Shown here one piece after another: positions 1 through 64,000 of a stretch of DNA of 64,000 nt. Numbering within the stretch: position 1 is the first letter of the stretch; each line of letters starts with the position of its first letter. The DNA comes from a candidate division WOR-1 bacterium RIFOXYB2_FULL_46_45. Lineage in GTDB: Bacteria > Margulisbacteria > WOR-1 > XYC2-FULL-46-14. The position numbers were made by a program, and so were the translations under genes. The notes beneath the pieces were generated by a model. That model saw only the letters and a program-made list of their open reading frames with translations. It did no database searches and was not told the origin of the DNA. The DNA lies in the NCBI GenBank assembly GCA_001771585.1, contig MEUE01000001.1, positions 21,062-85,061 of the forward strand. The letters are read 5' to 3'.

Positions 1-445
1 AAAAATTGAATACGAAGAACGCCTGATCGATAATATGTGCATGCAGTTGGTCCAGAAACCGGAGCTTTATGATGTTTTGGCCCTGCCGAATCTTTATGGA
101 GATATAATTTCTGACTTATGCGCCGGTTTGATCGGAGGCTTAGGGATTGCCCCGGGGGCAAATATAGGGGAGGGGATGGCGGTCTTCGAGGCGGTACACG
201 GTTCCGCGCCAAAATACAAAGGAAAAAATGTCGTCAATCCGACCGCGATGATCTTGTCCGGAGTTTTGATGCTCGATTATCTGGGAGAAAAAGCGGCGGC
301 ACAGAAACTTGAATCCGCCGTTGCCGCCGTTATTGCCGAAGGGAAAGATGTAACCTACGATATGAAACCGCATCGGGACGACCCCAGTGCTGTTGGCACT
401 TCACAGATGGCGGACGCGATAATTGCCAAGGTCAAAAATGCCTAA
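1..445 (+). CDS. Isocitrate/isopropylmalate dehydrogenase family protein, C-terminal fragment (gene begins upstream of the window)
   Basis: The frame is open from nt 2 ([15 protein letters not shown]...). The motif [27 protein letters not shown] is the IDH/IMDH family signature. The stop lies at 443-445. A TCA-type malate dehydrogenase follows immediately. Confidence 0.8.
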
Positions 446-1346
446 ACTTTCGGTCATCGGCGCCGGGAATGTCGGCGCGACCTGCGCTCAAAGATTGGTT
501 GAAAAGGACCTTGGGGACGTTGTTCTCGTTGATATAATAGAAGGGATCCCGCAGGGGAAGGCGCTTGATATCTACCAGTCGGCTTCGATTGAGGGCTTTT
601 CTTCCCAAATAACCGGGACCAATGACTTTTCGGAGATAAAAGATTCGGATGTCGTGGTGGTTACCGCCGGGCTGGCCCGAAAACCGGGGATGACCCGCGA
701 AGACCTGTTGCGTAAAAATGCCGCAATCATCACCGCAGTCTGCGAAAATATCAAAAAATACGCCCCTAACTCTATCATTATAATGGTATCTAATCCTCTG
801 GATGTCATGACCCAGCTGGCAATGAAAGTGACCGGCTTTGATCCGAAAAGGGTGGTGGGGATGGCGGGGATGCTTGATTCTGCCCGTTTATCCGCCTTTA
901 TCGCCATGGAAGCCGGATGCAAGCCGTCGGAGGTCTCCGCCATGATTTTGGGTTCGCACGGCGACTCAATGGTTACAATAAAAAGCCAAATCACGGTTAA
1001 AGGGAAGCTTTGGTCCAATGATAAACTTGATGCGCTGATCGAAAGAGCCAAAAACGGCGGGGCAGAGATCGTCGCGCATCTTAAAACCGGCTCGGCTTTT
1101 TATGCTCCTTCTTCCGGCGCGGCGTTTATGGTTGAGCAGATTATAAAAGATAAGAAAGATTTGATTCCTTGTACCTGCTACTTGACCGGACAGTACGGCT
1201 TATCTAATGTATATATAGGAGTTCCATGCAGGTTGGGGGAGAAGGGAATAGCAGAAATAGTCGAAATTGATCTTAATAATGATGAGCTGGCTACCCTTCA
1301 GAAATCCGCTAATATAGTAAGGCAAAACTTTGCTCTTCTCCTATAA
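438..1346 (+). CDS. mdh: Malate dehydrogenase, NAD-dependent (LDH/MDH family)
   Basis: The N-terminus [17 protein letters not shown] carries a Rossmann GxGxxG motif, and [19 protein letters not shown] is MDH-like. The ATG at 438 overlaps the upstream stop by a few nt. The ORF track starts at TTG 423, but the ATG gives the canonical N-terminus. Confidence 0.85.
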
Positions 1347-1455
1347 ACTCTAAATTCTAAACTCTAAACAAATTCTAATTACCGAAATCATAAATTCGAA
1401 ACTTAGAATTTTGAACGTTTGAACTTTAAATTTATTTAGAATTTAGGGTTTAGGA
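1345..1455. repeat. AT-rich cluster of short direct and inverted repeats (ctaaattctaaa / tttagaatttag) upstream of the groES promoter
   Basis: The left arm aactctaaattctaaactctaaac (1345-1368) pairs with the reverse complement of tttagaatttagggtttagg (1435-1454). The pentanucleotide ctaaa/tctaa recurs several times. Confidence 0.5.
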
Positions 1456-1471
1456 TTTGTATAAAGAACTA

Positions 1472-1501
1472 TTGACATCTAAAAAAGAAACATGCTACAA
1501 T
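1472..1501 (+). promoter_or_regulatory. Sigma-70-type promoter of groES-groEL (TTGACA, 18 nt spacer, TACAAT)
   Basis: TTGACA lies at 1472-1477 and TACAAT at 1496-1501 with an 18-nt spacer. An SD AGGAGGAGG sits at 1535-1543 and the groES ATG at 1556. Confidence 0.7.
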
Positions 1502-1527
1502 TAGCACTCAAGTTAGGTGAGTGCTAA
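1501..1527 (+). promoter_or_regulatory. CIRCE operator (HrcA-binding inverted repeat), a perfect consensus TTAGCACTC-N9-GAGTGCTAA
   Basis: TTAGCACTC aagttaggt GAGTGCTAA is read directly, overlaps the -10 element and lies directly upstream of groES. Confidence 0.92.
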
Positions 1528-1555
1528 CAATTTCAGGAGGAGGTGAAAGTAAAAT

Positions 1556-1846
1556 ATGGCAAAAAAGATGACACCATTGGGAGACAGGGTTCTGGTAAAG
1601 CCGGCGCCGTCGGAGGAAAAGACCAAATCGGGGATCGTTCTTCCCGACTCCGCTAAGGAAAAGCCGCAAGAAGGGACCATCGTCGCGGTTGGGTCCGGTC
1701 GGGTTTTGGACAACGGACAAAAGGTTCCTTTGGAGGTAAAAGTCGGTGACACCGTCATTTATTCCAAATACGGCGGGACCGAAATCAAATTGGACGGAGA
1801 AGAATTCATTATTCTCCAAGAGAGAGACATCTTGGCGATAAAATAA
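1556..1846 (+). CDS. groES: Co-chaperonin GroES
   Basis: The 96-aa product starts [16 protein letters not shown], a GroES signature, and precedes groEL by 16 nt. Confidence 0.95.
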
Positions 1847-1862
1847 GGAGGCGATATATAAA

Positions 1863-3527
1863 ATGGCATCAAAAGAATTGCTTTTTGGCGACGACGCGTG
1901 GCGCGCCGTTGAAAAGGGCGTGACCAAAGTCGCGGAAGCAGTAAAAATTACGCTTGGACCTCGCGGGAGGAATGTCGTAATCGAGAAAAAATGGGGATCA
2001 CCGACGATTACCAACGACGGGGTTACCATAGCGAAAGAGATTGACCTTGAAAATCCGTTTGAAAATATGGGGGCACAGCTTTTAAAAGAGGTCGCTTCCA
2101 AGACCAACGATATCGCGGGAGACGGGACCACCACCGCAACTTTGCTTGGTCAGATTATTTTTAAAGAGGGCTTAAAGGCCGTCGTTTCCGGGATCAACCC
2201 GATGGCGCTCAAGCGCGGGATCAACATGGCGGTTGAAAAGGCCGTTTCGGAACTGAAGAAACAGTCCCGCCCGGTTGAAGATAAGGAAGCGATCGCCCAG
2301 GTTGCTTCCATTTCGGCCAACAACGATCCGGAGATCGGGAACCTGATCGCCGACGCGATGGAAAAAGTCGGGAAAGACGGGGTCATCACCGTTGAAGAAT
2401 CAAAGGGGATTGAAACCTCTCTTGACGTGGTTGAAGGGATGCAGTTTGACAAGGGCTACGCTTCTCCCTACATGGTCACCGACCGTGAACGGATGGAATG
2501 CGTCCTTGAAGACTGCTTCATGCTGATCACCGACAAGAAAATTTCGGCGATCAAAGACCTGCTTCCCGCTTTGGAGAAGACGGTCCAGCTGAGCAAGCCC
2601 CTGCTCATCATTGCCGATGAGATCGAGGGTGAAGCTTTGGCGACAATCGTGGTCAACAAGATCCGCGGGACATTAAACTGCGTAGCGGTTAAGGCCCCCG
2701 GGTTCGGAGACCGCAGGAAAGCCATGCTTGAAGATATCGCTATTTTGACCGGCGGCGAAGTCATCTCGGAAGACAAGGGCTTGACCCTTGAAAATATCCA
2801 GGACGGCTGGTTCGGCAAGGCCAAAAAGATCGTAGTGAGAAAAGAAGACACCACGATCATTGAAGGTGCCGGAACGCAAAGGGCGATCAAAGACCGCGTT
2901 GCACAGATAAAGAAGGAGATCGAGCAATCGGATTCTTCTTACGACAAAGAGAAACTGCAGGAGCGGCTGGCAAAGCTCTCCGGCGGGGTCGCGATCGTTA
3001 AGGCGGGAGCTCCTACCGAAACCGAGCTGAAAGAAAAGAAACATCGCATTGAAGATGCCTTGTCGGCCACCAGGGCCGCGGTTGAAGAGGGGATCATTGC
3101 CGGCGGAGGATCATCGTTTATGCACATCCTTTCGGCTCTCGAAAAGTTTGAAAAAGAGACTTTAGGGGACGAGAAGGTTGGGGTTAGCATTATCCGCAAG
3201 GCGCTCGAAGAGCCGTTGAAGCAAATCGCGCGCAATGCCGGATTCGAAGGTTCGGTGGTAGCGGAAAGGGTTAAAAAAGAGAAAGAGGGTTACGGTTTCA
3301 ACGCCCAGACATTCGATTATACCGATATGTTTAAGGCGGGGATCGTCGATCCGCTCAAAGTTACCCGCTCCGCGCTGCAGAACGCGGCTTCAATCGCTTC
3401 GATGTTGTTGACAACCGAAGTGCTGGTTGCCGAAAAGCCGGAACCGGATAAGGGGATGCCTCAAATGCCGGGCGGCGGCGGAATGGGCGGCATGGGTGGA
3501 ATGGGCGGTATGGGCGGCATGATGTAG
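1863..3527 (+). CDS. groEL: Chaperonin GroEL (60 kDa)
   Basis: The 554-aa product has DGTTTATLL and a C-terminal [13 protein letters not shown] tail. An SD AGGAGG lies upstream. Confidence 0.97.
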
Positions 3528-3573
3528 TCCTTCGCTCCTTCGGAGCTTCGGACTATTTAGTCTAGAATTGGAA

Positions 3574-3608
3574 GAGAGGCCAGACGCAAGTTTGGCCTCT
3601 CTTTTTTG
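3574..3608 (+). terminator. Rho-independent terminator after groEL
   Basis: The stem agagaggccagac / gtttggcctctc has a gcaa loop and is followed by TTTTTT. Confidence 0.75.
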
Positions 3609-3642
3609 TGAAATTTTTGCTAAAATCTAACGATAAATATAC

Positions 3643-5685
3643 ATGGTAAGAATTGTTCAGGCTTCCGCAGGGTTGTTTAGGCATCGTTTGGGCGTACACA
3701 GACAAATAGTCGGTTCTAATCAGAGTTCCGCATTGAGCCAACCGCTCAGCTCCTTTCTTTCAACCTATGGAACAATGTTGCTGCTTTCTCCTCTTTGTGT
3801 TTTGGGGTTATTTGGTGTAACCGGAACAGCATCAAAAGGGCGCCCCGAAAGGTTTGAAATAAGGGGACAAAGCATTTTTCCCAAATATGCCATGGGAAGA
3901 GTCTTGGTGATAAAGGAAGAAAATGATCTTAGCAGTTTTCCTTGTAGGATTGGTTTGAGCGATGAAGAAGTTGAAGCTAAAACGGCAAGATTACAAAGGG
4001 TTTTTGAAAGAGTCGGCCAAGCATTAACGGATATAGCAGGGATAACCGGAGAATTGAGCGGTCTTGAGGGGATATTTGGGGAAATGCGGGAGTTTTTACT
4101 CGATCATATGCGAGAACAAAAAACAAATCTTGCTTCGGCCATTAACGCTTTTCTTGATACAGAAGCATGTATCGCGCTAAAGAACAGTTCCGATGCAAAA
4201 TTCAGTTCTATCTACCAGGACATCGTAAGATTGGGGTTAAAATTATTAAATATATACCGCGGGAATTTTTTTGATGTCCAAGAAGAAATAAGTAAATATA
4301 AAAGACGGGACATCATAATTGCGGCCGAAGATATTTGCCCGTCTGACTTAGCGGCATTATGCGGTACGGACAGCGTAAAAGGAGTCTTGCGCAAAACTGG
4401 AAATCTCATGGACCACAACAGCATCGGCATAAGAAACAAAGGATGCGCGGGAATGGTTTCATTGGAAAAAGGATTTGGGAATATACGTTCGGATAATTAC
4501 GTGATCATTGACGGGCACCGGCAATTTATCATTGTCAATCCGACCAGAGCAGAAATCAAAAAATACCGGGCCTTGATTGACAAACAAAATCAAATAGAAA
4601 AAATGACGGCAAAAACAAGAAATAGGCCGGCTAAAACAAAAGAGGAAGTTACCATTGACCTTTACGGAAACGTTATGCAGGAAGAAGACCTGCCCCTGCT
4701 CAGGCAAAAAAAAGCGGTCGGAATCGGGCTGGTGCGCACCGAGGCTTTCATTGCAAAAGACAGAGGAGAGAGTCGCCCTTCTCCGCCCACAAAAGAAGAT
4801 CAAGCCGTTTATTATGAAGACATCGTTTATGCTTCTCCGGGATCGGTAACATTTAGAACGGTTGACGTGTCCAAAGATAAACAGCTTCCTTTTGTAATCC
4901 CCTTATCCGAAAACAATCTTTCCGATCCCAGAAAAATAGGGATTGGGGCTTGTTTGGATATGAGCAGTCCGTATTATTCCATTTTTAGAGATCAATTGGC
5001 CGCATTGCTTGGATTAGATTTTAGAAATAAGACAATTAAAATAATGTTCCCTTTGGTTCTTGAACCGCGGCAGTTAGAAAAAGCCATGGGAATGGTTTCA
5101 GATATTATAGGGAATAATCCCAAGAAAAAAGAACGTTTCGCTTTCGGAATTATGGTTGAACACCCCGAAACAGTCGCCAACTTACCCCAATTTTTAGAAA
5201 ATCCGGATTTGCAATTTATAAGCGTTGGGACCAACGACCTAACACAATATTCTACCAAGGTCAGCCGATATTCGGAAGAAAAAACGGCAAACGAGCTTGA
5301 TCCAAGACATTTAAAACAACTTGCCCATATCTATGATCATGTAAAAACAGCAAACGAAAAAAGAAGAGAGCGGGAATTTTCAGAAATCGACCTCTCCTGT
5401 TGCGGAGACATGGGAAATACCTATTATGGCTTTTTAACGCTTTTAGCCTATGGGATCAGGAAAATAAGCATAGCAACTCCATTTATTGACGCGGCAAGGT
5501 TTATTGTGCAAAACATTGTTTTTTCCGATTTGGCGATTTTAAGGTCAAGATTGCAAGACGCGACAACCCCTGAGATGGCAAGATGGCTTATCGATAAATT
5601 TATTGAAGAAAAAATTGAGGATGGCAGTTGGGATGGCGGGCTAAAAAAACTATTCGGACATTTAAAAAGCGGAGTTGCCACTTAA
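3643..5685 (+). CDS. PEP-utilizing enzyme family protein, PtsI (enzyme I)-like, divergent with a long N-terminal extension
   Basis: Alignable motifs are MDHNSI (~ PtsI TSHTSI phospho-His), NYVIIDGHRQFIIVNPT (~ DYLILDAVNNQVYVNPT), GIGLVRTEAF (~ GVGLYRTEFLF), ISVGTNDLTQYS (~ FSIGTNDLTQYT) and CCGDMG (~ MCGELAG). The start is uncertain: internal Met codons at 3775 and 3892 are possible. Confidence 0.65.
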   Translation: MVRIVQASAGLFRHRLGVHRQIVGSNQSSALSQPLSSFLSTYGTMLLLSPLCVLGLFGVTGTASKGRPERFEIRGQSIFPKYAMGRVLVIKEENDLSSFPCRIGLSDEEVEAKTARLQRVFERVGQALTDIAGITGELSGLEGIFGEMREFLLDHMREQKTNLASAINAFLDTEACIALKNSSDAKFSSIYQDIVRLGLKLLNIYRGNFFDVQEEISKYKRRDIIIAAEDICPSDLAALCGTDSVKGVLRKTGNLMDHNSIGIRNKGCAGMVSLEKGFGNIRSDNYVIIDGHRQFIIVNPTRAEIKKYRALIDKQNQIEKMTAKTRNRPAKTKEEVTIDLYGNVMQEEDLPLLRQKKAVGIGLVRTEAFIAKDRGESRPSPPTKEDQAVYYEDIVYASPGSVTFRTVDVSKDKQLPFVIPLSENNLSDPRKIGIGACLDMSSPYYSIFRDQLAALLGLDFRNKTIKIMFPLVLEPRQLEKAMGMVSDIIGNNPKKKERFAFGIMVEHPETVANLPQFLENPDLQFISVGTNDLTQYSTKVSRYSEEKTANELDPRHLKQLAHIYDHVKTANEKRREREFSEIDLSCCGDMGNTYYGFLTLLAYGIRKISIATPFIDAARFIVQNIVFSDLAILRSRLQDATTPEMARWLIDKFIEEKIEDGSWDGGLKKLFGHLKSGVAT

Positions 5686-7002
5686 TTGTTTTAGCGGAAA
5701 AACATTCCCAATATTCAAAATTAACCCCGGATCAAACCCTTTCTTAATTTGGATCATTCCGGCAATCCCGGAATCGCCGTACATTTCCCTTAAGTAATCG
5801 TGCTTAATTTTGCCGATCCCGTGTTCGGCGGAGACGGTCCCGCCAAGAGAGACCGCTTTTTTGACAAATTTCATGATGAGCTCTTTTGCCAACGGAATAT
5901 CCGCCTGTGTTCTTGGGACCAGATTGACATGCAGATGGCTCTGCCCAATGTGTCCAAACTTGACATAAAACAGTTGTAAGTCGTAAGTACTAAGTACTAA
6001 GTTGTAAAAAGCAAACATCTCACGGAATTTTGAATCCGGGACAGCTATATCTGATGCGAATTTGACGGTGTGGTGTTTCTTGAATTCCTCATTGATATGT
6101 TCCGGCATCGAGTGGCGGAATTCCCACAGTTCTTCTTTCTGCTTTTCATTCATCCCCACCCAGGTCTCCCCCTCAAGCTCCAAATAGTTGTCGTCAACAA
6201 TTTTTTGTTCAAAATAAATCGCGCACTTTTTCCCTTTGCCGAGCAATTCAATCGAATTAAAATCAAAATACTCAATCATCAAAATATCTTCTCGCTCTCT
6301 CAGTTTTTCGGTAAGGTCTATCGCTGCCTCTTCTGAATCCAAAAAAACAATACAGTCAAAAGTGTTTTCGATCCGATCAATCAGGTTTACTTCAATTTCA
6401 GAAACAATCCCCAAGGTCCCTTCGCTTCCGATAAAAAGGTCAATCTGTTCCATATCCGGCGTGGAATAGTAGCCGGCCGAACTTTTCAGCCTTGGCAGTT
6501 CAAGCGGGCGGCTTCGGGTTAAGCTTAGAATTTCTCCGGTGCTTAAGATGACTTTTAACCGTTTAATGTGGTTTCTGGTCGGGCCCATGCGTAAGCTCCG
6601 CGCACCGGAGGCGTTGGTCGCCACATTCCCGCCCAGATATGCGCTCTTTTCGGTCGGATCGGGGGCATACATTAAGCCCTCTTTTTTTAAGGCGTTATCA
6701 AGCTGGTCCAAGCTCACTCCCGGCTGTATTAACGCCGTTTTGGCCTTTTTATCGATAGCTATTATTTGATTGAGTTTCTCGGTCGATAAGACCCAGCCGC
6801 CAAAGGGGATCCTCCCGCCGGTGGTCCCGGTCCCGGCACCGGAGATCGTCAGCGGGGTCTTTTTTGAAGAGCATTCTTTGACTGCTTCAAGGATTTCTTT
6901 GTCGTTTTCGGGGAGATAAGCCCCCTCCGCGTATCCTCCCTGCAAGTTTGAGCTGTCTTCCAAATATCCTTTGATCATGTCAGGATCGGTTTTTCTTAGC
7001 AT
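5662..7002 (-). CDS. FAD-linked oxidase (GlcD / D-lactate dehydrogenase family)
   Basis: TPLTISGAGTGTTGG is the FAD PCMH motif and VSAEHGIGKIKHDYL is a GlcD-type C-terminus. The 446-aa gene is convergent with the PtsI-like gene and overlaps its 3' end by 24 nt. Confidence 0.75.
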   Translation of the reverse strand: MLRKTDPDMIKGYLEDSSNLQGGYAEGAYLPENDKEILEAVKECSSKKTPLTISGAGTGTTGGRIPFGGWVLSTEKLNQIIAIDKKAKTALIQPGVSLDQLDNALKKEGLMYAPDPTEKSAYLGGNVATNASGARSLRMGPTRNHIKRLKVILSTGEILSLTRSRPLELPRLKSSAGYYSTPDMEQIDLFIGSEGTLGIVSEIEVNLIDRIENTFDCIVFLDSEEAAIDLTEKLREREDILMIEYFDFNSIELLGKGKKCAIYFEQKIVDDNYLELEGETWVGMNEKQKEELWEFRHSMPEHINEEFKKHHTVKFASDIAVPDSKFREMFAFYNLVLSTYDLQLFYVKFGHIGQSHLHVNLVPRTQADIPLAKELIMKFVKKAVSLGGTVSAEHGIGKIKHDYLREMYGDSGIAGMIQIKKGFDPGLILNIGNVFPLKQLSGNSAF

Positions 7003-7015
7003 AGTTCCATTATAG

Positions 7016-7046
7016 CTTGCCTATTGGCTTGTGCAAATGGTATAAT
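7016..7046 (+). promoter_or_regulatory. Candidate promoter for nusA (TTGCCT ... TGgTATAAT extended -10)
   Basis: TGGTATAAT lies at 7038-7046 and a TTGCCT -35-like element about 19 nt upstream. A gggagg/cctccc hairpin at ~7118-7137 lies between it and the nusA ATG. Confidence 0.3.
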
Positions 7047-7144
7047 TACACTATAATAAGCAACGAATAGGCTCGAACAAAAAAGTGGGAAAAACCCACT
7101 TTTGTCTTTAGAGGTAGGGAGGGGCAATATCCTCCCAAATAAAA

Positions 7145-8134
7145 ATGAAGATACAAAAATTTAAAGAGATGCTCAAACAGATCCAGGAGGAGCGCAATAT
7201 CAATAAAGAAGATATTGTCTCCGCTCTGCAGGAGGCCCTTTTACTCGCCGCCCGCAAGCGTTTTCCCGACAAAGAGACTGTCGAGGTCAAATTAAGCGAA
7301 GAAGGGGAGGCGCAGATCTATGACCAGGGTATTGATATCACCCCCTCTGATTTTGGGCGGCTGGCAGCCCAAACCGCCAAGCAGGTAATTTTACAAAGGA
7401 TCCGCGAAGCGGAAAAAGACGGTATTTTTAAAGAATACCAGGAAAAAGTCGGACAATTAATCAACGGAACGGTCCAGCGCCGGGAACCCTACGGCTATAT
7501 GATCAACATCGGAAGGATTGAGACCTTTCTCTCTTTTGAAGAGGCGATCCCGGGTGAAATTTTTAAGCCGCATGAAAGGGTTCGGGTCATCATCCTTGAC
7601 GTCAAAAAATCTCCCAAAGGGCCGGTAGTCATCGTCTCCCGCGCCCATCCCAATTTTATAAAACTCCTTTTTGAAATGGAAGTCCCCGAAATACAGGACA
7701 AGATCCTTGAGATCAAGGGGATTGCCAGGGAACCGGGACGCAGGACCAAGATTGCGCTGGTCTCTTCCGATCCGAATGTCGGGGTGGTTGGTACCTGTGT
7801 TGGACAGATGGGGGGGAGGATCCAGAATATCACCAGGGAAATCAACGGAGAGAGGATCGATATCATAGAATGGTCGGATAATCCCAAAAAGTTTATTTCT
7901 TCGGCTCTCTCTCCCGCCAAATCGGTCGGGATTGAAATAAACGAAGAAGCAAAATCGGCCCGGGTTATCTTTGATCCGTCGGAGCTGTCGCTTGCGATCG
8001 GGAAAGAGGGACAAAATGTCCGGTTGGCCGCGCGGCTGACCGGTTATAGAATAGATATTATCTCGAAAGAAGAGAGCAAGAAAGAGGAAATCAAAAAAGA
8101 TGGCGAAAAAAGCACCGACAAAGAAAACGCTTAG
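7145..8134 (+). CDS. nusA: Transcription termination/antitermination factor NusA (short form, no C-terminal AR repeats)
   Basis: KEDIVSALQEALLLAARKRF is the NusA N-domain. S1 and KH regions are present (GIAREPGRRTKIAL, GTCVGQMGGRIQNI). The protein is 329 aa. Confidence 0.92.
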   Translation: MKIQKFKEMLKQIQEERNINKEDIVSALQEALLLAARKRFPDKETVEVKLSEEGEAQIYDQGIDITPSDFGRLAAQTAKQVILQRIREAEKDGIFKEYQEKVGQLINGTVQRREPYGYMINIGRIETFLSFEEAIPGEIFKPHERVRVIILDVKKSPKGPVVIVSRAHPNFIKLLFEMEVPEIQDKILEIKGIAREPGRRTKIALVSSDPNVGVVGTCVGQMGGRIQNITREINGERIDIIEWSDNPKKFISSALSPAKSVGIEINEEAKSARVIFDPSELSLAIGKEGQNVRLAARLTGYRIDIISKEESKKEEIKKDGEKSTDKENA

Positions 8135-10121
8135 GGTCAGCGCCCTGGCCAAAGAACTTGGCAAGACCAGCAAGGAATTGCTTGCGATCCTTAAAGATTT
8201 AGGGATCCCGGCCAAAACCCACGCCAGCACCATCGAAGAAGAATCTGTCAAAATAGTTAAAGAATTATTGGAACCAAAAAAGGTTGCCTCTCCCGTTCCG
8301 GTTCATCCCGTTCCCGTTCCGCCTCCACCTCTTCCTATTCCTACTCCTCCTATGCCTACGCCTATGCCTATGCCTATGCCTTCTCCCCCTCCCCAGGTTA
8401 AGTCGATTAAGATAAAGGGTGAGGGTATAATCGTCAAGGACCTTGCCGACCTCTTAAAAATAAAGACGACCGATGTCATCAAAGAGCTGATGAAGAAGGG
8501 GTTCCTATTAAACATTAACCAATCGCTAAACGCCGAAGTGGCCAAACAGGTGGCGGAGCAATTCGGTTTTACCGTTGAGGTTGTTATGCGGGAAGAGAAG
8601 AAGCACGAAGTCCTTTTGTCCGACCTGCACGAATTAAAAACGCGTCCTCCGGTGGTAACGATTATGGGACATGTCGACCACGGAAAAACAAAACTACTCG
8701 ATGCGATCCGCGCAACCAAAGTCGCCGAGTCCGAAGCGGGGGGGATCACCCAGCACATCGGCGCATATCAAGTTGAAATCAAGGGGAAGAAAATTACTTT
8801 CCTCGATACCCCCGGCCACGAGGCCTTTACCGCTCTGCGTGCCAGGGGAGCCAAAGCTACCGATATCGCGGTCTTAGTCGTGGCGGCCGATGATGGGGTG
8901 ATGCCGCAGACGATCGAAGCGATCGACCACGCCAAAGCGGCGGGGGTCCCAATCATTGTGGCCATAAATAAAGTAGATAAGCCGGATTCCAATCCGGATA
9001 AAGTTAAACAACAATTGACCGAACACAAATTGGTTTCGGAGGATTGGGGGGGAGACACTATCATGCTCCCGGTTTCCGCCAAAAATAAGACCGGGATAGA
9101 CGAACTGCTGGAGATGATCCTTCTGGTGGCCGAAGTCCAGGAACTGAAAGCCAATCCGGGAGTTCCGGCAACCGGAGTCGTTATCGAATCAAAATTAGAC
9201 AAGGGGAGAGGGCCGGTCGCGACAATATTGATAAAGAACGGGACCCTGAAGGTTGGCGACGCTTTTGTCGCCGGCAAGGCCTACGGGAAAATTCGGGCCC
9301 TGATCAATAGCTTCGGAAAACGGGTCAATAAGGGCTTTCCCTCTTCTCCCGTGGAAATCCTGGGAGCATCGATTGTTCCCCAGCCGGGAGAACTTTTTGA
9401 AGTAGTCGCGGATGACAAGGTTGCCCGTCAGACGGCGGAAGATAATCTTGCCAGCCAAAAATTTTCACAGCACGGGGCGCAGACGCTTGAAAGCTTCAGC
9501 CAAAAAATAAAAGAAGGGGAAAGGAACGACCTTAAGATAGTACTAAAAGCGGATGTGCAGGGATCGCTCGAAGCGATCGCGCAGTCCCTCCAAACTCTTG
9601 AAGTTAACATTATCCACGCTCAGGTGGGAGAAATTTCCGAAAGCGATGTCCTGCTGGCGGAAGCGTCAAACGCGATCATCATCGGGTTTAACACTCTGGT
9701 TTCATCAAGAGCCCGCGAAATCGCCCGGACCGAAGGGGTTAATATCCGTCTTTATAATATTATTTATAAGGTAATAGACGACGTCAAAAAGGCGATGGAG
9801 GGCTTGCTGGCGATAGAGTATGAGGAAGTCGTGATCGGCAAGGGAGAAGTTCGGAACACCTTTAAATATTCAAAAGTCGGCGTAATCGCCGGTTGTTTTG
9901 TCCTTTCCGGAAAAATTGTGCGGGGCGCCGGTTTAAGAGTATTCCGCGATTCCAAGCTTATTTACGAAGGAAAAGTTGAAAACCTAAAAAGATTTAAAGA
10001 TGACGTAAAAGAGGTCCTGGAGGGCTTTGAATGCGGGGTTTCGATAAACGGCTACGAAGATTTCAAAGAAAAAGACCAGCTGGAAATTTTCGAAATGAGG
10101 GAAAAAGGAAAGAGTGAATAA
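8100..10121 (+). CDS. infB: Translation initiation factor IF-2
   Basis: The N-domain reads LRVSALAKELGKTSKELL. G-domain motifs are GHVDHGKTKLLD, DTPGH and NKVD. The 673-aa gene overlaps the nusA 3' end by 35 nt in another frame. Confidence 0.95.
   Translation: MAKKAPTKKTLRVSALAKELGKTSKELLAILKDLGIPAKTHASTIEEESVKIVKELLEPKKVASPVPVHPVPVPPPPLPIPTPPMPTPMPMPMPSPPPQVKSIKIKGEGIIVKDLADLLKIKTTDVIKELMKKGFLLNINQSLNAEVAKQVAEQFGFTVEVVMREEKKHEVLLSDLHELKTRPPVVTIMGHVDHGKTKLLDAIRATKVAESEAGGITQHIGAYQVEIKGKKITFLDTPGHEAFTALRARGAKATDIAVLVVAADDGVMPQTIEAIDHAKAAGVPIIVAINKVDKPDSNPDKVKQQLTEHKLVSEDWGGDTIMLPVSAKNKTGIDELLEMILLVAEVQELKANPGVPATGVVIESKLDKGRGPVATILIKNGTLKVGDAFVAGKAYGKIRALINSFGKRVNKGFPSSPVEILGASIVPQPGELFEVVADDKVARQTAEDNLASQKFSQHGAQTLESFSQKIKEGERNDLKIVLKADVQGSLEAIAQSLQTLEVNIIHAQVGEISESDVLLAEASNAIIIGFNTLVSSRAREIARTEGVNIRLYNIIYKVIDDVKKAMEGLLAIEYEEVVIGKGEVRNTFKYSKVGVIAGCFVLSGKIVRGAGLRVFRDSKLIYEGKVENLKRFKDDVKEVLEGFECGVSINGYEDFKEKDQLEIFEMREKGKSE
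8290..8400 (+). repeat. Proline-rich tandem repeat (PVP / PMPTPMPMPMP) encoding the IF-2 inter-domain linker
   Basis: ccgttcccgttccg and cctatgcctacgcctatgcctatgcctatgcct are directly repeated 6-9-nt units. Confidence 0.7.
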
Positions 10122-10524
10122 CCGGGAAAAAAGGATCGGCGAGCTTATTAAGGAAAAGATCAGCACGCTTTTGAGGGAAAAAGTTGCCGATCCCCGGATC
10201 GGGTTTGTTTCCATCATCGATGTGGAAGTCGCTCCCGATTTAAAATCGGCAAAAGTATTCATCAGTATTTTTGGCACGGAAAAGGCCCAAAAAGAGAGCA
10301 TGGCAGGGCTCTTAAGCGCCAAGGGGTTCATCCAGGGCGAAGTCGGGCGCACCCTTGATCTTCGCTATACTCCTGTCTTAACTTTTATCGCGGATAAGAC
10401 GATGGAAAGGGCCAGCCGGATCATGGCGATCATGAACCGGTTGGAAAAAGAGGCGGTTGAGAGCCGCAAGGCAAGCAATGAAAAGCATCTACGACCAAAT
10501 AAAAGATCTCGTAATTTTAAGTAA
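10114..10524 (+). CDS. rbfA: Ribosome-binding factor A
   Basis: MNNREKRIGELIKEKISTLL...DPRIGFVSIIDVEV is the RbfA family. The gene overlaps the infB stop by 8 nt. Confidence 0.9.
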   Translation: MNNREKRIGELIKEKISTLLREKVADPRIGFVSIIDVEVAPDLKSAKVFISIFGTEKAQKESMAGLLSAKGFIQGEVGRTLDLRYTPVLTFIADKTMERASRIMAIMNRLEKEAVESRKASNEKHLRPNKRSRNFK

Positions 10525-11424
10525 GACCATTTTAATTGCCGGACACATCGATCCCGACGGCGATACTTTGGGATCGATGGTCGCGCTCAAGATTATTCTT
10601 GAAAAGCTCGGCAAATCGGCAGAAATGTTTTCCCAAGACGGTGTCCCCGAAAATTATCTTTTTCTTCCCCGGTCGGCAGAGATCAAAAAAGCTCCCTTGT
10701 TAAAAGAATATGACCTTCTGATAACGGTCGATGCCTCGGACCTGACCAGAGTAGGCGATTTAAAGGTTAAAGCTAAAAAAATTATCAATATCGACCACCA
10801 TGCCGACAATTCTAATTTCGGTGATATTAATTGTGTTGAACTGCTCTCATCCGTCGCCGAGCAAATTTACAAACTGGCGAAAGAGTTTAATGTAGAGATC
10901 ACCGAAGAGATTGCCCAGGGGCTTTATGTTTCGATCATAACCGATACCGGAAACTTTAGATATTCAAATACTCTCCCCAGTACTTTTCATACCGTTTGCG
11001 CCCTGGTCGGCAGCGGAGTTATTCCTTGGCAGATCGCGTCAAATGTGTACGACAACCGGACAATCCCAAGCATGAAGGTTTTGGCGTATGCGTTGGAAAA
11101 GATCAAGACGGCGAAAAACGGGCGTTTGATCTGGTCAACCGTTTCTCTTTCCGCCATAAAAAAGAAAAAGGCCAATCATGAGGACTTGATCAGTGTGATC
11201 GACTATTTGAGGTCGGTTAAAGGGATTGAGATCGCGGTTTTTATAAGGGAAGAAGAGAAAAATAAAATCAAGGTCAACTTCCGTTCAAGGGGAAGGGCCA
11301 ATGTCTCCAAAATTGCAAGAGAGCTGGGAGGTGGGGGACACATCCAGGCGGCCGGGACCACTCTCAAGATGCCGATAGCCAAAGCGGAAAAAAAGGTTAT
11401 TAAAACGGTCCTCAAATACCTCTA

Positions 11425-11425
<1 letters not shown>
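10478..11425 (+). CDS. DHH-family phosphoesterase (NrnA-like oligoribonuclease / pAp phosphatase)
   Basis: DHH motifs are HIDPDGDTLGS and NIDHHADN. The rbfA-DHH-truB order is conserved. The ATG chosen at 10478 is tentative; the ORF track starts at 10457. Confidence 0.75.
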
Positions 11426-14086
<2,661 letters not shown>

Positions 14087-14094
14087 ATTTCTTA

Positions 14095-14300
14095 AGGCGT
14101 AGGCACAGGCATAGGCAAAGGTAAGGCATAGGAAAGGAAGAGAGAAATTGGGTATGGATGCGGGCTTGAAAGTAGAAGGGGATAATAGAAGTTAGATCCA
14201 ATCTCCAAACCAATTTCCATTTTCAAACTAGCTTCAATTCCCAAACCCTTATTCCTTTCACTCCTTTACCTTCCTACGCCTGCGCCTATGCCTGCGCCTT
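14095..14300. repeat. Long imperfect inverted repeat built of YAGGCR hexamers (arms about 14095-14147 and 14252-14300)
   Basis: The left arm is aaggcgtaggcacaggcataggcaaaggtaaggcataggaaaggaa. The reverse complement of the right arm is aaggcgcaggcataggcgcaggcgtaggaaggtaaaggagtgaaaggaa. It lies between convergent ligA and pgi. Confidence 0.7.
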
Positions 14301-14324
14301 GTTTTGTAAGGGGGAGATTATAGT

Positions 14325-14340
14325 GGGGGTAGCTACCCCC
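14325..14340. repeat. Perfect 16-bp palindrome GGGGGTAGCTACCCCC
   Basis: The sequence is self-complementary and lies 35 nt downstream of the pgi (minus-strand) stop codon. Confidence 0.8.
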
Positions 14341-14374
14341 GCAAAAAGGCCTCCAGCGTGGCACATCCGATTAA

Positions 14375-15820
14375 TTATACCGCTGCTCTAAATTGTAAAT
14401 TTGCACCATCATCTTGTTCTGTTGCAGGATTTTTAAGTAGAGCCATTGCAGCATTTTTATAGGCAACTACTCCCGGTTGGATAAATGGATTTTGAACTTT
14501 TGTAGCTAATGATGAAAGAGCGGCAACATTTCTTTCCAATTGATACCATTTTGCCATTACATATTCAGATAATTCGGGAAGCAAATAGCTCATTGTTGGA
14601 ACGCCGCCTTGATAATGTGCGCTTTCAAGCCCATCTATAAATGCGTTGTTTACAAGATGCAGTGACTTACCATCGACAAATTCAACAGGGGTTCCTTTCG
14701 CCGGAATGAGGACGTCAACTCCCGGATCTTCAACCTTTAAGAATGTTTCAATAAAAATTCTTGGTCCTTCTTGAATCATTTGTCCATTGGCGTGCGCCAT
14801 CTCTGTGTAAAGTTCAGGGGTAACCCAAAGTCCCAGTCCTTTTTTCCCTTCTGTTTCGGGAAAAACCTGTTGTGCTTCTTTGGCTGCCGCCCATAAATCC
14901 TGCATGCCGGTTGCGTACACTTCGATTGCTTTACCCCAGTTCGTCATTGCAACCGCGCGCATTGTGGCACGAAGAAAAGCGGGATTGCTTTCCAGTGAAT
15001 TATTTCTGGTTGCTTCTTCACCATCTTTTGCTCCAGCGACAAAACTTATAATATCTAATCCTCCCAGCGCTAAAACAAATAATCCGGCGTCTGTCAGCAC
15101 GGAATACCTGCCTCCAATATTATCCGGAACCACAAAACGTTTTAATCCCAATTTATTGGCGAATTCCAAAAGAGCTCCTTTTGATTTGTCGGTCAATGCC
15201 ACAATTCTTGATGCTATTTCTTCCGCGGAGTAACTTTCATCCATTGCCGCCTTTATTATTGCAAAAGCAATTGCCGGTTCCATGGTTGTTCCGGATTTTG
15301 AATAGACAGAGCCGGCGACTTGTCTTCCTTTCATAAGTTGAAGCTGTCTAGCCATCGCACGGGGATCCATATTGTTGCCAATGAACCAAAGCCTTGGTCC
15401 GCCTCTTTCTTCTCTGCTCATTGCATTCGTTTGTTCCAGGTTTCCTTTTACCGCCTCGATCATTGCTCTTCCGCCAAGATATGATCCTCCAATACCATCC
15501 ATCCAAATGTCATCCGAAATTTCCCTTAACGCATTTGCTGCTGCTGTAATGTCCCTGAGTTCCGCTTCGGATCTGTAAGGGGCTTCTCTTTTCCATCCAA
15601 CCATTGGGATACCACCATCTTGTATATTGGGATCAGCATTATCGTTTAATAACTTGTCTTGAAATCGCGGCATTTCATCCGCTATTTTTTTAAAAGCGGT
15701 GTCTTCTGTAATATGTGATCCAGGGGATCCAAATCGACGGTAATCTAACACAATTTTTGTTTTACTTATTGGGCCGCCCGTTCGAGCAATAACTCCTGCC
15801 GGTATACGTAATCCCGCCAT
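14375..15820 (-). CDS. pgi: Glucose-6-phosphate isomerase
   Basis: The PGI family signature DNIGGRYSVLTDAGL is present in the 481-aa product. Confidence 0.85.
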   Translation of the reverse strand: MAGLRIPAGVIARTGGPISKTKIVLDYRRFGSPGSHITEDTAFKKIADEMPRFQDKLLNDNADPNIQDGGIPMVGWKREAPYRSEAELRDITAAANALREISDDIWMDGIGGSYLGGRAMIEAVKGNLEQTNAMSREERGGPRLWFIGNNMDPRAMARQLQLMKGRQVAGSVYSKSGTTMEPAIAFAIIKAAMDESYSAEEIASRIVALTDKSKGALLEFANKLGLKRFVVPDNIGGRYSVLTDAGLFVLALGGLDIISFVAGAKDGEEATRNNSLESNPAFLRATMRAVAMTNWGKAIEVYATGMQDLWAAAKEAQQVFPETEGKKGLGLWVTPELYTEMAHANGQMIQEGPRIFIETFLKVEDPGVDVLIPAKGTPVEFVDGKSLHLVNNAFIDGLESAHYQGGVPTMSYLLPELSEYVMAKWYQLERNVAALSSLATKVQNPFIQPGVVAYKNAAMALLKNPATEQDDGANLQFRAAV

Positions 15821-15875
15821 TTTCTTTTCCTCCTGTTTTAATTATTCGAAACCCAATTATAACATTTTACTGCGA

Positions 15876-17504
15876 TTAGCCAAAAATCAACCGAGGGGCT
15901 TCTTCAAAAATCTTATTCCAAAGCGCTTCCCCTCCAAAGCTTTCTATATAAAGCTTCATTTTGGGTTCCGTTCCCGACGGCCTTAACGCAAACCAGGAAC
16001 CATCGGCCAATACCACTTTTACTCCGCCAATTGATGCCCCATTTCCCGGAGCGGTAGTCATAATATTGGCAATCCCCAATCCGGCCAAAGTTGTTGCAGT
16101 TATAGAAGACGGTTGAAGCGCTTTTAGTATCTTTTTCTGCTCATCGGTGATTGGCCCGTCCGCTCTTTTATAAAACGGCTCCCCGTATTGCGGGACAAGA
16201 ATTTGCCGATAAATTTCTCCCGGAGTTTTACCCGTCTTGGCCAATATTTCGGCCGACAGAAGAGTCAGCGCAAAGCCGTCTTTATCGGTTGTCCAGGTTG
16301 TTCCATCCATGCGCAAAAACGATGCTCCGGCGCTCTCTTCTCCTCCAAAAGCGACCGAACCGTCGAGCAATCCTTGAACAAACCACTTGAAACCGACCGG
16401 TACTTCATAAAGTTGTTTACCAAGTCCTGCAACAACTTTGTCGATCATGCTGCTGCTAACCAATGTCTTGCCAATTTTTACGTTAGCACTCCATCCCGGG
16501 CGGTTTTGCAGTAAATACCAGATTGCGACCGATAAATAGTGGTTCGGGTTCATAAGGCCGTCCGGACGGCAAACAATTCCATGCCGATCAAAATCGGTGT
16601 CATTGCCCCACGCTATATCGTATTTTGAAGCCAGACCGATCAAACTTGCCATGGCATAAGGAGAAGAGCAATCCATTCTGATTGTTCCGTCCGAATCCAA
16701 AGTCATAAAACCAAAAGTCGGATCGACATAGGGATTAACTATTTCAAGGTTTTGTAAGCCGTACCTTTCAGCAATCGGTGCCCAAAAATGGACTCCCGAT
16801 CCGCCCATCGGATCAACCCCGATTTTTATTCCGGATTGACGAATAGCTTCCATATCTACCACAGTTGCAAGGCCTTCAACAAAAGGAGAGATAAAATCTC
16901 TTTCGGTAACCATTTGACGGCTTGTATCATAAAACGTTTTAGCAATTGCGGGCGTTAACGAAAAGGGATCCATTATGCGATTAGCTCTGTTCTCAATCCA
17001 TTTGGTCGCGTCTACATCCGCCGGTCCGCCGTGGGGAGGATTATATTTAAAGCCGCCATCTTGAGGCCCATTATGTGAGGGGGTAATTATTATCCCATCC
17101 GCCAGCTGTTCTGTTCTTCCTTTATTATGTCCCAGAATAAGATGCGATATTACCGGAGTAGGGGTGTATTCATCTCCTTTATGCACAACAACCTCAACCC
17201 CATTTGCCACCAATACTTCAATAGCGGTCCTAAAAGCCGGCTCCGATAGGGCATGAGTATCAAAACCGATAAAAAGAGGCCCGGTTATATTTTGTCCTTT
17301 TCTGTATTCACAGATTGCCTGGGTTGTCGCGGCAATATGTAATTCATTAAAGGTCCCTTTTAAGGATGACCCTCTGTGACCCGATGTCCCAAACTCAACT
17401 TTTCCAAGCTGTCCTTGCGGAGCATAATATGAAGAAACCAATCTCGGAACATTTACCAGCATTTCCCTCGGAGCCCTTTGTCCTGCCAACGCGTGTACTG
17501 CCAT
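15876..17504 (-). CDS. pgm: Phosphoglucomutase (alpha-D-glucose phosphate-specific)
   Basis: The N-terminus FGTSGHRGSSLKGTFN aligns with E. coli Pgm. The catalytic Ser motif is TPSHNGPQDGGFKYN. The protein is 542 aa. Confidence 0.9.
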   Translation of the reverse strand: MAVHALAGQRAPREMLVNVPRLVSSYYAPQGQLGKVEFGTSGHRGSSLKGTFNELHIAATTQAICEYRKGQNITGPLFIGFDTHALSEPAFRTAIEVLVANGVEVVVHKGDEYTPTPVISHLILGHNKGRTEQLADGIIITPSHNGPQDGGFKYNPPHGGPADVDATKWIENRANRIMDPFSLTPAIAKTFYDTSRQMVTERDFISPFVEGLATVVDMEAIRQSGIKIGVDPMGGSGVHFWAPIAERYGLQNLEIVNPYVDPTFGFMTLDSDGTIRMDCSSPYAMASLIGLASKYDIAWGNDTDFDRHGIVCRPDGLMNPNHYLSVAIWYLLQNRPGWSANVKIGKTLVSSSMIDKVVAGLGKQLYEVPVGFKWFVQGLLDGSVAFGGEESAGASFLRMDGTTWTTDKDGFALTLLSAEILAKTGKTPGEIYRQILVPQYGEPFYKRADGPITDEQKKILKALQPSSITATTLAGLGIANIMTTAPGNGASIGGVKVVLADGSWFALRPSGTEPKMKLYIESFGGEALWNKIFEEAPRLIFG

Positions 17505-17601
17505 TTTCTTTTCCTCCTTTTTCCTCCTTCGTCTTTCATGACTTCGGAGGATTTTTTAATTTCCTGAATTTATTTCGTACCCATTTTCAAAAAATTTCAT
17601 A

Positions 17602-18795
17602 CTATTTTGAACCCAAAAAAGAAAACAGGATATAGGCCAATGTTTGCGGATCAAAGGTCTTTTGGTCGCCCGAAAGCAGCTCTTCTCCGCATACCTCAAT
17701 CAAGGGATGCTCCCTGCTAATAATTTCTCCGTTAAAGTTGACAAAACGCAGGACGCTCTCCGGTGGAAAGAGGGTATTTCCAACCACCGCCGTCAAATAA
17801 CTGGAATCGTCGGCCTCGCCGCCGTTCAATCTTAAAACCCGCAATAATTCATCAACCATGTCGGAGGCCTTCATTCCTCTGGTTTCCGCGTCTTCGTACG
17901 AAGGGATTAAAAATACTTTTTGTGCGGAAGATTTCCTGATCGCTTCCGCCATCCCCTTGATGTGGAGGGTTGAAAAGATGCTCGTCCACAAGCTGCCGAT
18001 CGAATAAACCAAAAGATTCGCTTCTTCAATCGCTTTCCTGGCTCCCTCAAAAATTTGCGGTTCAACTTTTTGCCGGCTTCTAAAATCAATATGCCAGAGG
18101 TCACGGACGGGACCGTTGGCCGCTGCAGTGATAGTGTGCTGTCCTTTTATTGTTTGTCCATCATTCATTCGACCGGCCAAAGTAACATTTTCCAAAGTCG
18201 CCGGGATTATTTCTCCTTTAACCGACAACAGCTCACAATAGAAACTTATGGCCTCCGGAAGACTGTCGTTTAATAGATATAGTCCGGTTAAAAACAGATT
18301 GCCAACACTGGCACCCCTGGGATCAAATTTTTTCGCCGCTAATGTGCGGGAAGAATCAAAAGATCGTAATGCCGAGTTGAAGGCGTCCAGCCAGCAGTCA
18401 ACAAGGTTGCTTCCGGAATGCTTAACGGCGGTTATCAAAGAATGTGTTCCATCTATTAGGGTTTCCAATTCTTTTTCGGCTGTTTCCAAAGAGTACTCTT
18501 TAGGCAAACGATGTTTCATTAATGCCAACAATTCCTTGTGTCCTCCGGTTTCTGAATCGGAAAGATCAATTAGACGGCTCCGGAAATCTCCAATCCCGGG
18601 AATATTTTTAAACAAATCCCTTATTGCTCCCGTGCTTCCACCGTCATCCGCCGTATGAATAAGATAAGAGATATTGCTCGTATGTTTTGCCAATTCCATC
18701 GCCAGCGGTCGGCTTCCTGTTCCACCGGTAAAAAGGACTATCGGACTTTGGAATTGCGCCGCAATCTTTCTTCCTACTTCTATTCGATTTATCAT
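17602..18795 (-). CDS. YvcK/CofD-family protein (UPF0052, gluconeogenesis-factor-like)
   Basis: VLFTGGTGSRPL and TADDGGSTGAIRD match the YvcK/CofD family. The gene is co-oriented with pgm and pgi. Confidence 0.6.
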   Translation of the reverse strand: MINRIEVGRKIAAQFQSPIVLFTGGTGSRPLAMELAKHTSNISYLIHTADDGGSTGAIRDLFKNIPGIGDFRSRLIDLSDSETGGHKELLALMKHRLPKEYSLETAEKELETLIDGTHSLITAVKHSGSNLVDCWLDAFNSALRSFDSSRTLAAKKFDPRGASVGNLFLTGLYLLNDSLPEAISFYCELLSVKGEIIPATLENVTLAGRMNDGQTIKGQHTITAAANGPVRDLWHIDFRSRQKVEPQIFEGARKAIEEANLLVYSIGSLWTSIFSTLHIKGMAEAIRKSSAQKVFLIPSYEDAETRGMKASDMVDELLRVLRLNGGEADDSSYLTAVVGNTLFPPESVLRFVNFNGEIISREHPLIEVCGEELLSGDQKTFDPQTLAYILFSFLGSK

Positions 18796-18825
18796 TGCTA
18801 GTCTTATTTCGTACGTTTTCCGGTT

Positions 18826-18886
18826 AAAATTTCACTTTATTTCTTAATTTTGCTATAATTCAACCATATTCAGGAGGTAACAAAAT
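18826..18886 (+). promoter_or_regulatory. Divergent promoter region with a -10 TATAAT (18854-18859) and an SD AGGAGG for pfkA
   Basis: tgcTATAATtcaacc and cAGGAGGtaacaaaat-ATG are read directly. The same intergenic region must also drive the leftward yvcK-pgm-pgi unit. Confidence 0.4.
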
Positions 18887-19867
18887 ATGCCCAAAAACAA
18901 AATCGATACAATCGCGGTCTTAACCCCGGGAGGAGACGCGCCGGGGATGAACACCGCCATTCGCGCGGTGGTCCGGACTGCCATTTATCACAATCTAAGA
19001 ATTTTCGGGATCCAGAAAGGATGGTACGGCTTGACCACCGGCCAGATCGAAGAGTTAAATTTAAAATCAGTCGGCGGGATTATCAATAAAGGGGGAACGA
19101 TCCTCCATACCCACCGCTGTCCAGAATTTAAAGATTCCCGGGTGCGCCAAACCGGTTATAAAAACCTGGCCGAACATGGAATCGACGGGCTGGTCGTTAT
19201 CGGCGGCGACGGTTCGCTTGCCGCCGCTAACGTTGTCGCTAAAGAGACCGAATTAAACGTTGTTCATATCCCCGCCAGCATCGACAACGACATCAGCTTA
19301 ACCGATTATACGATCGGCTTTGACACCGCGGTCAATACCGCGCTCGATGCGATCGACAAGATCAGGGACACCGCCACCTCTCACGAGCGGGTCTTTGTGG
19401 TTGAAGTGATGGGAAGGAAACACGGCATCCTGGCGCTTGAAATCGGGCTGGTCAGCGGCGCGGAGTCAATTATTATTCCCGAAGTAAAATTTAATATTGC
19501 GAAGACCGCGGAAAAGATCAAAGAGGGGAGGGAGCGGGGAAAATCAAGTTTTATCATCGTGGTGGCCGAAGGGGCAATTTCTGCCATTGAATTCGCCAAA
19601 AAATTGAAAGGTAGAATCAAAAACATGGATATCAGGATCAGCGTTCTGGGGCATGTACAAAGGGGCGGCTCTCCAACCGCCATTTCACGAGAGCTGGCCT
19701 GTAAAATGGGAGCCAACGCGGTTGAAGCTCTGATTGAAGGTAAAAACTGTCTTATGATGGCAGCCAGGTCGGAGAATATCTGTCCGGTTCCGTTTAAGGA
19801 TGTTTTGAAACATAAGAAGACCGCCGATCTTAGCCAGTTGAAGCTGGCCGAGATGCTGGCGATTTAG
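18887..19867 (+). CDS. pfkA: 6-phosphofructokinase, ATP-dependent type
   Basis: IAVLTPGGDAPGMN, GGDGS and PASIDND are present. Gly is retained in GGDGS, unlike PPi-dependent enzymes. Confidence 0.88.
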   Translation: MPKNKIDTIAVLTPGGDAPGMNTAIRAVVRTAIYHNLRIFGIQKGWYGLTTGQIEELNLKSVGGIINKGGTILHTHRCPEFKDSRVRQTGYKNLAEHGIDGLVVIGGDGSLAAANVVAKETELNVVHIPASIDNDISLTDYTIGFDTAVNTALDAIDKIRDTATSHERVFVVEVMGRKHGILALEIGLVSGAESIIIPEVKFNIAKTAEKIKEGRERGKSSFIIVVAEGAISAIEFAKKLKGRIKNMDIRISVLGHVQRGGSPTAISRELACKMGANAVEALIEGKNCLMMAARSENICPVPFKDVLKHKKTADLSQLKLAEMLAI

Positions 19868-19907
19868 CACTGAAATTTTTTGCTATATATTTCGATAAAT
19901 ATGTAGC

Positions 19908-21323
19908 ATGAGCATAATTGTAAATAGATATGGTTTGCCTAAAAGGGAAATAGCTCACCTAATATTTTCAAACGAGTCAAATAAAGCAGACGATTCACTT
20001 ATACAACGGATAGTTATGCCTTTTCATCAAAATGGAACTTTTTTTATTGGAGAAAGAGCAAACAATCCTCCTTATATTCGAGGTGAAAAGAATGAAGGAT
20101 TTCTTCCTTGGGCTAGAGAAGTGACTCTTCAGGACCTAGAGCTATTAGAAATGAGTAAAGAGTTGTCTGGAATAAGTCTTTCCGAAGGAGATAGGGTATT
20201 AGTTGCCGATGCAGTTGCTAATTCTCTTACTTACTCAGATGTTGATGGCGTTCCAATTGCAGATAAAATACCTAATCAAAACTATATTGATTATGTAAGA
20301 AGATCAATAGGCTTATTATTATTTAATGATGTTAATAAGGAGTTTGATTCTGAAAAAGAGTATAACTCTCTAGGGAGAGCGGTCGTTTTATCTGTTGTAG
20401 AAAAACTAGAAAAAGAGAAACTAGAAAATCTTATGGTTTATGCAATTCTTGCCGGAGTAATTGGACTCGATATTAAATGTTCTTTTTGTGCTGCTTCAAC
20501 TTTTGATAGAAAAGGGTCTATTTGGTTAGGATGCTATGACTCTCATGATTCCGCTGTAGAGGGAGTAATTCTTGATTTAAGAAGAAGGATATCGCAATTT
20601 GATACACTTTTGTTTGACTGGAATAAATATCATTCATTGGTTTTAGAAAATCCTTGTATGCTAACTTTTTTCCCTGATGATATTCCAGAAACAATATTTG
20701 ATCTGTATCAATTACAAAAGCAAATGCTTTTTAATCCGCAACTTAGAGTACAGGTGATACCAAGAGGAGGTAGATTTCATAATGATGCCTCTTTTGAAGA
20801 TACTATGGGCCTACTTGATGAACCAATATTTTCAGATCTCGGAAGATTTATGAATGAGGGGCGTCTAGTTGTTTCTCCTCATGGCCCTAAAAATGGAGGG
20901 CTTGATTTAACCAAATTATCAAGAGAGGCAGCAGAGCTCGTCCTTGCTTCAGATGTATTGTATATAAAAGGTTCGCGTTCCTATGAGTTGGCGGCAACCG
21001 GGATCAGAATTCCGACATTTTTTGCACAAACAGTTTCAAGAGAGTTTTCAGAATCAGTTATTGGTGTTGATGCAAATAAAATGTTACCAGCTTTACAATA
21101 TGTACATGCTTTTCCTGGATTTTGGGGTTTTAGAAACAGAAATAATAACGAAGGATGGACTTCTGATATGACGGCAATTCAAAGTTCTCGTTTTATTCAG
21201 TCAGCACCCTTTGCTCGTTATGCTGATCAATATGGAGGAGTGGATGCGCTATCTCTTAGGATAATGGATAGATCTATCCAAGAAGGGATTCCACCACATT
21301 TAATAGAATTATGCATTTTGTAA
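19908..21323 (+). CDS. Hypothetical protein, possibly a DUF89/ARMT1-like damage-control phosphatase
   Basis: FFPDDIPETIFDL resembles the DUF89 DNAGE-x-FD metal motif, and VLYIKGSRSYE resembles the KGxxNYE motif. The gene has strongly lower GC and different codon usage from its neighbours. Confidence 0.3.
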   Translation: MSIIVNRYGLPKREIAHLIFSNESNKADDSLIQRIVMPFHQNGTFFIGERANNPPYIRGEKNEGFLPWAREVTLQDLELLEMSKELSGISLSEGDRVLVADAVANSLTYSDVDGVPIADKIPNQNYIDYVRRSIGLLLFNDVNKEFDSEKEYNSLGRAVVLSVVEKLEKEKLENLMVYAILAGVIGLDIKCSFCAASTFDRKGSIWLGCYDSHDSAVEGVILDLRRRISQFDTLLFDWNKYHSLVLENPCMLTFFPDDIPETIFDLYQLQKQMLFNPQLRVQVIPRGGRFHNDASFEDTMGLLDEPIFSDLGRFMNEGRLVVSPHGPKNGGLDLTKLSREAAELVLASDVLYIKGSRSYELAATGIRIPTFFAQTVSREFSESVIGVDANKMLPALQYVHAFPGFWGFRNRNNNEGWTSDMTAIQSSRFIQSAPFARYADQYGGVDALSLRIMDRSIQEGIPPHLIELCIL

Positions 21324-22306
21324 AAGGAACAGCATCATTATATAGGCCAATATTGTTATCATTGATTAGGTCAAGATCTCTTTCTGGATTGCCTTTATAT
21401 GTCGATGTTCATCCTACAACAAGGTGTAACTTGGAATGCCGCTGGTGTGTTAACAAAACAAATAAAGATACCGCGGCTTCGGAAACAATGAATGATGTTA
21501 ATATTCCTATGTATTTAACTAAGCTATTGGAGCCTCGTCCCAATAGTCCTTCCTATTCTCCCAAAAGAATTCATTTTTGTGGCGGAGAACCATTATTAAG
21601 ACGATCCGTTGTATTAGCCGGAATACGTTTTCTTGAAGGAAAAGATATTGCTGTCTCTCTTGTAACCAATGGAACATTATTAATCCAGGAAGTTAGACTG
21701 GCTGTTTTGGGCGTTGAATCCCTACAGGTTAGCATAGATGCTCAGGACCGCGAAACTTACGCCAGATTAAAAAGGGGAGATTATTTTGAGCAGGTTCTAA
21801 GAAACTTAGAAGCTTTAGCTAATTTAAGATCTAAGTCAAATTCATCTTTGCGTCTCGTAGTTAATTACGTTTTGTGCAGAGATAATATAAATGCCCTTCA
21901 TCCCTTTTTAACGCGGCTTTCAAATATTGGAGTTGATAAAATACAATTTAGAACCGATTTGACTGCTGATTTAGAAACTCAAAGAGCTTTACTTCAGGAA
22001 GTAATTGGCCTAAAGTATGAAGCTCCATTATCGGTAATAATTAAGTCTCCCGACACTCCAGTTACTAGAGATTCTTTTGACAATTGCTTGGCCCGTTTTA
22101 TTTGGATTGTTTTGGGATCGGATTTATCTATTTATCCTTGTGCCCATACGGTAGCCAGAGGTTTTCAAATGGGAAGTTTAATTGACTCTAATCTTTTTGA
22201 AGTTTTAGAAAAAAACATTAAATCCCCAAACCCCAATTGTTTGAGGATTTGTCCCTCTACTTGTGGAAATATCAATCTCCTAGGGCAGGAGATTTTAGAT
22301 CAATAA
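21311..22306 (+). CDS. Radical SAM enzyme with a C-terminal SPASM/twitch-like Cys cluster
   Basis: The CxxxCxxC motif is TTRCNLECRWC, with GGEPLL present. The C-terminal cysteines are CAHT...NCLRICPSTCGN. It overlaps the preceding gene by 13 nt and lies in the same low-GC segment. Confidence 0.75.
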   Translation: MHFVKGTASLYRPILLSLIRSRSLSGLPLYVDVHPTTRCNLECRWCVNKTNKDTAASETMNDVNIPMYLTKLLEPRPNSPSYSPKRIHFCGGEPLLRRSVVLAGIRFLEGKDIAVSLVTNGTLLIQEVRLAVLGVESLQVSIDAQDRETYARLKRGDYFEQVLRNLEALANLRSKSNSSLRLVVNYVLCRDNINALHPFLTRLSNIGVDKIQFRTDLTADLETQRALLQEVIGLKYEAPLSVIIKSPDTPVTRDSFDNCLARFIWIVLGSDLSIYPCAHTVARGFQMGSLIDSNLFEVLEKNIKSPNPNCLRICPSTCGNINLLGQEILDQ

Positions 22307-23508
22307 AACTCCACCGCGTCTTTCATTGCAAGGAGCTGGTTATCCGCAGGAATAAAGGCGCCGCCTTTGACTTCCAATAAGTTGTTCGCGACGATTTTAT
22401 CCGCCTGAAGGCCGGGATAGGTCCCAAACTTTGAATCCCGGATAAATCCAAAGATCGCATCTCCGAATCTTAAACCCAGCAGGCGGTCGGCAACATGGGC
22501 CACTCCGCCGCGGATGGCGTGGCCGCAGTTCTGCAGGCGGTATTCAATCCCTTTAGTATGTTTTTCCAATAGGGCATAAATATATTCCCCAATTCCACCC
22601 AGTTGCTCATTTCCAAAAGAATCGAGTTTCTTGGGTAACGCGTGCCGGGCTTTGATCATGGCGTATTTTGGGTCGGCTAAAACATCGTCCAATAACTTTT
22701 GGTTGCTGTCGTTAATTTCTTTTGGGTAACTCTTGTCAAAGAGGCGGGATCCTTCAGACGTTACCACGACACAATAATTCTGATAGGCCATCGCCTTTTC
22801 AACCTTTTTGATAACCTGGCGCATGTCAACCGTTTCTTCCGGAAGAAGGACAATATCTGCTCCTCCGGCAATTCCGGCATGAAGCGCGACCCAGCCGGCA
22901 TGCCGTCCCATTAGTTCTATGACAAAACAGCGGTTGTGGGAGCGGACGGTCGTCATAATATTCTCAATAAAATGGACCGATTCGATCACCGCCGACTCAA
23001 AACCATACGTCCTCTCGGTGCCAAAAACATCGTTATCCATGGTTTTGGGAGCCCCAAGCATCGGGAAAGAAAATTGTTTCCCCAGTTTTCCGGCGGCGCC
23101 AAGGGTATCATCTCCGCCTAAAACAACCAAACAATCAATCCCAAGCTTCTTTAGATTTTCCATCGCCTTTTCGGGGGCTTTCGCTTCAATATTTGCCTTT
23201 GAAAAGAGATTGGTGCGGGAGGATTTGATGATTGTCCCGGAAACCTTATAGCTGTCTTTTAAATCTTCGGTTTTTAATGGACGAAGGATTTTATCCTTTT
23301 CGGTATCGGGATTTCTGGTTAGTGCTTTCCATCCTTCCAGCAGGCCGATTAACTCCATCTTTTCATCGGCCGGAAGCGACTGGTTTGCCTGATTGATCCT
23401 GCGCAGTAGTCCGTAGATTACGGCATTGTGTCCGGCGCAATCCCCGCCGCCGGTTAGGATTCCGATTCTTTTGATGTTAATTTCTTTTCCCTGAAACTTG
23501 ACTCTCAT
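22300..23508 (-). CDS. pfp: Pyrophosphate-dependent phosphofructokinase (PFK-A family, PPi type)
   Basis: GGDDT has Asp replacing the ATP-specific Gly, and PKTMDND has Lys replacing Gly. Both are established PPi-PFK signatures. The protein is 402 aa. Confidence 0.8.
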   Translation of the reverse strand: MRVKFQGKEINIKRIGILTGGGDCAGHNAVIYGLLRRINQANQSLPADEKMELIGLLEGWKALTRNPDTEKDKILRPLKTEDLKDSYKVSGTIIKSSRTNLFSKANIEAKAPEKAMENLKKLGIDCLVVLGGDDTLGAAGKLGKQFSFPMLGAPKTMDNDVFGTERTYGFESAVIESVHFIENIMTTVRSHNRCFVIELMGRHAGWVALHAGIAGGADIVLLPEETVDMRQVIKKVEKAMAYQNYCVVVTSEGSRLFDKSYPKEINDSNQKLLDDVLADPKYAMIKARHALPKKLDSFGNEQLGGIGEYIYALLEKHTKGIEYRLQNCGHAIRGGVAHVADRLLGLRFGDAIFGFIRDSKFGTYPGLQADKIVANNLLEVKGGAFIPADNQLLAMKDAVEFY

Positions 23509-23512
23509 CTTG

Positions 23513-24487
23513 TTACGCCCTCCCTGCCGATCCTAAAACATTTTGATTTTTATGGACAAGAAGTTTCTTTAATTCATCGCGGGCAGGCCCAAGATATTTC
23601 CTGGGGTCAAACTCGGCCGGCTTTTCCGCAAAAACTTTCCTGATAACTCCGGTGACGACTAATCTTCCGTCGGAATCGATATTGATTTTGCAGACGGCCG
23701 ATTTTGCCGCTTCGCGCAGCTGTTCTTCGGGAACTCCGACTGCTCCCTTCATCGCCCCGCCGAATTTATTGACCATCTCAACATATTCCTGCGGAACAGA
23801 AGATGCTCCGTGAAGAACAATCGGGAAACCGGGCAGTTTTTTTTCAATTTCTTTTAAGATGTCAAAACGGAGCGGGGGGACCGGTTGTCCGGGCTTAAAC
23901 TTATAAGCTCCGTGAGATGTTCCAATTGATATTGCCAAAGAATCAACACCGGTTCTTTTTACAAAATCCTCAACCTGCTTGGGATCGGTATAAGTATGTT
24001 GTTCGGCTTTAACGTCATCTTCAATTCCGGCCAAAACTCCAAGCTCACCTTCAACCGTTACATCAAAAGGGTGGGCGAATTCAACCACCTTTTTGGTTAA
24101 AGCGATGTTTTCTTCGTAAGGATGGGCGGAGCCGTCGATCATGACGGAAGAAAATCCTGTCTCGATACAAGATTTGCACAATTCAAAGGTGTCTCCGTGG
24201 TCTAGGTGAAGGCAGATTGGAATATTGCTCTTCAGGTCGTTTCTGACCATTTGAACCGCGCCTTCAGCCATATAACGGAGCAGGGTCTGGTTGGCATACT
24301 TTCTGGCACCGGATGATACCTGGATAATTACCGGTGATCCGCTCTCCGCGCAGGCGCCGACAATTGCCTGCAGCTGTTCCATATTATTAAAGTTGTATGC
24401 CGGAATTGCATACTTCCCCTCCATTGCCTTTTTGAACATTTCCCTGGTATTTACGAGTCCGAGTTTCTTGTATAACGCTTCTGACAT
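23513..24487 (-). CDS. fba: Fructose-bisphosphate aldolase, class II
   Basis: The class II motif HLDHGDTFE is present, with the Zn-ligand His residues. Confidence 0.88.
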   Translation of the reverse strand: MSEALYKKLGLVNTREMFKKAMEGKYAIPAYNFNNMEQLQAIVGACAESGSPVIIQVSSGARKYANQTLLRYMAEGAVQMVRNDLKSNIPICLHLDHGDTFELCKSCIETGFSSVMIDGSAHPYEENIALTKKVVEFAHPFDVTVEGELGVLAGIEDDVKAEQHTYTDPKQVEDFVKRTGVDSLAISIGTSHGAYKFKPGQPVPPLRFDILKEIEKKLPGFPIVLHGASSVPQEYVEMVNKFGGAMKGAVGVPEEQLREAAKSAVCKINIDSDGRLVVTGVIRKVFAEKPAEFDPRKYLGPARDELKKLLVHKNQNVLGSAGRA

Positions 24488-24505
24488 TTTTGAATCCTCC
24501 TTTTT

Positions 24506-25243
24506 TTAATATTTTACTATTGCCGCAAAATCTTCTGCTTTAAGGGAGGCGCCGCCGATTAGTCCGCCGTCAATATCCTCTTTGGCCATCAGTTCTTTAA
24601 CATTTCCCGGATTCATCGATCCGCCGTATAAAATACGGACGGTATCTTTAACTTCCGCGGGAAGCAGTCCGCGAATGAAAGCGTGGACTTCTTCAGCTTG
24701 TTCCGGAGAGGCGGTTTTTCCTGTTCCAATCGCCCACACAGGTTCATAGGCAATAGTCGTTAGTAGTAATTCGTCAGTTGTTAGTCCGTTGATTCCACCC
24801 TTAAGTTGAGTTTCAACCACTTTCTTTGTTACATCTTTTTCTCTCTCTTCAAGTGTCTCGCCAACACAAATGATCGGAAGCAGTCTATATTTTAAGGCCG
24901 CCTTTACTCTTTTGTTTACCGTTTCGTCGGTCTCGCCAAAATACTGCCTTCGCTCGGAATGACCGATGATTACGTATTTGCATCCTGCGGCTTTGAGCAT
25001 TGGTCCGGAGACTTCTCCGGTATATGCCCCTTTCTCTTCCCAAAAAATATTCTGGGCTCCGAGCATTATATTGGTTCCGGCTATCGCATCCGCAACCGGT
25101 TTTAAGGCGGGGTAGGTGGGACAAACTAAAATCTCTCTATCGTCGACTCCTTTCACTTTTTCCGCCAATTCGGATACCAAAGCAACCGACTCGTCAATCG
25201 TCTTGTTCATTTTCCAGTTTCCGGCCAACAAAGGTTTGCGCAT
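24506..25243 (-). CDS. tpiA: Triosephosphate isomerase
   Basis: AGNWKMNKT, IIGHSERR and AYEPVWAIGTG are TIM signatures. Confidence 0.95.
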   Translation of the reverse strand: MRKPLLAGNWKMNKTIDESVALVSELAEKVKGVDDREILVCPTYPALKPVADAIAGTNIMLGAQNIFWEEKGAYTGEVSGPMLKAAGCKYVIIGHSERRQYFGETDETVNKRVKAALKYRLLPIICVGETLEEREKDVTKKVVETQLKGGINGLTTDELLLTTIAYEPVWAIGTGKTASPEQAEEVHAFIRGLLPAEVKDTVRILYGGSMNPGNVKELMAKEDIDGGLIGGASLKAEDFAAIVKY

Positions 25244-25645
25244 TTATAAAACTCCTTTTCTATTTTTTAAAGATGATCCTCACCATCAACTCCTCTCCCT
25301 GAGAAAGAGGAAAATCCCGAGCGGAGTCAAGGGACGGAACTTTTATTATAGCAAATAATTTATAATATGTAAGCAGAATATCAGAATATACGGCTTACGC
25401 GCGCAAGATTTTCACTATAAATCCCGATATATAGATTGATGAAGATTAAGCCAATATTCTATCGGGTAAAGATAGAATGATCCTAGAGCGGGTACAAAAT
25501 TTAATTAAATAAAGTGGTGATGGTCGGGATATGTTTTTACTTTCCCGTCGCAGATATAAAAAAAGGTATTTAAAAAAAATATTGCATGAAATGATGATTT
25601 TAAAACGATAAGTATTTAGGACACTTCCAAAGAGGAGGAAAAGAA

Positions 25646-26920
25646 ATGATAGCAATTAGACCTGGCCATGCCGCAATTCAACCTAAAGCCATACAAGTAC
25701 TACCAAAAGGATCGGTGGATTTTTCTACTGTTCGGTCTCATGCTTTGATGGTGGGGAGTACAAGTTTTTCGCTTAGCAAGTTTAGACGTGGGGGGAGCGA
25801 TATTGCAATAAGCATTGGCGAATTAGAACTTGGGAAAATAGGAATGAACCAATCGATCGCTTTAGTTTATGGCGGGGTTGATTATGTCTTTTCCAGGAAA
25901 ACCTGCGCCGAACTTGATACTGTTTCTGTTGCTGCTTTGGATCTGCCTTCTGACATAGAGCCATATTATCATTCCATGAATATGGCTCTAGAAAGGATGG
26001 AAGCTGAAGGATTCGAAGAAGATGGTCCGATTATAAAAAGACCCGCTATAACCAGGCAAGTACAAGTTGATTCTTCTGATGTCAAATGCATGGGAGATCC
26101 GGGATATTTAATAGAAATTAATCCTGGAGTAAAAACAGTATTTATCGGAGATCTTCACGCGAATGCTAAAAATTTATTAAGCGCCGTAAACGCCCACGAA
26201 AAAGAATTGGCTGAAGAAAAGGTTGTTATTGTGGTTATGGGGGATGCTATCCATCCCCAAACCGGCAACTTGGAAGAAATGGATTCTTCAATTGAAATGA
26301 TCAGGATTATTTGCGACCTAAAAGCAAAGTACGGGGATTGTTTTCATTATATATTGGGGGATCATGAAACCTTGGAACCCGGATTCATGACAAAGAGAAA
26401 TATTGACCAGCCGGATCTTTTTGTGAAAGCGGTAGTTAGAAAACTCGGTAATGCGTATGTCAGAAAGATCGATGCTTTATGGAAAGGCTGTCCATATGCG
26501 GTACTTATACCTGGAATTGCTTTTGCGGCACATAATGCTGTTGTGGAAAACTTGAACGGTATAGATGATATTATTCACGCGGGACTTCCCGGAAGCGAGA
26601 GGGTGGCCTTGACCTTATTGAGCTTCAGGCCAGAAGCAGTTGATTTGAAAAGCGGTAATACTTATCCCCCCCAAGCCTCGGAAAGGATGAAACAACTTTT
26701 AAAAGTAAAAAACCTGATTTCTGCCCACACCTCGGATCCGGAGGGTAAAAGTTCAATTGTAACTTTTGGGCAAATGCCCGGCCATTATTTCCTTCAAGGA
26801 TGGGGAAGCCCCGAATTCTTGCCGTTTCAGGTTATGGAGGTTGGGGAAGACGGGAATTTGCTCCCAATATTTATTAGTCCTGATGGAGAAAAAAGCCTCG
26901 GACAAGTGAGGAATATATGA
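25646..26920 (+). CDS. Two-domain protein with an unknown ~150-aa N-terminal domain and a calcineurin-like metallophosphoesterase domain (divergent PPP motifs)
   Basis: GDLHA, GDAIH and GDHE occur at PPP-like spacings (~31 and ~39 aa), resembling GDxHG / GDxxDRG / GNHE. A strong SD AGAGGAGG lies upstream. GC is lower than in the flanking genes. Confidence 0.45.
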   Translation: MIAIRPGHAAIQPKAIQVLPKGSVDFSTVRSHALMVGSTSFSLSKFRRGGSDIAISIGELELGKIGMNQSIALVYGGVDYVFSRKTCAELDTVSVAALDLPSDIEPYYHSMNMALERMEAEGFEEDGPIIKRPAITRQVQVDSSDVKCMGDPGYLIEINPGVKTVFIGDLHANAKNLLSAVNAHEKELAEEKVVIVVMGDAIHPQTGNLEEMDSSIEMIRIICDLKAKYGDCFHYILGDHETLEPGFMTKRNIDQPDLFVKAVVRKLGNAYVRKIDALWKGCPYAVLIPGIAFAAHNAVVENLNGIDDIIHAGLPGSERVALTLLSFRPEAVDLKSGNTYPPQASERMKQLLKVKNLISAHTSDPEGKSSIVTFGQMPGHYFLQGWGSPEFLPFQVMEVGEDGNLLPIFISPDGEKSLGQVRNI

Positions 26921-27513
26921 GCGACTGGCAGTGTAATTTTAAACCGACGGCACAAAAATATTATACATTAAAACCCGAGGATAAGCTGTGTGTAAATACC
27001 GATCCAAACAAGCATTATCGAATCGAGGTTAAAAGCAGGGACGATGCCGAATTAAAGCTTCGTGAATTAGCAAAAAAAGCATTAACTGAAGAGTCTTGGA
27101 TATATATTGAAGTTAAATTAAAGAATGGAAAAATTGCCAGGTTTTTGTGCGAAGACGGGGTTAATGAAGAAAAAGGAGCGATCGGCGAAGTCAACATAAA
27201 AGTTCTAGACGAAATTTTGAAATTAGGACAGATTCTTGAAATAGGGGATTATCACATCCACCCAACAGATTCCCTAAAAAGTGTAAGTAGTCTTGGATTG
27301 CCAGTGTTTGATTTGACATCTCCCGCTGATTTAGAAAGTGCGAACACAAGGAAAGAATATCTTGCTCGACAAGGATTTAAAGATATTCCTTATGATTCAA
27401 GATCGGTATCAGAAAAAAAAGTAATTATTGTCATTCCTCCCAAGGAAGAAGCTGGAGAATTTCCATTTTCTTTCATTTCTTCTATCCCAAAAATTATTTA
27501 TAGAAAGTTTTGA
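26917..27513 (+). CDS. Hypothetical protein (198 aa), translationally coupled to the upstream phosphatase-like gene
   Basis: The ATGA overlap couples it to the upstream gene. It contains EIGDYHIHPTDSLKS, which is His-rich but not a clean JAMM motif. No recognisable family was found. Confidence 0.35.
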   Translation: MSDWQCNFKPTAQKYYTLKPEDKLCVNTDPNKHYRIEVKSRDDAELKLRELAKKALTEESWIYIEVKLKNGKIARFLCEDGVNEEKGAIGEVNIKVLDEILKLGQILEIGDYHIHPTDSLKSVSSLGLPVFDLTSPADLESANTRKEYLARQGFKDIPYDSRSVSEKKVIIVIPPKEEAGEFPFSFISSIPKIIYRKF

Positions 27514-27607
27514 TGTGGTTATTTTAATGAATTTAGAATAGGGAAAGACAATTCATACAAGCTTTTTTAATGCAAGTTTGTTTAACATCATTGCGATATA
27601 ATAATGT

Positions 27608-28246
27608 ATGACACACGTCTTTAATATTGACCAGATTAAGCCAATTAATCGTCATCGGCCAATAGAAATTGACAACGAGAGCAGAGCTTTATCTGAAGAG
27701 TTAAAAGGTCTAAAGTATATTCCTCATCAGGAAATTCAATCAGTTGGACCACAAGTAGTAGTTCTACCCCAAAAGCCTGAGGCAGCTGGTGTTCAAAATG
27801 TAAGGACAACAGAGCACGCTGGGGGCGGGGATTGTGATGATCTGGCCCTAAAAGCTGCTTACGAAAGAAACAAAACAGCGCCAAGGCACATTGAATATGG
27901 GGTAATATCCGGATATTCTGAAAAAGTTCCTGGCAAAAAATACGATGGGCATGCCGTTATGGCAAAATTCAATAAGAGGGAGCGAAAATTTTATTTATAC
28001 GAGGTTGCGGATCCTGCCAATCCTCACCTTATTGGCAGTTTTTCGGCAAAACAAATACCCTCAAAGAGCATTCCGCAACTCAAAACCGGTGAATTTGTTA
28101 GGAATGTTTATTTTGGTGTTACAAAAGATGGAAAACCTGATTTTACAAAGAAGAGATATTTTGTTCCTGCTCCAAAGGATATTCTAAAACCATTATTTAG
28201 GCAGATAGAATTCCCAACTCTGAAACCTGAAAATCAATTGGGTTAA
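27608..28246 (+). CDS. Small transglutaminase-like cysteine peptidase family protein
   Basis: A Cys-His-Asp triad is at TGase-core-like spacing: GGGDCDDLA (C76), DGHAVMA (H115) and YEVADPANP (D135), resembling GxCxxFA / GHAW / DPT. Confidence 0.4.
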   Translation: MTHVFNIDQIKPINRHRPIEIDNESRALSEELKGLKYIPHQEIQSVGPQVVVLPQKPEAAGVQNVRTTEHAGGGDCDDLALKAAYERNKTAPRHIEYGVISGYSEKVPGKKYDGHAVMAKFNKRERKFYLYEVADPANPHLIGSFSAKQIPSKSIPQLKTGEFVRNVYFGVTKDGKPDFTKKRYFVPAPKDILKPLFRQIEFPTLKPENQLG

Positions 28247-28282
28247 CCCAAATCCAAACTTCGATTATGTTATAATCAAATC

Positions 28283-29872
28283 ATGTTATATCTTTGCATC
28301 CTCGACGGATTCGGAATAGGGAAAGATAAAAAGTCTGACGCAATCCAGGCGGCGATTGCCGACGGCAAGGCACCGTTCTTTAAAGAGCTCTTTGAAAAAC
28401 ATCCTTACGCAAAATTGGAATGTTCGGGTGAAGCGGTCGGTCTCCCTCCCGGAACAATGGGAAACTCGGAAGTAAACCATTTGAATATGGGAGCCGGCCG
28501 GGTCGTTTACCAGTCGCTCCTCCGCGTCAACAAAGCAATTGAAGACGGAAGCTTCTATAATAATGAAGCCCTGCTGAAGGCGGTCAACAATTGCAAGCAA
28601 AATAATTCAACCCTGCATCTGATGGGGGTTTTGCAGGGAGGCGGCGGTTGTGTCCACGGGAACATTGAACATCTTTTTGGCTTGCTGGAATTGGTAAAAA
28701 GAAATAATTTGGAAAAAGTCGTTCTCCATCTTTTTACCGACGGACGTGACACCAACCCCAATGCGGCGGGAAACGAATATATTCCCCAACTATTAAAAAA
28801 GAGCAAAGCTCAAATTGGGACCGTGATGGGGAGGACCTACGCAATGGATCGCGACCAAAATTGGCCTTCGGTCATCAAAGCGCTCAAGGCGCTGGTCAAC
28901 GGTATCGGAGTTAGAAAAGAACCGGATATTGTCTCCGCTATCAAGACGGCCTATGCTTCAAATGAGACAGACGAATTCATCCAGCCGACGGTGATTGGGG
29001 AATATAAAGGGATGGATGAAAAAGATTCGGTCATATTTTGGAATTTCAGGCAGGATCGGGGGATTGAGCTGACCACCTGCTTCCGCGAACAGGACCGGAA
29101 GTTTTTTAACTACAAACCGAAACAGCCGGAGATAGGTGACGATTTATATAATGAAATAGAAAAGATTCAAGCCCGGGTGCGCGGCCTCACTTTTGTGGCG
29201 ATGACCGAATATTATGAAGGGATGAACGCCCTTTCGGCCTTCCCCGAAAAAGAGATCGAGAACACGGTCGGAGAAATTGTTTCTCGCGCCGGGATGAAAC
29301 AACTTCGCCTGGCCGGGCCGGAAAAATTTGTCCATGTTACAGGCTGGTTTTCCGGGCGGCATTCCGAACCCTTTCCCGGGGAAGACCGGATTTTGGCCAA
29401 AGATCCGACTTTGAAAGAACGGACCAACAACGGCAAAAATTACGACTGGGTCCCGGAGATGACCGCCTATATTGAGACCGAGGAATCGCTAAAAGCGATC
29501 AAATCAAAAAAGTATGATCTGATCGTCCACAACTTTCAAAACGGGGATATGGTGGGGCACACCGGGAATTTTGACGCGGCCGAAAAAGCGATCATTGCCT
29601 TATCGTCTTGCGTTGAACATATTTACAAAGCGGTAATGGACGCGGGCGGGGTGATGATTATCACCGCCGACCACGGCAACGCGGATGAAATGGTAATTGA
29701 CGGAACAATCGTCAGTACACAGCATTCAACCAATCCGGTTCCTTGCTGGATCTTAGGCAAAGACGTCAAACTTCAATCAAATGGGATCATTCCCGATATC
29801 GGCACCACAGCGTTAAAACTGCTTAATTTGGAAATACCGAAAGAGATGACGGGAAAAGTTCTCTATTCCTGA
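28283..29872 (+). CDS. gpmI: 2,3-bisphosphoglycerate-independent phosphoglycerate mutase
   Basis: LCILDGFGIG and SEVNHLNMGAGRVVYQ match iPGM (E. coli SEVGHLNLGAGRIVYQ). The protein is 529 aa. Confidence 0.9.
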   Translation: MLYLCILDGFGIGKDKKSDAIQAAIADGKAPFFKELFEKHPYAKLECSGEAVGLPPGTMGNSEVNHLNMGAGRVVYQSLLRVNKAIEDGSFYNNEALLKAVNNCKQNNSTLHLMGVLQGGGGCVHGNIEHLFGLLELVKRNNLEKVVLHLFTDGRDTNPNAAGNEYIPQLLKKSKAQIGTVMGRTYAMDRDQNWPSVIKALKALVNGIGVRKEPDIVSAIKTAYASNETDEFIQPTVIGEYKGMDEKDSVIFWNFRQDRGIELTTCFREQDRKFFNYKPKQPEIGDDLYNEIEKIQARVRGLTFVAMTEYYEGMNALSAFPEKEIENTVGEIVSRAGMKQLRLAGPEKFVHVTGWFSGRHSEPFPGEDRILAKDPTLKERTNNGKNYDWVPEMTAYIETEESLKAIKSKKYDLIVHNFQNGDMVGHTGNFDAAEKAIIALSSCVEHIYKAVMDAGGVMIITADHGNADEMVIDGTIVSTQHSTNPVPCWILGKDVKLQSNGIIPDIGTTALKLLNLEIPKEMTGKVLYS

Positions 29873-30483
29873 CGCGGCATCACGTAACAAGTCGATCTTC
29901 CCTGACCCTGGGTCAACACCAACTTCTTGTCCGACAGCATCGTTAATTCAATATGCGCGGTCTTGTGTGAAATGTTAAACGCTTCTCTGTATTCGCGGTT
30001 GCAGATTGAACCGTGTTCGGCAATCATCTGCATGGCGCGTAGCTGGCGCTTGTTCAACCCGTAGCCCCCCCATGGGTTGGTGATCTGTTTTTCTTCTTCT
30101 TCCCTGGCCGGGCGCGAAACCGCCCCGTCGCGGATATAGGCGATATCGTCGGTGCGGTACGGTTTTTCGTCGCCCTCCGGCACGGTGATGATTACGATCC
30201 GCTTAACCCCATGGTTAAAAATTTCAATGTCGACATGGATCTTGGGTGAACAGCGCTTTAGCAGGATTTCTTTGATGTCATCCTCGAAATCATCACCAAT
30301 CATGGCTCCCAAAAGATGTTTGTTCTTGTCGTCAATTCCGTAAACGATTTTTCCGCCGTCGGCATTGGCAAAAGCGATGATATCGCGGGCAATATCTTCG
30401 GGAGGGGGGACCTGCTTTTCAAACTCCAGCGTCTGCCCTTCGCCCTGGCCTAAAAGGTCCATTATATCCTGCCATGTTGTCAT
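29863..30483 (-). CDS. AlbA_2 (Schlafen-like) domain DNA-binding protein with a C-terminal winged HTH
   Basis: LEFEKQ...DIARDIIAFANADGGKIVYGIDD is AlbA_2-like. The C-terminal HTH reads EYREAFNISHKTAHIELTMLSDKKLV. The start is chosen at MTTWQD; the ORF track extends to 30618. Confidence 0.55.
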   Translation of the reverse strand: MTTWQDIMDLLGQGEGQTLEFEKQVPPPEDIARDIIAFANADGGKIVYGIDDKNKHLLGAMIGDDFEDDIKEILLKRCSPKIHVDIEIFNHGVKRIVIITVPEGDEKPYRTDDIAYIRDGAVSRPAREEEEKQITNPWGGYGLNKRQLRAMQMIAEHGSICNREYREAFNISHKTAHIELTMLSDKKLVLTQGQGRSTCYVMPRQE

Positions 30484-30544
30484 GTGGTGATGATTAAGAT
30501 AACACATCGAGTTTTCAAATGCAAGTATGCTATAATTCACGCAA

Positions 30545-31168
30545 ATGGCGAACCTAACCGAACAAATTCTTGACCTGATCTTCCCTCCCAAGTGCGAGGT
30601 TTGCGGAAGAATTGGCAAGGAAGCGCTTTGCCAAAAATGCGCCGCCGGGATCAGTTTTTTGGCTCCCTCAATCTTCTTTCACGCGGTCGGAGAATATGAA
30701 GGGATTCTAAAGAATGCTATTCTGCGCTTCAAATTTAAAAGAATAAAACGCTTGGCGGAACCGCTCGGTCTTTTGATGGTGCAATACATCAACCATCATT
30801 TATGGAAAGATCATCTTGACATGATAATTCCGGTTCCTTTGCATGAAAAGAGACAGGCGGTGAGGGGCTTTAATCAGGCCGAGTTGCTCGCCCTAAAAAT
30901 AACCGAAGCGTGCCGTATTCCAACCGTCTCCGGACTTCTTTTTAGGAAGAGGGAGACCGCGCCGCAGTTTGATCTCCCGCGACAGAAGAGGATCTCAAAT
31001 ATCCGTGGAGCTTTTGAAGTCCGGGGCGCCAAGCTTTTATATGATAGGAATATTCTTTTGGTGGACGATATTTATACCACCGGAGCCACCGCGGGAGAAT
31101 GCACCAAAACGCTCAAAGCCGCCGGAGCCAAATCGGTCCACATCTTGACGCTTTCAAGAACCGTCTGA
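30545..31168 (+). CDS. comFC: ComF-family protein (double Zn-ribbon plus phosphoribosyltransferase domain)
   Basis: The Zn ribbon reads CEVCGR...CQKCAAG. The PRTase motif is ILLVDDIYTTGAT. Confidence 0.75.
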   Translation: MANLTEQILDLIFPPKCEVCGRIGKEALCQKCAAGISFLAPSIFFHAVGEYEGILKNAILRFKFKRIKRLAEPLGLLMVQYINHHLWKDHLDMIIPVPLHEKRQAVRGFNQAELLALKITEACRIPTVSGLLFRKRETAPQFDLPRQKRISNIRGAFEVRGAKLLYDRNILLVDDIYTTGATAGECTKTLKAAGAKSVHILTLSRTV

Positions 31169-31199
31169 CTTTGCTACAATAAGGAGAGGGAGGAAACTT

Positions 31200-31562
31200 A
31201 TGCAAATAAAAATACAGGGACACGGGATGGAGCTGACTCCGGCGTTGAAGGCCTACGCGGAAAAAAAGATCGGGAAACTGGAAGAGTTTTTTGCCAACAT
31301 CATTAAAGCCGAAGTAACACTTGACGACCGCCATACCAGAAACATAAAAAAACAGCAGGTAGCGGAAGTCAGCATGTGGGTTGCCGGAAAAAAAGTGATC
31401 CGGGCGACTGAGGCGGGAGAAGACATGTACGCCGCGATCGATCTGGTGACTGAAGAATTAAAACAGCAGCTGAAAAAGTTTAAAGACAAGCATGTGAAAA
31501 ACAAAAGACGTGAAGCGGAAGAGATCAAAAGAGAACTTCGCACTTTTCGTCCTTCCCTATGA
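31200..31562 (+). CDS. hpf: Ribosome hibernation promoting factor (short HPF/RaiA)
   Basis: [31 protein letters not shown] is the sigma-54 modulation protein / HPF family. Confidence 0.85.
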
Positions 31563-33928
31563 TAAAATGGCTTTTTAGTCTTCTGGGGGACAGCGACGAA
31601 AAGAAACTAAAACAGCTGGCTCCGCTGATTTCCCAAATCAACCGGCTTGAGCCGGAGCTAAAAAAACTTTCGGACGATCAACTTCGCTCCAAAACTTTTG
31701 CCTTCAAAGAAGCTCTGAAACAAGAGAAGACTCTTGCCGAGCTTTTGCCCGAAGCGTTCGCGGTTGTGCGCGAGGCCTCCGTCCGCACCATCGGCCTGCG
31801 TCACTTTGACGTCCAGCTTTTGGGCGGAATAACGCTCCATCAGGGAAGAATTTCGGAGATGAAGACCGGCGAAGGAAAAACACTGGTCGCCACGCTTCCG
31901 ATTTATCTAAACGCGCTGGAAGAAAAAGGGGCGCACCTTGTCACCGTCAACGATTACCTGGCCCGCCGCGACGCGGAGTGGATGGGGCCGATCTACCGCT
32001 TTCTTGGGCTTGAAGTCGGCGTAATCCAGCATGATATGGAACCGAGGGAGCGGCGGATCGCCTATGCCGCGGATATCACCTACGGGACCAACAACGAATT
32101 CGGCTTTGATTATCTGCGCGACAATATGGCTTTCACACTCGATACTTGCGTTCAGCGCGGACTGCACTACGCCATTGTTGACGAAGTCGATTCTATTTTA
32201 ATCGACGAAGCGCGCACCCCGCTGATCATTTCGGGAATGGTGGAAGATAAGGTTGACACCTATCTCCAGGCGATGAACCTGGCGCGCCGGCTGGACAAAG
32301 AAGCCGACTTTACAATGGACGAAAAGACCAAAAATGCCATCTTGACCGAAGCGGGCATTAAAAAAACCGAAGAGCTTTTAAACCTCGAATATCTTTTTGA
32401 CGTAAAAAACATGAGCATCGCCCATCAAGTTATCCAGTCGCTCAAGGCGCTCCATCTTTTTAAACGCGATGTCGATTATGTGATCAAAGAAGGGGAAATT
32501 ATAATTGTGGACGAATTTACCGGACGCCTGATGGTCGGGCGGCGCTACAGCGACGGACTGCACCAGGCGATTGAAGCCAAGGAGAGACTAAAAATCCAGG
32601 AAGAATCGCAAACCCTGGCGACGATCACTTTCCAAAATTATTTCCGCCTTTACAAAAAACTCTCCGGCATGACCGGAACCGCCAAGACCGAAGAAGGGGA
32701 GTTCTGGAAGATTTACGGGCTCGAGGTATTGGTGGTCCCGCCGAACCAAAAGATGATCCGCAACGATCTGTCGGATGTGATTTATAAATCGACGAAAGAA
32801 AAGTTCAAGGCGGTGGCGGACGAGATAGAGAACCGGCACAAGACCGGACAGCCGATTTTGGTCGGTACCGTTTCAATCGAGCACTCCGAGCATCTGGCCG
32901 ACATTTTATTCCACCGCGGGGTCCCGCACCAGGTCCTAAACGCCAAACAGCATGAAAAAGAGGCGGAGATCGTAGCACAGGCGGGGCAAAAGGGGCGGGT
33001 TACGATTTCAACCAACATGGCCGGCCGCGGGACCGACATTGTTCTGGGGGAAGGGGTCGTGGATCTTGGAGGACTGCATGTAATAGGGACCGAAAGGCAC
33101 GAATCGCGGAGAATCGACAACCAGCTGCGCGGACGATCGGGGCGCCAGGGCGATCCCGGCTCTTCCCGTTTTTATGTTTCATTGGAAGACGACCTGATGC
33201 GGCTTTTTGGCTCCGACCGGATCGCGGGTATGATGGGGCGGTTGGGGATTGAAGAGAATACGCCGATTGAGCACCCCTGGATTTCCCGCGCGCTTGAAAA
33301 CGCGCAGAAAAAAGTCGAGCAGTACCATTTCAGCATCAGAAAACAGATCCTTGAATTTGACGATGTGATGAACAAACAGCGCGACGCCATTTATTCTTTA
33401 CGCCGGCAGATTTTGGAAGGACGGGACCTCAAGGCGAAAATAGAAGAGATGGCGGCAACGGTCAATCCGGAAGGGGTTGATCAATTCAAATCGCTTTACG
33501 AAAAGAGAGAGGCGGAGATCGGCTCGGTCATCATGCGCGACCTGGAGCGGATTGTGATGCTTAGGGTGATCGATCAGAAGTGGATTGAACAGCTGGATTT
33601 AATGGAGGTTTTGAAGGACGGGATCGGGTTGCGGGGGTACGGCGGAAAAGATCCGCTGGTTGAATATAAGATGGAAGGCTATAATTTATTCCAGGAGATG
33701 ATGGATAATATTCGTGCTGAGGTTTGCGATATGATCCTGAAGGTGAAGGTAACGCATGAGGACGAAGAGTATATTCCCCGTCCAAAGATTACCTCTTACG
33801 GCGCTTCGGATCAGTCTGCTCCCAAACCGGCGCAAAACACAGAGAATAAAGTCGGCAGGAACGATCCGTGTCCCTGCGGAAGCGGGAAGAAGTATAAGAA
33901 ATGCTGCATGAACAAATCGAAAAACTAG
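31559..33928 (+). CDS. secA: Preprotein translocase ATPase SecA
   Basis: The DEAD motor is present ([32 protein letters not shown]) with a C-terminal Zn finger [13 protein letters not shown]. The protein is 789 aa. Confidence 0.96.
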
Positions 33929-34875
33929 GGAAGCTTTTAAAAATAGAAGAGAAGCGCAAGAAGGCGGATGAACTGCTCAAGCTCAGCGCCGATCCAGCTT
34001 TCTGGAAAGATTCGGCCCGTGCCGGCCGTGTTATGCAGGAAATTTCGGGATTAGAAAAAGAGATAAAAGAGTGGGAAGGATTGATGGAACGGGCTGATGA
34101 CCCCGCCGTCCTTTCCGATATTAAAAAAATGGAGCTCAAAGCCCTTCTCTCCGGTCCCTACGACCATAACAACGCGATTCTTTCGATCCAGGCGGGAGCG
34201 GGCGGCGCCGACGCGCAGGATTGGGCGCAGATACTGCTTCGCATGTACAGCCGCTGGGGGGAGAGTAAAGAATATTCGGTTGAATTGGTCGACTCTGCTA
34301 TGCTTTTGATCTCCGGACCCTATGCCTACGGCTATCTAAAAAATGAGAGCGGAGTGCATCGCTTGGTCCGAATGTCCCCCTTTAATGCCGACGGGAAGCG
34401 CCACACCTCTTTTGCTGCGGTTGAAGTTATCCCCGACTTGACCGAAGATATAAAAGTGGAGATAAATCCAAATGACTTGCGGGTCGACACCTATCGCGCG
34501 GGGGGGCCGGGGGGACAAAACGTAAACAAAGTCAGCTCCGCCGTCCGCATCACCCATCTTCCGACCGGGATCGTAACCCAAAGCCAGGCTGAACGCTCAC
34601 AGCACCAAAACCGTGACTTTGCCATGAAAATTTTGAAGGCCAAACTTTTTGAAATGATGCAGGCGCAACATAAGGAGAAGATTGAAGAGCTAAAAGGTGA
34701 GCGCAAAAAGATAGAGTGGGGGAGCCAGATCCGCTCCTATGTTTTTGCCCCCTATACCCTGGTAAAAGACCATCGGACCGGCTCTGAAATCGGCAATGTT
34801 CAAAAGGTCATCGACGGCGATATCGACCAATTCATCGAAGCGATGCTAAGGAGGGAAAATGAGAAGCCTAGTTAA
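33901..34875 (+). CDS. prfB: Peptide chain release factor 2 (no programmed +1 frameshift site evident)
   Basis: The SPF tripeptide ([15 protein letters not shown]) is RF2-specific, and GGQ is present ([13 protein letters not shown]). The single ORF begins at an ATG overlapping the secA end. No CTT-TGA shift site was found upstream. Confidence 0.85.
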
Positions 34876-36670
34876 AATTCTTTTGGTGGTCTTGCTCACC
34901 GCGGCGGTCCTTTTGGGCGCTTATTTCGCCTATCTTAGGGTTATGGTTGAAAACCAAAACAAAACGGTGGAAATAGCGGTTGACTATGCCGAACTCGACC
35001 GGGCTGGGATTCCTTTGTCCGAATTGCGCAACCTGGGAATTCCGTCAATCGCGGTCCTTGAAGAGACGCCGCTGGCCGGAACGTTAAACGGCGACTTTTA
35101 TTTCTCGTCGGGAAACGGGATCCTATCCGCCGCCAAGATGGTCCCTCCGGAAATCGAAAAATATCGTTCAAAAAAGATGATCCTGAAAGACCGCTGTTAT
35201 ATTTTGGCCGAAAATCCGGTAGTCCGAAAAAGGATCGCCAACAATCTTTTGGCGGCGGTAACAAATAAGGAATTAAAGTTTTTAGGGGGCAATGTTATAG
35301 AGATCAACCGAAGGGAAAGTGAAGTCAAAAATCTTGGCATCGGCTTTTCGGAAAAGACAATTAAAAAGCTCTCCCAGTTCCATGTCATCCCCCGCCTCAT
35401 GAACCGCCCCGGGGACAATATAGAAAAAAAGATCAAACTTCTTGCCGGATTTGATACCATTATTTTTGAGGGGGAAGAGGTGGTCGGTTTTCCCGGTAGG
35501 ATAAAAGAGACCGCGCAGTCGCTCACAAAAAGCAACCTAACTTACGGCTATATTGAAATCATCAATCAGCTGGGCTCCGATCAACTCAAAAAACTGGTTG
35601 GAAAGAAAATCGTCAAAGTCCATTCGATCGGCCAGGATGAGATGCGGAAAGTAAATCAGGAGAAGGCGGTTGAACGGTTTACCCGTGCGGTGAAAGAGCG
35701 CAATGTCCGACTCCTTTATGTCCGCCCGTACCTTACGGGAGATAATTTAACCTATCTTTCGACTCTCAAAACTAATATTGAAAAGGCCGGCTTTATGATC
35801 GGGCGGGCGTCATCCCCGCAAGATATTATTTTACAAAATTGGCAGTTGATGGTTTTGGGGCTGGGGGTTGTGGCGGCGACAATTATCCTGCTGGATACTT
35901 TTTTTAAACTTAATGCTGTTTTAATGCTGTTGTTATTACTCTTGGGAACTTTTATTGCCAATCCGCAAATACTGGCGCTTCTCGCGGCGGTTGTCTTCCC
36001 GTCGCTCTCTATGATCAACGCTTTTAAGCGCTCCGCGCCAAAACCGGTGATGACGGTTTTGAATGTTGTCTCCGAAACAACTATGGGAATTATGATTTTG
36101 ATCGGCCTTTTGAGCGGTTTTAACTTTATGGTCGGCATCGATACTTTTATGGGGGTAAAACTGGCGTTGGTCATTCCAATCGCGATTGTTGGCTTCTATT
36201 TTATCGTAAGGGGTGAAGATAATTGGGTAAGTTACCAAAAAATAAAAGAGCGGATACTATTTTATCTTAATTCCTCTGTTCCGTTTTCTTTTATCATCCT
36301 TGCTATTGTACTGTTCGGAGCGGCTTATCTTCTTTTGGCGCGCAGCGGCAATTTTATCCTCCCGGTTTCGGGGATCGAAACGGCGGCGCGCGGCTGGCTC
36401 GAAAATATCCTGGTGGTCCGCCCGCGGTTTAAGGAGTTCGCAATCGGCTATCCGGCCCTGTTTATCGCCGCGGCCTTATTCAATTCCAATCGCAAAAGCT
36501 GGCTCTGGCTTCTTTTACCGATCGCGACAATCGCTCCGACCTCTTTGCTCAACAGCTTTTCCCACATCCACACGCCGCTTGTGGTATCCCTCATCCGATC
36601 GTTAAACGGGCTATGGATCGGAGTTGGAATCGGTTTCATAATAAGTTTATTTATAAAAAAGCAAGCATGA
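34859..36670 (+). CDS. Integral membrane protein (N-terminal TM, ~330-aa extracytoplasmic domain, C-terminal polytopic region), possibly DUF5693-like and associated with csaB
   Basis: The N-terminus is hydrophobic (LLVVLLTAAVLLGAYFAY) and the C-terminal 270 aa hold multiple TM segments. The gene is translationally coupled (ATGA) to csaB. Confidence 0.5.
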   Translation: MRSLVKILLVVLLTAAVLLGAYFAYLRVMVENQNKTVEIAVDYAELDRAGIPLSELRNLGIPSIAVLEETPLAGTLNGDFYFSSGNGILSAAKMVPPEIEKYRSKKMILKDRCYILAENPVVRKRIANNLLAAVTNKELKFLGGNVIEINRRESEVKNLGIGFSEKTIKKLSQFHVIPRLMNRPGDNIEKKIKLLAGFDTIIFEGEEVVGFPGRIKETAQSLTKSNLTYGYIEIINQLGSDQLKKLVGKKIVKVHSIGQDEMRKVNQEKAVERFTRAVKERNVRLLYVRPYLTGDNLTYLSTLKTNIEKAGFMIGRASSPQDIILQNWQLMVLGLGVVAATIILLDTFFKLNAVLMLLLLLLGTFIANPQILALLAAVVFPSLSMINAFKRSAPKPVMTVLNVVSETTMGIMILIGLLSGFNFMVGIDTFMGVKLALVIPIAIVGFYFIVRGEDNWVSYQKIKERILFYLNSSVPFSFIILAIVLFGAAYLLLARSGNFILPVSGIETAARGWLENILVVRPRFKEFAIGYPALFIAAALFNSNRKSWLWLLLPIATIAPTSLLNSFSHIHTPLVVSLIRSLNGLWIGVGIGFIISLFIKKQA

Positions 36671-37602
36671 AACTTCTTCTCTCCGGCTACTATGGGTTTG
36701 GAAACACGGGGGACGAAGCGATTCTTCAGGCGATCAAGCTTGGCTTCAAAGATTTTCAAGTCTCAACCTCTTTGTCCGATCTTTTTTCCTGCGACGCCTT
36801 CATCTCCGGCGGCGGCAGTCTTTTTCAGGACAAGACCAGCTATCGAAGCTTCTGGTATTATCTCGGTCTTTTGGCGCTGGCCCAGTTTTTAAGAAAAAAG
36901 ACCGTCGTCTTTGCGCAGGGAATCGGACCAATCAGGTCAAAAGTAAACCTCTTTTTCCTTAAAATGGTTTTTAGTCGCTGTAACCTGATAACTTTAAGAG
37001 ATAAAGATTCTTACGACTTGGTTAAATCTTTTAATTTAAAGAAACCGAGAGTTGAATTGACCGCAGATTTGGCATTTATCCTTCCCATTCGTGAAAAAAA
37101 ACAAAAAACGGGGAAGACAATTGGAATATCAATTCGCACTTGCGACGGAAGCGATAAATTATTTCCTAAAATTGCCGAAACCGCCGACCTTTTGGCCGAT
37201 AAATACCATGCCGAAATTGCCTTTCTCCCTTTCCAGCCGTCGGTTGACGAATCCCCCTGCCTTGAAATTATGAAGAAGATGAAACATCCGGCCAGGATTA
37301 TCGCTCCGGAAAAGATCAATCAACTCTCTTTTCTAATTGGAATGCGCCTGCACGCTTTGATCTTCGCGGTTGCCAACCAGGTTCCATCATACGGGATTTC
37401 GTATGATCCAAAGGTTGAAAGTTTTATGAAAGATACCGGTCTCCCTTATTCCGATGTTTTCGATTTTAAGGCCGAAGACCTCTTCCAAAAATTTGACCAA
37501 AAGATCGATTTGGGTTATATTAGGAACCAAATGAAGAGTAGAAGCGAGAAAAACTTCACGCTGGTCAAAACATTGTTGAAGGAGGAATCATGGAAGTCTT
37601 AG
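36667..37602 (+). CDS. csaB: Polysaccharide pyruvyl transferase CsaB
   Basis: MKLLLSGYYGFGNTGDEAILQA is the PF04230 pyruvyl-transferase N-terminal signature. Confidence 0.8.
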   Translation: MKLLLSGYYGFGNTGDEAILQAIKLGFKDFQVSTSLSDLFSCDAFISGGGSLFQDKTSYRSFWYYLGLLALAQFLRKKTVVFAQGIGPIRSKVNLFFLKMVFSRCNLITLRDKDSYDLVKSFNLKKPRVELTADLAFILPIREKKQKTGKTIGISIRTCDGSDKLFPKIAETADLLADKYHAEIAFLPFQPSVDESPCLEIMKKMKHPARIIAPEKINQLSFLIGMRLHALIFAVANQVPSYGISYDPKVESFMKDTGLPYSDVFDFKAEDLFQKFDQKIDLGYIRNQMKSRSEKNFTLVKTLLKEESWKS

Positions 37603-38180
37603 TCGCGTTTATCCAATTGTTTGTCATCACCGACCCGCTGGGGAACCTGCCGGTTTTTCACGCCGTTACCCAAGGCAAAAATCTGCATGAACGCCAAAAA
37701 ATTTACCTGGCGGCGGGAGTTTTTGCTTCAATAATCCTTTTGATTTTTGCCCTCTTAGGAGTTTATATTCTTGGTCTTTTGGGAATCAGCCTATCCGACT
37801 TCCGGATTGCGGGAGGATTGCTCCTGCTTATTATCTCGATTATGATTTTGGTTAAAGGATCGTGGATGGGAGAACCAAAGCCGGACGGAAAAAGTATGGG
37901 GGCGGTTCCACTGGGCTGTCCGCTTTTAGCCGGTCCCGGAGCGATCACCACCACTATGATCCTGATCGAAACTTATGGTTACGCAATAACTCTTCCCGCC
38001 ATCCTCATTAACTTTGGCATCAGCTTATTAATCCTCTTCCGCGGAGAAACAATCCTGGGCTTTATCGGTGAGACCGGAGCGGAAATTGTCGCCCGCATCA
38101 TGGCGATCTTCCTGGCCGCCATCGGAGTGCATAATATCATCGTCGGGATATCGCAAACCTTTTTGATCACGATACATTGA
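37590..38180 (+). CDS. marC: MarC-family (UPF0056) integral membrane protein
   Basis: ITDPLGNLPVF matches the MarC DPIGNIPIF motif. The 196-aa product is polytopic. Confidence 0.75.
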   Translation: MEVLVAFIQLFVITDPLGNLPVFHAVTQGKNLHERQKIYLAAGVFASIILLIFALLGVYILGLLGISLSDFRIAGGLLLLIISIMILVKGSWMGEPKPDGKSMGAVPLGCPLLAGPGAITTTMILIETYGYAITLPAILINFGISLLILFRGETILGFIGETGAEIVARIMAIFLAAIGVHNIIVGISQTFLITIH

Positions 38181-38878
38181 TGACTGTTGATTTTGCCGGG
38201 ATCAAAGTTGATAATGTAACCCTGGCCAAAGCGATAAAAAAACTGGAAGAATTTGTCGCCGCCGGAACACCGCATCTGATTGTAACCCCCAATCCGGAGA
38301 TGATCGTTGGCTCCCAGGATGACGCAATGCTAAAACAAATCTTAAACAACGCTGATTTGCGCCTGCCGGACGGGATTTCGATGGTGGTTGTCTCAAGAAT
38401 TCTTGGAAAACCGCTCAAAGAACGGGTTTCAGGAATTGATTTCCTGCTGGAAGCGACAAAAGACAAAAAGTATAAGATCTTCCTTTTGGGAAGCGCGGAA
38501 GATGTGGTCAAAAAGGCGGCCGAAAAGCTCGGTGCGGCCGGATATCACCACGGCTACTTCAAGGAAGATCAGGCGGTGATTTCGGAAATAAAAAAGGTTC
38601 GGCCGGATATTTTGTTTGCCGGATTGGGCGGTGGACGGCAGGAGAAGTGGCTGGCTAAATATCTAAAAGAATTAAATGTGCCGGTTTGCATGGGGGTAGG
38701 AGGAAGCCTTGATGTTGTTTCGGGGATTAAAAAACGCGCTCCGGTCTGGATACAAAAATTATATATCGAATGGCTCTACCGCCTGATAATGGAACCGTGG
38801 AGATGGAAAAGGCAACTGGCTCTGCCGAAATTTTTGTGGTATAGTTTTACAAGATGGAAGAGACGCTCCAAGATATAG
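38177..38878 (+). CDS. tagA: WecB/TagA/CpsF-family glycosyltransferase (N-acetylmannosaminyltransferase-like)
   Basis: LIVTPNPEMIV, PDGISMVVVSRILGK and IFLLGSAEDVV match the TagA family. Confidence 0.8.
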   Translation: MMTVDFAGIKVDNVTLAKAIKKLEEFVAAGTPHLIVTPNPEMIVGSQDDAMLKQILNNADLRLPDGISMVVVSRILGKPLKERVSGIDFLLEATKDKKYKIFLLGSAEDVVKKAAEKLGAAGYHHGYFKEDQAVISEIKKVRPDILFAGLGGGRQEKWLAKYLKELNVPVCMGVGGSLDVVSGIKKRAPVWIQKLYIEWLYRLIMEPWRWKRQLALPKFLWYSFTRWKRRSKI

Positions 38879-39744
38879 ATTTACCCGGCCTAAAACTTTT
38901 TCGCAAGGGAAAAGTGCGCAATGTCTTTGACTTGGGAGATAAACTGCTCCTGGTCGCCTCCGACCGCATTTCCGCCTTTGATTCGGTCATGCCCAATGGG
39001 ATCCCGGATAAAGGGAAAATCCTAACCCAGATATCGCTTTTTTGGTTTGATTTAGTAAAAGATATTATTCCCAATCACGTCATTTCAGCCGATGTGAATG
39101 ATTTCCCGATTGAACTTCAAAAATACAAAAAACAATTGGAGAAGCGCTCCATGCTTGGGAAAAAGGCCAAGGGAATTCCGGTTGAATGCGTGGTGCGCGG
39201 CTATCTCTCCGGCTCCGGTTGGAACGAATACCAAAAAAGCCGGACAATCTGTGGGATAAAACTGCCGGAAGGGCTAAAAGAATCTGACAAGCTTTCCGAA
39301 CCGATCTTTACCCCGACCACCAAGGCCGAACAGGGGCATGATTTGAATATCACTTTTGACGAAGTGATCGATACGGTCGGGAAAGAGACGGCCGATTTCA
39401 TCAAACAAAAGACGATTGAGGTCTATTCCGCCGCGGCGGAGTATGCCCTGAAAAAAGGGATAATAATTGCCGATACCAAATTTGAGTTTGGTTTTGTCGA
39501 CAATAAAATAATTCTGATTGACGAGATTTTGACCCCCGATTCTTCCCGTTTCTGGCCGGCCGACCAATACCGCCCGGGGAGCGGACAGCCCAGTTACGAC
39601 AAGCAATATGTCCGCAATTATCTGGTTTCAATCAAATGGGACAAGGAACCTCCCGCGCCAAAGCTTTCGGATGAGGTGGTAGAAAAAACGCGGGATAAGT
39701 ATATGGAAGCATACAGGATGATAACGGGGAAGATTAATTTATAG
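38854..39744 (+). CDS. purC: Phosphoribosylaminoimidazole-succinocarboxamide synthase
   Basis: LFRKGKVRNVFDLGDKLLLVASDRISAFD is the SAICAR synthetase signature. Confidence 0.9.
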   Translation: MEETLQDIDLPGLKLFRKGKVRNVFDLGDKLLLVASDRISAFDSVMPNGIPDKGKILTQISLFWFDLVKDIIPNHVISADVNDFPIELQKYKKQLEKRSMLGKKAKGIPVECVVRGYLSGSGWNEYQKSRTICGIKLPEGLKESDKLSEPIFTPTTKAEQGHDLNITFDEVIDTVGKETADFIKQKTIEVYSAAAEYALKKGIIIADTKFEFGFVDNKIILIDEILTPDSSRFWPADQYRPGSGQPSYDKQYVRNYLVSIKWDKEPPAPKLSDEVVEKTRDKYMEAYRMITGKINL

Positions 39745-40041
39745 CTTCTTCCATAATCTCGTCAGATCTCTTTTTCCGTGAATTATTCCCAATATTACAA
39801 TCCGTGAATCTTCCAACAGATAAATTAATCGGTAGTCGCTTACAAATAATTCCCTTATCTTGGAAGTATCGAATTCCGGAACAACTCGTCCTCTTTCCGA
39901 TAATTGACCAAGAGAATTAGCGGCATTGACGATGTCTTGTACAAAAGAGGCGGCGTAATAATGGGAATCCCTCGCTATGTATTCAGCAATGGATTCGAGA
40001 TCTTTGACTGATTCCTGTGCCCAGACTACTTTTCTAGCCAT
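39739..40041 (-). CDS. parE: Type II toxin-antitoxin system RelE/ParE-family toxin
   Basis: The 100-aa product reads VVWAQESVKDLESIAEYIARDS...RLIYLLEDSRIVILGIIHGKRDL, typical of ParE/RelE. Confidence 0.7.
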   Translation of the reverse strand: MARKVVWAQESVKDLESIAEYIARDSHYYAASFVQDIVNAANSLGQLSERGRVVPEFDTSKIRELFVSDYRLIYLLEDSRIVILGIIHGKRDLTRLWKKL

Positions 40042-40214
40042 TTGGACATCTTCTTTTCGACATCTTTTTGAGAGAGCAATCGTCCTTGTTCGGCATCTTC
40101 CAAACCGTGTTCAACCTTTTGAAGAACATAAAGGTGGTATTGCACATCTTCCAGAGAACAATCTTCCGGTAAACGGGTAAGGAGATTAGTTATTTCTTTT
40201 TTAATGCTTTGCAT
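40026..40214 (-). CDS. Putative antitoxin (addiction-module component) partner of the ParE-like toxin
   Basis: The 62-aa gene overlaps the toxin start by 16 nt. It contains ...HGLEDAEQGRLLSQKDVEKKMSKWL. Confidence 0.5.
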   Translation of the reverse strand: MQSIKKEITNLLTRLPEDCSLEDVQYHLYVLQKVEHGLEDAEQGRLLSQKDVEKKMSKWLEK

Positions 40215-40289
40215 TTGTTCCTCCTTTTATATCTACAACTATAAATTAGTATACCATATAAATAAACGGGCATATGCTATAATTCCCTT

Positions 40290-41345
40290 GTGGAGAAAAA
40301 AACCAAAACAATAAAGATCGGTTCCCTCAAAATCGGCGGCGGGAATCCGATTTCGGTCCAGTCGATGACCAAAACCGACACCTCCGACGTTTCCGCAACC
40401 GTAAAACAAATAAAAGAGCTTGAAGCCGCCGGCTGCCAGATCGTCCGCTGCGCCGTAAAAAACGAAGAAGACGCCCTCGCCATCTCCAAAATAAAAAAAC
40501 AGATCTCAATCCCTTTGGTCGCCGATATCCATTTTAATTATAAATTGGCGGTCATCGCCGTCAACGAAGGGGCGGACAAGATCAGGATTAACCCGGGAAA
40601 TATAGGGGGAGGGGAGAAGATTAAAGCGGTCGTTGATGTCTGTAAAGAAGCAAAAATCCCGATCAGAGTCGGGGTAAATTCGGGTTCGCTTGAAAAAGAT
40701 CTCCTCAAAAAATATAAGCATCCAACTGCCGAAGCTCTGGTTGAAAGTGCTTTGCGGAACGTAAAAATTCTTGAAAAACTTAATTTCAAAGATATTGTCA
40801 TCTCGATTAAAGCAACCAGTGTCATAACAACGATAAAAGCTTACCGTCTTCTTTCCAAAAAGACCAACTATCCGCTCCATGTCGGCATCACCGAATCCGG
40901 AATCCCAAAGACCGGAATTATCCGCTCATCGGTCGGAATCGGCGCGATTTTGGCCGATGGGATAGGGGATACAATCAGGGTTTCATTGACCGGGAATCCG
41001 GTTGAAGAGGTGCGGGTCGGCTTTGAAATACTTAAATCGTTGGAATTAATCCGGCATGGAGTGACCATCATCTCCTGTCCGACTTGCGGAAGATGTAATT
41101 ATGACGTTGAAAAGGTCGCCCTAAAGATTGAAAAACGGACCCGCCGCATCAAATCCCCCCTGAAAGTGGCAATTATGGGCTGTGAAGTGAACGGTCCGGG
41201 CGAAGCCGCCGATGCCGATGTTGGCTTGGCCGGCGGCAATGGAATTGGCATAATTTTCCGCTCCGGAGAGGTGGTCCGCCGCGTTCCCGAAGACGAAATG
41301 ATTGATGCCCTCATTGACGAAATTGAGAGTTTTTCGCTCAAATAA
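40290..41345 (+). CDS. ispG: 4-hydroxy-3-methylbut-2-en-1-yl diphosphate synthase (flavodoxin)
   Basis: IKIGSLKIGGGNPISVQSMTKTDT is present, with Fe-S Cys residues at CPTCGRC...GC. Confidence 0.92.
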   Translation: MEKKTKTIKIGSLKIGGGNPISVQSMTKTDTSDVSATVKQIKELEAAGCQIVRCAVKNEEDALAISKIKKQISIPLVADIHFNYKLAVIAVNEGADKIRINPGNIGGGEKIKAVVDVCKEAKIPIRVGVNSGSLEKDLLKKYKHPTAEALVESALRNVKILEKLNFKDIVISIKATSVITTIKAYRLLSKKTNYPLHVGITESGIPKTGIIRSSVGIGAILADGIGDTIRVSLTGNPVEEVRVGFEILKSLELIRHGVTIISCPTCGRCNYDVEKVALKIEKRTRRIKSPLKVAIMGCEVNGPGEAADADVGLAGGNGIGIIFRSGEVVRRVPEDEMIDALIDEIESFSLK

Positions 41346-41406
41346 GCTAAAAAATAACGCTTTTCTCGTTTTTCTCTCCATGATATAATCGATTTGAGGT
41401 GCAGAA

Positions 41407-42699
41407 ATGATAGAACGTTATACAACGGAAAAGATGGGGAAGATCTGGTCTGAAGAAAATAAATTCCAAAAGTGGCTTGATGTCGAGTTGGCCGCTTGCG
41501 AGGCCTGGGCAAAGCTTAAAAAAATTCCGTCAAAATCACTAAAAAAGATTAAAGAAAAAGCCGCTTTTTCAATTGACCGGATCAACCAGATCGAAAAGAC
41601 CGTTGACCACGATGTAATCGCTTTCTTGACTTCGGTGGCGGAAAAGGTCGGACAGGATTCCCGCTATATACACATGGGAATGACCTCTTCCGATGTCGTT
41701 GATACCGCTTTGTCGCTCCAGCTCAAAGAGGCTTCCGATATCATCATCGACAATGTCGAACGTTTTATCCTGGTTTTGAAAAAGACCGCCCGTAAACATA
41801 AAAATACTATTATGGTTGGCCGATCACACGGAATTCACGCCGAACCGACTACTTTTGGGCTGAAAATGGCTCTTTATATAGAAGAGATGCAAAGAAACCT
41901 GGTCCGTGTGCAGGAAGCCAAAAAGATAATTTCGGTCGGGAAACTCTCCGGCGCGGTCGGGACCTATTCCAATATCGATCCCCAGGTTGAAGCAATCGCC
42001 TGCGAGAATCTGGGCTTGACTCCGGTATCGGTCGCTTCCCAGGTAATCCAGCGCGACCGCCACGCCCAATTTTTAGCCGCTCTTGCCATCACGGCAGCCA
42101 CACTCGAAAAGATTGCCACCGAAATCCGCGGCCTGCAGAGGACCGAGGTTGCCGAAGTCGAAGAGCCGTTCCGGCAGGGACAAAAGGGCTCTTCCGCCAT
42201 GCCGCACAAGAGAAATCCGATCGTTTGCGAACGGGTTTGCGGGCTGGCGCGTCTGGTTCGCGCCAACTCGATGGTGGCTCTTGAAAATATCGCTCTCTGG
42301 CACGAGCGCGACATCAGCCACTCTTCAACCGAGAGGGTCATCCTTCCCGACAGCGCTATTTTGCTCGATTATATGCTTCAAAAGATGATCACGGTCATAA
42401 ACGACCTGAAAATTTTTCCGGACAAGATGAGAGAGAACCTGGAACTGACCCGCGGGCGGATTTATTCCCAGCGGCTTCTGCTGATGCTGGCGGGGAAAGG
42501 ATTAACCCGGGAAGAAGCCTACAGATTGGTCCAGGACGATGCCATGGAATCGTTAAAGACCAGCACAAACCTCAAGGTGCTGGTGATGGCAAATAAAAAG
42601 ATTACCAAACATTTGAGCTTAAAAGAGATCGACAGCGCTTTCAGCACCGCCTATTATTTGCGCAACATTAAGTCGATTTTTAGGAAGCTGGGGCTATAA
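41407..42699 (+). CDS. purB: Adenylosuccinate lyase
   Basis: MIERYTTEKMGKIWSEENKF is a PurB-type N-terminus. The fumarate-lyase signature GSSAMPHKRNP is present. Confidence 0.92.
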   Translation: MIERYTTEKMGKIWSEENKFQKWLDVELAACEAWAKLKKIPSKSLKKIKEKAAFSIDRINQIEKTVDHDVIAFLTSVAEKVGQDSRYIHMGMTSSDVVDTALSLQLKEASDIIIDNVERFILVLKKTARKHKNTIMVGRSHGIHAEPTTFGLKMALYIEEMQRNLVRVQEAKKIISVGKLSGAVGTYSNIDPQVEAIACENLGLTPVSVASQVIQRDRHAQFLAALAITAATLEKIATEIRGLQRTEVAEVEEPFRQGQKGSSAMPHKRNPIVCERVCGLARLVRANSMVALENIALWHERDISHSSTERVILPDSAILLDYMLQKMITVINDLKIFPDKMRENLELTRGRIYSQRLLLMLAGKGLTREEAYRLVQDDAMESLKTSTNLKVLVMANKKITKHLSLKEIDSAFSTAYYLRNIKSIFRKLGL

Positions 42700-42700
42700 A

Positions 42701-42943
42701 ATGGCTGATCGGAAAGTCAAAGTTTATATAAAGAACAAAAAGGGAGTGCTCAATCCGCAGGGAAAGACGGTTGAATCGGCGCTCCATTCTTTGGGCTATA
42801 AAAATGTTTCGGAGATGCGGGTCGGAAAATATATCGAATTTAGGATCCCGGATAAAAATGATGCCAAAAAACAGGTGGATGAGATGTGCCGGAAACTGCT
42901 GGCCAATCCGGTGATCGAAGAATATCGGTTTGAAATAGAATGA
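42701..42943 (+). CDS. purS: Phosphoribosylformylglycinamidine synthase subunit PurS
   Basis: The 80-aa product has [24 protein letters not shown]. Confidence 0.88.
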
Positions 42944-43590
42944 AATTCGGCGTAATTGTATTCCCCGGATCAAACTGCGATCAGGATTGTTTTCATGTCG
43001 TAAAAAATGTCATGAAACAGCCGGTTAAATACATTTGGCATGCCGAAAAGAAACTGGACAACTTTGACTGCCTTATCCTCCCCGGAGGCTTTTCCTACGG
43101 AGATTATTTGCGTTCCGGCGCGATCGCCCGCTTTGCCCCGATCATGGAAGCGGTCAAAAAATTTGCCGGCAGGGGAGGGCGGGTCATCGGAATTTGCAAC
43201 GGCTTCCAGATCTTATGTGAAGCGGGGCTTCTTCCGGGGGCGCTCCACCGCAACAAAAACCTGAATTTTATCTGTAAAAACGTGCGGCTTAAAGTGGAAA
43301 ACAACCATACTATTTTTACAAAACTTTATTCCAAAAATCAGATTGTAACGATCCCGATCGCGCATGCCGACGGGAATTACATAATTGATCCGAAAAGCAA
43401 GGGAAAATTCAAAGTTGTCTTTACCTACCATGGGGAAAACCCGAACGGTTCCGAAGAGAATATCGCCGGGATCATAAATAAGGCCGGAAACATCCTGGGA
43501 ATGATGCCGCACCCGGAACGGGTCGCGGAAGGGATTTTGGGAGGGACCGACGGCCGGCTCCTTTTTGAATCCCTCTTGCAAAATGCTTAA
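42940..43590 (+). CDS. purQ: Phosphoribosylformylglycinamidine synthase glutamine amidotransferase subunit PurQ
   Basis: [16 protein letters not shown] is present, with catalytic Cys GICNGFQ and MMPHPER. Confidence 0.9.
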
Positions 43591-44830
43591 ACGCTCTCTG
43601 GCGTTTTTATTCCTATCCTTATTTTTTTTCTCCCCGCTTGAAGCAAAAGTCAAGATTATAACCGAAAAGGACTTGTCCGATATTGCCGTGATCGACGTCT
43701 GGGTCCGCGCCGGATCTAGGAACGAGTCCGCGGAAATAAACGGCATTTCACACTTTTTGGAGCACCTGATCTTTAAGGGATCAAAAAAATATAAGACCGG
43801 AGAGATGGATAAGCTGATCGAAGAGTGCGGCGGGATCGTCAATGCCGCCACCTCGAAGGATTTTACCCATTTTTATGTTACGGTCCCCAAGGAATATTTT
43901 TACCGCGCCGCGGATATCATGTCCGATTCGATTACAAATCCGCTCTTTCCGGAAGAGGAGATCGAAAAAGAGCGTAAGGTTGTCCTGGAAGAGATTTTAA
44001 GGAGCCAAAGCCAGCCGGACAACGAACTTTACGATCTAATTTACGCAAAATGTTTTCGCCTCCACCCGTATCATTATTCGGTTCTCGGAACCGTTCCTTC
44101 GCTTTTGAATATAAAAAAAGCTGATATCACAAACTACAAAAAGAAATTTTATGTTGATTCCAACATGACGGTTTTAGCGGCCGGAAATCTGCCCAATGAC
44201 GCTGCCGGTTATTTAAGCAAAGCTTTTTCCGGCCTCCCGGGCGGGAAAAGGACCGAAAATCTCGAGGCGGAAACCCTTTTCCAAAATAGCCTGCTGGAAA
44301 AGAAAAAGAAGGTCAACAAAACCTATCTGGCGGTCGCTTTTTCCTCTCCATCGGCCCAAAGCCCCGACAGCTACACAATGGATGTCATTTCTATGATAAT
44401 GGGAAGCGGACGCAACAGCCGCTTGAACAAAGAGCTAAAAGAAAATAAACAATTGGTCTGGAGTATCGGCTTTAGCTATCCGACCCCGATTGACCAGAAT
44501 TTGGTCTTGATCTCCGCCGTTTGCGACGCCAAAAAAGTTGAAAAAGCGACCGAAGCGATCTTTACGGAGCTTCGCAAGCTGGCGACTCAACCGGTCAAAC
44601 CGGCGGAACTTGAAAAAGCCAAGACCATAATCGAGGTCGATTATAAGGTTACACACTCCAATCCGCAGTCGCTCGCTTCCAATCTCGGCTACTTCGCGAC
44701 GGTAATCAACGCGGAATACGAGAAGAATTATCTTGAGAATATTAAAAAAGTAACCGCCGACGATATCCTGCGGGTTACCAAACAATATTTTAGTTACTAT
44801 ACCATCGGGAGGATTATCGGTGAAAACTAG
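43565..44830 (+). CDS. M16-family zinc peptidase (pitrilysin-like), active subunit, secreted
   Basis: A signal peptide is present, and the HxxEH Zn motif is [11 protein letters not shown]. Its 5' end overlaps purQ; the start may be the Met at 43583. Confidence 0.8.
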
Positions 44831-46037
44831 TATTGCGGCAATTATTCTAACTCTTTTGTTGGCGCAGGCCTCTTTTTCGTCGCTAATCGTGAAAGAACTG
44901 CCCGGAAGCGGACTGGTTGCCGTCTCTATTTTTATAAAGGCCTACGGTCCGGCCGCCGCTTTGACCGCCGGGATGCTGGATAAAGGGACCAAAACGCGCT
45001 CTGCCGATAAAATAGCGGAGGAGATTGAAAGTATGGGGGCTTCAATCGGAATAGAGAGCAATCCCGATTATACTGGCGTCTCCTTTTTATCGCTATCAAA
45101 GGATTTTCCAAAAGGGGCGGAAATTTTAAAAGATCTGCTTTCCAACAGTATTTTTCCTCAAAAGGAATTTACAAAAGAAAAAGCGGACGCGCTGGCGGAG
45201 ATCAAGCAGGCAGAGGACAATCCCGACGCGATGGCTTACGACACTTTGCTTTCCATGCTTTATCCAAATCATCCCTACGGTCTCTCTTTTAAGGAGAAGG
45301 CCGCGTATGTGAAGCGCGTAACGCGGCAGGACCTGGTTTCATTTTACCGCCAATCTTATCGCGAGAAAAACATGGTTGTTGCTATCGCCGGAGATATAAC
45401 CTCGGCTGAGGCGGCCAGATTTTTTGGCGACAGCGATAGGGGAGGCGACGGCAAAAATTCTTTGCCTTCGGTAAAAAGCAACCCTAAAGAAATCAACCGG
45501 ACCATAAAAAATAAAAACCTGAAGGCAGACTGGCTACAAATTGGATATCTTGGAACCTCCGTTTTTGACGCCGACTATCCGGCGCTTAAGGTTTTAAGCT
45601 CAATTTTGGGTTCCGGGATGAGTTCGCGGCTTTTTGAAGAGGTCCGCAAGAAAAGCGGCCTGGTCTATTCAATCGGCGCTTTTTATCCGTCCCGGAAAGA
45701 AAAGAGCGACTTTACCGTTTATGCTATCACCGGACACGATAATCTCCAAAAGGTTAAAACTTTAATCTTTAATGAAATTGAAAAGATAAAGAAGACGCCG
45801 GTTACCGAAGCCGAATTAAATCATCATAAGCGCGCGATTCGCGGGAAATACGTGATACAACACCAGGAACTTTCGCGCAAGGCCTGGTTTCTCGGCTGGT
45901 TTGAAGCGGTCGGCCTCGGCGCCGCCATGGACCAAAACTATCCCAATCTAATTAACGCCGTTAAAATTGAAGATATACAAAGAGTAGCCCAAAAATACCT
46001 CAAGTACCCCAAAACGGTGGTTTTGACCGCTAACTAG
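44820..46037 (+). CDS. M16-family peptidase, non-catalytic partner subunit (no HxxEH), secreted
   Basis: A signal peptide is present and the M16 fold is similar to the upstream gene but lacks the zinc motif. The two genes overlap by 11 nt. Confidence 0.75.
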   Translation: MKTSIAAIILTLLLAQASFSSLIVKELPGSGLVAVSIFIKAYGPAAALTAGMLDKGTKTRSADKIAEEIESMGASIGIESNPDYTGVSFLSLSKDFPKGAEILKDLLSNSIFPQKEFTKEKADALAEIKQAEDNPDAMAYDTLLSMLYPNHPYGLSFKEKAAYVKRVTRQDLVSFYRQSYREKNMVVAIAGDITSAEAARFFGDSDRGGDGKNSLPSVKSNPKEINRTIKNKNLKADWLQIGYLGTSVFDADYPALKVLSSILGSGMSSRLFEEVRKKSGLVYSIGAFYPSRKEKSDFTVYAITGHDNLQKVKTLIFNEIEKIKKTPVTEAELNHHKRAIRGKYVIQHQELSRKAWFLGWFEAVGLGAAMDQNYPNLINAVKIEDIQRVAQKYLKYPKTVVLTAN

Positions 46038-46220
46038 AATCCCTGTTAATAACCTCATGTGGATAACCACGGCAATAGCTAGTTTTTGCCATAACAACAA
46101 CTAAAAATAGCTATTCGTCACCCACCATATACTTGACATAAGATATATTATACGACATTGGACAACGGATAAAAACCAATTAAAAACCGTGCTATTTCGG
46201 CTGTTTTTGCTGTGCTTAAA

Positions 46221-47336
46221 TTATCTGTGGACCGATTCACCGATACTGACACCGAGTGAATAGTTGCGGGTCGGATTAAAAAGATCGTCGGCCTGCAAGA
46301 CCAGATCGACATAAGGATTTACCCCATGCGCGCTTCTAATCCTGACTTTGGGCACGTTCGGTTTCGGGTTGTTAATGTCATAAATATCGGTGCTCAAAAG
46401 CCAGGTCGGAGAACCGTACAGATCAAGGCCGCCGCCAAGTTGTGCGTTTATTACTCCCAGCTTAAGTCCCCAAAGCTTGTCAACTTTTTTTGAAAGATAA
46501 ACATCCAGCAATCCGGGAGCCCTTCTGGTAGGCCCCTCCCCCAGTCCGAATCTCAAGAAATCACCCGGCCCCTGAACTATGTCGATATCGCCGCGAACTT
46601 CATTGGCGGTTGTCCCAAGCAGAACATCTCCCGATACTTTTACGTTTAATTTACCGAATGATTCGAAGAAATTATTGGCGGAAGATAAGGTTTTATGCGT
46701 TTCCGCGACGGTCCCTTTAACCGCGGATTGAAACTTGGGGTCGGTTGTTATCGCCATAATCCCGCGGTTGGTCGCCCGAAGTTCTTCGGTCAATTGCTTA
46801 ATATCCTTTGCCACCTGGTCTGCGGTAATAACCGCGCTGGCAAAAGCGTTTTGCAGCTTCGGATCACCAACCAATTTCAAGACATTTTGCAGGATTGCCC
46901 GCGTCTCTTCAAGGTTCTTTGCTCCGATATCTATAAAATCAACGATTCCGGCGGTTGAAATGCCGTTCAACTCTCCGCCTTCGCTGTAAAGCTGATCGGA
47001 AACCCCCGGCCTTATTTCAAGATACTTTAAGCCGACCAATCCGTCAAAACCGACCCGCAGGGTTGAATCCGCCGGTATTTTGAGCCCTCTTTTTACGCGC
47101 GCAAAAACCTTGATATCATACGGCGTCGGATCGATATCCATAACTTTTCCTACATTAAAGCCGCGATAGCGCACTTCGGAACCGATCGTTAGCCCCTCAA
47201 TATTCTTAAAGGACCCGGTAAGCTTATAGCCGCTGCTGATTAAAAAAAGTTCGCTCTTCCAGCTGACAATGATCGCCAAAGCGATCAACGCGCTTAAAGT
47301 GATCAGTCCGACCTTCCCCAATGTAGAAATTTTCAT
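46221..47336 (-). CDS. mlaD: MCE/MlaD-family substrate-binding protein of an ABC transporter
   Basis: An N-terminal TM is followed by an MCE domain (KLTGSFKNIEGLTIGSEVRYRGFNVGKV). Confidence 0.8.
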   Translation of the reverse strand: MKISTLGKVGLITLSALIALAIIVSWKSELFLISSGYKLTGSFKNIEGLTIGSEVRYRGFNVGKVMDIDPTPYDIKVFARVKRGLKIPADSTLRVGFDGLVGLKYLEIRPGVSDQLYSEGGELNGISTAGIVDFIDIGAKNLEETRAILQNVLKLVGDPKLQNAFASAVITADQVAKDIKQLTEELRATNRGIMAITTDPKFQSAVKGTVAETHKTLSSANNFFESFGKLNVKVSGDVLLGTTANEVRGDIDIVQGPGDFLRFGLGEGPTRRAPGLLDVYLSKKVDKLWGLKLGVINAQLGGGLDLYGSPTWLLSTDIYDINNPKPNVPKVRIRSAHGVNPYVDLVLQADDLFNPTRNYSLGVSIGESVHR

Positions 47337-48041
47337 TTAAATCTCCTTTCCGGCCTCCAAAAATTGTTTAACCACCGGTCGATCGGAATCAATCAGCTTC
47401 CCCCGATCAAGCATTATAATACGAGTGGCGGTCCTAAGTATAGTGGTTACCTGGTGCGTGACAATAACGGAAGTTGCGCCGGTCTCTTTCGCGATTTTGT
47501 TGATCAGTTTTTCAATTGTAATTGAAGTCAAGGGGTCCAGGCCGGTGGTCGGCTCATCGTATAAAATAATTTTTGGGTCAAAGGCCAGCGCCCGGGCGAT
47601 TGAAACCCGCTTCTGCATTCCGCCGGACAACTCGGAGGGCATAAGATCATCTTTACCGCTCAAATCAACCAGCTCCAGTTTTCGCGCGACAATCTCTTTG
47701 ATCTCCCGTTCGCTCTTATGAGTATGCTCGCGCAGGGCAAAAGCGACATTTTCTCCAACCGTTAAGGAATCAAAAAGAGCGGAAGATTGGAAGACCATCC
47801 CGATTCCCTGGCGTAATTTTATCAGGCCTTCTTCCTCCAGTTTGTGGACAATTTTACCGTCTATTTCAATCTCGCCTCCGGTCGGATTTTCCAGCCCAAT
47901 TAACAAACGAAGCAAAGTGCTCTTGCCGCAGCCGGAAGGTCCAATCACCGCCAGCTTCTCCCCCTCTTTAATTTCAAGGGAGATCCCATCAATCACAAAG
48001 TGATGGTTAAATTTTTTAGTTAAGTTTTTTATTTTTATCAT
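47337..48041 (-). CDS. mlaF: ABC transporter ATP-binding protein (MlaF-like)
   Basis: Walker A is GPSGCGKST, the signature is LSGGMQKRVSIARAL, and Walker B is ILYDEPT. Confidence 0.88.
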   Translation of the reverse strand: MIKIKNLTKKFNHHFVIDGISLEIKEGEKLAVIGPSGCGKSTLLRLLIGLENPTGGEIEIDGKIVHKLEEEGLIKLRQGIGMVFQSSALFDSLTVGENVAFALREHTHKSEREIKEIVARKLELVDLSGKDDLMPSELSGGMQKRVSIARALAFDPKIILYDEPTTGLDPLTSITIEKLINKIAKETGATSVIVTHQVTTILRTATRIIMLDRGKLIDSDRPVVKQFLEAGKEI

Positions 48042-48802
48042 TTAAAAAATAAGACCGACAAAAAATAATTTAAGATAAATAAAGCGATCAAACAGGCGAC
48101 TACGGAACCGGTCGTCGCTTCCCCCACCCCTTTGGCCCCGCCCCTGGTATTTAACCCTTTATGGCAGGCAATGATTGCCAAAACCACGCCAAAAACCAGC
48201 GACTTGATGATCCCGCCAAAGACATCCCATAATTTCAAAAGCTGCTGCGCCGAGTTCATGTAATCAATCGCGTTGATCTTGATCGCATAAACGGCCACCG
48301 CGTAGCCGCCAAAAAAACAGACCATATCCGCCAGAATAGTCAAAAGAGGCATCATCAGCATACAGGCCCAAAAACGGGGAATGACCAGGTAACGGATCGG
48401 ATTGCTCCCCAGGGCGGAAAGGGCGTCAATCTGCTCGGTTACTTTCATCGTCCCGAGTTCCGCGGTGATGGCGGAGGCGACCCGGGCGGAAATGATGATC
48501 CCGCTCAAGGCCGGAGCCAATTCCCTGGCTACCGCGATCGCCATAACGCCGCCGACAAATTTGCTGGCGCCGAATTTTACGAATTCGGTCGCAACCTGGA
48601 CCGCGAAGACCATCCCGACAAAAGCGGCGCCGATTAGGGCGATCGGAAGAGAATCGACTCCCATCTTTACCATCTGTTCGAGCGTCAGATCCACCCTGGT
48701 TTTTCCCTTAAAAATATTCGAAAGGGTTGAGGTAAAAAGAAGGGTTATCTCTCCGGTCTCCTCCAAAAAAGCGGCAACCGTCTTTTTTATTTCTTCAAGC
48801 AT
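48038..48802 (-). CDS. mlaE: ABC transporter permease (MlaE-like)
   Basis: The 254-aa polytopic protein is of the MlaE family and is translationally coupled to mlaF. Confidence 0.8.
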   Translation of the reverse strand: MLEEIKKTVAAFLEETGEITLLFTSTLSNIFKGKTRVDLTLEQMVKMGVDSLPIALIGAAFVGMVFAVQVATEFVKFGASKFVGGVMAIAVARELAPALSGIIISARVASAITAELGTMKVTEQIDALSALGSNPIRYLVIPRFWACMLMMPLLTILADMVCFFGGYAVAVYAIKINAIDYMNSAQQLLKLWDVFGGIIKSLVFGVVLAIIACHKGLNTRGGAKGVGEATTGSVVACLIALFILNYFLSVLFFK

Positions 48803-49650
48803 TGTAAAATTGCCTCCGGGACCGCTTCGGCAACATCCGTCGCGATCAAACCGTGGATTCCCTTTTGTTTTACCGCGAGATCTCCCGCCAGCCCGTGGAG
48901 ATAAACTCCCAAAATGGCCGCTTCGTAGGGAGAGGTTCCCTGGGCGATAAAAGAAGCGATAATTCCGGTTAAAACGTCCCCCATCCCGCCGCTGGCCATC
49001 CCCGAATTTCCGGTCGTATTAACGTAGAATTTTCCGTCGGGGGTAGCGACAACCGTCCCTGCCCCTTTCAAAACACAGATGACCCCCCATTTTTTTGCCG
49101 CATTCTTGGCGGCGGCAACCCGGTCGGCTAAAATAGCATCGATTGAAACGGCCAATAGCCGGGAGAGCTCTCCGGGATGCGGAGTTATTACCGCCGAGGA
49201 CTTAAAACGCATCAAAATGTTCGGGTTTTCGGAGATAGAATTCAAACCGTCGGCGTCGATCACGATCGGCTTGTTCCACCCGGTGATTTTTTCAAGAATG
49301 CTTGAGAAAGAGAGCCCCGGTCCGATCGCTATGACATCGGATTTTCCGGCCAATTCCAAAATTTGCGGGACGGTCCGGTCGCTGATCAAGCCGCGGATAT
49401 TTTCCGCCAGGCCGTAAGTAATTGATTCCGTAACCGCGATATCAATTAAACCGGAGATGCTTTTAGGGGCGGCAATTTTTACCAGTCCCGCGCCGGAACG
49501 AAGCGCACCTTTGGCACAGAGTATCGCGGCGCCGGACATTCCGGGAGAACCGGCAATAATAAAAACTTCACCGCAGTTCCCCTTGTGGGCATTGACCGCC
49601 CGACAGGGTAAAAGGCTTCGGTAATACTCTTTTTGTTTTATTTTAGCCAA
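48787..49650 (-). CDS. nnrD: NAD(P)H-hydrate dehydratase (YjeF C-terminal domain)
   Basis: HKGNCGEVFIIAGSPGMSGAAILCAKGALRSGAGLV is the YjeF_C signature, with GGMGDVLTG. Confidence 0.85.
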   Translation of the reverse strand: MAKIKQKEYYRSLLPCRAVNAHKGNCGEVFIIAGSPGMSGAAILCAKGALRSGAGLVKIAAPKSISGLIDIAVTESITYGLAENIRGLISDRTVPQILELAGKSDVIAIGPGLSFSSILEKITGWNKPIVIDADGLNSISENPNILMRFKSSAVITPHPGELSRLLAVSIDAILADRVAAAKNAAKKWGVICVLKGAGTVVATPDGKFYVNTTGNSGMASGGMGDVLTGIIASFIAQGTSPYEAAILGVYLHGLAGDLAVKQKGIHGLIATDVAEAVPEAILQCLKK

Positions 49651-49993
49651 GGTATTTTGCTATTTTTTGGAGCAGATCGGCCGGTTGGAACGGTTTCGAA
49701 ATATAATCGAGAGCTCCGGCGGCGAAGGCCTTCTTAATTACTTCACCGTCTTCATGAGCCGTCAGCATGATGAACTTGGTCCCTTTTTTCAATTTCTGGG
49801 CAACGGCAAAGCCGTCGATATCGGGCATGACGATATCAAGAAGAATAAGGTCCGGGTTTTCTCCCGCCTTTTTGATCGCCTCGGCTCCGTTCTTCGCTTC
49901 AATCACCTGGTATCCTTTGGCGGTCAGCAAGTCCTTGATGATTTTCCGGTTTGGATCCTGGTCGTCGGCTACAAGAATTTTTTTAGCGGACAT
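49643..49993 (-). CDS. Single-domain response regulator (CheY-like receiver)
   Basis: KILVADDQ is followed by the phospho-acceptor Asp in LILLDIVMPDIDGF and by LTAHED. The protein is 116 aa. Confidence 0.85.
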   Translation of the reverse strand: MSAKKILVADDQDPNRKIIKDLLTAKGYQVIEAKNGAEAIKKAGENPDLILLDIVMPDIDGFAVAQKLKKGTKFIMLTAHEDGEVIKKAFAAGALDYISKPFQPADLLQKIAKYLG

Positions 49994-50041
49994 AGTTTAC
50001 TCCTTTCTTGGTTGGCAATATTATAGCATACTGGCGTAAAT

Positions 50042-53000
50042 TTACGCGTTCACCAGATTACTCGCATCCCTATAATGCTCGTAAACAAAGTTATAAACTT
50101 CGATTTTCTTTATTTCACAATCTTGCTCTGTATAAGTTGGTTCCGGCAGTTTTTCATACAAAAGATCAGAAATGGTAGTTTTGACTCCTGCCCTATTTGG
50201 CTCAAAATCTCGCCAGTGAGAAACCAAAAGCGGCTTGAGATTTATAAGCAATTCATGAGATGTACCTTTTATGCAAGCAACTTCATCGGGATTGAGATTA
50301 TCTTTGATAAGCAGATCAAAAATCGCTAACTCCTCTTCGGTCATGTTTTCTCTGGCAGCGCGTTGTTCTTCTTCACTTAGATCTTTTGCCAAATCGATGA
50401 GATCTTCAAAAAGCTGGTCAATGTCATGGGCGCCGCTATTATATTCTTGCAAGAGAGAAATAAGCCTTTCCATAAATTTGGCCCGTTTTTTGTTTTTTCT
50501 AACCATTTCCGCTATTTTCTTTTTAAGTTCGGCACTCATACAAGCTACTTGCATATTCTTGTTTTCCAGCCCGGCAAAAAAAGCCTGAAGGGCATTGGCA
50601 TCAAGCAAGCTCAAATCTTTTATCTTTTTGTGCTGTGGAATGACATATTCACCCGCCTGGATAGATTTATCCAGCAAATCCTCTAAATCTTTTTTTACCT
50701 GGGAAACGTCCACGCTTTTTGCTCCCACATCGCGGATACGAGATGCCAAAACACGGACAGCTGTTACTTCGCGGCAATAATCTTCCGCGTTGGGATCAGG
50801 CAAGACCGAACGATAAGCGCTTTGCAAATCACTGGAAAGATTAAGAAACTTTTTCTTGTTTTCCTGGACGCCAATAATTTTGTCGGCATATTGTTCCAGG
50901 ATCAGCAATTTCTGCTCGCTCGGCGCTGCCAATAAAGGCTCAAGCTCCATTTTCTCTCCCCGCATAAATTCCTTTGCATTACGCAACGCCTTTTTCAGAT
51001 CAGTAAGCAACTCGTCTTTACTCCGAATAATTTCATCCTCATCCGTTCCGGTGGCCGCATATAAAGCCAAAGCACGCTCAATATTTTTAAACACGCCAAT
51101 ATAATCCACGATTAAACCGTTTTTCTTCCCTTCATCAGCAACACGGTTAGCGCGCGCGATAGTTTGCATCAAGGTATGGTTTTTAAGCGGCTTATCCAAA
51201 TAAAGAGTGGAAAGATTGGGCACATCAAAACCGGTCATCCACATGGCACAAACAAAGATAATGCGCAGATTGCTATTAGCCTTCTTAAACTCCTCTTCCA
51301 GATTACCATGGATTATCCGCTCTCTAATCGGTCGGACATCAATTTCATACTGTTCCATATCGCTAATTTCGTTTTGGTTGTCGCCCAAGCTGACCATAAC
51401 TGCCATATCCACTTTTTCGTATTGCTCCAGTTTGGCAAGGATCTTTTCCTGCTCGCGCTCGTCGGCAACGCGGGAAAGATCCATGCGCAATTTTGCAATA
51501 TAACGGCCCCATTCTTTTTTTACTTTGTCATACATCCTGAAAGCGGTCTTTTTATCAATGGATACCACCATTGCCTTGCCATCGTATCCCCGCCCCACAA
51601 AGTGCTCCACAATATCGCGGGCAATAGTATTAAGCCGGTCTTCACGGGTAACAATTTCATAAAAAGTGGAGTATTCCCTTTCCAGTTTTTCCTCTTCATC
51701 CTCATCAAGGTCATACCTGTCCAGCAATTGCCCTAATTGAACTTCCAGGTTTTCATTAACATTTTTGAGGCGCGGAACCCGATTCTCGTAAAAGAGCGGA
51801 ACGGTTGAACCATCAGCCACTGACTGTCCAAAGTTATAAACGGAAACATACTCGCCAAAAGTTTTGATTGTTTCCGGCTCATTAGCAGCCATCAATGGGG
51901 TACCGGTAAAGCCGATAAAAGAAGCGTTAGGCAGGGCCCGGCGCATATTAAGAGCCATTTGATCATACTGGGTGCGGTGCGCCTCATCGGTCATAACGAT
52001 TATGCTGTCGCGCGTGGAAATTGGTCCGGAGATATCCTGGAATTTTTGGATAGTAGTAAAAATTTGGCGATGGTCCTCACCCAGCAAAGCGTGAAGATGA
52101 GCGATGCTTTCAGCATGAACCTCTTTTTCATAAACCGCGCCAACATGGGCAAAATTATCATATGCTTGTCCATCCAGCTGCGCCCGGTCAGTTACAATTA
52201 CAAAGGTAAAATTGCCTTCCAATTTACGCAAGACTTTTTGCGACAGCCAGACCATGGAATATGATTTTCCCGAGCCTTGCGTGTGCCAGAAGACGCCAAG
52301 TTTGCCATCTTTTTCGTGACGATCAACGACATTATTAAATGCGCGATTGACCCCAAAATATTGAAAATAGCGCGGGAGTATTTTTTTGACAGAGCCAAGG
52401 GATTCGTCAAACAGCACAAAGTTTTCCAAGATATCAAGCAAGCGTGTTTTGTCGCAAATGCCGTTAATAATTGTTGCTAGGTCTGTTCTGGGTTTATCTT
52501 CTTCCCTTTTCGCCTTTTTCCATTCGTTAAAAAACTCATAAGGAGAGGTAAGGGAGCCAAATTTATTTTCAATGCCGTTAGAAATAATAATTCCCAGGTT
52601 ATACCAAAAAAGCTTGGGGATAGTGCCTTTGTAATCGCGGATATTATCGCGGTAGGCGTCAACCAGGCTTTTGTGCGAAGCTTTTAGTTCCAGGAGCACT
52701 AGCGGAATACCGTTAACAAAGAGGACGATATCCGGGCGTCTGGTATACATGGGGCCAACCACCCAGAGCTGGGAAACACAAAGGAAGTGGTTGTTTTTAG
52801 GGTTTTCAAAATCAAAAAACCGCACCCGATCTATTTTGTTTTGTCCTTTAGTATTAACGGTTTTAACGTTTGCCCCATCGCGCAAGAGCTGATAAACTTC
52901 GTGATTAGCTTTAACCAGGCTTAGGTTGGAGCGATCGCGGATAAGTTCATCTATGGCAATAACGAGGGCGCTTTCGGACAAGTGGGGATTGATCTTTTTA

Positions 53001-53173
53001 AGCGCTGGCATGAGATATTTTTCCAGCACCACTTCACCTTGATTTTTACGGCCAAGCAACAAATCGTTTTCTTCTTTAAAGGTGTCAATATGACAATCTT
53101 TATCCGCCCAAACTTTTTTGATGAGCCTGATAACCGTTTTTTCCACTAAATTAGCTTCGTTAAATTGGGTCAT
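50042..53173 (-). CDS. hsdR: Type I restriction enzyme R subunit (HsdR)
   Basis: The 1043-aa product has an SF2 helicase core with DEAH (VMTDEAHRTQ). Confidence 0.92.
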   Translation of the reverse strand: MTQFNEANLVEKTVIRLIKKVWADKDCHIDTFKEENDLLLGRKNQGEVVLEKYLMPALKKINPHLSESALVIAIDELIRDRSNLSLVKANHEVYQLLRDGANVKTVNTKGQNKIDRVRFFDFENPKNNHFLCVSQLWVVGPMYTRRPDIVLFVNGIPLVLLELKASHKSLVDAYRDNIRDYKGTIPKLFWYNLGIIISNGIENKFGSLTSPYEFFNEWKKAKREEDKPRTDLATIINGICDKTRLLDILENFVLFDESLGSVKKILPRYFQYFGVNRAFNNVVDRHEKDGKLGVFWHTQGSGKSYSMVWLSQKVLRKLEGNFTFVIVTDRAQLDGQAYDNFAHVGAVYEKEVHAESIAHLHALLGEDHRQIFTTIQKFQDISGPISTRDSIIVMTDEAHRTQYDQMALNMRRALPNASFIGFTGTPLMAANEPETIKTFGEYVSVYNFGQSVADGSTVPLFYENRVPRLKNVNENLEVQLGQLLDRYDLDEDEEEKLEREYSTFYEIVTREDRLNTIARDIVEHFVGRGYDGKAMVVSIDKKTAFRMYDKVKKEWGRYIAKLRMDLSRVADEREQEKILAKLEQYEKVDMAVMVSLGDNQNEISDMEQYEIDVRPIRERIIHGNLEEEFKKANSNLRIIFVCAMWMTGFDVPNLSTLYLDKPLKNHTLMQTIARANRVADEGKKNGLIVDYIGVFKNIERALALYAATGTDEDEIIRSKDELLTDLKKALRNAKEFMRGEKMELEPLLAAPSEQKLLILEQYADKIIGVQENKKKFLNLSSDLQSAYRSVLPDPNAEDYCREVTAVRVLASRIRDVGAKSVDVSQVKKDLEDLLDKSIQAGEYVIPQHKKIKDLSLLDANALQAFFAGLENKNMQVACMSAELKKKIAEMVRKNKKRAKFMERLISLLQEYNSGAHDIDQLFEDLIDLAKDLSEEEQRAARENMTEEELAIFDLLIKDNLNPDEVACIKGTSHELLINLKPLLVSHWRDFEPNRAGVKTTISDLLYEKLPEPTYTEQDCEIKKIEVYNFVYEHYRDASNLVNA

Positions 53174-54666
53174 AATTTTTGAGAAAAATAATTACATGCT
53201 TCTAATAGAAACTGTTCGAATTCGACAAGCCAATTATTAAAATCATCATTATTCAACATTTCCTTATAAAGCTGATTAAAAACTTCGTTTTCAGTTATAG
53301 AGATCGACGCCTCAACACATCTAGAAAATAAAATATGGGCAGGAGAATGATCTAAATGATATTGCAAATTTGCATTCGGATATTTATTTAAGTAATTTCT
53401 CAGCAAAAATTTTTCTGGGGGGTCACCAGAAAAGAGAAAACTTATTCTATCATCGGTTCCGATTATTGCTGAATAAACATCTCTCTTATCTCCATCAAAA
53501 ACCGCAGCATATCCAATATTTATTTTTGAAAGACCCCAAGTTCTCTTAAATACATCATAATTTTCCTTGACTTGTTTATCCGAACCAGAAAGAACAACGT
53601 TAATGTGTCTGTGTATATCACGATAACCTTTGTTTTGTAATGATTCCAGTGCTTTATTTATTATTCTTAGAGATACCGGATCTTCATAAAATAGATTTAA
53701 AAGTGGAAATATCTGAGAATCCATCTTTGAAAAAGCCGCATTAACACTAATTCTTTGAATTGAACGAGAATCATTGTTTTCCTTTTTTTCTATAAAAATA
53801 CGCGACTCATGATCAAAACTTGCAAGAAGCGTTGGCGAGTGCGTCGTAACAATAAATTGTTTTTGATCTTTCAATGCTATGTCCATTAAGACATCTACAA
53901 GTCTTCGTTGGATTTTAGGGTGCAACCCCAACTCTAATTCGTCAATTAAAACAAGAGATTTCTTCTCAGCCTGAACAGAATCAAGCAGGATGGCCAATAA
54001 AACATCTTCTCCAGAAGCTGAATTAAAACTGGTAAAAACATTATTCAGTTTATAACTGGCCTTATTATGATGCCTTGCGATATGAGCAAGCTCAAACGAA
54101 GTTTCAAAAACATACTCAAAATATTCAACAACCCGAGGATCAAGCTGAGTAATCGCTCCAGATGCCTGTGTATTAATAAACAAGACATTTGAACATGCCC
54201 GTGCTGGAGTTATGCGATCCACATCTATATAAATGACTTTTCTGTTTCGTATTTGACTTTCTTTTTTTGCAATCCCACTCCATTTTTTTGTGATAGCTGT
54301 TCTTTTTCCTTCTTTTTCTTCAGCATGCTTACCTATTTTATATTTAATATTATATTCCCAATCAGATGCCTGCTTATCATGTTTGGTAAATTTAACCAAA
54401 CGACCCCAAGTACAACGATTAAATTCCCCAGTCCCAATATCTCTCATTTGAAACTCAAAATGACTGCACGCCAACATAGCCAAAATGCTGGTTTTGCCAA
54501 TTTTATTGGTACCTGTAAGAACAGTTAGTGGATGTATAAAATTTAGATCCAATCTTGATATATTTCGAAACCTTTTTATAATCAATTTATGAGTAAATAG
54601 CGGAAATTGATGTTCATTGTCAAGATCAATATTTTTTAATTGTTGCCGAGTTTTATTAGGATTCAC
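53170..54666 (-). CDS. AAA_21-type ABC ATPase with a C-terminal TOPRIM-like region (RloA/RloB-, OLD- or PARIS-like candidate defence protein) embedded between hsdS and hsdR
   Basis: Walker A is LTGTNKIGKTS, Walker B is LVLIDELELGLHP, and the H-loop is IVTTHSPTLL. The C-terminal ~170 aa carry VVLSGSDK...AVFDGDKRD (TOPRIM-like DxD). It has 4-nt overlaps with both hsdR and hsdS. Confidence 0.55.
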   Translation of the reverse strand: MNPNKTRQQLKNIDLDNEHQFPLFTHKLIIKRFRNISRLDLNFIHPLTVLTGTNKIGKTSILAMLACSHFEFQMRDIGTGEFNRCTWGRLVKFTKHDKQASDWEYNIKYKIGKHAEEKEGKRTAITKKWSGIAKKESQIRNRKVIYIDVDRITPARACSNVLFINTQASGAITQLDPRVVEYFEYVFETSFELAHIARHHNKASYKLNNVFTSFNSASGEDVLLAILLDSVQAEKKSLVLIDELELGLHPKIQRRLVDVLMDIALKDQKQFIVTTHSPTLLASFDHESRIFIEKKENNDSRSIQRISVNAAFSKMDSQIFPLLNLFYEDPVSLRIINKALESLQNKGYRDIHRHINVVLSGSDKQVKENYDVFKRTWGLSKINIGYAAVFDGDKRDVYSAIIGTDDRISFLFSGDPPEKFLLRNYLNKYPNANLQYHLDHSPAHILFSRCVEASISITENEVFNQLYKEMLNNDDFNNWLVEFEQFLLEACNYFSQKL

Positions 54667-54670
54667 ACTT

Positions 54671-55828
54671 TCAACCCCTCTTCCCCGTAACCAACTGGGG
54701 AATTAAAAGATCACGGATTTTGGATAGATTTTGACTTTGATCAAGCAGGTTTGTAATTTTTGACCGGAGCATAGAAACCTTACTCTCAAAGTCTTCTAAT
54801 GTTTTTTTGTCTGGAACAAGTATATTGATCATTCCTACTTGTTTTGAATTTACGCTTTTCCTGGTAGTCCCACTTGATGAACCAACTACAAAGTTTTGAT
54901 ATTTTTCTGATATTAGAAAATAAAACAAAAAATAGCTTGTTAGCCGGCTCTTTATTTTTAATCTCATTAGATATGAGGCAAAAATTGCATCAACCTGCTT
55001 TTCACATATACCTATTTTCCCCGGATCAGCCATACGAATAATAAATATGTCCCCTTTTTGTATTGTGTATCTATTTTTATCATCTGCTTTAATTTCACAA
55101 CACGGCACAGATGACCAATTTATGTATGAAGTCTTATTAATATCCATACCTCGTAAAAACTTAACGCCGGATGTTTTGTCAATTGCTGATGTGGTAAACC
55201 CATATTGTGGTTGTATTAAATCCCCCAACCTCTTCACCCCCCACCCCTCCGGTATCTTGCCATACTCTGTCCCACTATCAACCATCTTAACCTTTTTATG
55301 GCAAGGAAATTTAAACTTCACAAACCACTCGGCATAAAGCCGCTGGGCTATTTCTTCCAGAATTTTGATCCGCTTTTCGTTGTTTTCAATCAGATCGTCG
55401 TAGGTGGAGAGGATGGAGGCGATGCGGGATTGGGTTGGGAGATCGGGACGATATGCAATAATTTGATTTAATAATCTTTGCGTCATTAATGGCTGGGCAG
55501 CGCCACCAGCATATTTATTTAAGTTTAATATCCTTAATAAATAATTGACATATGTCAAATTATTTTCTTCTTCATCAACTTTTGCAACTATTGTATTGTC
55601 AGAAGCCCAAAATCTACTTTTGCACATTTCAACGGATCCACAATAAGCGCCCACTCTACCTATTATTATTGCATTTTCATATTGGTATTCCTCAGATCCA
55701 CCAATGACCCCATTTGAACCAAAAACAGGATATCTCCCCTCTCCTCCAGGCCTTATTGATTTTCCATTAAAGAAATGTAATAAATCCCTTAATCTCACTT
55801 TCTTAAAATTTGCCTTATTTCTTTTCAA
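54671..55828 (-). CDS. hsdS: Type I restriction-modification specificity subunit (HsdS), two target-recognition domains
   Basis: The 385-aa product has HsdS-typical central and C-terminal conserved helices (LDDLIENNEKRIKILEEIAQRLY, LLDQSQNLSKIRDLLIPQLVTGK). Confidence 0.85.
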   Translation of the reverse strand: MKRNKANFKKVRLRDLLHFFNGKSIRPGGEGRYPVFGSNGVIGGSEEYQYENAIIIGRVGAYCGSVEMCKSRFWASDNTIVAKVDEEENNLTYVNYLLRILNLNKYAGGAAQPLMTQRLLNQIIAYRPDLPTQSRIASILSTYDDLIENNEKRIKILEEIAQRLYAEWFVKFKFPCHKKVKMVDSGTEYGKIPEGWGVKRLGDLIQPQYGFTTSAIDKTSGVKFLRGMDINKTSYINWSSVPCCEIKADDKNRYTIQKGDIFIIRMADPGKIGICEKQVDAIFASYLMRLKIKSRLTSYFLFYFLISEKYQNFVVGSSSGTTRKSVNSKQVGMINILVPDKKTLEDFESKVSMLRSKITNLLDQSQNLSKIRDLLIPQLVTGKRG

Positions 55829-55899
55829 TTCTCAACCTCTCCATCCCATGTTTCCTCCCTGACTTTCCAATCAAATAGCCATCAAATGACCTTCCCCAA

Positions 55900-56034
55900 T
55901 TAATATCTTTTGCCATCAGAACCAGTATTCCGGAATTTCCGGATAACTGCCTCCTTTGTCAATTCCGCTGCCAAAAATATGTTTTGCAAGTGCTCACTGA
56001 CTGTACGCACATCAACGCCAAAAAGTTCCTCCAT
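55900..56034 (-). pseudogene. Relic 44-codon fragment of a RhuM-family gene between hsdM and hsdS
   Basis: Translation MEELFGVDVRTVSEHLQNIFLAAELTKEAVIRKFRNTGSDGKRY aligns with the core of the intact RhuM two genes upstream (IALLFGVQRPAITKHLKNIFENGEL...TADDGKTY). It is truncated at both ends. Confidence 0.4.
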
Positions 56035-56040
56035 CCCTTT

Positions 56041-57621
56041 TCATACTACTTCCTTCCAGTCTTTAATTATCTTCTTTTCCAGCTTGTGTGATTCTTCAGT
56101 TAAAGAAGTAAATTCCGTCATTAACTCTTTCATCTTGGCGTCGAAATCAACCTTGCTGACTTCTTTTTCCACAATCTCCACGTAGCGCCCGGGATTAAGA
56201 GAATAGTCATTAGCACGCACTTCATCTAAAGTTGCAACTTTTGAGCGGCCCTTGATATCAGCATATTTTCCCGCGCCCTCTTCCTCACGATATCGCCGCA
56301 CAATACCGGCAATCTCCTGTATCTGCTCATCAGTCCAGGTACTATGAGCACGATCAATTTCAGTATAAATATCCTGGGCGTTAATAAAAAGAATTTTATT
56401 TTGCCTTTTTGTCCCGGCTTTGCGCTTATCAAAAAACCAAAGGGTACAGGAAAGCGTGGCGTTTAAAAACATATTGGTACCAACGGATAAGATAACATCC
56501 ACTATCCCATCCTCAACCATTTTTTGCCGAATAACTTTTTCGGCATTGCCGGCATCGGTCGCCGAATTGGCCATAACAAAGCCTGCCCGGCCTTGAGCAT
56601 TGAGCGCGCTGGCAAAGATTTGCATCCAAAGATAATTGGCGTTACTGATCTCTTTTTTCCCAGTCAGCGGCAAACCAAAATAATAGCGGGGATCACCTTG
56701 GAGACGCGCTTGGTCAATTACAATCTGCTTATTTTTATCTATACCCTTAACATTAAAAGGTGGATTAGCCAAAACAAAATCAAATTTACCTAAACTCTGA
56801 AAGGGATCTTCGTAATATGAATTTGTTTCGGCAATTTTACCGGACAGCCCGTGGATAGCCAGGTTCATTTTAGCGATATGCACATTAGCGGTTGTCTTCT
56901 CCTGGCCGTAGAGCGCGACCTCATTCATAACCCGCGTTTTATTTTTAGCGTGGGCCTCAACAAAATGGGCGGATTGGACAAACATGCCGCCGCTGCCGCA
57001 AGCCGGGTCAAAGATTTTACCATGATACGGCTCAAGGATTTCAACAATTAATTTTACAATCGGCTGCGCCGTAAAAAATTCGCCCCCTTTCGCTCCCTCT
57101 TTGCGGGCAAATTCACCAAGAAAATATTCGTATATTCCACCAAAAGCATCCCCCTCAATATCATCGGGAATTTGGTTAAAATTCTTAAGCAGAGTTACCA
57201 GTATCCGATTGTTTTCATCGGCTTTTTTCGAGAGTGAAGTGTAGTCTTGCGGCAAAACTCCGGCCAGATCGGTATTCTCTGCCTCGATTGCCTTCATTGC
57301 CTCATTAATTGTTTTTCCAATATCTTTGTTCTCGGGCAGGTTCATTAAGTATGAATAGGTGGCAATTTCAGGAAGATACAAAACTCCTTTTGATTTGTAA
57401 TGGTCTGGTGTTAATGGTACTTGCCGAGTACCCTTATTGTTTTTCCGTTCTTCTGCTATTTTTTCTTTGGCTCTTTTGAAGCGGACATCCGCGAATTTAA
57501 GAAAAATTAAACCAAGGATTGGCTCGGATATTTCATTGAGCTTAAGGCTGGAATTTGCCCGAAGTTGCTCTGCTGCAGCCCATAATCTTTCGTGGAGTTG
57601 TTTGCGGCTTGGTAGTAACAT
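56041..57621 (-). CDS. hsdM: Type I restriction-modification N6-adenine DNA methyltransferase (HsdM)
   Basis: The N-terminal HsdM_N domain is present. Motif I is DPACGSGGM and motif IV is NPPFN. Confidence 0.92.
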   Translation of the reverse strand: MLLPSRKQLHERLWAAAEQLRANSSLKLNEISEPILGLIFLKFADVRFKRAKEKIAEERKNNKGTRQVPLTPDHYKSKGVLYLPEIATYSYLMNLPENKDIGKTINEAMKAIEAENTDLAGVLPQDYTSLSKKADENNRILVTLLKNFNQIPDDIEGDAFGGIYEYFLGEFARKEGAKGGEFFTAQPIVKLIVEILEPYHGKIFDPACGSGGMFVQSAHFVEAHAKNKTRVMNEVALYGQEKTTANVHIAKMNLAIHGLSGKIAETNSYYEDPFQSLGKFDFVLANPPFNVKGIDKNKQIVIDQARLQGDPRYYFGLPLTGKKEISNANYLWMQIFASALNAQGRAGFVMANSATDAGNAEKVIRQKMVEDGIVDVILSVGTNMFLNATLSCTLWFFDKRKAGTKRQNKILFINAQDIYTEIDRAHSTWTDEQIQEIAGIVRRYREEEGAGKYADIKGRSKVATLDEVRANDYSLNPGRYVEIVEKEVSKVDFDAKMKELMTEFTSLTEESHKLEKKIIKDWKEVV

Positions 57622-57680
57622 TTACTCTAATTTTACCGTGTTTTGTAGTCATAAACAAGCACCCTCCATCCTACTCCCCC

Positions 57681-58763
57681 TCATCCCTCTTTGCTTCCAC
57701 GCTTCTTCTTCTCAATAGCCAAAAACTTTTTCACCTCGCGGTCAAAATCGGAAATGTAGTTTTTGTCCTGCGCCTGGCGATATTTTTCATATTCTTTCAA
57801 TGCCAGTGTCTCGGCGACTTCGTGTGCAATTTTCCCGGCGTCACCCAATATTTGTTGCTCGTTAAATTTTAGAAATGCGTCTAATTTTGATACCCAGTCC
57901 TTCATATACATAATAATCCCGCGATTAGCCTGCATTTCCGCAAAATCAAGGTACATGGTTACGATCCTATTGAGGTGATCAAGCTCTTTTTCGTTGAGAT
58001 AGTTTTTGGCAATCACCACGTCGGCCTCTCGAATTTTACCCTTTGGAGCATTTTTCCAAACAGTCAGCCCCATATTCACTTTAGTACTATCGGCTCTTTC
58101 GTGGATTATCTCTGCGGCAGTTTTGCCCGTCATGGCAAAGTGAAGCTTGTTTTGCACTGTGGCAAAAAATTGCCTGGTTATGTCGCTGTCTGGGGAATAG
58201 TCCGCACTACACTCCGCGTATATATCGGTAATCTTTTGATACATCCGTCTTTCGCTTGAGCGTATATCTCGTATTCGGGCAAGCTGCTCCTCAAAATAGT
58301 CTTGGCCAAAGATATTGTAAGGATTTTTGAGCCGCTCGTCATCCATGGTAAAGCCTTTGATGATATATTCTTTTAGCCTTTCCGTGGCCCAGATTCGAAA
58401 TTGTGTCGCTTGCGCGCTATTGACCCGATACCCCACGGAGAGAACCGCATCAAGATTGTAAAACTTTGTATTGTACGTTTTTCCATCATCGGCAGTATGT
58501 TCCAAAATGGAACTAACTGAATTTTCATTTAATTCGCCATTTTCAAAGATATTCTTAAGATGTTTAGTAATAGCAGGCCTTTGTACTCCAAATAAAAGGG
58601 CAATTTTGTCTTGAGTAAGCCAAATGTTTTCATCGCGCAAAAATATCTCAACTTTCACTTTGCCATTTGGTGTGGTATAAAGTAAAAACTCCGTAAAACT
58701 GTTGTTGGTAACAATTTGTTGGTTCTTTTTTTTCATAAGCGGTTTATCCTCACTATCTATCAA
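57681..58763 (-). CDS. rhuM: RhuM-family protein
   Basis: KVKVEIFLRDENIWLTQDKIALLFGVQRPAITKHLKNIFENGEL...DGKTYNTKFYNLDAVLSVGYRVNSAQATQFRIWAT is a strong match to the PF13310 RhuM consensus. Confidence 0.8.
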   Translation of the reverse strand: MIDSEDKPLMKKKNQQIVTNNSFTEFLLYTTPNGKVKVEIFLRDENIWLTQDKIALLFGVQRPAITKHLKNIFENGELNENSVSSILEHTADDGKTYNTKFYNLDAVLSVGYRVNSAQATQFRIWATERLKEYIIKGFTMDDERLKNPYNIFGQDYFEEQLARIRDIRSSERRMYQKITDIYAECSADYSPDSDITRQFFATVQNKLHFAMTGKTAAEIIHERADSTKVNMGLTVWKNAPKGKIREADVVIAKNYLNEKELDHLNRIVTMYLDFAEMQANRGIIMYMKDWVSKLDAFLKFNEQQILGDAGKIAHEVAETLALKEYEKYRQAQDKNYISDFDREVKKFLAIEKKKRGSKEG

Positions 58764-58788
58764 TTTTACGCCAATATTGCCAAATTAT

Positions 58789-60321
58789 CTACACCACCCT
58801 CATCTCCAATATCCGATCCACCCGAAAGACCCGCTCTTCCTGCCGATGATGGCAAAAAGCCCTGATGCCCAAAAAGGGCTTCTCGTTGTAGTACATCTCC
58901 CCCACTTCGAGCGGCTCAATCACCCGCTTTGACTTAACATCCTGCGCCTTGAGATATAAAACCTCAATCCGGTTTTTTTCTTCAATCGCCTTGGTGATTA
59001 TCGCGACTTTATCGTCCAACGAACACAGCTTCTCCGACAATCCGTATTGATACCCGGTCACAAACTTGACCACCCGCCAGTCCATGAAAATATGCCCTTT
59101 TTTGATCGGCTTCTTCAAGACCATCCCTTCCAGACTGCGGCAGCGGCTTAAGGCGACATACATTTGGCCGTGGGCAAAGGTCCCGTTCCCGATATCAATC
59201 ACCACCCGGTCAAAGGTCTTCCCCTGGCTCTTGTGGATAGTGATCGCCCAGGCCAGCTTGAGCGGAAACTGGGTAAAAGAGGCGGTTACCTCCGATTCAA
59301 TCCTCCGGTTTCTAGTATTGTAGCTGAAATGAAAAATTTCCCAGGTGTAAGGGTTAACCTCATGCGTCTCGCCGCTTTGCAATTGGATAACAAGTTCGTC
59401 CTTCTTGATGTCCTTAATTTTAGCCATGGTGCCATTGACCCAGCGGCCAAACTGATCGTTGTTTAGCATCATCACCTGCGCCCCTTTTTTCAGTTTCAGC
59501 TCAATTTCGGTCGGCAATTGATTCCTGTCAAACTGACCCTCCATCTCCCCTTCAAAAACCCGCTCTTTTCCGGGGAGCTGTTCCAGTTTTATTTCATTCA
59601 TCTCTTTTGCCATCCGGTTGGTGGTAGTCAAAAGGATCGAATAATCACCCTTTGGTTCGTAATCCACATCAACTCTTCTGTTAAGTTCCAGCAATTCGTT
59701 TTCTCCGGCGGTGTTGTTGCGGATCGAATTGAGCAGGGCAATAAACTTTTCGTCCCTCTGGCGGTAGACCTTTTCCAGCTCAAGATATTCCATCGTCAAT
59801 TGACCAAAAACTTTTGCGGAAAAAAAATATTCGCTGTCATAATGATTCTTAAAAATATGCTTCTCTTCCCCGGCTACCACCGGCGGCAGTTGATAGAGAT
59901 CGCCAAAAAAGATCATCTGCAGGCCGCCGAACGGCTTTTTCCGGTTCGGACCGTTTAAGCGCAGGAATTTATCAACGCAGTCAAGCAGGTCCGCCCGAAC
60001 CATCGAAATCTCGTCAATCACAATGGCATCAAGCTGTTTATAAATATTCGGCTTTCCGTCTCTAAACTTAATTTCCCTTATTTTTGAGAGCGTTATATCC
60101 GGCTTAAAATGAAAGAAAGAGTGGATCGTTTCTCCTCCCACATTGATCGCCGCCACTCCGGTCGGAGCCAAAACCACCACCCGCTTTTTGGTTTGATTGC
60201 GAAAATAATCGAGCAGGGTCGATTTTCCGGTCCCGGCCTTGCCGGTTATAAAGACATTCTTGCCGGTGTTTTCGATAAGACAGAGTGATTTTTTAAAGAG
60301 TTCGTTAAGTTCTACCGGCAT
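58789..60321 (-). CDS. PIF1/RecD-like SF1B DNA helicase with a C-terminal WYL-like domain
   Basis: Walker A is ITGKAGTGKST. Further motifs are VLAPTGVAAINVGGETIHSFF and DAIVIDEISMV. The C-terminus RVIEPLEVGEMYYNEKPFLGIRAFCHHRQEERVFRVDRI is WYL-like. It is the first gene of the leftward island. Confidence 0.8.
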   Translation of the reverse strand: MPVELNELFKKSLCLIENTGKNVFITGKAGTGKSTLLDYFRNQTKKRVVVLAPTGVAAINVGGETIHSFFHFKPDITLSKIREIKFRDGKPNIYKQLDAIVIDEISMVRADLLDCVDKFLRLNGPNRKKPFGGLQMIFFGDLYQLPPVVAGEEKHIFKNHYDSEYFFSAKVFGQLTMEYLELEKVYRQRDEKFIALLNSIRNNTAGENELLELNRRVDVDYEPKGDYSILLTTTNRMAKEMNEIKLEQLPGKERVFEGEMEGQFDRNQLPTEIELKLKKGAQVMMLNNDQFGRWVNGTMAKIKDIKKDELVIQLQSGETHEVNPYTWEIFHFSYNTRNRRIESEVTASFTQFPLKLAWAITIHKSQGKTFDRVVIDIGNGTFAHGQMYVALSRCRSLEGMVLKKPIKKGHIFMDWRVVKFVTGYQYGLSEKLCSLDDKVAIITKAIEEKNRIEVLYLKAQDVKSKRVIEPLEVGEMYYNEKPFLGIRAFCHHRQEERVFRVDRILEMRVV

Positions 60322-60674
60322 TATTCCATCACCACAAAGGCGATCGCGGTATTTCTTTCGTGGGATAAGCTGACGTGGATTTTGGGCTTCTTTTTTCCGT
60401 TGATATAAATATGCGGCTTGCCGGCTTTATCGTTAACAATTTCTATATGCTTCCAGCTCAAAGTCGCGGTAATTCCGGTCCCGTTCGCCTTGGCATAGGC
60501 CTCTTTGGCGGCAAAACGGACCGCCAATTCAGGAAAGCGGATCGCCTTGTGCGCCTGGCAGTAGCTTAATTCTTTTTGGGTGAAAACCCGCTTTAAAAAA
60601 CGATCGCCGTATCTTGAAACCGCCTCTTTTATGCGGGAAATTTCAACAATGTCAACGCCGATCCCTTTTATCAT
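60321..60674 (-). CDS. acpS: Holo-[acyl-carrier-protein] synthase
   Basis: MIKGIGVDIVEISRI...ERFLKRVFTQKE is the ACPS family. The protein is 117 aa. Confidence 0.9.
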   Translation of the reverse strand: MIKGIGVDIVEISRIKEAVSRYGDRFLKRVFTQKELSYCQAHKAIRFPELAVRFAAKEAYAKANGTGITATLSWKHIEIVNDKAGKPHIYINGKKKPKIHVSLSHERNTAIAFVVME

Positions 60675-61585
60675 TACTCAACCGGGGTCAGCCAGGATTT
60701 GTATTTGGGGTTTTCGCCTTTGACCGCTTTGAAGTATATCTCTTGCAGCTTTTTGGTGATCGGGCCGACTTTCCCTGCGCCAATCTTCTTTTTCTCAACT
60801 TGGGTAATCGGTGAAATTTGGACGCCGGTACCGCAAAAGAAGAGCTCATCCGCTTTGTACAAAGCGGCCGGCTTAAAGGATTTCTCAACGCATTTTATTT
60901 TTAACTCTTTTCTGGCTAGCTCCATGACCGCCAAACGGGTAATCCCGGGTAAAATATCATCCGACAGCGGCGGAGTTATCAGTTTCCCGTTTTTTACCAT
61001 GAAAATATTTTCCGCGCTCCCCTCCGCCACGTTCCCCCGGTGGGACAAAGTAATCGCCTCAACATACCCCCGGATCAGCGCTTCGGACTTGGCCAGCGAA
61101 GAATTAAAATAGGTCCCGGTCAATTTTGCTCCCGAGGGCATCGATTTTGAACTGATGCGGTGGTATTTTGAGATGCAAACCTTTATCCCTTCCGAGATAT
61201 CAAGATAATTGCCAAAAGGAGCCAGATAGATGGCAATATCATCCTCAACCCCGTATAAGCCCAAGCCGATTTTTTCTTCAGATTTATAGGCGATCGGACG
61301 GATATAAACATCCTCCCTGTAGCCATTCTTTTTGACCAGTTCAACGGTGATTTTGACAAGATCATCCAGGGTTGGATCTATTTTAGTGTGGATCGCTTTG
61401 CATGAACTCAACAAGCGCCGATAGTGCTCTTTTAATTTTAAGATGTAGGACTTCTGCTGTTCCTCGTTCCAATAGGCCCGAATCCCCTCAAAACAGCCGG
61501 TCCCGTAATTGAGCGCGTGGGTCATGATGCTCAAAGTGGCTTCTTCGAACGGGACAATTTTTCCTTTAAAGTAGGCGTATTTCAC
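60674..61585 (-). CDS. ilvE: Branched-chain amino acid aminotransferase (class IV)
   Basis: YGTGCFEGIRAY is present, with EHYRRLLSSCKAI and a catalytic Lys region. The protein is 303 aa. Confidence 0.85.
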   Translation of the reverse strand: MKYAYFKGKIVPFEEATLSIMTHALNYGTGCFEGIRAYWNEEQQKSYILKLKEHYRRLLSSCKAIHTKIDPTLDDLVKITVELVKKNGYREDVYIRPIAYKSEEKIGLGLYGVEDDIAIYLAPFGNYLDISEGIKVCISKYHRISSKSMPSGAKLTGTYFNSSLAKSEALIRGYVEAITLSHRGNVAEGSAENIFMVKNGKLITPPLSDDILPGITRLAVMELARKELKIKCVEKSFKPAALYKADELFFCGTGVQISPITQVEKKKIGAGKVGPITKKLQEIYFKAVKGENPKYKSWLTPVE

Positions 61586-63075
61586 ATCTGCTCCGGTGCT
61601 TCTATTTTTAATAATTTTAGCACGTTTTCAATTACAATTCGAGTCGCTTCAACCAGAACCAGCCGCGCCGGATTATCAAGCACCCGGCACTGGTGGTAGA
61701 AATTGTGGAAGATTGCCGCGACATCTTTAACATAATTTATCAGCTGATGCGGCTCGCGCTTACGGCAGGCGGCCAGGATTTCGTCCTCAAAGTCCAGCAG
61801 TTTTCTCATCAATGCCCGCTCCGCTTCGTGAGTTAAGGTGTCTAGCTTTGCACTTTGCACTTTGCACTTTGACTTTCTTAAGATGCTGCAAATTCTGGCA
61901 TGAGCATACTGTACGTAATAAACAGGATTTTCCTGTTTTTTCTCTTTGGCCAGCTCCAGGTCAAAATCCAAATGGTTGTTGACCGAAGTTGAGGTCATAA
62001 AAAACCGGACCGCGTCGGATCCGATTTCGGAAATTATCTCGTCCAAGGTCACCATCTCTCCGGTCCGCTTGCTCATCTTAACCTGCTCTTTTCCGCGGTA
62101 AAGAGTAACCAGTTGCCCGATGATCACCTCAAACCGGTCAATCGGCAAACCAACTGCCGCAAGGGCCGCTTTGACGCGCGGGACATAGCCGTGATGATCG
62201 GCCCCCCAAATATCGATTATAATATCGTAGCCGCGTTTAAACTTGTTGATATGATATGCGATATCGGCGGCAAAATAGGTCAGCTCCCCGTTTTCTTTTA
62301 CCAGGACCCGGTTCTTGTCGTCCCCAAAGGCCTCGGATTTAAACCAAAGCGCCCCACCCTCCCTGATCGTGTGCCCCTCCGAACTTAAACGGGAGATGGC
62401 GTCTTCAACCAGTCCCTCATCATGCAAGGTCTTTTCACTAAAATAGGAATCAAAAATAACTTTTAATTTCGCAAGGGTCTCTTTTTGTTTGGAAAGAATA
62501 TAAGGCAAAAGCTGTTTGTGATCCTTCAAATCATCGGCAATCTCTTTTATATAAGAACCCCCGTATCCGCCCTCCGGAACAGGAGAACCGTTTGCGGCCG
62601 CCTTGACCGATTTTTCGAGCAGTTTAATCTGGTTTCCCCGGTCGTTTACGTAATATTCGCGGTCAACTTTATAACCGCAGGCCTCAAATAAACTGGCAAT
62701 ATCGTCCCCGATCACCGCCCAGCGGCCGTGGCCGACATGCAAAGGCCCGGTCGGATTGGCGGAGACAAATTCGATCAAGACCTTTTTGCCTTTACCGGTT
62801 TTATTCCTGCCGTATTTTTGTTTCTCTTTAAGGATCGTCTTAAGATTGTTTTGAAGAAATTCAAAGCTGATCTTAAAATTAATAAACCCGTTTTTGAAGG
62901 CGGAAATTTCCGAAAAGATTTTTTGCGGCTTCTTTTTTATTTCCGCGACGATCTTTTCGGCAATTTCAAAGGGGGGCTGCCTTAACGATTTCGCCAAAAG
63001 CAGAGCGGCATTGGTCGAAAAATCGCCGTATTCGGCGTTTTTGGGGACCTCAACCGTCACTTCGGGAAGATTCAC
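61582..63075 (-). CDS. argS: Arginine--tRNA ligase (the N-terminus probably extends further)
   Basis: GDFSTNAALLLAK is the ArgRS N-domain, the HIGH motif is PTGPLHVGHGR and the DALR domain is C-terminal. The track start is GTG. The in-frame sequence continues upstream to a CTG at 63135 preceded by a perfect AAGGAG. Confidence 0.85.
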   Translation of the reverse strand: MNLPEVTVEVPKNAEYGDFSTNAALLLAKSLRQPPFEIAEKIVAEIKKKPQKIFSEISAFKNGFINFKISFEFLQNNLKTILKEKQKYGRNKTGKGKKVLIEFVSANPTGPLHVGHGRWAVIGDDIASLFEACGYKVDREYYVNDRGNQIKLLEKSVKAAANGSPVPEGGYGGSYIKEIADDLKDHKQLLPYILSKQKETLAKLKVIFDSYFSEKTLHDEGLVEDAISRLSSEGHTIREGGALWFKSEAFGDDKNRVLVKENGELTYFAADIAYHINKFKRGYDIIIDIWGADHHGYVPRVKAALAAVGLPIDRFEVIIGQLVTLYRGKEQVKMSKRTGEMVTLDEIISEIGSDAVRFFMTSTSVNNHLDFDLELAKEKKQENPVYYVQYAHARICSILRKSKCKVQSAKLDTLTHEAERALMRKLLDFEDEILAACRKREPHQLINYVKDVAAIFHNFYHQCRVLDNPARLVLVEATRIVIENVLKLLKIEAPEQM

Positions 63076-63137
63076 TCCCTGCGGCAGGAAACCCGCGAGA
63101 GTTGAAGTTATGATATCAGATATTTGCCGCTTCAGTG

Positions 63138-63308
63138 TTACTCCTTCTTTTCAAAGCTCCCCTTTATCTCTTCGAACTTTTCTTTTCCTTTTTTTATCGC
63201 TTCGTTCAGCTTTTCACGGTTCTTTTCTCCCTTGTCGGGCGAGAAAAGAACCCCCAGTATCCCTCCGATCACTCCTCCGGTCATCAGCGTCTTTAACCAT
63301 TTTCCCAT
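63138..63308 (-). CDS. Small YtxH-like membrane protein (56 aa, below the ORF-track cutoff)
   Basis: The minus-strand translation is MGKWLKTLMTGGVIGGILGVLFSPDKGEKNREKLNEAIKKGKEKFEEIKGSFEKKE. Its stop overlaps the SD of argS. Confidence 0.5.
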   Translation of the reverse strand: MGKWLKTLMTGGVIGGILGVLFSPDKGEKNREKLNEAIKKGKEKFEEIKGSFEKKE

Positions 63309-63318
63309 AAGTCACCTC

Positions 63319-63630
63319 CTATTTAAATAAAACCGTCAGCGCCTTTTTTACTCCGGCAAAGAAACCGACGATCACAGCCTGTGAAGGCATGACATCCCGG
63401 ACCAGTTTTTTCTTAAGCTTCGATTTGGCCGCATCGATCCCGCCGATTAAAGTTGATGCGATATCCAAAACCGAAGTCAAAGCGTTTAATTTTCGCCTGG
63501 CATCGGCAACCATCTGGTTGGCGGTCTTCAAGCTCTGGCTGACTTCACGCAGGATAAAGATAAAATAAACAACCGCAACAGTCAGCGCGATTACCAGAAT
63601 CGAAAGGCAGATTAAAAGGATTTGGTTCAT
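63319..63630 (-). CDS. DUF948-like small membrane / coiled-coil protein
   Basis: An N-terminal TM (LLICLSILVIALTVAVVYFIFIL) is followed by a coiled-coil. It overlaps the upstream YtxH gene by 4 nt. Confidence 0.55.
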   Translation of the reverse strand: MNQILLICLSILVIALTVAVVYFIFILREVSQSLKTANQMVADARRKLNALTSVLDIASTLIGGIDAAKSKLKKKLVRDVMPSQAVIVGFFAGVKKALTVLFK

Positions 63631-63869
63631 AGGTTTTCCTCCTCTTGCGCCTTGCGGGCCGCTTCTTTTGCCTCTTCTATTCCCGCTTCAATAGCGTTTG
63701 AAAACTTTTCGATCCCTTTTTCCAGGTCAAATTCTTTGAGCTTTTCTTTTAACTTTTCGCGCATCGCCTCTCCCGCCAACGGGGTAAACATCGCCCCCAG
63801 CGCCGCTCCCAGCACCCCGCCGATCATGAGGCCGTTTAAAAACTGGTTGCCATCTTCATTTTCTGACAT
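63627..63869 (-). CDS. YtxH-domain protein
   Basis: MSENEDGNQFLNGLMIGGVLGAALGAMFTPLAGEAMREKLKEKL is the YtxH family. An SD AAGGAGGAG lies upstream. Confidence 0.65.
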   Translation of the reverse strand: MSENEDGNQFLNGLMIGGVLGAALGAMFTPLAGEAMREKLKEKLKEFDLEKGIEKFSNAIEAGIEEAKEAARKAQEEENL

Positions 63870-64000
63870 CTTATCTCCTCCTTGCCGCAGGGTAAGAGCC
63901 GAGGTTTTTAAAAAACCCGGCTTTTCGCTTGATATTTTTTAGGGCGTGGGCAACCGGAGGCTCTTCCCGATGCCCCTCCATATCGATAAAAAAGTAGTAG

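Follow-up and report, generated by a model that had tools for sequence, protein, structure and literature searches.

Palindromic selfish DNA carried in frame by housekeeping proteins has until now been known mainly from Rickettsia. RPEs are imperfect palindromes of ~100-150 bp that lie in intergenic DNA or in frame within housekeeping proteins, to which they add a peptide without destroying them (PMC10969869). Among elements of the MITE type, SPRITE has terminator-like ends, and the stem-loop of the QMITE2 transcript is quoted at about -113 (PMC10969869). [quoted passage not shown]

The DNA considered here is a stretch of 64 kb, referred to throughout as the window, in which the ends of ligA (12104-14086, + strand) and pgi (14375-15820, - strand) converge on a spacer of 288 bp. 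We read this spacer, with slightly better than even confidence, as a lineage-specific copy of a MITE/RPE-like palindromic repeat family, hitherto undescribed and termed family A, with a conserved core of ~110 bp; that the element belongs to a dispersed or mobile palindromic family is judged rather probable. Mirrored, degenerate hexamer arrays extend the core of the window copy on either side, and two small palindromes, hp1 and hp2, frame the whole, giving a quasi-palindrome of 205-276 bp.

The likeness to RPEs is one of architecture. The family-A core recurs as a 120-nt in-frame insert in a putative surface loop of TruB, the gene remaining intact, whereas the host is a free-living groundwater member of the Margulisiibacteriota, an unrelated phylum. 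Two family-A copies were found, as against dozens per Rickettsia genome, and the arms of the window copy are long, mirrored microsatellites, for which RPEs are not known. Like bacterial MITEs (Correia, ERIC, QMITE2), the element is shorter than 500 bp, non-coding, mainly intergenic and devoid of a transposase gene; its ends are inverted repeats, it is predicted to form a very stable stem-loop when transcribed and, like SPRITE, it could supply a terminator-like structure. It differs from MITEs in not being AT-rich, its GC content of 45% being that of the genome, and in having terminal repeats made of hexamers of low complexity, a kind of sequence commonly discarded by MITE finders. With Nostoc P6b and the cyanobacterial STRR heptamers it shares arms of degenerate short tandem repeats paired with mirrored repeats, although P6b is fixed within a group I intron, whereas the hairpins considered here are free-standing, with a conserved non-repeat core, and lie at different genomic sites. 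Margulisiibacteriota form a sister lineage of the Cyanobacteria. REP/BIME units differ in being GC-rich palindromes of 20-40 nt that are present many times per genome, the element being 5-10 times longer, and the window contains no pair like hp1 and hp2 besides these two.

Layout and predicted fold of the ligA-pgi spacer

Both genes are supported by Pfam (NAD-dependent ligase domains for ligA, PGI for pgi), which bears out the convergence described in an earlier note on this DNA. ligA is the final gene in the run nusA-infB-rbfA-DHH-truB-ligA, with truB directly upstream, while pgi appears to be monocistronic and is preceded by a promoter-like site at 15883-15856 on the - strand (TTGGCT-16-TATAAT, with TG upstream). 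The last ~7 codons of ligA (GLATPS*) fall within the outer part of the palindrome, and LigA extends at its C-terminus 1-3 aa beyond that of relatives.

The main part of the element is an imperfect palindrome of 205 bp (14095-14299), delimited by alignment to its own reverse complement and by its fold. Its left outer arm (14095-14143) consists of purine-rich, degenerate AGGCRY hexamers grading into AGGAA/AGAGA, and includes a tandem array at 14095-14132 (AGGCAT x6.5, period 6, TRF score 41). The right outer arm (14251-14299) is the pyrimidine-rich mirror of the left, ends in CCTACGCCTGCGCCTATGCCTGCGCCT and includes the mirror array at 14273-14299 (CCTACGCCTGCG x2.2, period 12, TRF score 47). 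In the outer arms, hexamers of AGGCRY and RYGCCT mirror each other, and the arms are also detected as inverted repeats (I1, 38 nt, 71%; I3, 28 nt, 79%), and the hexamer arm with its reverse-complement counterpart reported earlier is accordingly present in the sequence. Base composition is correspondingly skewed, with G39/C8 in the left half and C40/G7 in the right. The conserved core (14144-14262) is itself an imperfect palindrome, the symmetry centre lying at ~14197, and the ends of the element, AGGCGTAGGCA / TGCCTGCGCCT, pair with each other according to both the inverted repeats and the fold. What had been taken for a loop of ~100 nt is self-complementary, and the predicted loop in the MFE structure is an apical one of 17 nt (AAUAGAAGUUAGAUCCA, 14184-14200).

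Outside the arms, hp1 (GGGGTTGGCGACCCC, 14065-14079) is a small GC palindrome overlapping the end of ligA, and hp2 is the perfect palindrome GGGGGTAGCTACCCCC of 16 nt (14325-14340), correctly pointed out in the earlier note and followed by GCAAAAAGG. Since the window holds three perfect 16-nt palindromes, hp2 being one of them, such a length is not rare by itself. hp1 is a direct as well as an inverted copy of hp2 (D3, 24 nt, 79%; I4, 27 nt, 70%), and the two pair in the predicted fold of 14040-14380 (-126.6 kcal/mol, z -5.7). Through them, the symmetry extends outwards in weaker form to 14065-14340, or ~276 bp (I4, I17, D3), running via CCCCCTCATAAA/TTTGTAAGGGGG together with hp1 and hp2 and taking in the GGGGG...CCCCC palindrome.

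The region 14095-14299 matches its own reverse complement at 65.7% over 207 columns and is predicted to fold into one hairpin of 70 nested pairs (33 GC, 30 AU and 7 GU), in agreement with the ~200-nt hairpin expected from inspection. Folding of 14080-14380 as RNA gave -110.7 kcal/mol for the + strand and -110.1 for the - strand (z -5.4 and -5.7), the element being highly stable on both. When shuffling was carried out half by half, which preserves the purine-rich composition of the left side and the pyrimidine-rich composition of the right, the fold had a z of about -5.9 and none of 300 shuffles was as stable; the arm-to-arm alignment score was likewise beyond all of 1,000 shuffles (z 5.7). Apart from the ligA-pgi element, only one palindrome of the 64-kb window exceeds 100 bp. 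The element is the sole low-GC outlier among 240-nt sliding windows, and among the most stable of those listed it alone forms a single hairpin. By these models, the structure of the palindrome exceeds chance. Between the arms there are 20 transitions and 16 transversions, in addition to 30 gap columns, and the mismatches compatible with G-U pairing number 8 on the + strand and 12 on the - strand, giving no sign of selection on the RNA of either strand. The idea that long palindromes are inherently rare was ruled out with 367 kb of control loci from Clostridia, where 23 palindromes measure 80 bp or more; these control palindromes are repeats of complex sequence, without microsatellite arms.

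The site in relatives and related elements elsewhere

Five independent Rifle contigs encoding an identical Pgi have spacers that are 100% identical, so they offer neither population variation nor repeat-number polymorphism. The comparison also covered nine relatives with convergent ligA and pgi, the closer ones coming from a LigA protein search, and the element is absent at the orthologous site in all nine. Eight of these have spacers of -11 to 63 nt (among them L072 with 63, L052 with 57, L051 with 34, L034 with 9, L054 with 2, L053 with -8 and L073 with -11 nt), and the spacer of L050, of 566 nt, contains two unrelated small ORFs. Short hairpins of the terminator type occupy the spacers of two relatives: that of L052 is a textbook bidirectional terminator, AAAAAAGCCCTTAGTGAAATTCACTAAGGGCTTT, and that of L051 a compact hairpin, AAACCTGCGAC-TAAAC-GTCGCGGTTT. 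The matches listed by scans of genome and metagenome contig collections with LigA were relatives of at most 70% identity, without the element. Given the spacers of the relatives, sequence comparison shows the 288-bp element to be a lineage-specific insertion, its place in relatives being normally empty or taken by a short terminator.

When the loci of the relatives were scanned blind for self-complementarity, a palindrome of 120 nt (6506-6625) emerged within truB of L055, a related genome whose LigA is 71% identical. The insert is in frame, truB is intact on both sides of it, and it adds ~40 aa (LGLGLGLDAGLKMDNGNGKLVQTTNTHLPIPNSFPNPNL) to a TruB loop before the conserved CSKGTYIR. The window core (14144-14262) matches this palindrome with an nhmmer E of 1e-7 and a Smith-Waterman score of 63, against 18 +/- 2.9 for half-preserving dinucleotide shuffles, none of 2,000 reaching it. 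Strings common to the two include TGGATGCGGGYTTGAA, GAAGTTAG.TCCAA and CAAACT.G.TTC...CCCAAACC, and the L055 copy ends in TTGGGTTTGGGTTTAGG / CCAAACCCAAACCTAA. The truB flanks show no similarity to the window spacer. On this evidence, the core is very probably homologous to the truB insert. Identity between the same arms of the two copies amounts to 75-77%, whereas the arms within a copy are complementary at 61-67%, so the family consensus is itself an imperfect palindrome, like that of other dispersed families of palindromes; as far as the alignments reveal, both copies go back to one imperfect-palindrome master rather than having formed independently. The window frame homologous to the truB insert reads LGMDAGLKVEGDNRS*IQSPNQFPFSN*LQFPNPYSF, its two stops fitting an intergenic location.

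Among 104 clade TruBs that were measured, out of the 120 best matches to the L055 protein, roughly one fifth have an extended loop at the position of the insert. Several of the loop inserts share G(L/V)DAGL ... PNP.(P)I(S/T)F, and several have the polarity of L055, from purine codons to pyrimidine codons. The truB insert could be an old, vertically inherited loop. Insert-related peptides were found in TruB orthologues only. A word-indexed protein search with the 43-aa insert peptide gave no candidates, and a profile of three insert peptides returned, from 1.84 billion representative proteins, five matches, all of them unrelated repetitive proteins.

The family-A copies recovered number two, one in each of two genomes and at different sites. 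Neither ~81 kb of this genome (the window, with 8 kb on its left side and 9 kb on its right) nor ~150 kb of other clade loci yielded another. The suggestion of a MITE-like repeat consequently gains from the homology of the core to an insertion at another site in a related genome, but not from the search for a second copy in the ~81 kb. Blastn of the element against plasmid and phage collections gave no match, and no related IS or other autonomous partner came to light. No clear target-site duplication surrounds the window element: the 24-nt flanking direct repeat D3 (79%) is itself palindromic and could equally well be the outermost part of the palindrome. In L055, TAATAA occurs near both ends, a weak indication as the flanks are AT-rich, and TGCCTGCCGGCAGGCA, a small palindrome of the L055 truB, is not present in the window. 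Several other candidates were discarded: a 17-mer of the core occurs in viral contigs as 16 chance matches, none extending past the seed; a weak nhmmer match at 54681-54763 of the window is ordinary coding sequence; and the heptamer repeat (AAGGATT)x4 in ligA is native coding sequence rather than an insertion. Consensus folding of both family-A copies with RNAalifold gave no useful signal, the indels displacing the arms and two sequences being too few.

A second family of mirrored-repeat hairpins, termed B, is represented in the window at 1340-1465, between mdh and the groES promoter/CIRCE, by heptamers TAAAYTC / TTTAGRR with the pyrimidine-type arm first (fold -29.5 kcal/mol, z -4.4). Copies were recovered with a profile (nhmmer) in L051 (4663-4779) and L052 (2497-2615), in both cases between a glcD-like gene and the nusA promoter, and the homology is well beyond shuffled sequence (Smith-Waterman z 10, 0/2000). 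The glcD-nusA position of the window has no family-B hairpin, and the family thus stands at different sites in different genomes (mdh-groES in the window, glcD-nusA in L051 and L052). As its polarity cannot be converted into that of the ligA-pgi element by reverse complementation, it is treated as a separate family.

Transcription and termination at the convergent ends

On the + strand, a GC-rich basal stem of 11 bp (AGGCGUAGGCA/UGCCUGCGCCU, 14095-14105 with 14289-14299) begins 9 nt past the ligA stop and is followed at once by the U-rich tract UGUUUUGU (TGTTTTGT, 14300-14307), identified by reading of the sequence and by the fold. On the - strand, the pgi side has the tail UAAGAAAUUUAU, and the combination of a GC-rich stem with a U-tract is found on the + strand only. 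The bidirectional terminator proposed in the earlier note consequently keeps its predicted hairpin and the U-rich tract on the ligA side, but not the pgi side, where no U-tract follows. The element resembles terminators of that kind in lying between convergent stops, where L051 and L052 have a compact hairpin, and in its basal stem with the adjoining tract on the ligA strand. It departs from them in a stem of ~70 bp rather than the usual 5-20 bp, in the lack of A-tract/U-tract symmetry and in the presence of hp2, whose A-run lies 3' on the + strand; being on the wrong side, this run does not make hp2 a canonical terminator for either gene. With 70 nested pairs over 205 nt, the stem falls outside the dimensions of a compact terminator (stem ~5-20 bp, loop 3-8 nt). 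A simple terminator scan restricted to loops of at most 8 nt returned nothing in the spacer, but since the scan is blind to long-loop hairpins and was not enriched over shuffles in this genome, its silence weighs little.

Taken separately, the two halves are predicted to fold weakly, at -9.8 kcal/mol for the purine-rich 5' half and -5.3 for the other, and the hairpin should therefore zip up co-transcriptionally. During transcription of nusA-ligA, the 5' half would at first remain mostly unfolded, the emerging pyrimidine-rich 3' half would then pair with it, and closure of the basal stem just before UGUUUUGU would end or stabilise the ligA transcript. Tentatively, and with somewhat less than even confidence, we infer from the modelled fold that the element may terminate the nusA-ligA operon on the ligA strand. 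For pgi, a structural roadblock or 3' stabiliser is likelier than a canonical terminator, and the element would have at most such an effect.

Origin of the element and alternative readings

Among the options raised in the earlier note, the MITE-like repeat is the best supported, a terminator is plausible for ligA only, and an sRNA gene is unsupported. A mechanism known for quasi-palindromes is their correction by template switching. As a member of family A, the element would have arrived by transposition or a copy event, as with elements of the MITE/RPE type; its arms would then have expanded by slippage of AGGCRY, mirrored across the hairpin, P6b of Nostoc being a precedent for hairpins of mirrored degenerate short repeats (PMC3488679). 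The short terminator that relatives have between the convergent genes would have been displaced or absorbed by the element.

The main alternative, which we consider unlikely, is a local, non-mobile origin without any family: formation in place around a short terminator of the ancestor, by inverted duplication or a template switch and accompanied by microsatellite slippage, or else a one-off segmental copy of the truB loop, with the hairpin as a neutral by-product or an enlarged terminator. It would account for the single copy in 81 kb of this genome and for arms made of low-complexity hexamers, the type that slippage produces; the palindrome reaches the last codons of ligA, with a small GC hairpin duplicated on both sides, and truB, the sole other host of the core, adjoins ligA upstream. 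There is also a precedent in the mirrored short-repeat hairpins of the Nostoc P6b, which vary by repeat number (PMC3488679). Against it, the core is not of low complexity and occurs in the copy of another genome with unrelated flanks, and the arms were already distinct before the two copies diverged, which points to the common imperfect-palindrome master. Family B, moreover, has the same architecture and likewise occupies non-orthologous sites.

Returning to the dispersed palindromic family, its extension to the phylum is possible, though we hold it at less than even confidence. Free-living Margulisiibacteriota (of the WOR-1/Saganbacteria type) may carry undescribed selfish palindromic families, RPE-like, in intergenic sites and also within essential proteins (TruB, for example), there in permissive, putative surface loops. 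Their arms would consist of degenerate tandem repeats, with units of 6-7 nt, that grow as mirror images. The families would fall into two polarity classes, one with the purine-rich arm first (the ligA-pgi element and the truB insert) and one with the pyrimidine-rich arm first (1340-1465, L051 and L052), some copies having been co-opted as operon terminators. On two copies the finding is modest, and its interest would rise if a genome-wide search confirmed an RPE-like family in the phylum, as selfish palindromes lying in frame within housekeeping proteins would then be known from a free-living, uncultured phylum too. If the reading is true, the conserved core with its variable mirrored arms would also offer a tractable case of long-hairpin growth, and a case of an insertion taking the place of the compact terminator of two converging genes. 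In annotation terms, the result accounts for the unusual length of this spacer in a gene-dense genome of 1.67 Mb and advises caution against labelling the spacer as an sRNA gene or a small ORF.

A dedicated functional RNA under selection, whether an sRNA or a cis-regulatory 3'-UTR element, is improbable. Its fold is very stable on both strands, and in one version of this explanation the left arm pairs with the infB linker, to which it is ~78% complementary (8329-8382) and with which it shares a putative operon transcript. The matching repeat, (CCTAYG)n, is however absent from the infB of relatives, as is the element from this site in all of them, and the G-U-compatible mismatches favour neither strand. 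No promoter-like site was found in the spacer. Comparison with Rfam gave nothing at gathering score in the whole window, the best sub-threshold matches to the element being plant miRNA-precursor models, MIR2118 and MIR6462 (24 bits, the thresholds being 85 and 96), which are hit because the element is a long hairpin. The small-RNA gene envisaged earlier accordingly finds no backing in a promoter-like site, an Rfam family or a strand preference.

A small protein gene is highly improbable, even though short ORFs cross the spacer, which the earlier note described as accounted for by no ORF, because the 50-aa minus-strand ORF (14092-14244), whose Pro-X repeat tail (...LPLPMPVPTP) resembles the IF2 linker, starts with TTG like the 58-aa ORF that also crosses the spacer on that strand, neither has a family match, all five source annotations leave it uncalled, a near-mirror pseudo-ORF lies on the opposite strand, as in any palindrome, and two stops break up the frame whose homologue is translated in the truB insert.

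The DNA of the Pro-rich linker of infB (LPIPTPPMPTPMPMPMPS, 8328-8382, + strand) resembles both outer arms of the element, with 77.8% identity over 54 nt in blastn (E 2.5e-4). Local alignments of linker and arms reach z values of 8-11 against mononucleotide shuffles, a likeness that exceeds the shared hexamer and could reflect either ectopic copying, in one direction or the other, or convergence of a slippage-prone motif.

Mirrored-heptamer hairpins and neighbouring regulatory sites

A second long hairpin of the window, composed of mirrored heptamers (TAAAYTC/TTTAGRR), was located at 1340-1465, one end coinciding with the mdh stop codon and the other lying just upstream of the groES promoter. 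Its homologues in two related genomes (L051 4663-4779 and L052 2497-2615) are both situated upstream of nusA, and the three hairpins thus constitute one family, set apart from that of the ligA-pgi element, occupying different sites in different genomes. Ahead of groES/groEL, positions 1472-1527 encompass a strong promoter-like site (TTGACA-18-TACAAT with an upstream TG) and, downstream of it, a perfect CIRCE operator (TTAGCACTC-N9-GAGTGCTAA, 1501-1527) preceding both genes. Another hairpin, AAAAGTGGGAAAAACCCACTTTTG, separates the nusA promoter from the start of that gene (window 7083-7107) and is kept across relatives, at about 4852-4870 in L051 and about 2688-2712 in L052; it might serve the nusA-infB operon as a leader or attenuator.

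Insertions at the ligA-pgi site and in coding sequences

The ligA-pgi site takes different insertions in different lineages. In the closest relative (locus L050, LigA 81%), the spacer holds two small minus-strand ORFs of 67 and 122 aa (10658-11222), which have no Pfam match on record and could represent a toxin-antitoxin-like pair. The heptamer repeat (AAGGATT)x4.4 found within the ligA coding sequence itself (window 13801-13831) was also considered as an insertion and rejected, being native sequence according to alignment with relatives.

Within truB of a related genome (L055), the homologue of the ligA-pgi element core is a 120-nt palindrome inserted in frame (6506-6625), which adds approximately 40 amino acids ahead of the CSKGTYIR motif. 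Of the TruB orthologues measured in the clade, roughly one in five have extended and varied loops at this position. The N-terminal region of the same gene contains a perfect 16-nt GC palindrome, TGCCTGCCGGCAGGCA (6093-6108), absent from the window, that is inserted in frame and encodes ...CLPAG.... A related peptide, LPAGRQ, is present at two separate positions among other TruBs of the clade (P0127, P0130 and P0134), which points to another palindromic unit, small in size, with in-frame insertion.

In the infB linker, a (CCTAYG)n repeat encoding LPIPTPPMPTPMPMPMPS (window 8328-8382) is similar at the DNA level to the left and the right outer arm of the ligA-pgi element, and the similarity extends past the shared hexamer. 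The IF2 linkers of relatives are Pro-rich and do not carry this repeat.

Other regions of the window and its left flank

A 545-bp stretch devoid of a long plus-strand gene (39745-40289) includes a 100-aa ORF on the minus strand (39739-40041). Just left of the window, upstream of its start, locus L075 (1-5198) covers the terminal part of a giant gene whose called product runs to about 3,800-4,000 aa and gives faint domain matches to CHU_C, Big_13, and FlgD_ig.

What the first reader, a model, noticed from the sequence alone, without database searches (positions are those of the whole stretch)
19908..22306. Low-GC two-gene insertion (DUF89-like protein plus radical-SAM/SPASM enzyme) splitting the pfkA/pfp glycolytic block
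The segment is visibly AT-richer, with different codon usage, than flanking pfkA and pfp, indicating horizontal acquisition. Gene 1 (471 aa) has DDIPETIFD and IKGSRSYE motifs reminiscent of DUF89/ARMT1 damage-control phosphatases but a long unique N-terminus. Gene 2 is a radical-SAM enzyme with extra C-terminal cysteines (SPASM/twitch). It overlaps gene 1, so the two are probably co-translated. The pairing is not a described pathway; candidates include cofactor or metabolite repair, or peptide or sugar modification.
Basis: partly seen in the sequence, partly recalled or inferred. Interest (0 to 1): 0.6.

Follow-up and report, generated by a model that had tools for sequence, protein, structure and literature searches.

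The report
Foreign DUF89-like phosphatase plus radical-SAM pair
An AT-rich, apparently imported two-gene operon sits between two glycolysis genes; it joins a radical-SAM enzyme to a rare phosphatase-like protein whose relatives are nearly always attached to immune-type nucleotide enzymes (TIR, HIT, methyltransferase), so it probably makes or processes a modified nucleotide rather than serving glycolysis.

Summary
Two intact + strand ORFs lie between pfkA and a second PFK-family gene: 19908-21323 (471 aa) and 21311-22306 (331 aa), overlapping by 13 nt. Their GC is 0.36-0.37 (GC3 0.21-0.27), against 0.46-0.51 (GC3 0.41-0.60) in the flanks.

Gene 1 has a full DUF89 fold and belongs to a distinct clade of at least 299 clusters with an invariant DD...E[TS] / ND / [KR]GxRxxE core. 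I found no description of this clade. Members are fused or adjacent to SAM methyltransferase, TIR, HIT, nucleoside phosphorylase, guanylate kinase and NDP-sugar transferase domains. Some sit beside NACHT, restriction-modification, toxin-antitoxin or conjugation genes.

Gene 2 is a radical-SAM enzyme with four conserved C-terminal cysteines (twitch/SPASM-like, no RRE). It fails the viperin cutoff. Its family has four clusters in 5.8 billion proteins. All three members with readable flanks lie at the 3' end of pfp in Saganbacteria-like genomes. The window copy is only 25-27% identical to the other two, while the flanks are 79-90% identical.

The pair was found nowhere else. My best reading (confidence about 0.4) is a nucleotide-centred, conflict-type small-molecule module, acquired by replacement in a variable slot. 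Metabolite repair and chance juxtaposition remain open.

The parts
19864..19891 (+). Promoter-like site (TTAGCA-16-TATATT) in the 40-nt pfkA-gene 1 spacer; a possible own promoter for the pair
   Evidence: This is a weak consensus match only: 12 sites were found in the region against 9.5 expected by chance.
19908..21323 (+). Gene 1: 471-aa DUF89-fold protein of a distinct TIR/HIT/MTase-associated clade. It is about 35 aa shorter at the N-terminus than most homologues.
20271..20294 (+). Gene 1 aa 122-129, PNQNYIDY, a family signature in the helical half. Q124 and R132 are conserved across the wider clade.
20475..20498 (+). Gene 1 aa 190-197, KCSFCAAS. K190 and S197 are near-invariant in the wide clade. 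C191 and C194 are invariant only in the narrow 17-member clade.
20676..20702 (+). Gene 1 aa 257-265, DDIPETIFD. D257-D258 follow the predicted strand 250-255. I infer they correspond to the DUF89 Asp nucleophile and the Asn metal ligand, with Asn replaced by Asp.
   Evidence: D257 in 136/139 and D258 in 138/139 relatives; residue roles from PMC9062747. The equivalence is an inference.
20778..20786 (+). Gene 1 aa 291-293, HND. N292-D293 are near-invariant; I infer D293 is the second metal-binding Asp.
   Evidence: inference
20964..20987 (+). Gene 1 aa 353-360, IKGSRSYE ([KR]GxRxxE). I infer K354 is the phosphate-contacting Lys.
   Evidence: inference
21311..21323 (+). 13-nt overlap of the gene 2 start (ATG 21311) with the gene 1 end (TAA 21321-21323)
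21311..22306 (+). Gene 2: 331-aa radical-SAM enzyme with a twitch/SPASM-like C-terminal domain, from a four-cluster family
21425..21448 (+). Gene 2 aa 39-46, CNLECRWC: the CX3CX2C motif that binds the radical-SAM [4Fe-4S] cluster
21581..21592 (+). Gene 2 aa 91-94, GGEP (SAM-binding GGE motif). It is present here and in P0019 but replaced in P0020 and P0021.
22085..22252 (+). Gene 2 aa 259-314: four family-invariant cysteines (C259-x17-C277-x32-C310-x3-C314), a putative auxiliary Fe-S site
22220..22250 (-). Terminator-like hairpin plus T-run on the minus strand, just downstream of the pfp stop (22300) and inside the 3' coding region of gene 2
   Evidence: pattern match only

Best explanation
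The segment is a compositionally foreign two-gene operon. It occupies a lineage-specific variable slot between pfkA and pfp in a Saganbacteria (WOR-1)-like genome.

Gene 1 is an intact enzyme of a distinct clade of DUF89-fold, metal-dependent phosphohydrolase-like proteins. Elsewhere this clade is fused or adjacent to nucleotide-handling domains typical of biological-conflict systems: TIR, class I SAM methyltransferase, HIT, nucleoside phosphorylase, guanylate kinase and NDP-sugar transferases. Gene 2 is a radical-SAM enzyme with one auxiliary-cluster (twitch/SPASM-like) domain.

Proposed mechanism:
1. Gene 2 uses a 5'-deoxyadenosyl radical to alter the sugar part of a nucleotide or nucleotide-sugar, as viperin, DesII and BlsE do.
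2. Gene 1 removes or transfers a phosphate on the substrate or the product.
3. The resulting modified nucleoside or nucleotide acts in conflict (anti-phage or similar). It does not serve glycolysis.

Shown: the ORFs, the overlap, the foreign composition, both folds, the conserved catalytic-type residues, the rarity of both families, and the partners and fusions of the gene 1 clade. Inferred: the substrate class, the order of the steps, phosphatase activity, and the conflict role.
For: - Operon signs: the genes overlap by 13 nt, lie on the same strand, and share low GC and GC3.
- Gene 1 fold: the top 20 Foldseek PDB hits are all DUF89; the target-normalised TM-score is 0.72-0.74 with PH1575.
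- Gene 1 catalytic core: DD/E[TS], ND, [KR]GxRxxE and K190 are near-invariant in 145 wider relatives. They fit the Asp/Asn/Asp/Lys catalytic set of DUF89.
- Neighbours in the 10 loci with a gene 1 homologue. Seven carry a TIR and/or MTase partner, in three different gene orders: TIR-MTase upstream (L001, L002, L006; L004 shows only an MTase fragment), MTase/TIR plus NTP_transferase (L007-9), TIR downstream (L011/12), TIR-MTase downstream (L100). One has HIT with a 4-nt overlap (L010).
- Fusions among 45 long relatives: MTase 23, TIR 9, HIT 3, and one each of PNP_UDP_1, guanylate kinase and UDPGP.
- Conflict or mobile-element context: NACHT plus integrase (L001); PvuII, ParE and PIN (L007); TrwC/TraI (L011).
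- In the window, the only other equally AT-rich patch is a type I R-M plus AAA_15 ATPase island.
- Precedent for a radical-SAM enzyme paired with a phosphoesterase in a validated defence system: Ophion (bioRxiv 10.1101/2025.09.30.679545).
Against: - The pair was found nowhere else. None of 10 gene-1-family loci and none of 45 fusion proteins has an rSAM. The three other gene-2-family loci show no DUF89-like gene, although L093 and L095 show only a few dozen bases upstream.
- Gene 1 matches no PADLOC model. Nothing related to it turned up in the phage, plasmid or viral-contig collections, and nothing related to gene 2 in viral contigs.
- By sequence, gene 2's best solved relative is the peptide maturase CteB (E 8e-15, full length). 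Viperin matches only the N-terminal core, at 1.6e-5.
- The pVip score of 75.6-78 bits is at the generic rSAM level. It equals the score for a tungsten-cofactor maturase and is far below the NCBIfam cutoff of 180.
- The rSAM family is resident at this locus in relatives that lack gene 1, so the two genes could be independent.
- Most comparison loci are short metagenomic contigs. I ran no statistical enrichment test against defence genes.
- There is no experimental evidence of any kind.
Confidence: 0.4

Rival explanations
1. Two functionally independent genes lie side by side in a variable slot. Gene 2 is this lineage's resident rSAM with its own unknown job. Gene 1 is a stand-alone DUF89-like enzyme that landed next to it. 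The overlap gives co-expression, not a shared pathway.
For: - The rSAM family lies at the 3' end of pfp in all three genomes with context, without a DUF89-like gene in L098.
- The cargo of the slot differs in every genome: LacI, an aldo-keto reductase and four unknown ORFs in L098; an HTH-PIN pair in L095.
- The pairing is seen nowhere else.
Against: - Both genes share the same foreign composition, while the rSAM copies in the relatives are compositionally native. The pair therefore probably arrived together.
- The 13-nt overlap with a conserved start suggests an established operon.
- Relatives of gene 1 are almost always partnered.
Confidence: 0.25
2. A DUF89 damage-control phosphatase and a radical-SAM enzyme act on a sugar phosphate or cofactor linked to the surrounding glycolytic genes, for metabolite repair or sugar modification.
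For: - Characterised DUF89 enzymes are phosphometabolite phosphatases (PMC9062747; literature listed).
- The pair lies between pfkA and pfp-fba-tpiA.
- The same slot in L098 holds a LacI-type regulator and an aldo-keto reductase.
- Twitch-type rSAMs include sugar-modifying enzymes such as BtrN and DesII.
Against: - The NCBIfam damage-control phosphatase equivalog scores 18.8 bits against a cutoff of 440.
- The gene 1 clade associates with TIR, HIT, MTase and mobile or defence genes, not with central metabolism.
- The composition is foreign, and gene 1 is absent from close relatives that have the same glycolytic genes.
- Both families are extremely rare: 17 and 4 clusters in 5.8 billion proteins. 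That is unexpected for a repair function tied to universal glycolysis.
Confidence: 0.12
3. Gene 2 is a protein or peptide maturase of the SPASM/twitch type, like CteB, SkfB or anSME. It modifies a peptide encoded elsewhere, or gene 1's own product, for example at the invariant KCS[HF]CA[AT]S cysteine motif.
For: - The best PDB match by sequence is CteB, aligned over the full length at E 8e-15.
- L098 has small ORFs of 52 and 73 aa just upstream of its rSAM.
- A defence system matured by an rSAM enzyme exists (HXS, PMC13128918, listed).
- Gene 1 carries a clade-specific CxxC motif in a low-confidence loop.
Against: - There is no RRE domain: only 38 residues precede CX3CX2C.
- There is no room for a small ORF in the window. 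The upstream spacer is 40 nt, and the 3' ends of gene 2 and pfp overlap.
- The other 16 members of gene 1's narrow clade keep the Cys motif, and none of the 10 loci examined has an rSAM neighbour.
- The full seven-Cys SPASM motif is absent, and Pfam SPASM does not hit.
Confidence: 0.1

Closest known systems
DUF89 / ARMT1-like metal-dependent phosphatases (PF01937: PH1575, AF1104, At2g17340, yeast YMR027W, S. pombe Duf89/Duf8901, the PANK4 C-terminal domain)
   Same: The overall fold is the same: the top 20 Foldseek hits are all DUF89. There is a weak Pfam match over the core. Acidic and Lys motifs lie at positions consistent with the Asp nucleophile, the metal ligands and the phosphate-binding Lys.
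   Different: No solved DUF89 is detectable by sequence. The Pfam score is below cutoff for the window protein. The signature is DD rather than the canonical Asp-Asn. The clade has its own extra conserved motifs (PNQNYIDY, K190...S197, C-terminal FPxxWGF). Its partners are TIR, HIT and MTase rather than CoA or sugar-phosphate metabolism.
Twitch/SPASM radical-SAM enzymes (CteB, SkfB, SuiB, anSME, BtrN, DesII, BlsE)
   Different: There is no RRE or leader-binding domain and no precursor peptide nearby. Only four conserved C-terminal Cys are present (C-x17-C-x32-C-x3-C), not the seven-Cys SPASM motif. Pfam SPASM does not hit. All NCBIfam equivalog scores are far below cutoff.
Prokaryotic viperins (pVip), which make ddhNTP chain terminators, often alongside nucleotide kinases
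   Different: The NCBIfam viperin score is 75.6 against a cutoff of 180. The match covers only the N-terminal core, model positions 2-163 of 257. To my knowledge viperins have no auxiliary cluster, whereas four conserved extra Cys are present here. The partner is a phosphatase-type protein, not a kinase.
Ophion defence system (rSAM OpnA + PHP phosphoesterase OpnB + PRTase OpnC; bioRxiv 10.1101/2025.09.30.679545)
   Same: It is a validated anti-phage system that combines a viperin-related but distinct radical-SAM enzyme with a metal-dependent phosphoesterase and nucleotide-metabolism enzymes.
   Different: The phosphoesterase belongs to a different family (PHP, not DUF89). The window has no PRTase. 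Ophion is reported from Gammaproteobacteria. I did not test homology between the rSAM enzymes.
Thoeris and other TIR-based signalling systems
   Same: Close relatives of gene 1 are adjacent or fused to TIR_2/ThsB-like TIR domains, sometimes in defence-island-like surroundings.
   Different: The window has no TIR gene. The text searches of the 2025 census of Thoeris types V-XI found no phosphatase term and no DUF89 among the DUF mentions shown (12 of 43 matching places were displayed). In these relatives the TIR is usually fused to a SAM methyltransferase.

Membership tests
DUF89 / ARMT1-like (PF01937) | Pfam model at or above the gathering score | tested here: not met
   23.5 bits against a cutoff of 25, covering only aa 260-360. 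12 of the 17 narrow-clade homologues have a precomputed PF01937 hit, and 31 of 45 long relatives match it at E<=1e-4.
DUF89 / ARMT1-like (PF01937) | DUF89 three-dimensional fold (helical domain plus Rossmann-like core) | tested here: met
   AlphaFold2 model: pLDDT 81.8, pTM 0.86. The top 20 Foldseek PDB hits are all DUF89; the best is 2g8l, E 7.5e-9, target-normalised TM-score 0.72-0.74.
DUF89 / ARMT1-like (PF01937) | Asp nucleophile, Asn and Asp metal ligands, and phosphate-binding Lys (PMC9062747) | tested here: inconclusive
   D257-D258, N292-D293 and K354 are near-invariant and lie after the expected strands. The residue-by-residue equivalence is inferred, not superposed, and Asn is replaced by Asp.
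DUF89 / ARMT1-like (PF01937) | Metal-dependent phosphohydrolase activity | not testable with these tools
   Requires an enzyme assay.
NCBIfam NF040824 damage-control phosphatase (equivalog) | Score at or above the curated cutoff | tested here: not met
   18.8 bits against a cutoff of 440.
Radical SAM superfamily (PF04055) | CX3CX2C cluster motif, GGE motif, and Pfam score above cutoff | tested here: met
   C39/C43/C46 and GGEP 91-94. PF04055 scores 52.9 bits against a cutoff of 29.5.
SPASM / twitch subclass | C-terminal auxiliary Fe-S cluster domain (SPASM: seven Cys; twitch: a partial set binding one cluster) | tested here: inconclusive
   PF13186 does not hit the window protein; the hit on P0021 is faint. 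Four Cys are family-invariant: 259, 277, 310 and 314. The profile aligns with CteB through its SPASM region. The seven-Cys motif is absent, so the domain is twitch-like at most.
Prokaryotic viperin (NF038283 / PADLOC pVip) | Score at or above the NCBIfam cutoff, with a full-length match including the viperin C-terminal extension | tested here: not met
   75.6 bits against a cutoff of 180. The match covers model positions 3-169 of 281 (NCBIfam) and 2-163 of 257 (PADLOC) only.
RiPP-maturing rSAM (sactipeptide/ranthipeptide type) | N-terminal RRE or leader-binding domain and an adjacent precursor peptide gene | tested here: not met
   Only 38 residues precede the cluster motif. There is no space for a small ORF at either end of the pair.
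Thoeris-like TIR system | A TIR-domain gene in the operon | tested here: not met
   Neither window protein has a TIR hit. TIR is present only in relatives' loci.
Ophion | rSAM together with PHP and PRTase genes | tested here: not met
   Pfam finds no PHP or PRTase domain in either protein or in the immediate neighbours.

The most novel reading that the evidence does not exclude
The gene 1 clade (DUF89 fold, DD/ND/[KR]GxRxxE signature, at least 299 clusters) is the conserved core of an unrecognised family of nucleotide-based immune systems. Its partner enzyme is interchangeable: TIR-methyltransferase in most, HIT in some, a twitch radical-SAM enzyme here. The window would then encode a new radical-SAM branch that makes a previously unknown antiviral or toxic nucleoside or nucleotide, with the DUF89-like enzyme carrying out an essential phosphate-removal or phosphate-transfer step.
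Probability: 0.25. Interest if true: 0.8.

Novelty: new variant of a known kind. Interest (0 to 1): 0.6.

Why it matters
If the reading is right, a protein fold known only for housekeeping 'damage-control' phosphatases also has a large branch wired to TIR, HIT, methyltransferase and radical-SAM enzymes. I found no description of such a branch. That would add a new enzymatic component, and possibly new small-molecule chemistry, to nucleotide-based immunity. The locus is also a clean case of in-place replacement: a fast-evolving gene was swapped inside an otherwise conserved glycolytic neighbourhood of a candidate phylum. Even if the window's pair turns out to be a chance juxtaposition, the TIR-methyltransferase plus DUF89-like association found on the way can be tested directly.

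Tried and rejected
- Close relatives of gene 1 in 185,579 species-representative genomes: none found.
- Using pfkA to find close relatives for synteny in the same collection: the best hits were only 45-52% identical and spread across phyla, so they were useless. Synteny came instead from looking up the rSAM homologues.
- Viral contigs, phage and plasmid collections: no relatives of gene 1 in any of them, and no relatives of gene 2 in viral contigs.
- Sequence search of the gene 1 family profile against PDB chains, even at E<=10: no hits. Residue equivalences with DUF89 therefore rest on motif position and predicted secondary structure.
- Whether the upstream fragments at P0019 (L093) and P0020 (L095), or the unknown ORFs in L098, are DUF89-like: they are not.
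- Flanking direct or inverted repeats and Rfam elements as marks of a mobile element: only short chance-level repeats and no RNA family.
- PADLOC on gene 1 and its homologues: no model matches.
- Literature searches for DUF89 with TIR, phage or defence terms: nothing relevant.
- Rejected 'gene 2 is a viperin': the score is below cutoff, the match is N-terminal only, and extra conserved Cys are present.
- Rejected 'gene 1 has a unique N-terminus'.
- The afdb50 fold library was unavailable.
- The first residue-mapping script was misregistered and was redone.
Full report
**1. What is in the sequence**

Upstream is an ATP-type pfkA (18887-19867, +). Downstream, convergent and overlapping the last 7 nt of gene 2, is a second PFK-family gene (22300-23508, -), followed by fba and tpiA.

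The composition is clearly foreign:

| Gene | GC | GC3 |
|---|---|---|
| gene 1 | 0.357 | 0.212 |
| gene 2 | 0.368 | 0.271 |
| five flanking genes (pgm, cofD-like, pfkA, pfp, fba) | 0.46-0.51 | 0.41-0.60 |

The segment has z = -2.6. Only 2.2% of equal-sized windows in the 64 kb are as AT-rich, and all of them are either this segment or the type I restriction-modification island at about 52-56 kb.

The 13-nt overlap depends on the ATG at 21311. The JGI gene call used a later start (317 aa). However, the homologues P0019 and P0021 start with the same M[HY]F..(G)TA..Y sequence, so the overlapping start is the better-supported one.

No flanking repeats, integrase gene or RNA element mark a mobile element. 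A promoter-like site lies in the 40-nt spacer upstream of gene 1, but such sites are no more frequent in the region than chance predicts.

**2. Gene 1**

Sequence evidence alone is weak. Pfam gives a sub-threshold ARMT1-like/DUF89 match (23.5 vs 25 bits, aa 260-360). NCBIfam's damage-control phosphatase equivalog scores 18.8 against a cutoff of 440. The family profile finds no solved structure by sequence.

The fold evidence is strong. An AlphaFold2 model (pLDDT 81.8, pTM 0.86) retrieves only DUF89 structures as its top 20 Foldseek hits. These include PH1575 (E 7.5e-9, target-normalised TM-score 0.72-0.74), At2g17340, AF1104 and the yeast DUF89 proteins. The alignments span 341-357 columns against the 285-286-residue PH1575. 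The N-terminal half is therefore not a unique extension; it is conserved across the family and most likely corresponds to the helical part of the DUF89 fold.

In the 5.8-billion-protein collection only 17 clusters are close relatives, at 35-45% identity. None occurs in 185,579 representative genomes, in phages, in plasmids or in viral contigs.

An exhaustive profile search shows a wider clade: 299 clusters at E<=1e-3 and 125 at E<=1e-30. Across 145 of these, the following are near-invariant:
- D257, D258, E261 and T/S262
- P285, R/K286, N292 and D293
- K/R354, G355, R357 and E360
- K190, S197, Q124 and R132

In solved DUF89 enzymes an Asp nucleophile next to an Asn, a second Asp and a Lys build the metal-phosphate site (PMC9062747). 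The family's DD, ND and KG motifs sit after the corresponding predicted strands. I therefore infer an active metal-dependent phosphoryl-transfer enzyme in which the canonical Asn is replaced by Asp. This equivalence was not checked by superposition.

**3. What gene 1's relatives keep company with**

I could read ten loci that carry a close homologue.

| Locus | Neighbour of the DUF89-like gene |
|---|---|
| L001, L002, L006 | TIR-SAM-methyltransferase fusion gene immediately upstream (4-nt overlap in L001 and L002) |
| L004 | methyltransferase C-terminal fragment upstream (cut contig) |
| L100 | TIR-methyltransferase gene immediately downstream |
| L007-9 | NTP_transferase gene plus a 691-aa methyltransferase-like/TIR protein upstream |
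| L011/12 | a 51-aa ORF and a TIR protein downstream |
| L010 | HIT-family gene upstream with a 4-nt overlap |
| L003 | flavin reductase upstream |
| L099 | no called neighbour; IS-like fragments |

Some surroundings look like defence or mobile DNA: a 2248-aa NACHT protein and an integrase (L001); PvuII, ParE and PIN (L007); TrwC/TraI (L011).

The same partnerships recur as fusions. Of the 45 relatives of 580 aa or more, 23 carry a class I methyltransferase domain, 9 a TIR and 3 a HIT. Single cases carry a PNP_UDP_1 phosphorylase, a guanylate kinase, a UDP-glucose pyrophosphorylase, a metallo-beta-lactamase or an MFS transporter. Triple TIR-DUF89-like-methyltransferase proteins also exist. None carries a radical-SAM domain.

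PADLOC v2 has no model for this clade. Full-text searches found no paper that links DUF89 to TIR or to defence. My text searches of the 2025 census of TIR signalling systems found no phosphatase term and no DUF89 among the DUF mentions shown.

**4. Gene 2**

Gene 2 is a true radical-SAM enzyme. PF04055 scores 52.9 bits, and it has C39/C43/C46 and GGEP 91-94.

Its best curated-family scores are all at the generic level: tungsten-cofactor maturase 75.9, prokaryotic viperin 75.6 (cutoff 180) and MoaA 64. The PADLOC pVip hit of 78 bits covers only the N-terminal core. It is not a viperin.

The family is tiny: four clusters, even in a profile search. These are the window protein, P0019 (43% identical), P0020 (a WOR-1 bacterium) and P0021 (the last two 25-27% identical). 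Four C-terminal cysteines are invariant, spaced C259-x17-C277-x32-C310-x3-C314.

The family profile aligns over its full length with the SPASM thioether-forming maturase CteB (E 8e-15). The AlphaFold model (pLDDT 79.9) matches a tight group:
- Foldseek: DesII 1.9e-16, SuiB, SkfB, CteB, BlsE, anSME, viperin

The enzyme is therefore a twitch/SPASM-type radical-SAM protein. It lacks an RRE domain, and no precursor peptide gene lies nearby. Fold comparison cannot say whether its substrate is a peptide or a nucleotide-linked sugar.

**5. The locus in relatives**

The two distant family members lie at the same chromosomal place.
- In L098 (GCA_964421245.1) the order is CofD-like, pfkA, then LacI, an aldo-keto reductase and four unknown ORFs (241, 141, 52 and 73 aa), then the rSAM, then convergent pfp-fba-tpiA.
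- In L095-97 the order is rSAM, an HTH_17-PIN pair, then pfp-fba-tpiA. All three assemblies break just upstream of the rSAM.

Identity between the window and these genomes:

| Protein | Identity |
|---|---|
| pfkA | 79% |
| pfp | 83-86% |
| fba | 87-90% |
| tpiA | 80-83% |
| rSAM | 25-27% |

P0020 and P0021 are 55% identical to each other. In the relatives the rSAM has the same GC as its flanks (0.375 vs 0.39-0.40 in L098; 0.42 vs 0.42 in L095). Those genomes are themselves AT-richer overall (0.385 and 0.411) than the window.

P0020's source name places these genomes in candidate division WOR-1, that is Candidatus Saganbacteria. The best full-length homologue of gene 1 is from a Margulisiibacteriota MAG.

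My reading is that the gap between pfkA and pfp is a variable slot in this lineage and that this rSAM family is its constant occupant. The window's gene 1-gene 2 unit most likely replaced the local version by recombination with a lower-GC relative. This is an inference. 'Insertion that splits the glycolytic block' is therefore only partly right.

**6. Mechanism**

I commit to the following reading, at about 0.4 confidence. The pair is one operon that acts on a nucleotide-derived small molecule. Gene 2 performs radical chemistry on the sugar moiety. Gene 1 performs a phosphate-removal or phosphate-transfer step. The role is in biological conflict.

The support comes from four lines:
- the operon signs
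- the nucleotide-centred and TIR-centred company kept by gene 1's clade
- the foreign composition, shared in this window only with a restriction-modification island
- the precedent of Ophion, a validated defence system that joins a viperin-related radical-SAM enzyme to a phosphoesterase and a PRTase

Against it: the pairing is unique so far. Gene 2's nearest sequence relative is a peptide maturase. No enrichment statistics could be run. Nothing here is experimental.

The rivals are:
- independent neighbours in a hotspot (0.25)
- a protein or peptide maturase role for gene 2, possibly acting on gene 1's clade-specific KCS[HF]CA[AT]S motif (0.10)

**7. Verdict**

Both proteins are new, divergent members of known superfamilies, and I found no description of their pairing. 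The most interesting by-product is the apparently unreported association between TIR-methyltransferase, HIT and DUF89-like domains. Interest is 0.6.

Noticed in passing
window 50042-57621 (- strand): A type I restriction-modification operon: hsdM 56041-57621, hsdS 54671-55828 and hsdR 50042-53173. An AAA_15/AAA_21 ATPase (53170-54666) is inserted between hsdS and hsdR; in PADLOC it matches HEC-04 at 106 bits and PtuA-like models. This is the only other patch of the window as AT-rich as the finding (GC 0.335-0.36).
   Followed up: partly
window 25646-27513 (+): An AT-rich pair lies directly after tpiA: a 424-aa protein with a Metallophos match (27.9 bits, cutoff 21.5) and, overlapping it, a 198-aa protein with no family hit (GC 0.425 and 0.357). 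Neither hits PADLOC. The equivalent place holds a Fic protein in L098 and pyruvate kinase in L095, so this may be a second variable slot.
   Followed up: partly
window 22220-22250 (- strand): A 12-pair hairpin followed by a T-run lies just downstream of the pfp stop codon. It looks like the pfp terminator, yet it falls inside the 3' coding region of gene 2 (around aa 304-314, next to the conserved Cys310/Cys314).
   Followed up: no
window 17602-18795 (-): The CofD-like gene gives its best NCBIfam hit to 'GAK system CofD-like protein' (224.5 bits, below the cutoff of 340). It is only 37% identical to the CofD-like gene at the same position in L098, although the adjacent pfkA is 79% identical.
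   Followed up: no
L095 1-2132; L096; L097: In the WOR-1 relatives an HTH_17-PIN pair, which looks like a toxin-antitoxin module, lies between the rSAM and pfp. All three independent assemblies break within 100 nt upstream of the rSAM, which hints at a repeat or a strain-variable region there.
   Followed up: no
L098 2206-5950: In this relative the pfkA-pfp slot holds a LacI-type regulator, an aldo-keto reductase and four ORFs (241, 141, 52 and 73 aa) with no Pfam hit. The two small ORFs lie just upstream of the rSAM and could be precursor peptides.
   Followed up: partly
P0173 (6726 aa), P0277 (2150 aa), P0159 (1650 aa), P0154 (1536 aa): Giant multidomain proteins contain the gene 1-type DUF89-like module, for example at residues 2079-2543 of the 6726-aa protein. 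P0154 also carries a weak HAD-like (Hydrolase_3) match and a methyltransferase domain. P0159 also has a zinc-peptidase-like motif.
   Followed up: partly
L099 1819-2652: Downstream of the most divergent close homologue (P0016) lie only short ORF fragments. From memory they resemble IS66 and IS21/IstB transposase pieces. I ran no family search on them.
   Followed up: no
window 19908; alignment A1 columns 1-60: The window's gene 1 lacks about 35 N-terminal residues (the HPFxFLW...P.S..EA segment) that most homologues have. The pfkA stop is only 40 nt upstream, so the 5' end may have been trimmed when the unit arrived.
   Followed up: partly

Follow-up and report, generated by a model that had tools for sequence, protein, structure and literature searches.

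We lean towards reading the DNA between tpiA and gpmI in this WOR-1/Saganbacteria genome as accessory DNA that occupies a variable hotspot and was probably gained by horizontal transfer. The stretch would hold two separate units, the gene pair g1-g2 and the single gene g3, and not one three-gene system. The pair is strain-specific and translationally coupled. Its second gene belongs to a rare, previously undescribed clade of JAB/MPN+ (JAMM) proteins that current Pfam models miss. The original prediction took the three genes for one cassette, and named a lack of synteny in other genomes as grounds for giving that up. No synteny of the trio is found elsewhere, and a sister lineage has g3 beside tpiA without g1-g2. 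That a supposed novel three-enzyme cassette comes apart into two independently inherited units calls for caution about adjacency in a single genome.

Organization of the locus

The features are collected in Table 1. The window is the whole 64,000-nucleotide stretch that was analysed, and positions are counted from its first letter.

Table 1. Features of the tpiA-gpmI locus and of its three gene products.
Feature	Position	Strand	Size	Remark
AT-rich divergent intergenic region, tpiA (minus strand)/g1	25244-25645		402 bp	GC 0.33
Strain-specific segment (g1 upstream region, g1, g2)	25259-27569		2.3 kb	GC 0.39; from blastn of sister contig L001 against the window
g1	25646-26920	+	424 aa	ORF
g2	26917-27513	+	198 aa	ORF
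g2-g3 spacer	27514-27607	+	94 bp	
g3	27608-28246	+	212 aa	ORF
g1, N-terminal domain	residues 1-160			without assignment
g1, C-terminal domain	residues 161-424			PPP-like calcineurin-type metallophosphatase domain
g2, candidate active site	E58, H113, H115, S135, D138			JAB/MPN+ (JAMM) fold, metalloprotease-like
g3, N-terminal region			~70 aa	poorly modelled, possibly disordered
g3, conserved core	Cys76, His115, Glu132/Asp135			follows the N-terminal region

The three co-oriented ORFs and the AT-rich spacer ahead of them lie where the original prediction had placed them. The ATGA coupling that it described for two of the genes is that of g1 and g2, which overlap at 26917-26920. The Shine-Dalgarno sequence of g2, GAGGA, sits within the 3′ end of g1, and g1 itself has a strong one, GAGGAGG, 7 nt 5′ of its ATG. 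The ATGA overlap and the internal Shine-Dalgarno sequence thus make g1-g2 a translationally coupled pair. Since g2 and g3 stand 94 bp apart, only the g1/g2 junction is coupled. That 94-bp spacer holds no Shine-Dalgarno sequence for g3; it does hold a TATAAT at 27597-27602, 5 nt 5′ of the g3 ATG. The spacer is therefore likely to act as an independent promoter for g3, and the g3 mRNA may be leaderless. In the tpiA-g1 spacer, a sigma70-like site is found on the minus strand at 25373-25345. The promoter and terminator scan gave a site count not above that of shuffled sequence, and no Rfam family matches the AT-rich spacer.

All three ORFs are real genes and not chance reading frames. g1 is a real gene because it passes a Pfam gathering score, and g2 because 33 remote homologues were found for it and its fold is a confident one. 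The case for g3 is its homologue of 76% amino acid identity, with a dN/dS of 0.27 and nearly invariant core residues 72-149.

The trio is flanked by two glycolytic genes, tpiA and gpmI, and g3 has g2 and gpmI as its neighbours. Its GC content was predicted to be lower than that of the glycolytic flanks, and this is borne out at third codon positions: GC3 is 0.37 in g1, 0.29 in g2, and 0.30 in g3, against 0.44-0.63 in tpiA, fba, pfk, gpmI, and secA. This difference, together with a SoFic-like gene directly 3′ of g3 in the sister strain, argues for a foreign origin of the DNA and for a hotspot at this site. Within 10 kb to either side, the genes with a Pfam annotation serve glycolysis or housekeeping, apart from one radical SAM gene and one SLFN_AlbA_2 gene.

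The sister lineage and the distribution of the genes

Only one other genome was found to carry a close homologue of a trio gene, and it carries g3 alone, directly next to tpiA. In its contig, L001, tpiA (85% nucleotide identity) is followed by 116 bp and then by the g3 homologue (81% nucleotide and 76% amino acid identity). Compared with the window by blastn, L001 lacks g1-g2, the 2.3-kb segment being replaced by 61 bp. From 25259 onwards the AT-rich tpiA-g1 region is part of this strain-specific indel. Homology resumes at 27570, about 40 bp 5′ of the g3 ATG, and the TATAAT ahead of g3 lies within this shared stretch. The order tpiA then g3, the absence of g1-g2, and the point at which homology resumes are our reasons for counting two units. 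The indel has no target-site duplication and no terminal inverted repeats around it, and in a comparison of two lineages an insertion of g1-g2 and a deletion of it look alike. In genomes that have all three genes, g3 may still work together with g1-g2.

Every contig with the complete trio comes from the same strain, and in scans of genomes, metagenomes, viruses, and plasmids the trio is absent outside that source strain. No relatives of g1, g2, or g3 appear in scans of GTDB representative genomes, JGI metagenome contigs, or viral contigs, nor in plasmids searched by tblastn. At seven g2-family loci and at the loci of g1 relatives, the other two partners are never neighbours. Two neighbours of g2 relatives, of 213 and 256 aa, were considered as g3 equivalents and set aside as unrelated to g3.

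g1, a PPP-like metallophosphatase

g1 was predicted to be a PPP-like metallophosphatase with an unassignable N-terminal domain, and both parts of this hold. PF00149 (Metallophos) matches the full protein with 27.9 bits and residues 161-424 with 29.5 bits (cutoff 21.5), over profile positions 2-187 of 191. Among the Pfam, NCBIfam, PADLOC, and PHROGs scans of the trio's products, this match is the only one. A PDB search with a profile of g1 and its relative P0004 gave 64 matches at E ≤ 1, the best being PP5 (E = 0.002). The 60 best of these 64 are PPP-type Ser/Thr phosphatases (PP5, PP1, PP2A, BSU1), save one axonemal protein named only FAP15; enzymes of the Mre11, SbcD, or CpdA type do not occur among these 60. 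As judged from the profile matches, g1 is a calcineurin-like metallophosphatase, and it is nearer to the PPP phosphatases than to other metallophosphoesterases.

The predicted motifs are in place, here as in g2 and g3. g1 has GDLHA at 168-172, GDAIH at 199-203, and GDHE at 238-241, followed by AAHN294 (H296) or IIHAG near 311 (H311), and SAHT359, so that the motif IV His is ambiguous. The order and spacing of GDLHA, GD-x-x-H, G-D-H-E, and the two His motifs that come after them are those of the PPP-family phosphatases (PP5, PP1, PP2A, and the bacterial PrpA/PrpE/ApaH relatives). The metal-ligand series of the calcineurin-like superfamily runs D-x-H, G-D, G-N-H-[DE], H, G-H; with Asp for Asn in GDHE and the motif IV His ambiguous, g1 may or may not be active. 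It does not carry the full PPP signature GDxHG / GDxVDRG / GNHE, with its Asp-His dyad partner and phosphate-binding Arg. Where PPP enzymes have GDxVDRG, g1 reads GDAIHPQ, in which neither the second Asp nor the phosphate-binding Arg is kept; where they have GNHE, g1 has GDHE, with Asp in place of the motif III Asn. These departures fall at catalytically relevant positions, which makes the activity and substrate class of g1 uncertain. Its substrates could equally be nucleotides, e.g., Np4N or cyclic nucleotides.

For the N-terminal 160 residues, no relatives and no family match were detected. GenBank gives g1 as a shorter, 358-aa form. The word-indexed search of 5.8 billion clusters returned a single weak relative, P0004 from Thiodiazotropha, with 31% identity over the catalytic core; its N-terminal domain and its gene neighbourhood both differ from those of g1. 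A neighbour of this relative was considered as a JAB partner and rejected, as it is a P-loop protein.

g2, a divergent JAB/MPN+ protein

The protein g2 had been called unassignable, a view that we revise. Its histidine-rich HIHPTD, part of a YHIHP motif at residues 112-116, corresponds to the HxH zinc site in a fold of the JAB/MPN+ (JAMM) type. The MPN fold is present in g2, and the best structural match is the deubiquitinase-like JAMM1. The E, H, H, and D of the active site are invariant in 18 aligned family members. The usual sequence searches are silent: Pfam and NCBIfam scans do not match g2, single-sequence and profile searches of PDB sequences give nothing significant, and the word-indexed search of 5.8 billion clusters finds no relatives. 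In full-length scans, the Pfam JAB, Prok-JAB, and RadC models match neither g2 nor any of 17 relatives. A eukaryotic Tudor-repeat protein (P0006) that came up in the search for g2 relatives was discarded as a false positive.

Sequence identity between g2 and known JAB/MPN+ metallopeptidases (archaeal JAMM1, Rpn11/CSN5/BRCC36, Cap3 of CBASS, BilC, RadC) is 11-17%. The spacing of the active site differs as well. From the second His of HxH to SxxD there are 19 residues in g2 and 7 in canonical JAMMs; counted from the Pro of HxHP, the spacer is 18 residues in g2, 6-38 across the family, and about 6 in canonical JAMMs. Only one g2 relative has a spacer of canonical length. Compared with the known JAMMs, the family also has conserved N-terminal elements of its own, VNT..HY and W.E.G.NE. 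Thus, OGC03956.1 and its roughly 33 metagenomic relatives, annotated as hypothetical everywhere, can be described as a divergent clade of JAB/MPN+ metallopeptidases, which adds to the known sequence diversity of JAMM enzymes and probably to their range of substrates.

Many of the relatives have predicted signal or lipoprotein leaders, whereas g2 itself has none, which suggests that the substrate of the family may not be a cytoplasmic conjugate of the Ubl type. Some members occur as tandem copies or as VWA-HEAT fusions.

g3, a possible BTLCP/LapG-type peptidase

g3 was predicted to be a transglutaminase-fold peptidase with a Cys-His-Asp triad. Its motifs are GDCDD at 74-78 (Cys76), GHAV at 114-117 (His115), and ADPA at 134-137 (Asp135). 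The assignment survives in part, through a modest match to the BTLCP/LapG proteins. An hhalign comparison with eight authentic BTLCP/LapG proteins gave P = 0.0029 (probability 10.8%) and placed Cys76 and His115 on the catalytic Cys and His, and E132 on the Asp. None of 160 column shuffles reached this score, and 11 of 200 did so when the Cys motif was removed. What does not survive is a Transglut_core type, which we reject: there is no Pfam match, and the comparison with nine authentic Transglut_core (PF01841) segments gave P = 0.08 in an irrelevant region, where the positive control, Transglut_core against BTLCP, gave P = 2.6e-8.

The likeness to the BTLCP/LapG family (PF06035; "transglutaminase-like cysteine peptidase" in PGAP) includes GDC[DE]D-x-A-x-x-K around the nucleophile, H-A/M-V-L/M around the His, similar Cys-His and His-acid spacings, and a predicted order of helix, then strands. 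In the AF2 model, made from two sequences and poor (pLDDT 42), a helix begins at Cys76 and is followed by strands bearing His115 and E132/D135. There are also differences. LapG is described as periplasmic (PDB 4fgo), whereas the g3 N-terminus is not hydrophobic and has no signal peptide. The LapG genes fetched adjoin lapD or EAL-domain genes; g3 has no LapD-type partner gene. g3 further stands apart by its 70-residue N-terminus and by a beta region of its own at the C-terminal end. To summarize, g3 is probably, on weak support, a thiol peptidase of the papain/transglutaminase superfamily, closest to BTLCP/LapG.

That the Cys-His-Asp pattern is coincidental, and g3 a small protein of another fold with no peptidase function, is the less likely reading, though one with appreciable weight. 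It would explain why Pfam, NCBIfam, and PADLOC do not match g3, why single-sequence and profile searches of PDB sequences find nothing significant, and why unrelated proteins dominate the fold searches with the low-confidence model; the failure against Transglut_core also fits it. Set against this are the BTLCP/LapG alignment and the conservation of the core. The word-indexed search of 5.8 billion clusters returned only the sister-lineage homologue, so that two members are known in all.

A model for the locus and its alternatives

In the two-unit reading, g1 would be a cytoplasmic PPP-like binuclear metallophosphatase, its private N-terminal domain presumably serving in targeting or regulation, and g2 a zinc metallopeptidase of the rare JAB/MPN+ clade. 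The two would be produced at a constant ratio and share one protein target or pathway, on which one enzyme would hydrolyse phosphate esters and the other cleave a peptide or isopeptide bond; together they would strip modifications from proteins. g3, inherited without g1-g2 and with its own conserved upstream sequence, would most likely act in the cytoplasm as a thiol peptidase or amidase with a Cys-His-Asp/Glu triad, within the transglutaminase/BTLCP superfamily. From the data above we infer the enzymatic activities, the protein substrates, the fold of g3, and the partnership of g1 with g2, the last from a single genome. If the coupled phosphatase and JAMM do act together, they would make a compact module that clears proteins of phosphate and (iso)peptide modifications. 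We know of no precedent for a phosphatase-JAMM module of this kind. In other respects, this is unremarkable accessory DNA of a candidate-phylum genome.

A single signalling or deconjugation module, in which phosphatase, JAMM isopeptidase, and thiol peptidase act in sequence on one modified target, seems distinctly improbable. The genes are co-oriented, closely spaced, and low in GC3, all three products are predicted hydrolases of modification-removing kinds, and calcineurin-type phosphoesterases, JAB peptidases, and transglutaminase-like peptidases recur as effector domains in bacterial conflict systems (PMC7159879). However, the only related lineage keeps g3 and its upstream sequence without g1-g2, the g2/g3 gap is uncoupled, and partners are missing near 7/7 g2-family loci and both g1-relative loci. 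PADLOC-DB 2.0 gives no match at E ≤ 10 for any of the three proteins, and full-text literature searches turned up nothing relevant on an operon of phosphatase, JAB, and transglutaminase, in line with the original statement that the genes match no known operon. An equally improbable proposal has the pair process nucleic acids or nucleotides: g2 would be a RadC-like or otherwise non-proteolytic JAB, with nucleic acid or a small-molecule amide, for example, as its substrate, and g1 would be a phosphodiesterase of nucleotides or nucleic acids. The PPP protein phosphatases among the PDB matches listed for g1 speak against it, as do the JAMM1 match of g2, the silence of the Pfam RadC model, and the many family members predicted to be secreted.

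It is unlikely that g1-g2, alone or together with g3, is carried as cargo in a hotspot for defence or counter-defence, be it as a two-gene anti-phage system of an undescribed kind or to inhibit immunity that works through Ubl or nucleotides. In that case g1 would break down a nucleotide signal or take the phosphate off a target, and the JAB would remove a Ubl-type conjugate in the manner of Cap3 and BilC. Against this stand the PADLOC result, the lack of a meaningful PHROGs match for all three proteins, and the absence of relatives in viral contigs, plasmids, and GTDB representative genomes. No ThiF (E1), UBC (E2), Ubl, or CD-NTase gene lies within 10 kb of the locus, and no E1, E2, Ubl, or CD-NTase lies beside the g2 relatives at seven loci, whose contexts are heterogeneous and mostly not defence-like. 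A pVip match covers only the generic radical-SAM core. A more far-reaching version is quite unlikely: here a defence or variable hotspot would carry g1-g2 as a two-gene module of an undescribed kind, with g3 recruited where present. The PPP-like phosphoesterase and the new-clade JAB would jointly reverse protein modifications (phosphorylation together with a peptide or isopeptide linkage, Ubl-type or other), and the module would either provide immunity or inhibit it. In the same version the g2 family would, separately, stand as a new lineage of JAMMs; its members would for the most part be secreted or anchored as lipoproteins, and would act on something other than a classical cytoplasmic Ubl conjugate.

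In proteins of the phage lambda tail protein K type, JAB and NlpC/P60 are combined as domains of a single tail protein encoded in a phage tail module. Here the genes are separate and inherited independently, phage genes are absent from the neighbourhood, and PHROGs gives no match; the likeness lies in the pairing of a JAB with a papain-fold thiol peptidase.

Locus Layout and Composition

The original prediction described a cassette of three co-oriented genes in DNA of lower GC than its flanks. Its ORF positions, quoted motifs and residue numbers all prove correct, and the compositional contrast is real: GC3 is 0.37 in gene 1, 0.29 in gene 2 and 0.30 in gene 3, versus 0.44-0.63 in housekeeping genes of the flanks. 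On one side the locus borders on minus-strand pfk-fba-tpiA, on the other on plus-strand gpmI (iPGM). A spacer of 402 bp (GC 0.33) lies upstream of gene 1, and a gap of 94 bp separates genes 2 and 3. Gene 1 is preceded by a GAGGAGG Shine-Dalgarno sequence, and its stop codon overlaps the start of gene 2 (ATGA), which has its own GAGGA; to judge from this arrangement, genes 1 and 2 are translationally coupled.

Coordinates of the features in the window
Feature	Coordinates	Strand	Description
Phosphofructokinase paralogue	18887-19867	+	326 aa
Second low-GC islet	19908-22306	+	GC3 0.21-0.27
Phosphofructokinase paralogue	22300-23508	-	402 aa
Gene 1	25646-26920	+	424 aa ORF
Gene 2	26917-27513	+	198 aa ORF
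TATAAT	27597-27602		ends 5 nt before the gene 3 ATG
Gene 3	27608-28246	+	212 aa ORF
Schlafen/AlbA_2-domain gene	29863-30618	-	PF04326, E=1e-21
ComF-like phosphoribosyltransferase	30545-31168		ORF next to the Schlafen/AlbA_2 gene

Identical proteins, all listed as hypothetical (A2276_04990, A2276_04995 and A2276_05000), are recorded in NCBI for RIFOXYA12_FULL_43_27 (WOR-1/Saganbacteria), and they also occur in sibling bins that come from the same site. In GenBank, the gene 1 product (OGC03955.1) has 358 aa, starting at Met67, whereas the gene calls of JGI, ENA and Logan begin at 25646 and give 424 aa. The longer form is favored by its far better ribosome-binding site, i.e., GAGGAGG, and by the other gene callers. 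The extra N-terminal residues (25646-25846 region) include RRGG at positions 47-50.

A Gene Pair and an Independent Neighbor

All contigs carrying the three genes together represent one strain. The sole diverged relative is a sister-lineage contig, L001 (Logan SRR22388213), in which tpiA (85% nucleotide and 91% amino acid identity) is followed, after 116 bp, by a homologue of gene 3. Homology between L001 and the window ends at 25258 and resumes at 27570, so that the 2,311 bp with the AT-rich spacer, gene 1 and gene 2 in the window correspond to 61 bp in L001. Thus genes 1 and 2 form one 2.3-kb low-GC block, present or absent together. No direct or inverted repeats are found at the borders of this indel. 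The resumed homology covers ~40 bp upstream of gene 3 and, downstream of it, reaches the next start codon (window 28284). There, in the place of gpmI, L001 has at 1236-1775 a gene for a Fic protein of SoFic-like type (PADLOC PDLC03963, E=1e-27; Pfam Fic_N and Fic). As the homology runs to the start codon in both lineages, the same promoter-proximal sequence precedes different genes.

At seven loci with a relative of gene 2 and two with the gene 1 relative, the neighbors are unrelated and the other two genes are absent. Since the trio is not syntenic elsewhere, the outcome that the original prediction itself named as refuting it, and L001 has gene 3 without genes 1 and 2, the proposed three-gene cassette is not borne out, and the trio as one system is not supported. 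What remains is a coupled gene 1-gene 2 pair, from a single strain, and an independent gene 3.

Gene 2: A JAB/MPN+ Protein

Gene 2 had been considered unassignable, and word-indexed searches indeed find no relatives of it. When 1.84 billion representatives were scanned exhaustively with HMMER, 35 proteins scored at E<=1e-3, of which 33 remain as relatives after removal of the query and a eukaryotic Tudor-repeat protein, dropped as a false positive. In an alignment of 18 family sequences, residues N27, Y34, L51, E58, E79, G81, Y112, H113, H115 and D138 are invariant, and the family pattern is EE.W ... W.E.G.NE ... YHxHP ... PSxxD. In the structure model, E58 opens a strand, HxH closes one, and a helix has SxxD at its N-terminus, which is the usual JAMM arrangement. 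Gene 2 therefore encodes an MPN+ (JAMM-type) protein with a seemingly intact catalytic signature, in which every zinc and catalytic position has a candidate residue. The gene 2 comparison gave values of 11.1 for P. furiosus JAMM1, 9.8 for RadC, 9.6 for BRCC36, 9.2 for CBASS Cap3, 9.0 for Rpn11, 7.6 for BilC and 6.4 for AfJAMM.

The family differs from described JABs in the loop from the Pro of HxHP to SxxD, which has 18 residues in gene 2 and 6-38 across the family, the canonical length occurring in one protein only, P0012. The Pfam JAB, Prok-JAB and RadC models match neither gene 2 nor any of 17 relatives scanned at full length. Gene 2 defines a JAB clade outside the curated models. The clade is varied in architecture, as P0007, P0012, P0028, P0013, P0023 and P0036 illustrate. 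Several short members begin with lipoprotein or TAT-like leaders. The JAB-like domain occurs three times in tandem in P0007 and follows VWA and HEAT repeats in P0012 and P0028, and P0008, P0010 and P0016 have a common EF-hand-like N-terminal segment.

Gene 1: A PPP-Like Metallophosphatase

The prediction of a PPP-like metallophosphatase holds at the level of the nearest family. Gene 1 scores above the curated cutoff of Pfam PF00149 (calcineurin-like phosphoesterase), and residues 161-424 alone reach 29.5 bits (E=1.2e-6) over profile positions 2-187 of 191. Besides gene 1 itself, 5.8 billion clusters hold a single relative, a Thiodiazotropha metallophosphoesterase, P0004, which is 31% identical in the catalytic core and shares the motifs GDLH, GDA[IV]H, EMDSSI and G[DN]H[ED]. 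When the two sequences were made into a profile and run against all PDB sequences, 64 matches were obtained at E<=1. Of these, 60 are listed, all of them PPP Ser/Thr phosphatases with the exception of one axonemal protein named only FAP15; the best of these is PP5 (E=0.002), followed by BSU1, PP1, rdgC and PP2A. Because the PDB matches listed are nearly all PPP enzymes, "PPP-like" is justified as a description of the closest family.

Strict PPP membership, as judged from the motifs, fails at motifs II, III and IV. Unlike PPP phosphatases, gene 1 has GDAIHPQ as motif II, without the second Asp and the Arg, and GDHE as motif III, with Asp where the metal-binding Asn is expected; for the motif IV His there are two candidates, H296 and H311. 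The N-terminal 160 residues have no detected relatives and are unlike the P0004 N-terminus, in keeping with the unassignable N-domain first described.

The P0004 gene (L012 7390-9461, on Thiodiazotropha contig JAHXIN010000004.1) follows a gene for a 199-aa P-loop protein (GPPGAGKST) and sits in a phosphate-transport cluster (PhoU_div, PHO4, Na/Pi cotransporters). This location hints at a link between phosphate homeostasis and the P0004 branch of the phosphatase subfamily.

Gene 3: A Probable Thiol Peptidase

The sole homologue of gene 3 is the L001 protein, P0002 (76% identity). Residues 72-149 are almost invariant between the two, and both ends diverge. The dN/dS of 0.27 indicates a functional gene. 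Gene 3 encodes a separately inherited small protein with a conserved Cys/His/acid core.

A transglutaminase-like Cys protease had been proposed. No library or PDB sequence search recognizes gene 3, and the two-sequence AF2 model is poor (pLDDT 42), with a helix from Cys76 followed by strands bearing His115 and E132/D135. Authentic annotated-plasmid proteins, 8 BTLCP/LapG (bacterial transglutaminase-like cysteine proteinases) and 9 Transglut_core segments, served as the test set for hhalign. Gene 3 aligned with BTLCP at P=0.0029 (probability 10.8%), a score reached by 0 of 160 column shuffles, pairing Cys76 with the LapG Cys, His115 with the LapG His and E132 with the catalytic Asp. Most of the signal comes from the GDCxDxAxxK motif; once that motif is left out, the alignment of the His-acid segment keeps its register but becomes marginal, and 11 of 200 shuffles reach the score. 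A Transglut_core type was negative, whereas the control alignment of Transglut_core with BTLCP was strongly positive. In contrast to LapG, gene 3 has neither a signal peptide nor a LapD partner. We consider membership of gene 3 in the transglutaminase/BTLCP superfamily, as a thiol peptidase, reasonably probable.

Gene 3 has no Shine-Dalgarno sequence. A TATAAT kept in both lineages lies just upstream of its ATG, which suggests an independent, possibly leaderless transcript; window 27570-27610 has no good -35 element.

Between the window and L001, synonymous divergence of gene 3 (L001 549-1193) is 0.52, less than half the 1.15 of adjacent tpiA (L001 1-432). At the protein level gene 3 is less conserved, with tpiA having a dN/dS of 0.046. 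The low dS could reflect a constraint that base composition places on AT-rich codons, or a more recent exchange of gene 3 between lineages.

Possible Functions and Context

The three proteins each fall in a known superfamily, and none is a routine member. The value of the locus lies in the new JAMM clade and in the PPP-JAMM coupling of genes 1 and 2, found in a single genome and, to our knowledge, unprecedented. The products of genes 1 and 2 would be made together and share a target. The gene 1 protein would hydrolyze phosphate esters, most likely in a phosphoprotein, given its PPP affinity; nucleotide substrates are possible because the PPP arginine is missing. The gene 2 protein would cut a peptide or isopeptide bond. 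Gene 3 would act alone, as a thiol peptidase or amidase in the cytoplasm.

The pair might be an undescribed module for removing protein modifications, or a defense module; we regard this as rather unlikely. No Ubl, E1 or E2 genes lie within 10 kb of the trio, and PADLOC, viral and plasmid searches with the trio proteins were negative. Some circumstantial color for a defense or counter-defense role comes from the surroundings: SoFic in the sister strain, a pVip-like radical SAM gene 3.3 kb upstream and, on the downstream side, the Schlafen/AlbA_2 gene.

The radical SAM gene scores E=1.9e-22 with the PADLOC models for prokaryotic viperin (pVip), over profile positions 2-163 of 257 only, i.e., the generic radical-SAM core. 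It overlaps by 13 nt a 471-aa ORF whose match to the ARMT1-like damage-control phosphatases (PF01937) is below threshold, at 23.5 bits where the cutoff is 25. This low-GC pair lies in the second islet, on the other side of pfk-fba-tpiA, and is flanked on both sides by the phosphofructokinase paralogues, which are <5 kb apart. The Schlafen/AlbA_2 gene overlaps the end of gpmI by 10 nt and also overlaps the start of the ComF-like ORF.

What the first reader, a model, noticed from the sequence alone, without database searches (positions are those of the whole stretch)
50042..60321. Lower-GC Type I R-M defence island (PIF1-WYL helicase, rhuM, hsdM, rhuM relic, hsdS, ATPase-TOPRIM, hsdR)
Six co-directional minus-strand genes with visibly lower GC lie between a response-regulator gene and acpS. 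Besides a complete hsdRMS set, the operon carries three accessory defence-type genes. Type I R-M loci are known integration hotspots for such genes, and this one combines several in one transcription unit.
Basis: partly seen in the sequence, partly recalled or inferred. Interest (0 to 1): 0.6.

Follow-up and report, generated by a model that had tools for sequence, protein, structure and literature searches.

The report
Restriction-modification island with embedded defence genes
An uncultured groundwater bacterium has acquired an intact Type I restriction-modification operon, with an OLD-like ATPase-nuclease and a RhuM gene nested inside it, between two housekeeping genes; this is a clear but ordinary example of a known way that bacteria stack anti-virus genes.

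Summary
Order: acpS | PIF1-WYL helicase, rhuM, hsdM, rhuM relic, hsdS, ABC-ATPase-TOPRIM, hsdR | response regulator, nnrD.

Two related Saganbacteria genomes have acpS directly next to nnr, so the block is an insertion.

The lower-GC claim is only partly right:
- hsdS (0.37) and the ATPase (0.33) are strong outliers against a window gene mean of 0.46.
- hsdM, hsdR and rhuM are only mildly low.
- The PIF1-WYL gene is native-like.

PIF1-WYL closely matches structurally characterised bacterial Pif1 helicases. Its closest homologues are in the same phylum and sit mostly in housekeeping contexts, so it is not shown to be a defence gene.

The ATPase-TOPRIM is a remote, full-length homologue of IbfA/HEC-04, an experimentally validated anti-phage protein. 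Its Walker A lysine and the E...DxD metal site are invariant.

Its closest clade (at least 58% identity) is nearly always nested in Type I R-M operons. More distant relatives are mostly standalone.

Verdict: a new member of a known kind (Type I R-M with embedded defence genes). Interest is modest. The one open lead is a possible PrrC-like guard role for the ATPase.

The parts
60321..60674 (-). acpS (holo-ACP synthase). This is the conserved upstream flank and is not part of the island.
   Evidence: PF01648 at 4e-22. TIGR00516 scores 111 bits against a cutoff of 59.8. Its TAA stop overlaps the pif1 ATG by 1 nt (TAATG).
58789..60321 (-). SF1B Pif1-family helicase with a C-terminal WYL domain (510 aa). 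It is absent from this position in relatives but has host-like composition. It is probably a lineage-typical genome-maintenance helicase rather than a defence gene.
   Evidence: PIF1 domain at 1e-31 and WYL at 6e-10. Full-length match to SsPif1 8BNS (E 1.6e-192) and DdPif1 8BNV (E 2.5e-166). GC 0.474. Closest homologues are in Saganbacteria.
57681..58736 (-). Intact rhuM (351 aa from the ATG at 58736; the longest ORF starts at TTG 58763). It is a predicted toxin-type accessory gene and matches PADLOC candidate PDC-S05.
   Evidence: PF13310 at 4e-110. PDC-S05 at 3e-147. Gene callers in public assemblies call the 351-aa form.
56041..57621 (-). hsdM, the Type I N6-adenine methyltransferase (526 aa).
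   Evidence: N6_Mtase at 1e-79 and HsdM_N at 1e-21. PADLOC MTase_I at 1e-188. Motifs DPACGSGGM and NPPF are visible in the translation.
55900..56040 (-). rhuM relic. About 45 codons of a RhuM N-terminal domain lie in frame right after the hsdM stop and end in TAA. It is the remnant of a second, different rhuM that once sat between hsdM and hsdS.
   Evidence: It is 59% identical over 46 aa to the RhuM of L183 (E 3e-16) but only 41% identical to the intact copy in the window.
54671..55828 (-). hsdS specificity subunit (385 aa, TTG start) with two target-recognition domains.
   Evidence: Methylase_S matches in two stretches. PADLOC Specificity_I covers residues 6-383. Against L097/L098, only the central and C-terminal conserved regions align at the DNA level; the target-recognition domains differ.
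53170..54666 (-). Embedded ABC-ATPase-TOPRIM protein (498 aa, GTG start). It is OLD-like and a remote full-length homologue of IbfA/HEC-04.
   Evidence: Residues K58, E328/D329 and D391/D393 are invariant. The AF2 model has pLDDT 89.4. Top Foldseek hits are OLD 6p74, GajA, retron Eco8 and PtuA. hhalign against R64 IbfA gives probability 99.7% and E 1.6e-25.
50042..53173 (-). hsdR restriction/translocase subunit (1043 aa). Its start overlaps the ATPase stop (ATGA).
   Evidence: TIGR00348 at 511 bits. PADLOC REase_I at 2e-168. Motifs present: PD...ELK nuclease motif, GSGKS, DEAH, QTIARANR. Best solved relative is EcoR124I HsdR at E 1e-32.
49643..49993 (-). Receiver-only response regulator (116 aa). 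It is also absent from relatives at this position but has host-like composition. Whether it belongs to the insertion is unresolved.
   Evidence: PF00072 at 1e-28. There is no hit in L001-L004. Its stop overlaps the nnrD start by 8 nt. An extended -10-like TGcTATAAT plus a Shine-Dalgarno sequence lies in the 48-nt spacer after hsdR.
48787..49650 (-). nnrD (NAD(P)HX dehydratase). This is the conserved downstream flank.
   Evidence: Carb_kinase at 6e-60 and TIGR00196 at 235 bits. It lies adjacent to acpS in L003 and L004.

Best explanation
The locus is a horizontally acquired, intact Type I restriction-modification operon (hsdM-hsdS-hsdR, nearest to the EcoR124I type). It was inserted between acpS and nnrD in a Saganbacteria (candidate division WOR-1) genome. 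Two single-gene defence candidates are nested in it.

Shown:
- The identities of all genes.
- Intact catalytic motifs.
- Absence of the block at this position in related genomes.
- A conserved hsdM-hsdS-ATPase-hsdR module in other organisms.

Inferred mechanism:
- HsdM2S1 methylates a bipartite target. HsdR2M2S1 translocates and cuts unmethylated incoming DNA.
- The embedded 498-aa protein is an OLD-like enzyme. Its N-terminal ABC ATPase (Walker A K58) acts as sensor or motor. It controls a C-terminal TOPRIM metal-dependent nuclease (E328, D391, D393).
- This protein gives a second, abortive-infection-type layer, as shown experimentally for its remote homologues HEC-04 and IbfA.
- RhuM is a third, toxin-type layer of unknown chemistry.
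- The layers most likely act independently but are inherited and expressed together.

The PIF1-WYL helicase upstream is most likely a lineage-typical 5'-3' DNA helicase that happens to border the island.
For: - Domain and family hits cover all genes.
- HsdR and HsdM motifs are intact.
- Relatives L003 and L004 have ilvE-acpS-nnr-mlaEFD with no insert.
- L098 carries the same hsdM-hsdS-ATPase-hsdR module at similar divergence for each conserved gene (HsdM 74%, ATPase 71%, HsdR 78%, but HsdS 36%). The DNA is collinear from the hsdS 3' end through hsdR.
- L187 has the same order, with a 4-nt ATPase/hsdR overlap.
- For the ATPase-TOPRIM: a 40-sequence alignment has invariant K58, E328/D329 and D391-G-D393. 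The AF2 model has pLDDT 89.4. Top Foldseek hits are Class 1 OLD 6p74 (E 4.5e-13), GajA, retron Eco8 and PtuA.
- The HEC-04 HMM scores 106 bits for this protein and 141 bits for IbfA itself. hhalign against IbfA aligns 455 columns at 99.7% probability, including the EDD and LDGD motifs.
- HEC-04 defence requires its Walker A lysine and the equivalent E/D/D residues (bioRxiv 10.1101/2024.01.29.577857). IbfA interferes with phages (PMC12111858).
- RhuM-like genes in R-M operons were proposed to be toxins (PMC3710099).
Against: - There is no functional data for this locus.
- The relationship to HEC-04/IbfA is remote (21% identity; no tblastn hit to IncI1 plasmids at E 1e-5), so the mechanism is transferred by analogy.
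- Full-length Foldseek TM-scores are low (0.3-0.4), because the alignment spans two domains.
- The compositional signal of foreign origin is strong only for hsdS and the ATPase.
- No integrase, tRNA or flanking direct repeats mark an insertion mechanism.
- Only two informative relatives, from different genera, define the 'empty' site. All 24 same-species contigs read carry the island at 100% DNA identity.
Confidence: 0.75

Rival explanations
1. Guard model. The ATPase-TOPRIM is not an independent layer. It is a PrrC-like sentinel that is physically or functionally coupled to the Type I R-M complex. It would be held inactive by HsdMS(R). It would release its nuclease when a phage anti-restriction protein (an Ocr/ArdA/Stp type) disables the restriction enzyme.
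For: - It occupies the same slot as prrC in EcoprrI (hsdM-hsdS-X-hsdR; established knowledge, and for PrrC being almost exclusively embedded in Type I R-M).
- It is translationally coupled on both sides.
- In the clade at or above about 58% identity, 6 of 7 loci are inside Type I R-M operons, against about 6 of 77 for more distant members (Fisher p about 1e-4, not corrected for phylogeny).
- In L188 the same clade is nested in a different Type I family (EcoEI-type HsdR) and at a different position (hsdM-X-hsdS). This argues for an association with Type I function rather than simple co-inheritance.
- Related ABC-ATPase systems (PARIS, Gabija, PrrC) are triggered by anti-restriction proteins.
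Against: - Most family members, including L189 at 52% identity, are standalone, with no conserved partner gene.
- HEC-04 and IbfA protect on their own in heterologous hosts.
- The C-terminal effector is a TOPRIM domain, not the HEPN anticodon nuclease of PrrC.
- Embedding alone is also explained by Type I operons being insertion hotspots.
Confidence: 0.25
2. The PIF1-WYL helicase and RhuM form a functional defence pair, or a conserved anchor for defence islands, so the helicase belongs to the system.
For: - In L183 a 69%-identical PIF1-WYL is again followed directly by a RhuM (61% identity) and then by a type I-C CRISPR-Cas operon.
- In L179 the orthologue follows an MTase/HsdS-like cluster.
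- The upstream flank differs in every genome sampled, so the helicase is not at a fixed core position.
- WYL domains are common in defence regulators (PMC9964779).
Against: - Only 2 of 7 contexts have RhuM next to it.
- L184, L185 and L186 are in essentially housekeeping surroundings.
- Its composition is host-like.
- The protein matches biochemically characterised Pif1 helicases over its full length, and in those the WYL domain is an ssDNA-binding accessory module.
- PADLOC hits cover only generic helicase and WYL segments.
Confidence: 0.1
3. The block is ancestral to this lineage rather than an acquired island. The low GC of hsdS and the ATPase would then simply be intrinsic to those genes.
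For: - hsdM, hsdR, rhuM and pif1 have near-host codon usage.
- In the low-GC contig L098 the ATPase and hsdS are also the lowest-GC genes of the module, so part of the dip is intrinsic.
- All same-species contigs carry it.
- No mobility genes or repeats are present.
Against: - L003 and L004 have acpS abutting nnr.
- L001 and L002 have yet other genes at this site, so the site is variable.
- The hsdM-hsdS-ATPase-hsdR module occurs at 70-78% protein identity in an unrelated contig of 29-37% GC. That is higher than the identity of flanking core genes to the nearest relatives (AcpS 56%, NnrD 41-47%).
Confidence: 0.05

Closest known systems
Type I R-M operons with embedded defence genes (PrrC in EcoprrI; TgvAB in V. 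cholerae VPI-2; the 'guilt-by-embedding' sets of Payne et al. 2024)
   Same: A complete hsdM/hsdS/hsdR set is interrupted by unrelated defence-type genes. The ATPase sits in the prrC slot between hsdS and hsdR. RhuM in such operons was already noted by Anantharaman et al. 2013.
   Different: The embedded effector here is an ABC-ATPase-TOPRIM fusion. It is not a HEPN anticodon nuclease (PrrC) and not a GmrSD-like type IV enzyme (TgvAB). The host is an uncultured Saganbacterium.
HEC-04 / IbfA (single-chain ABC ATPase-TOPRIM anti-phage proteins)
   Same: The length (about 500-520 aa) and architecture are the same. Homology runs the full length (hhalign 99.7%, 455 columns). The Walker A lysine and the E...DxD metal site are conserved, and these are required for HEC-04 defence.
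   Different: Identity to IbfA is only 21%, with no BLAST-level match. This is a distinct narrow family: about 13 clusters at 50% identity score at least 400 bits, then scores drop to about 190 bits. It has its own invariant residues in Insert 1 (C67-S68-H69, W87, W103, W129). HEC-04 was found in Hma systems and IbfA on IncI1 plasmids, whereas this clade is nested in Type I R-M.
OLD-family nucleases (Class 1 OLD of Thermus scotoductus 6P74; GajA; retron Eco8 effector)
   Same: These are the best structural matches of the AF2 model (Foldseek E 4.5e-13 to 1.8e-12). They share the ABC ATPase followed by a TOPRIM nuclease.
   Different: Sequence HMMs for Old and GajA match only the ATPase signature/Walker B segment (residues about 230-320). 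TM-scores are 0.3-0.4. The inserts and the C-terminal helical bundle differ. No partner helicase (as in Gabija) or retron is present.
Bacterial Pif1 helicases with a C-terminal WYL domain (TePif1, DdPif1, SsPif1)
   Same: The match to SsPif1 (8BNS) is full-length at E 1.6e-192 and includes the WYL domain. In TePif1 the WYL domain is an accessory ssDNA-binding module (bioRxiv 10.1101/163188; PMC9964779).
   Different: The characterised members come from thermophiles. This one is from a groundwater Saganbacterium and sits next to rhuM and an R-M operon.

Membership tests
Type I restriction-modification system | HsdR with an N-terminal PD-(D/E)xK nuclease motif and SF2 translocase motifs | tested here: met
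   HSDR_N, SWI2_SNF2/ResIII, T1R_D3 and T1RH-like_C domains. TIGR00348 scores 511 bits against a cutoff of 285. Motifs PD...ELK, GSGKS, DEAH, FTGTP and QTIARANR are present in the translation.
Type I restriction-modification system | HsdM gamma-class N6-adenine methyltransferase with the AdoMet motif and NPPF | tested here: met
   HsdM_N plus N6_Mtase (1e-79). PADLOC MTase_I at 1e-188. DPACGSGGM and NPPF are present. The TIGR00497 equivalog scores only 106 bits against a cutoff of 243, so it is not that particular equivalog.
Type I restriction-modification system | HsdS with two target-recognition domains separated by conserved regions | tested here: met
   Two Methylase_S stretches. PADLOC Specificity_I covers residues 6-383. 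The conserved central and C-terminal regions align to L097/L098 while the target-recognition domains do not.
Type I restriction-modification system | Sequence-specific methylation and ATP-dependent restriction activity | not testable with these tools
   This needs a methylome (SMRT/ONT) of the MAG or heterologous expression.
HEC-04 / IbfA-like ABC ATPase-TOPRIM defence proteins | Single polypeptide with an N-terminal ABC ATPase that has an intact Walker A lysine | tested here: met
   GTNKIGKT, with K58 invariant in 40 homologues. SMC_N, AAA_15 and AAA_21 hits. The AF2 fold matches PtuA, OLD and GajA ATPases.
HEC-04 / IbfA-like ABC ATPase-TOPRIM defence proteins | C-terminal TOPRIM domain with the acidic metal site (E ... 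DxD) | tested here: met
   E328/D329 and D391-G-D393 are invariant. They align to the EDD and LDGD motifs of IbfA. The PADLOC retron I-B ATPase-Toprim model is matched to its end (positions 185-441 of 443). No Pfam Toprim model scores at E 0.001 or better.
HEC-04 / IbfA-like ABC ATPase-TOPRIM defence proteins | Significant match to the family profile over most of its length | tested here: inconclusive
   PDLC04149 HEC-04: E 3.2e-31, 106.5 bits, profile positions 19-410 of 494. IbfA, which PADLOC users call HEC-04, scores 141 bits. PADLOC's own score and coverage thresholds were not available here. The nearest relatives form a separate narrow family.
HEC-04 / IbfA-like ABC ATPase-TOPRIM defence proteins | Anti-phage activity that depends on the ATPase and TOPRIM residues | not testable with these tools
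   This is shown only for HEC-04 and, as phage interference, for IbfA.
PrrC/RloC anticodon nucleases | ABC ATPase fused to a C-terminal HEPN anticodon-nuclease domain | tested here: not met
   The C-terminal domain is TOPRIM-like. No PrrC model appears among the best PADLOC hits. Only the gene position (hsdS-X-hsdR) is shared.
OLD family nucleases (classes 1-4) | OLD-type ATPase with a dimerisation insert plus OLD-type TOPRIM, detectable by family profiles | tested here: inconclusive
   The best structural match is Class 1 OLD 6p74, but TM is only 0.34. The Old and GajA HMMs match only residues about 231-320. The phmmer hit to 6p74 covers residues 233-299 only.
RhuM family (PF13310) | Match to the RhuM domain above the gathering score | tested here: met
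   367 bits against a cutoff of 33.7. PADLOC PDC-S05 at 3e-147.
Pif1-family SF1B helicase with WYL domain | PIF1 helicase core plus a C-terminal WYL domain, homologous to characterised bacterial Pif1 proteins | tested here: met
   PF05970 at 1e-31 and PF13280 at 6e-10. SsPif1 8BNS matches at E 1.6e-192 over residues 3-508.

The most novel reading that the evidence does not exclude
A distinct clade of IbfA/HEC-04-like ATPase-TOPRIM nucleases may have specialised as a guard of Type I restriction enzymes. It is nested in at least two different Type I families, in the hsdS-X-hsdR or hsdM-X-hsdS position. It would fire when phage anti-restriction proteins disable the R-M complex. This would be a DNA-nuclease analogue of the PrrC/EcoprrI anticodon-nuclease arrangement.
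Probability: 0.22. Interest if true: 0.6.

Novelty: new member of a known kind. Interest (0 to 1): 0.3.

Why it matters
- It adds a clean example from a poorly studied candidate phylum (Saganbacteria/WOR-1) to the growing picture that multi-gene defence systems carry other defence genes nested inside them.
- It links an uncharacterised, narrow ATPase-TOPRIM family to the experimentally validated HEC-04/IbfA proteins.
- The clade-specific nesting in Type I R-M operons gives a concrete, testable guard hypothesis.
- Otherwise every component belongs to a described family, and the arrangement is of a kind already catalogued.

Tried and rejected
1. Apparent strain variant. Locus L090 listed a 327-aa HsdS and a 435-aa ATPase, which suggested a swapped hsdS-ATPase cassette. 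The DNA is 100% identical to the window, so these are only different start-codon calls. The short ATPase call would remove the Walker A motif.
2. Island-less strains of the same species. Exact look-ups of AcpS, NnrD and the ATPase found only contigs identical to the window.
3. Insertion signatures. There are no tRNA genes in the window and no integrase. Only short, imperfect direct or inverted repeats were found, consistent with chance.
4. Operon signals. Sigma-70-like promoters and intrinsic terminators occur at shuffled-sequence frequency.
5. A conserved partner gene for the ATPase-TOPRIM. Clustering the neighbours of 80 metagenomic loci gave no universal partner. One gut-metagenome sub-clade is followed by a WecG-type glycosyltransferase, which is probably unrelated.
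6. A direct BLAST link to IbfA. tblastn against 72,556 plasmids gave no IncI1 hit. The link appears only at the profile level.
7. The rhuM relic in the sister module L098. It is absent there, so the relic is specific to this lineage.
8. MADS membership. Only far-sub-threshold hits to MAD2, MAD3 and MAD5 were found.

Full report
**What is there**

ORF listing and three profile libraries confirm a run of co-directional minus-strand genes. In order:
- argS (61582-63075), ilvE (60674-61585) and acpS (60321-60674)
- a PIF1-family helicase with a C-terminal WYL domain (58789-60321)
- rhuM (57681-58736/58763)
- hsdM (56041-57621)
- a 212-nt spacer
- hsdS (54671-55828)
- an ABC-type ATPase (53170-54666)
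- hsdR (50042-53173)
- a receiver-only response regulator (49643-49993)
- nnrD (48787-49650) and mlaE, mlaF, mlaD

HsdR carries the PD...ELK nuclease motif and SF2 motifs GSGKS, DEAH, FTGTP and QTIARANR. HsdM carries DPACGSGGM and NPPF. HsdS has two Methylase_S stretches. The R-M set is therefore complete and looks intact. The best solved relative of HsdR is EcoR124I (E 1e-32).

The spacer between hsdM and hsdS holds about 45 codons, in frame directly after the hsdM stop. They match the N-terminal domain of RhuM proteins at 41% over 41 aa to the intact copy and 59% over 46 aa to another RhuM (E 3e-16). It derives from a different rhuM than the intact one.

**Spacing**

- acpS and pif1 overlap by one base (TAATG).
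- hsdS and the ATPase are 4 nt apart.
- The ATPase and hsdR overlap by ATGA.
- The other junctions are 48-212 nt.
- Promoter-like and terminator-like sites occur at the frequency of shuffled sequence, so the claim of a single transcription unit cannot be judged.
- The 48-nt spacer after hsdR contains TGcTATAAT and AAGGAG in front of the response-regulator gene. This is a consensus match only.

**Composition**

The 48 other ORFs in the window have mean GC 0.464 (sd 0.039).

| Gene | GC | z |
|---|---|---|
| ATPase | 0.330 | -3.5 |
| hsdS | 0.367 | -2.5 |
| rhuM | 0.409 | -1.4 |
| hsdM | 0.428 | about -0.9 |
| hsdR | 0.430 | about -0.9 |
| PIF1-WYL | 0.474 (GC3 0.607) | +0.25 (GC3 +1.0) |

A distance in synonymous codon usage singles out only the ATPase (4 of 47 control genes exceed it) and, more weakly, hsdS. 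The 'lower-GC island' is therefore a mosaic, and the helicase is not part of the dip.

In the sister locus L098 the ATPase and hsdS are also the lowest-GC genes of the module, at 0.29-0.30 against 0.33-0.37. Part of the dip is thus intrinsic to these genes.

**Organism and island status**

Exact-protein look-ups place the window on contigs of more than 1.6 Mb from Rifle-type groundwater metagenomes. NCBI names the helicase as from 'candidate division WOR-1 bacterium RIFOXYA12_FULL_43_27'. The nearest IlvE relatives are Saganbacteria/Margulisiibacteriota MAGs.

The site varies among relatives:
- L003 (IlvE 70% identical) and L004 (65%) have argS-ilvE-acpS-nnr(E)D-mlaEFD, with acpS directly abutting nnr.
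- L001 has an SLH-domain protein at this site.
- L002 has a 2,719-aa ORF at this site.

The site is therefore variable, and the roughly 10.7 kb between acpS and nnrD is an insertion relative to these genomes. The response regulator is also missing from the relatives, so its status is open.

All same-species contigs are 100% identical to the window, so no island-less strain was found. An apparent variant (L090) was only a difference in start-codon calls. No tRNA, integrase or convincing flanking repeats mark the boundaries.

**The ATPase-TOPRIM**

Pfam sees only the ATPase (AAA_15, AAA_21, SMC_N). PADLOC gives HEC-04 (3e-31) and the retron I-B ATPase-Toprim model matched to its C-terminal end.

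A 40-sequence alignment of homologues shows these invariant residues:
- Walker A lysine K58
- a CEDD motif (E328, D329)
- a DGD motif (D391, D393)
- family-specific residues in the first ATPase insert (C67-S68-H69, W87, W103, W129)
- an N-terminal NPN motif, which supports the GTG start

The AlphaFold model is confident (pLDDT 89.4). Its best PDB matches are the Class 1 OLD nuclease 6P74, GajA, the retron Eco8 effector and PtuA. TM-scores are low (0.3-0.4).

[quoted passage not shown] Its defence requires K62 and E319/D375/D377. IbfA of IncI1 plasmids is reported as its homologue and interferes with several phages.

I fetched IbfA from plasmid R64. hhalign of the family alignment against it gives 99.7% probability, E 1.6e-25 and 455 aligned columns. 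The EDD and LDGD motifs are in register, but identity is only 21%. IbfA itself scores 141 bits on the HEC-04 model, against 106.5 bits for the window protein. There is no BLAST-level link to plasmids.

An exhaustive profile search of 1.84 billion representatives finds about 13 clusters of the narrow family (at least 400 bits). Scores then drop to about 190 bits for a broader set of ATPase-TOPRIM proteins of 500-525 aa. In total 190 representatives reach E 1e-30 or better. PHROG 3940 (unknown function) matches over the full length.

**Where this family sits**

Among 80 metagenomic loci, only about nine have Type I genes nearby, and no universal partner gene exists.

The close clade behaves differently:
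- L097 (81% identity), L098 (71%), L187 (70%) and L099 (65%) all have hsdS-ATPase-(X)-hsdR. In L098, divergence is similar for HsdM, the ATPase and HsdR (74, 71 and 78%), while the HsdS target-recognition domains differ.
- L188 (59%) has the gene between hsdM and hsdS of an EcoEI-type system that also carries a RhuM-Fic fusion.
- L189 (52%) is standalone.

Counting the window, 5 of 6 loci at 59% identity or more have Type I genes, against 6 of 78 below that. Fisher p is about 8e-5, not corrected for shared ancestry. L188, at 58.6% by tblastn, falls just below that cut-off and is also embedded.

This pattern fits a stable mobile four-gene module. It also leaves room for a PrrC-like guard relationship, which I rate at roughly one in four.

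**The helicase**

The 510-aa protein matches SsPif1 (8BNS) at E 1.6e-192 and DdPif1 (8BNV) at E 2.5e-166 over its full length, including the WYL domain. These are characterised bacterial Pif1 helicases. In their homologue TePif1, the WYL domain is an accessory ssDNA-binding module.

Its nearest homologues (68-72%) are in other Saganbacteria/Margulisiibacteriota. That divergence is comparable to core genes.

The six sampled contexts differ from one another:
- L184, L185 and L186 are essentially housekeeping.
- L181 has an AAA_14/DUF4143 gene nearby.
- L179 follows a methyltransferase/HsdS-like cluster.
- In L183 the helicase is again followed by a RhuM (61% identity), then by a type I-C CRISPR-Cas operon.

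The recurrence of pif1-rhuM next to two different defence systems is a lead, not a result (2 of 7 contexts). On present evidence the helicase should not be counted as a defence accessory gene.

**Comparison with what is known, and verdict**

Type I R-M operons interrupted by other defence genes are well documented. Examples are PrrC in EcoprrI, TgvAB in Vibrio cholerae VPI-2, and the systematic 'embedding' survey that produced the HEC and PDC candidates. RhuM in R-M operons was noted in 2013. Every component here belongs to a described family.

What is specific to this locus:
- the host phylum
- the rhuM relic, which documents turnover inside the operon
- a narrow ATPase-TOPRIM clade that is almost always nested in Type I systems

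I classify the finding as a new member of a known kind, with modest interest (0.3). The most novel reading not excluded is the guard hypothesis.

Noticed in passing
window 19908-22306 (+): A two-gene block: a 471-aa ORF with no Pfam hit, followed by a radical-SAM ORF. GC is 0.36 and GC3 is 0.21-0.27. These are the strongest codon-usage outliers in the window and are probably another acquired segment.
   Followed up: partly
window 25646-28246 (+): A metallophosphoesterase ORF followed by two ORFs with no Pfam hit. GC is 0.36-0.43, also a compositional outlier.
   Followed up: partly
window 39739-40041 (-): A ParE-family toxin ORF (PF05016, 9e-17) with GC 0.40. Public gene calls show a small ORF next to it that may be the antitoxin.
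   Followed up: no
window 49994-50041 (- strand): The 48-nt spacer after hsdR reads aTGcTATAAT...AAGGAG...ATG. That is an extended -10-like box and a Shine-Dalgarno sequence in front of the response-regulator gene, so the downstream RR-nnrD-mla genes may have their own promoter. The tool's promoter scan, which requires two hexamers, did not list it.
   Followed up: no
L183 6001-13605: In another Margulisiibacteriota contig, a 69%-identical PIF1-WYL helicase is followed directly by a RhuM (61% identity) and then by a cas3-cas5d-csd1-cas7 type I-C operon. The same helicase-RhuM pair sits next to a different defence system.
   Followed up: partly
L188 2220-9632: An EcoEI-type Type I system in the order hsdR - RhuM/Fic fusion - hsdM - ATPase-TOPRIM (59% identical to the window protein) - hsdS. 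The same ATPase clade is embedded in another Type I family at another position.
   Followed up: partly
L099 2247-3749; L187 9954-10838: Sister modules carry further inserts. L099 has an AAA_14/DUF4143 ATPase between the ATPase-TOPRIM and hsdR. L187 has an Mrr-type restriction gene right after hsdR. Both are consistent with ongoing gene turnover in these operons.
   Followed up: no
window 50378 and 56967 (contig ends of GCA_001771695.1): The NCBI MAG assembly breaks inside the island. One contig ends within hsdM and another starts within hsdR, so the hsdS-ATPase segment is missing from those two contigs. The cause is not determined; coverage, composition or related R-M paralogues in the community are possible.
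   Followed up: no
window 49643-49993 (-): The receiver-only response regulator overlaps the nnrD start by 8 nt and is absent from L001-L004 at this position. In L003 the gene at this position is instead a fused NnrE-NnrD of 517 aa.
   Followed up: partly
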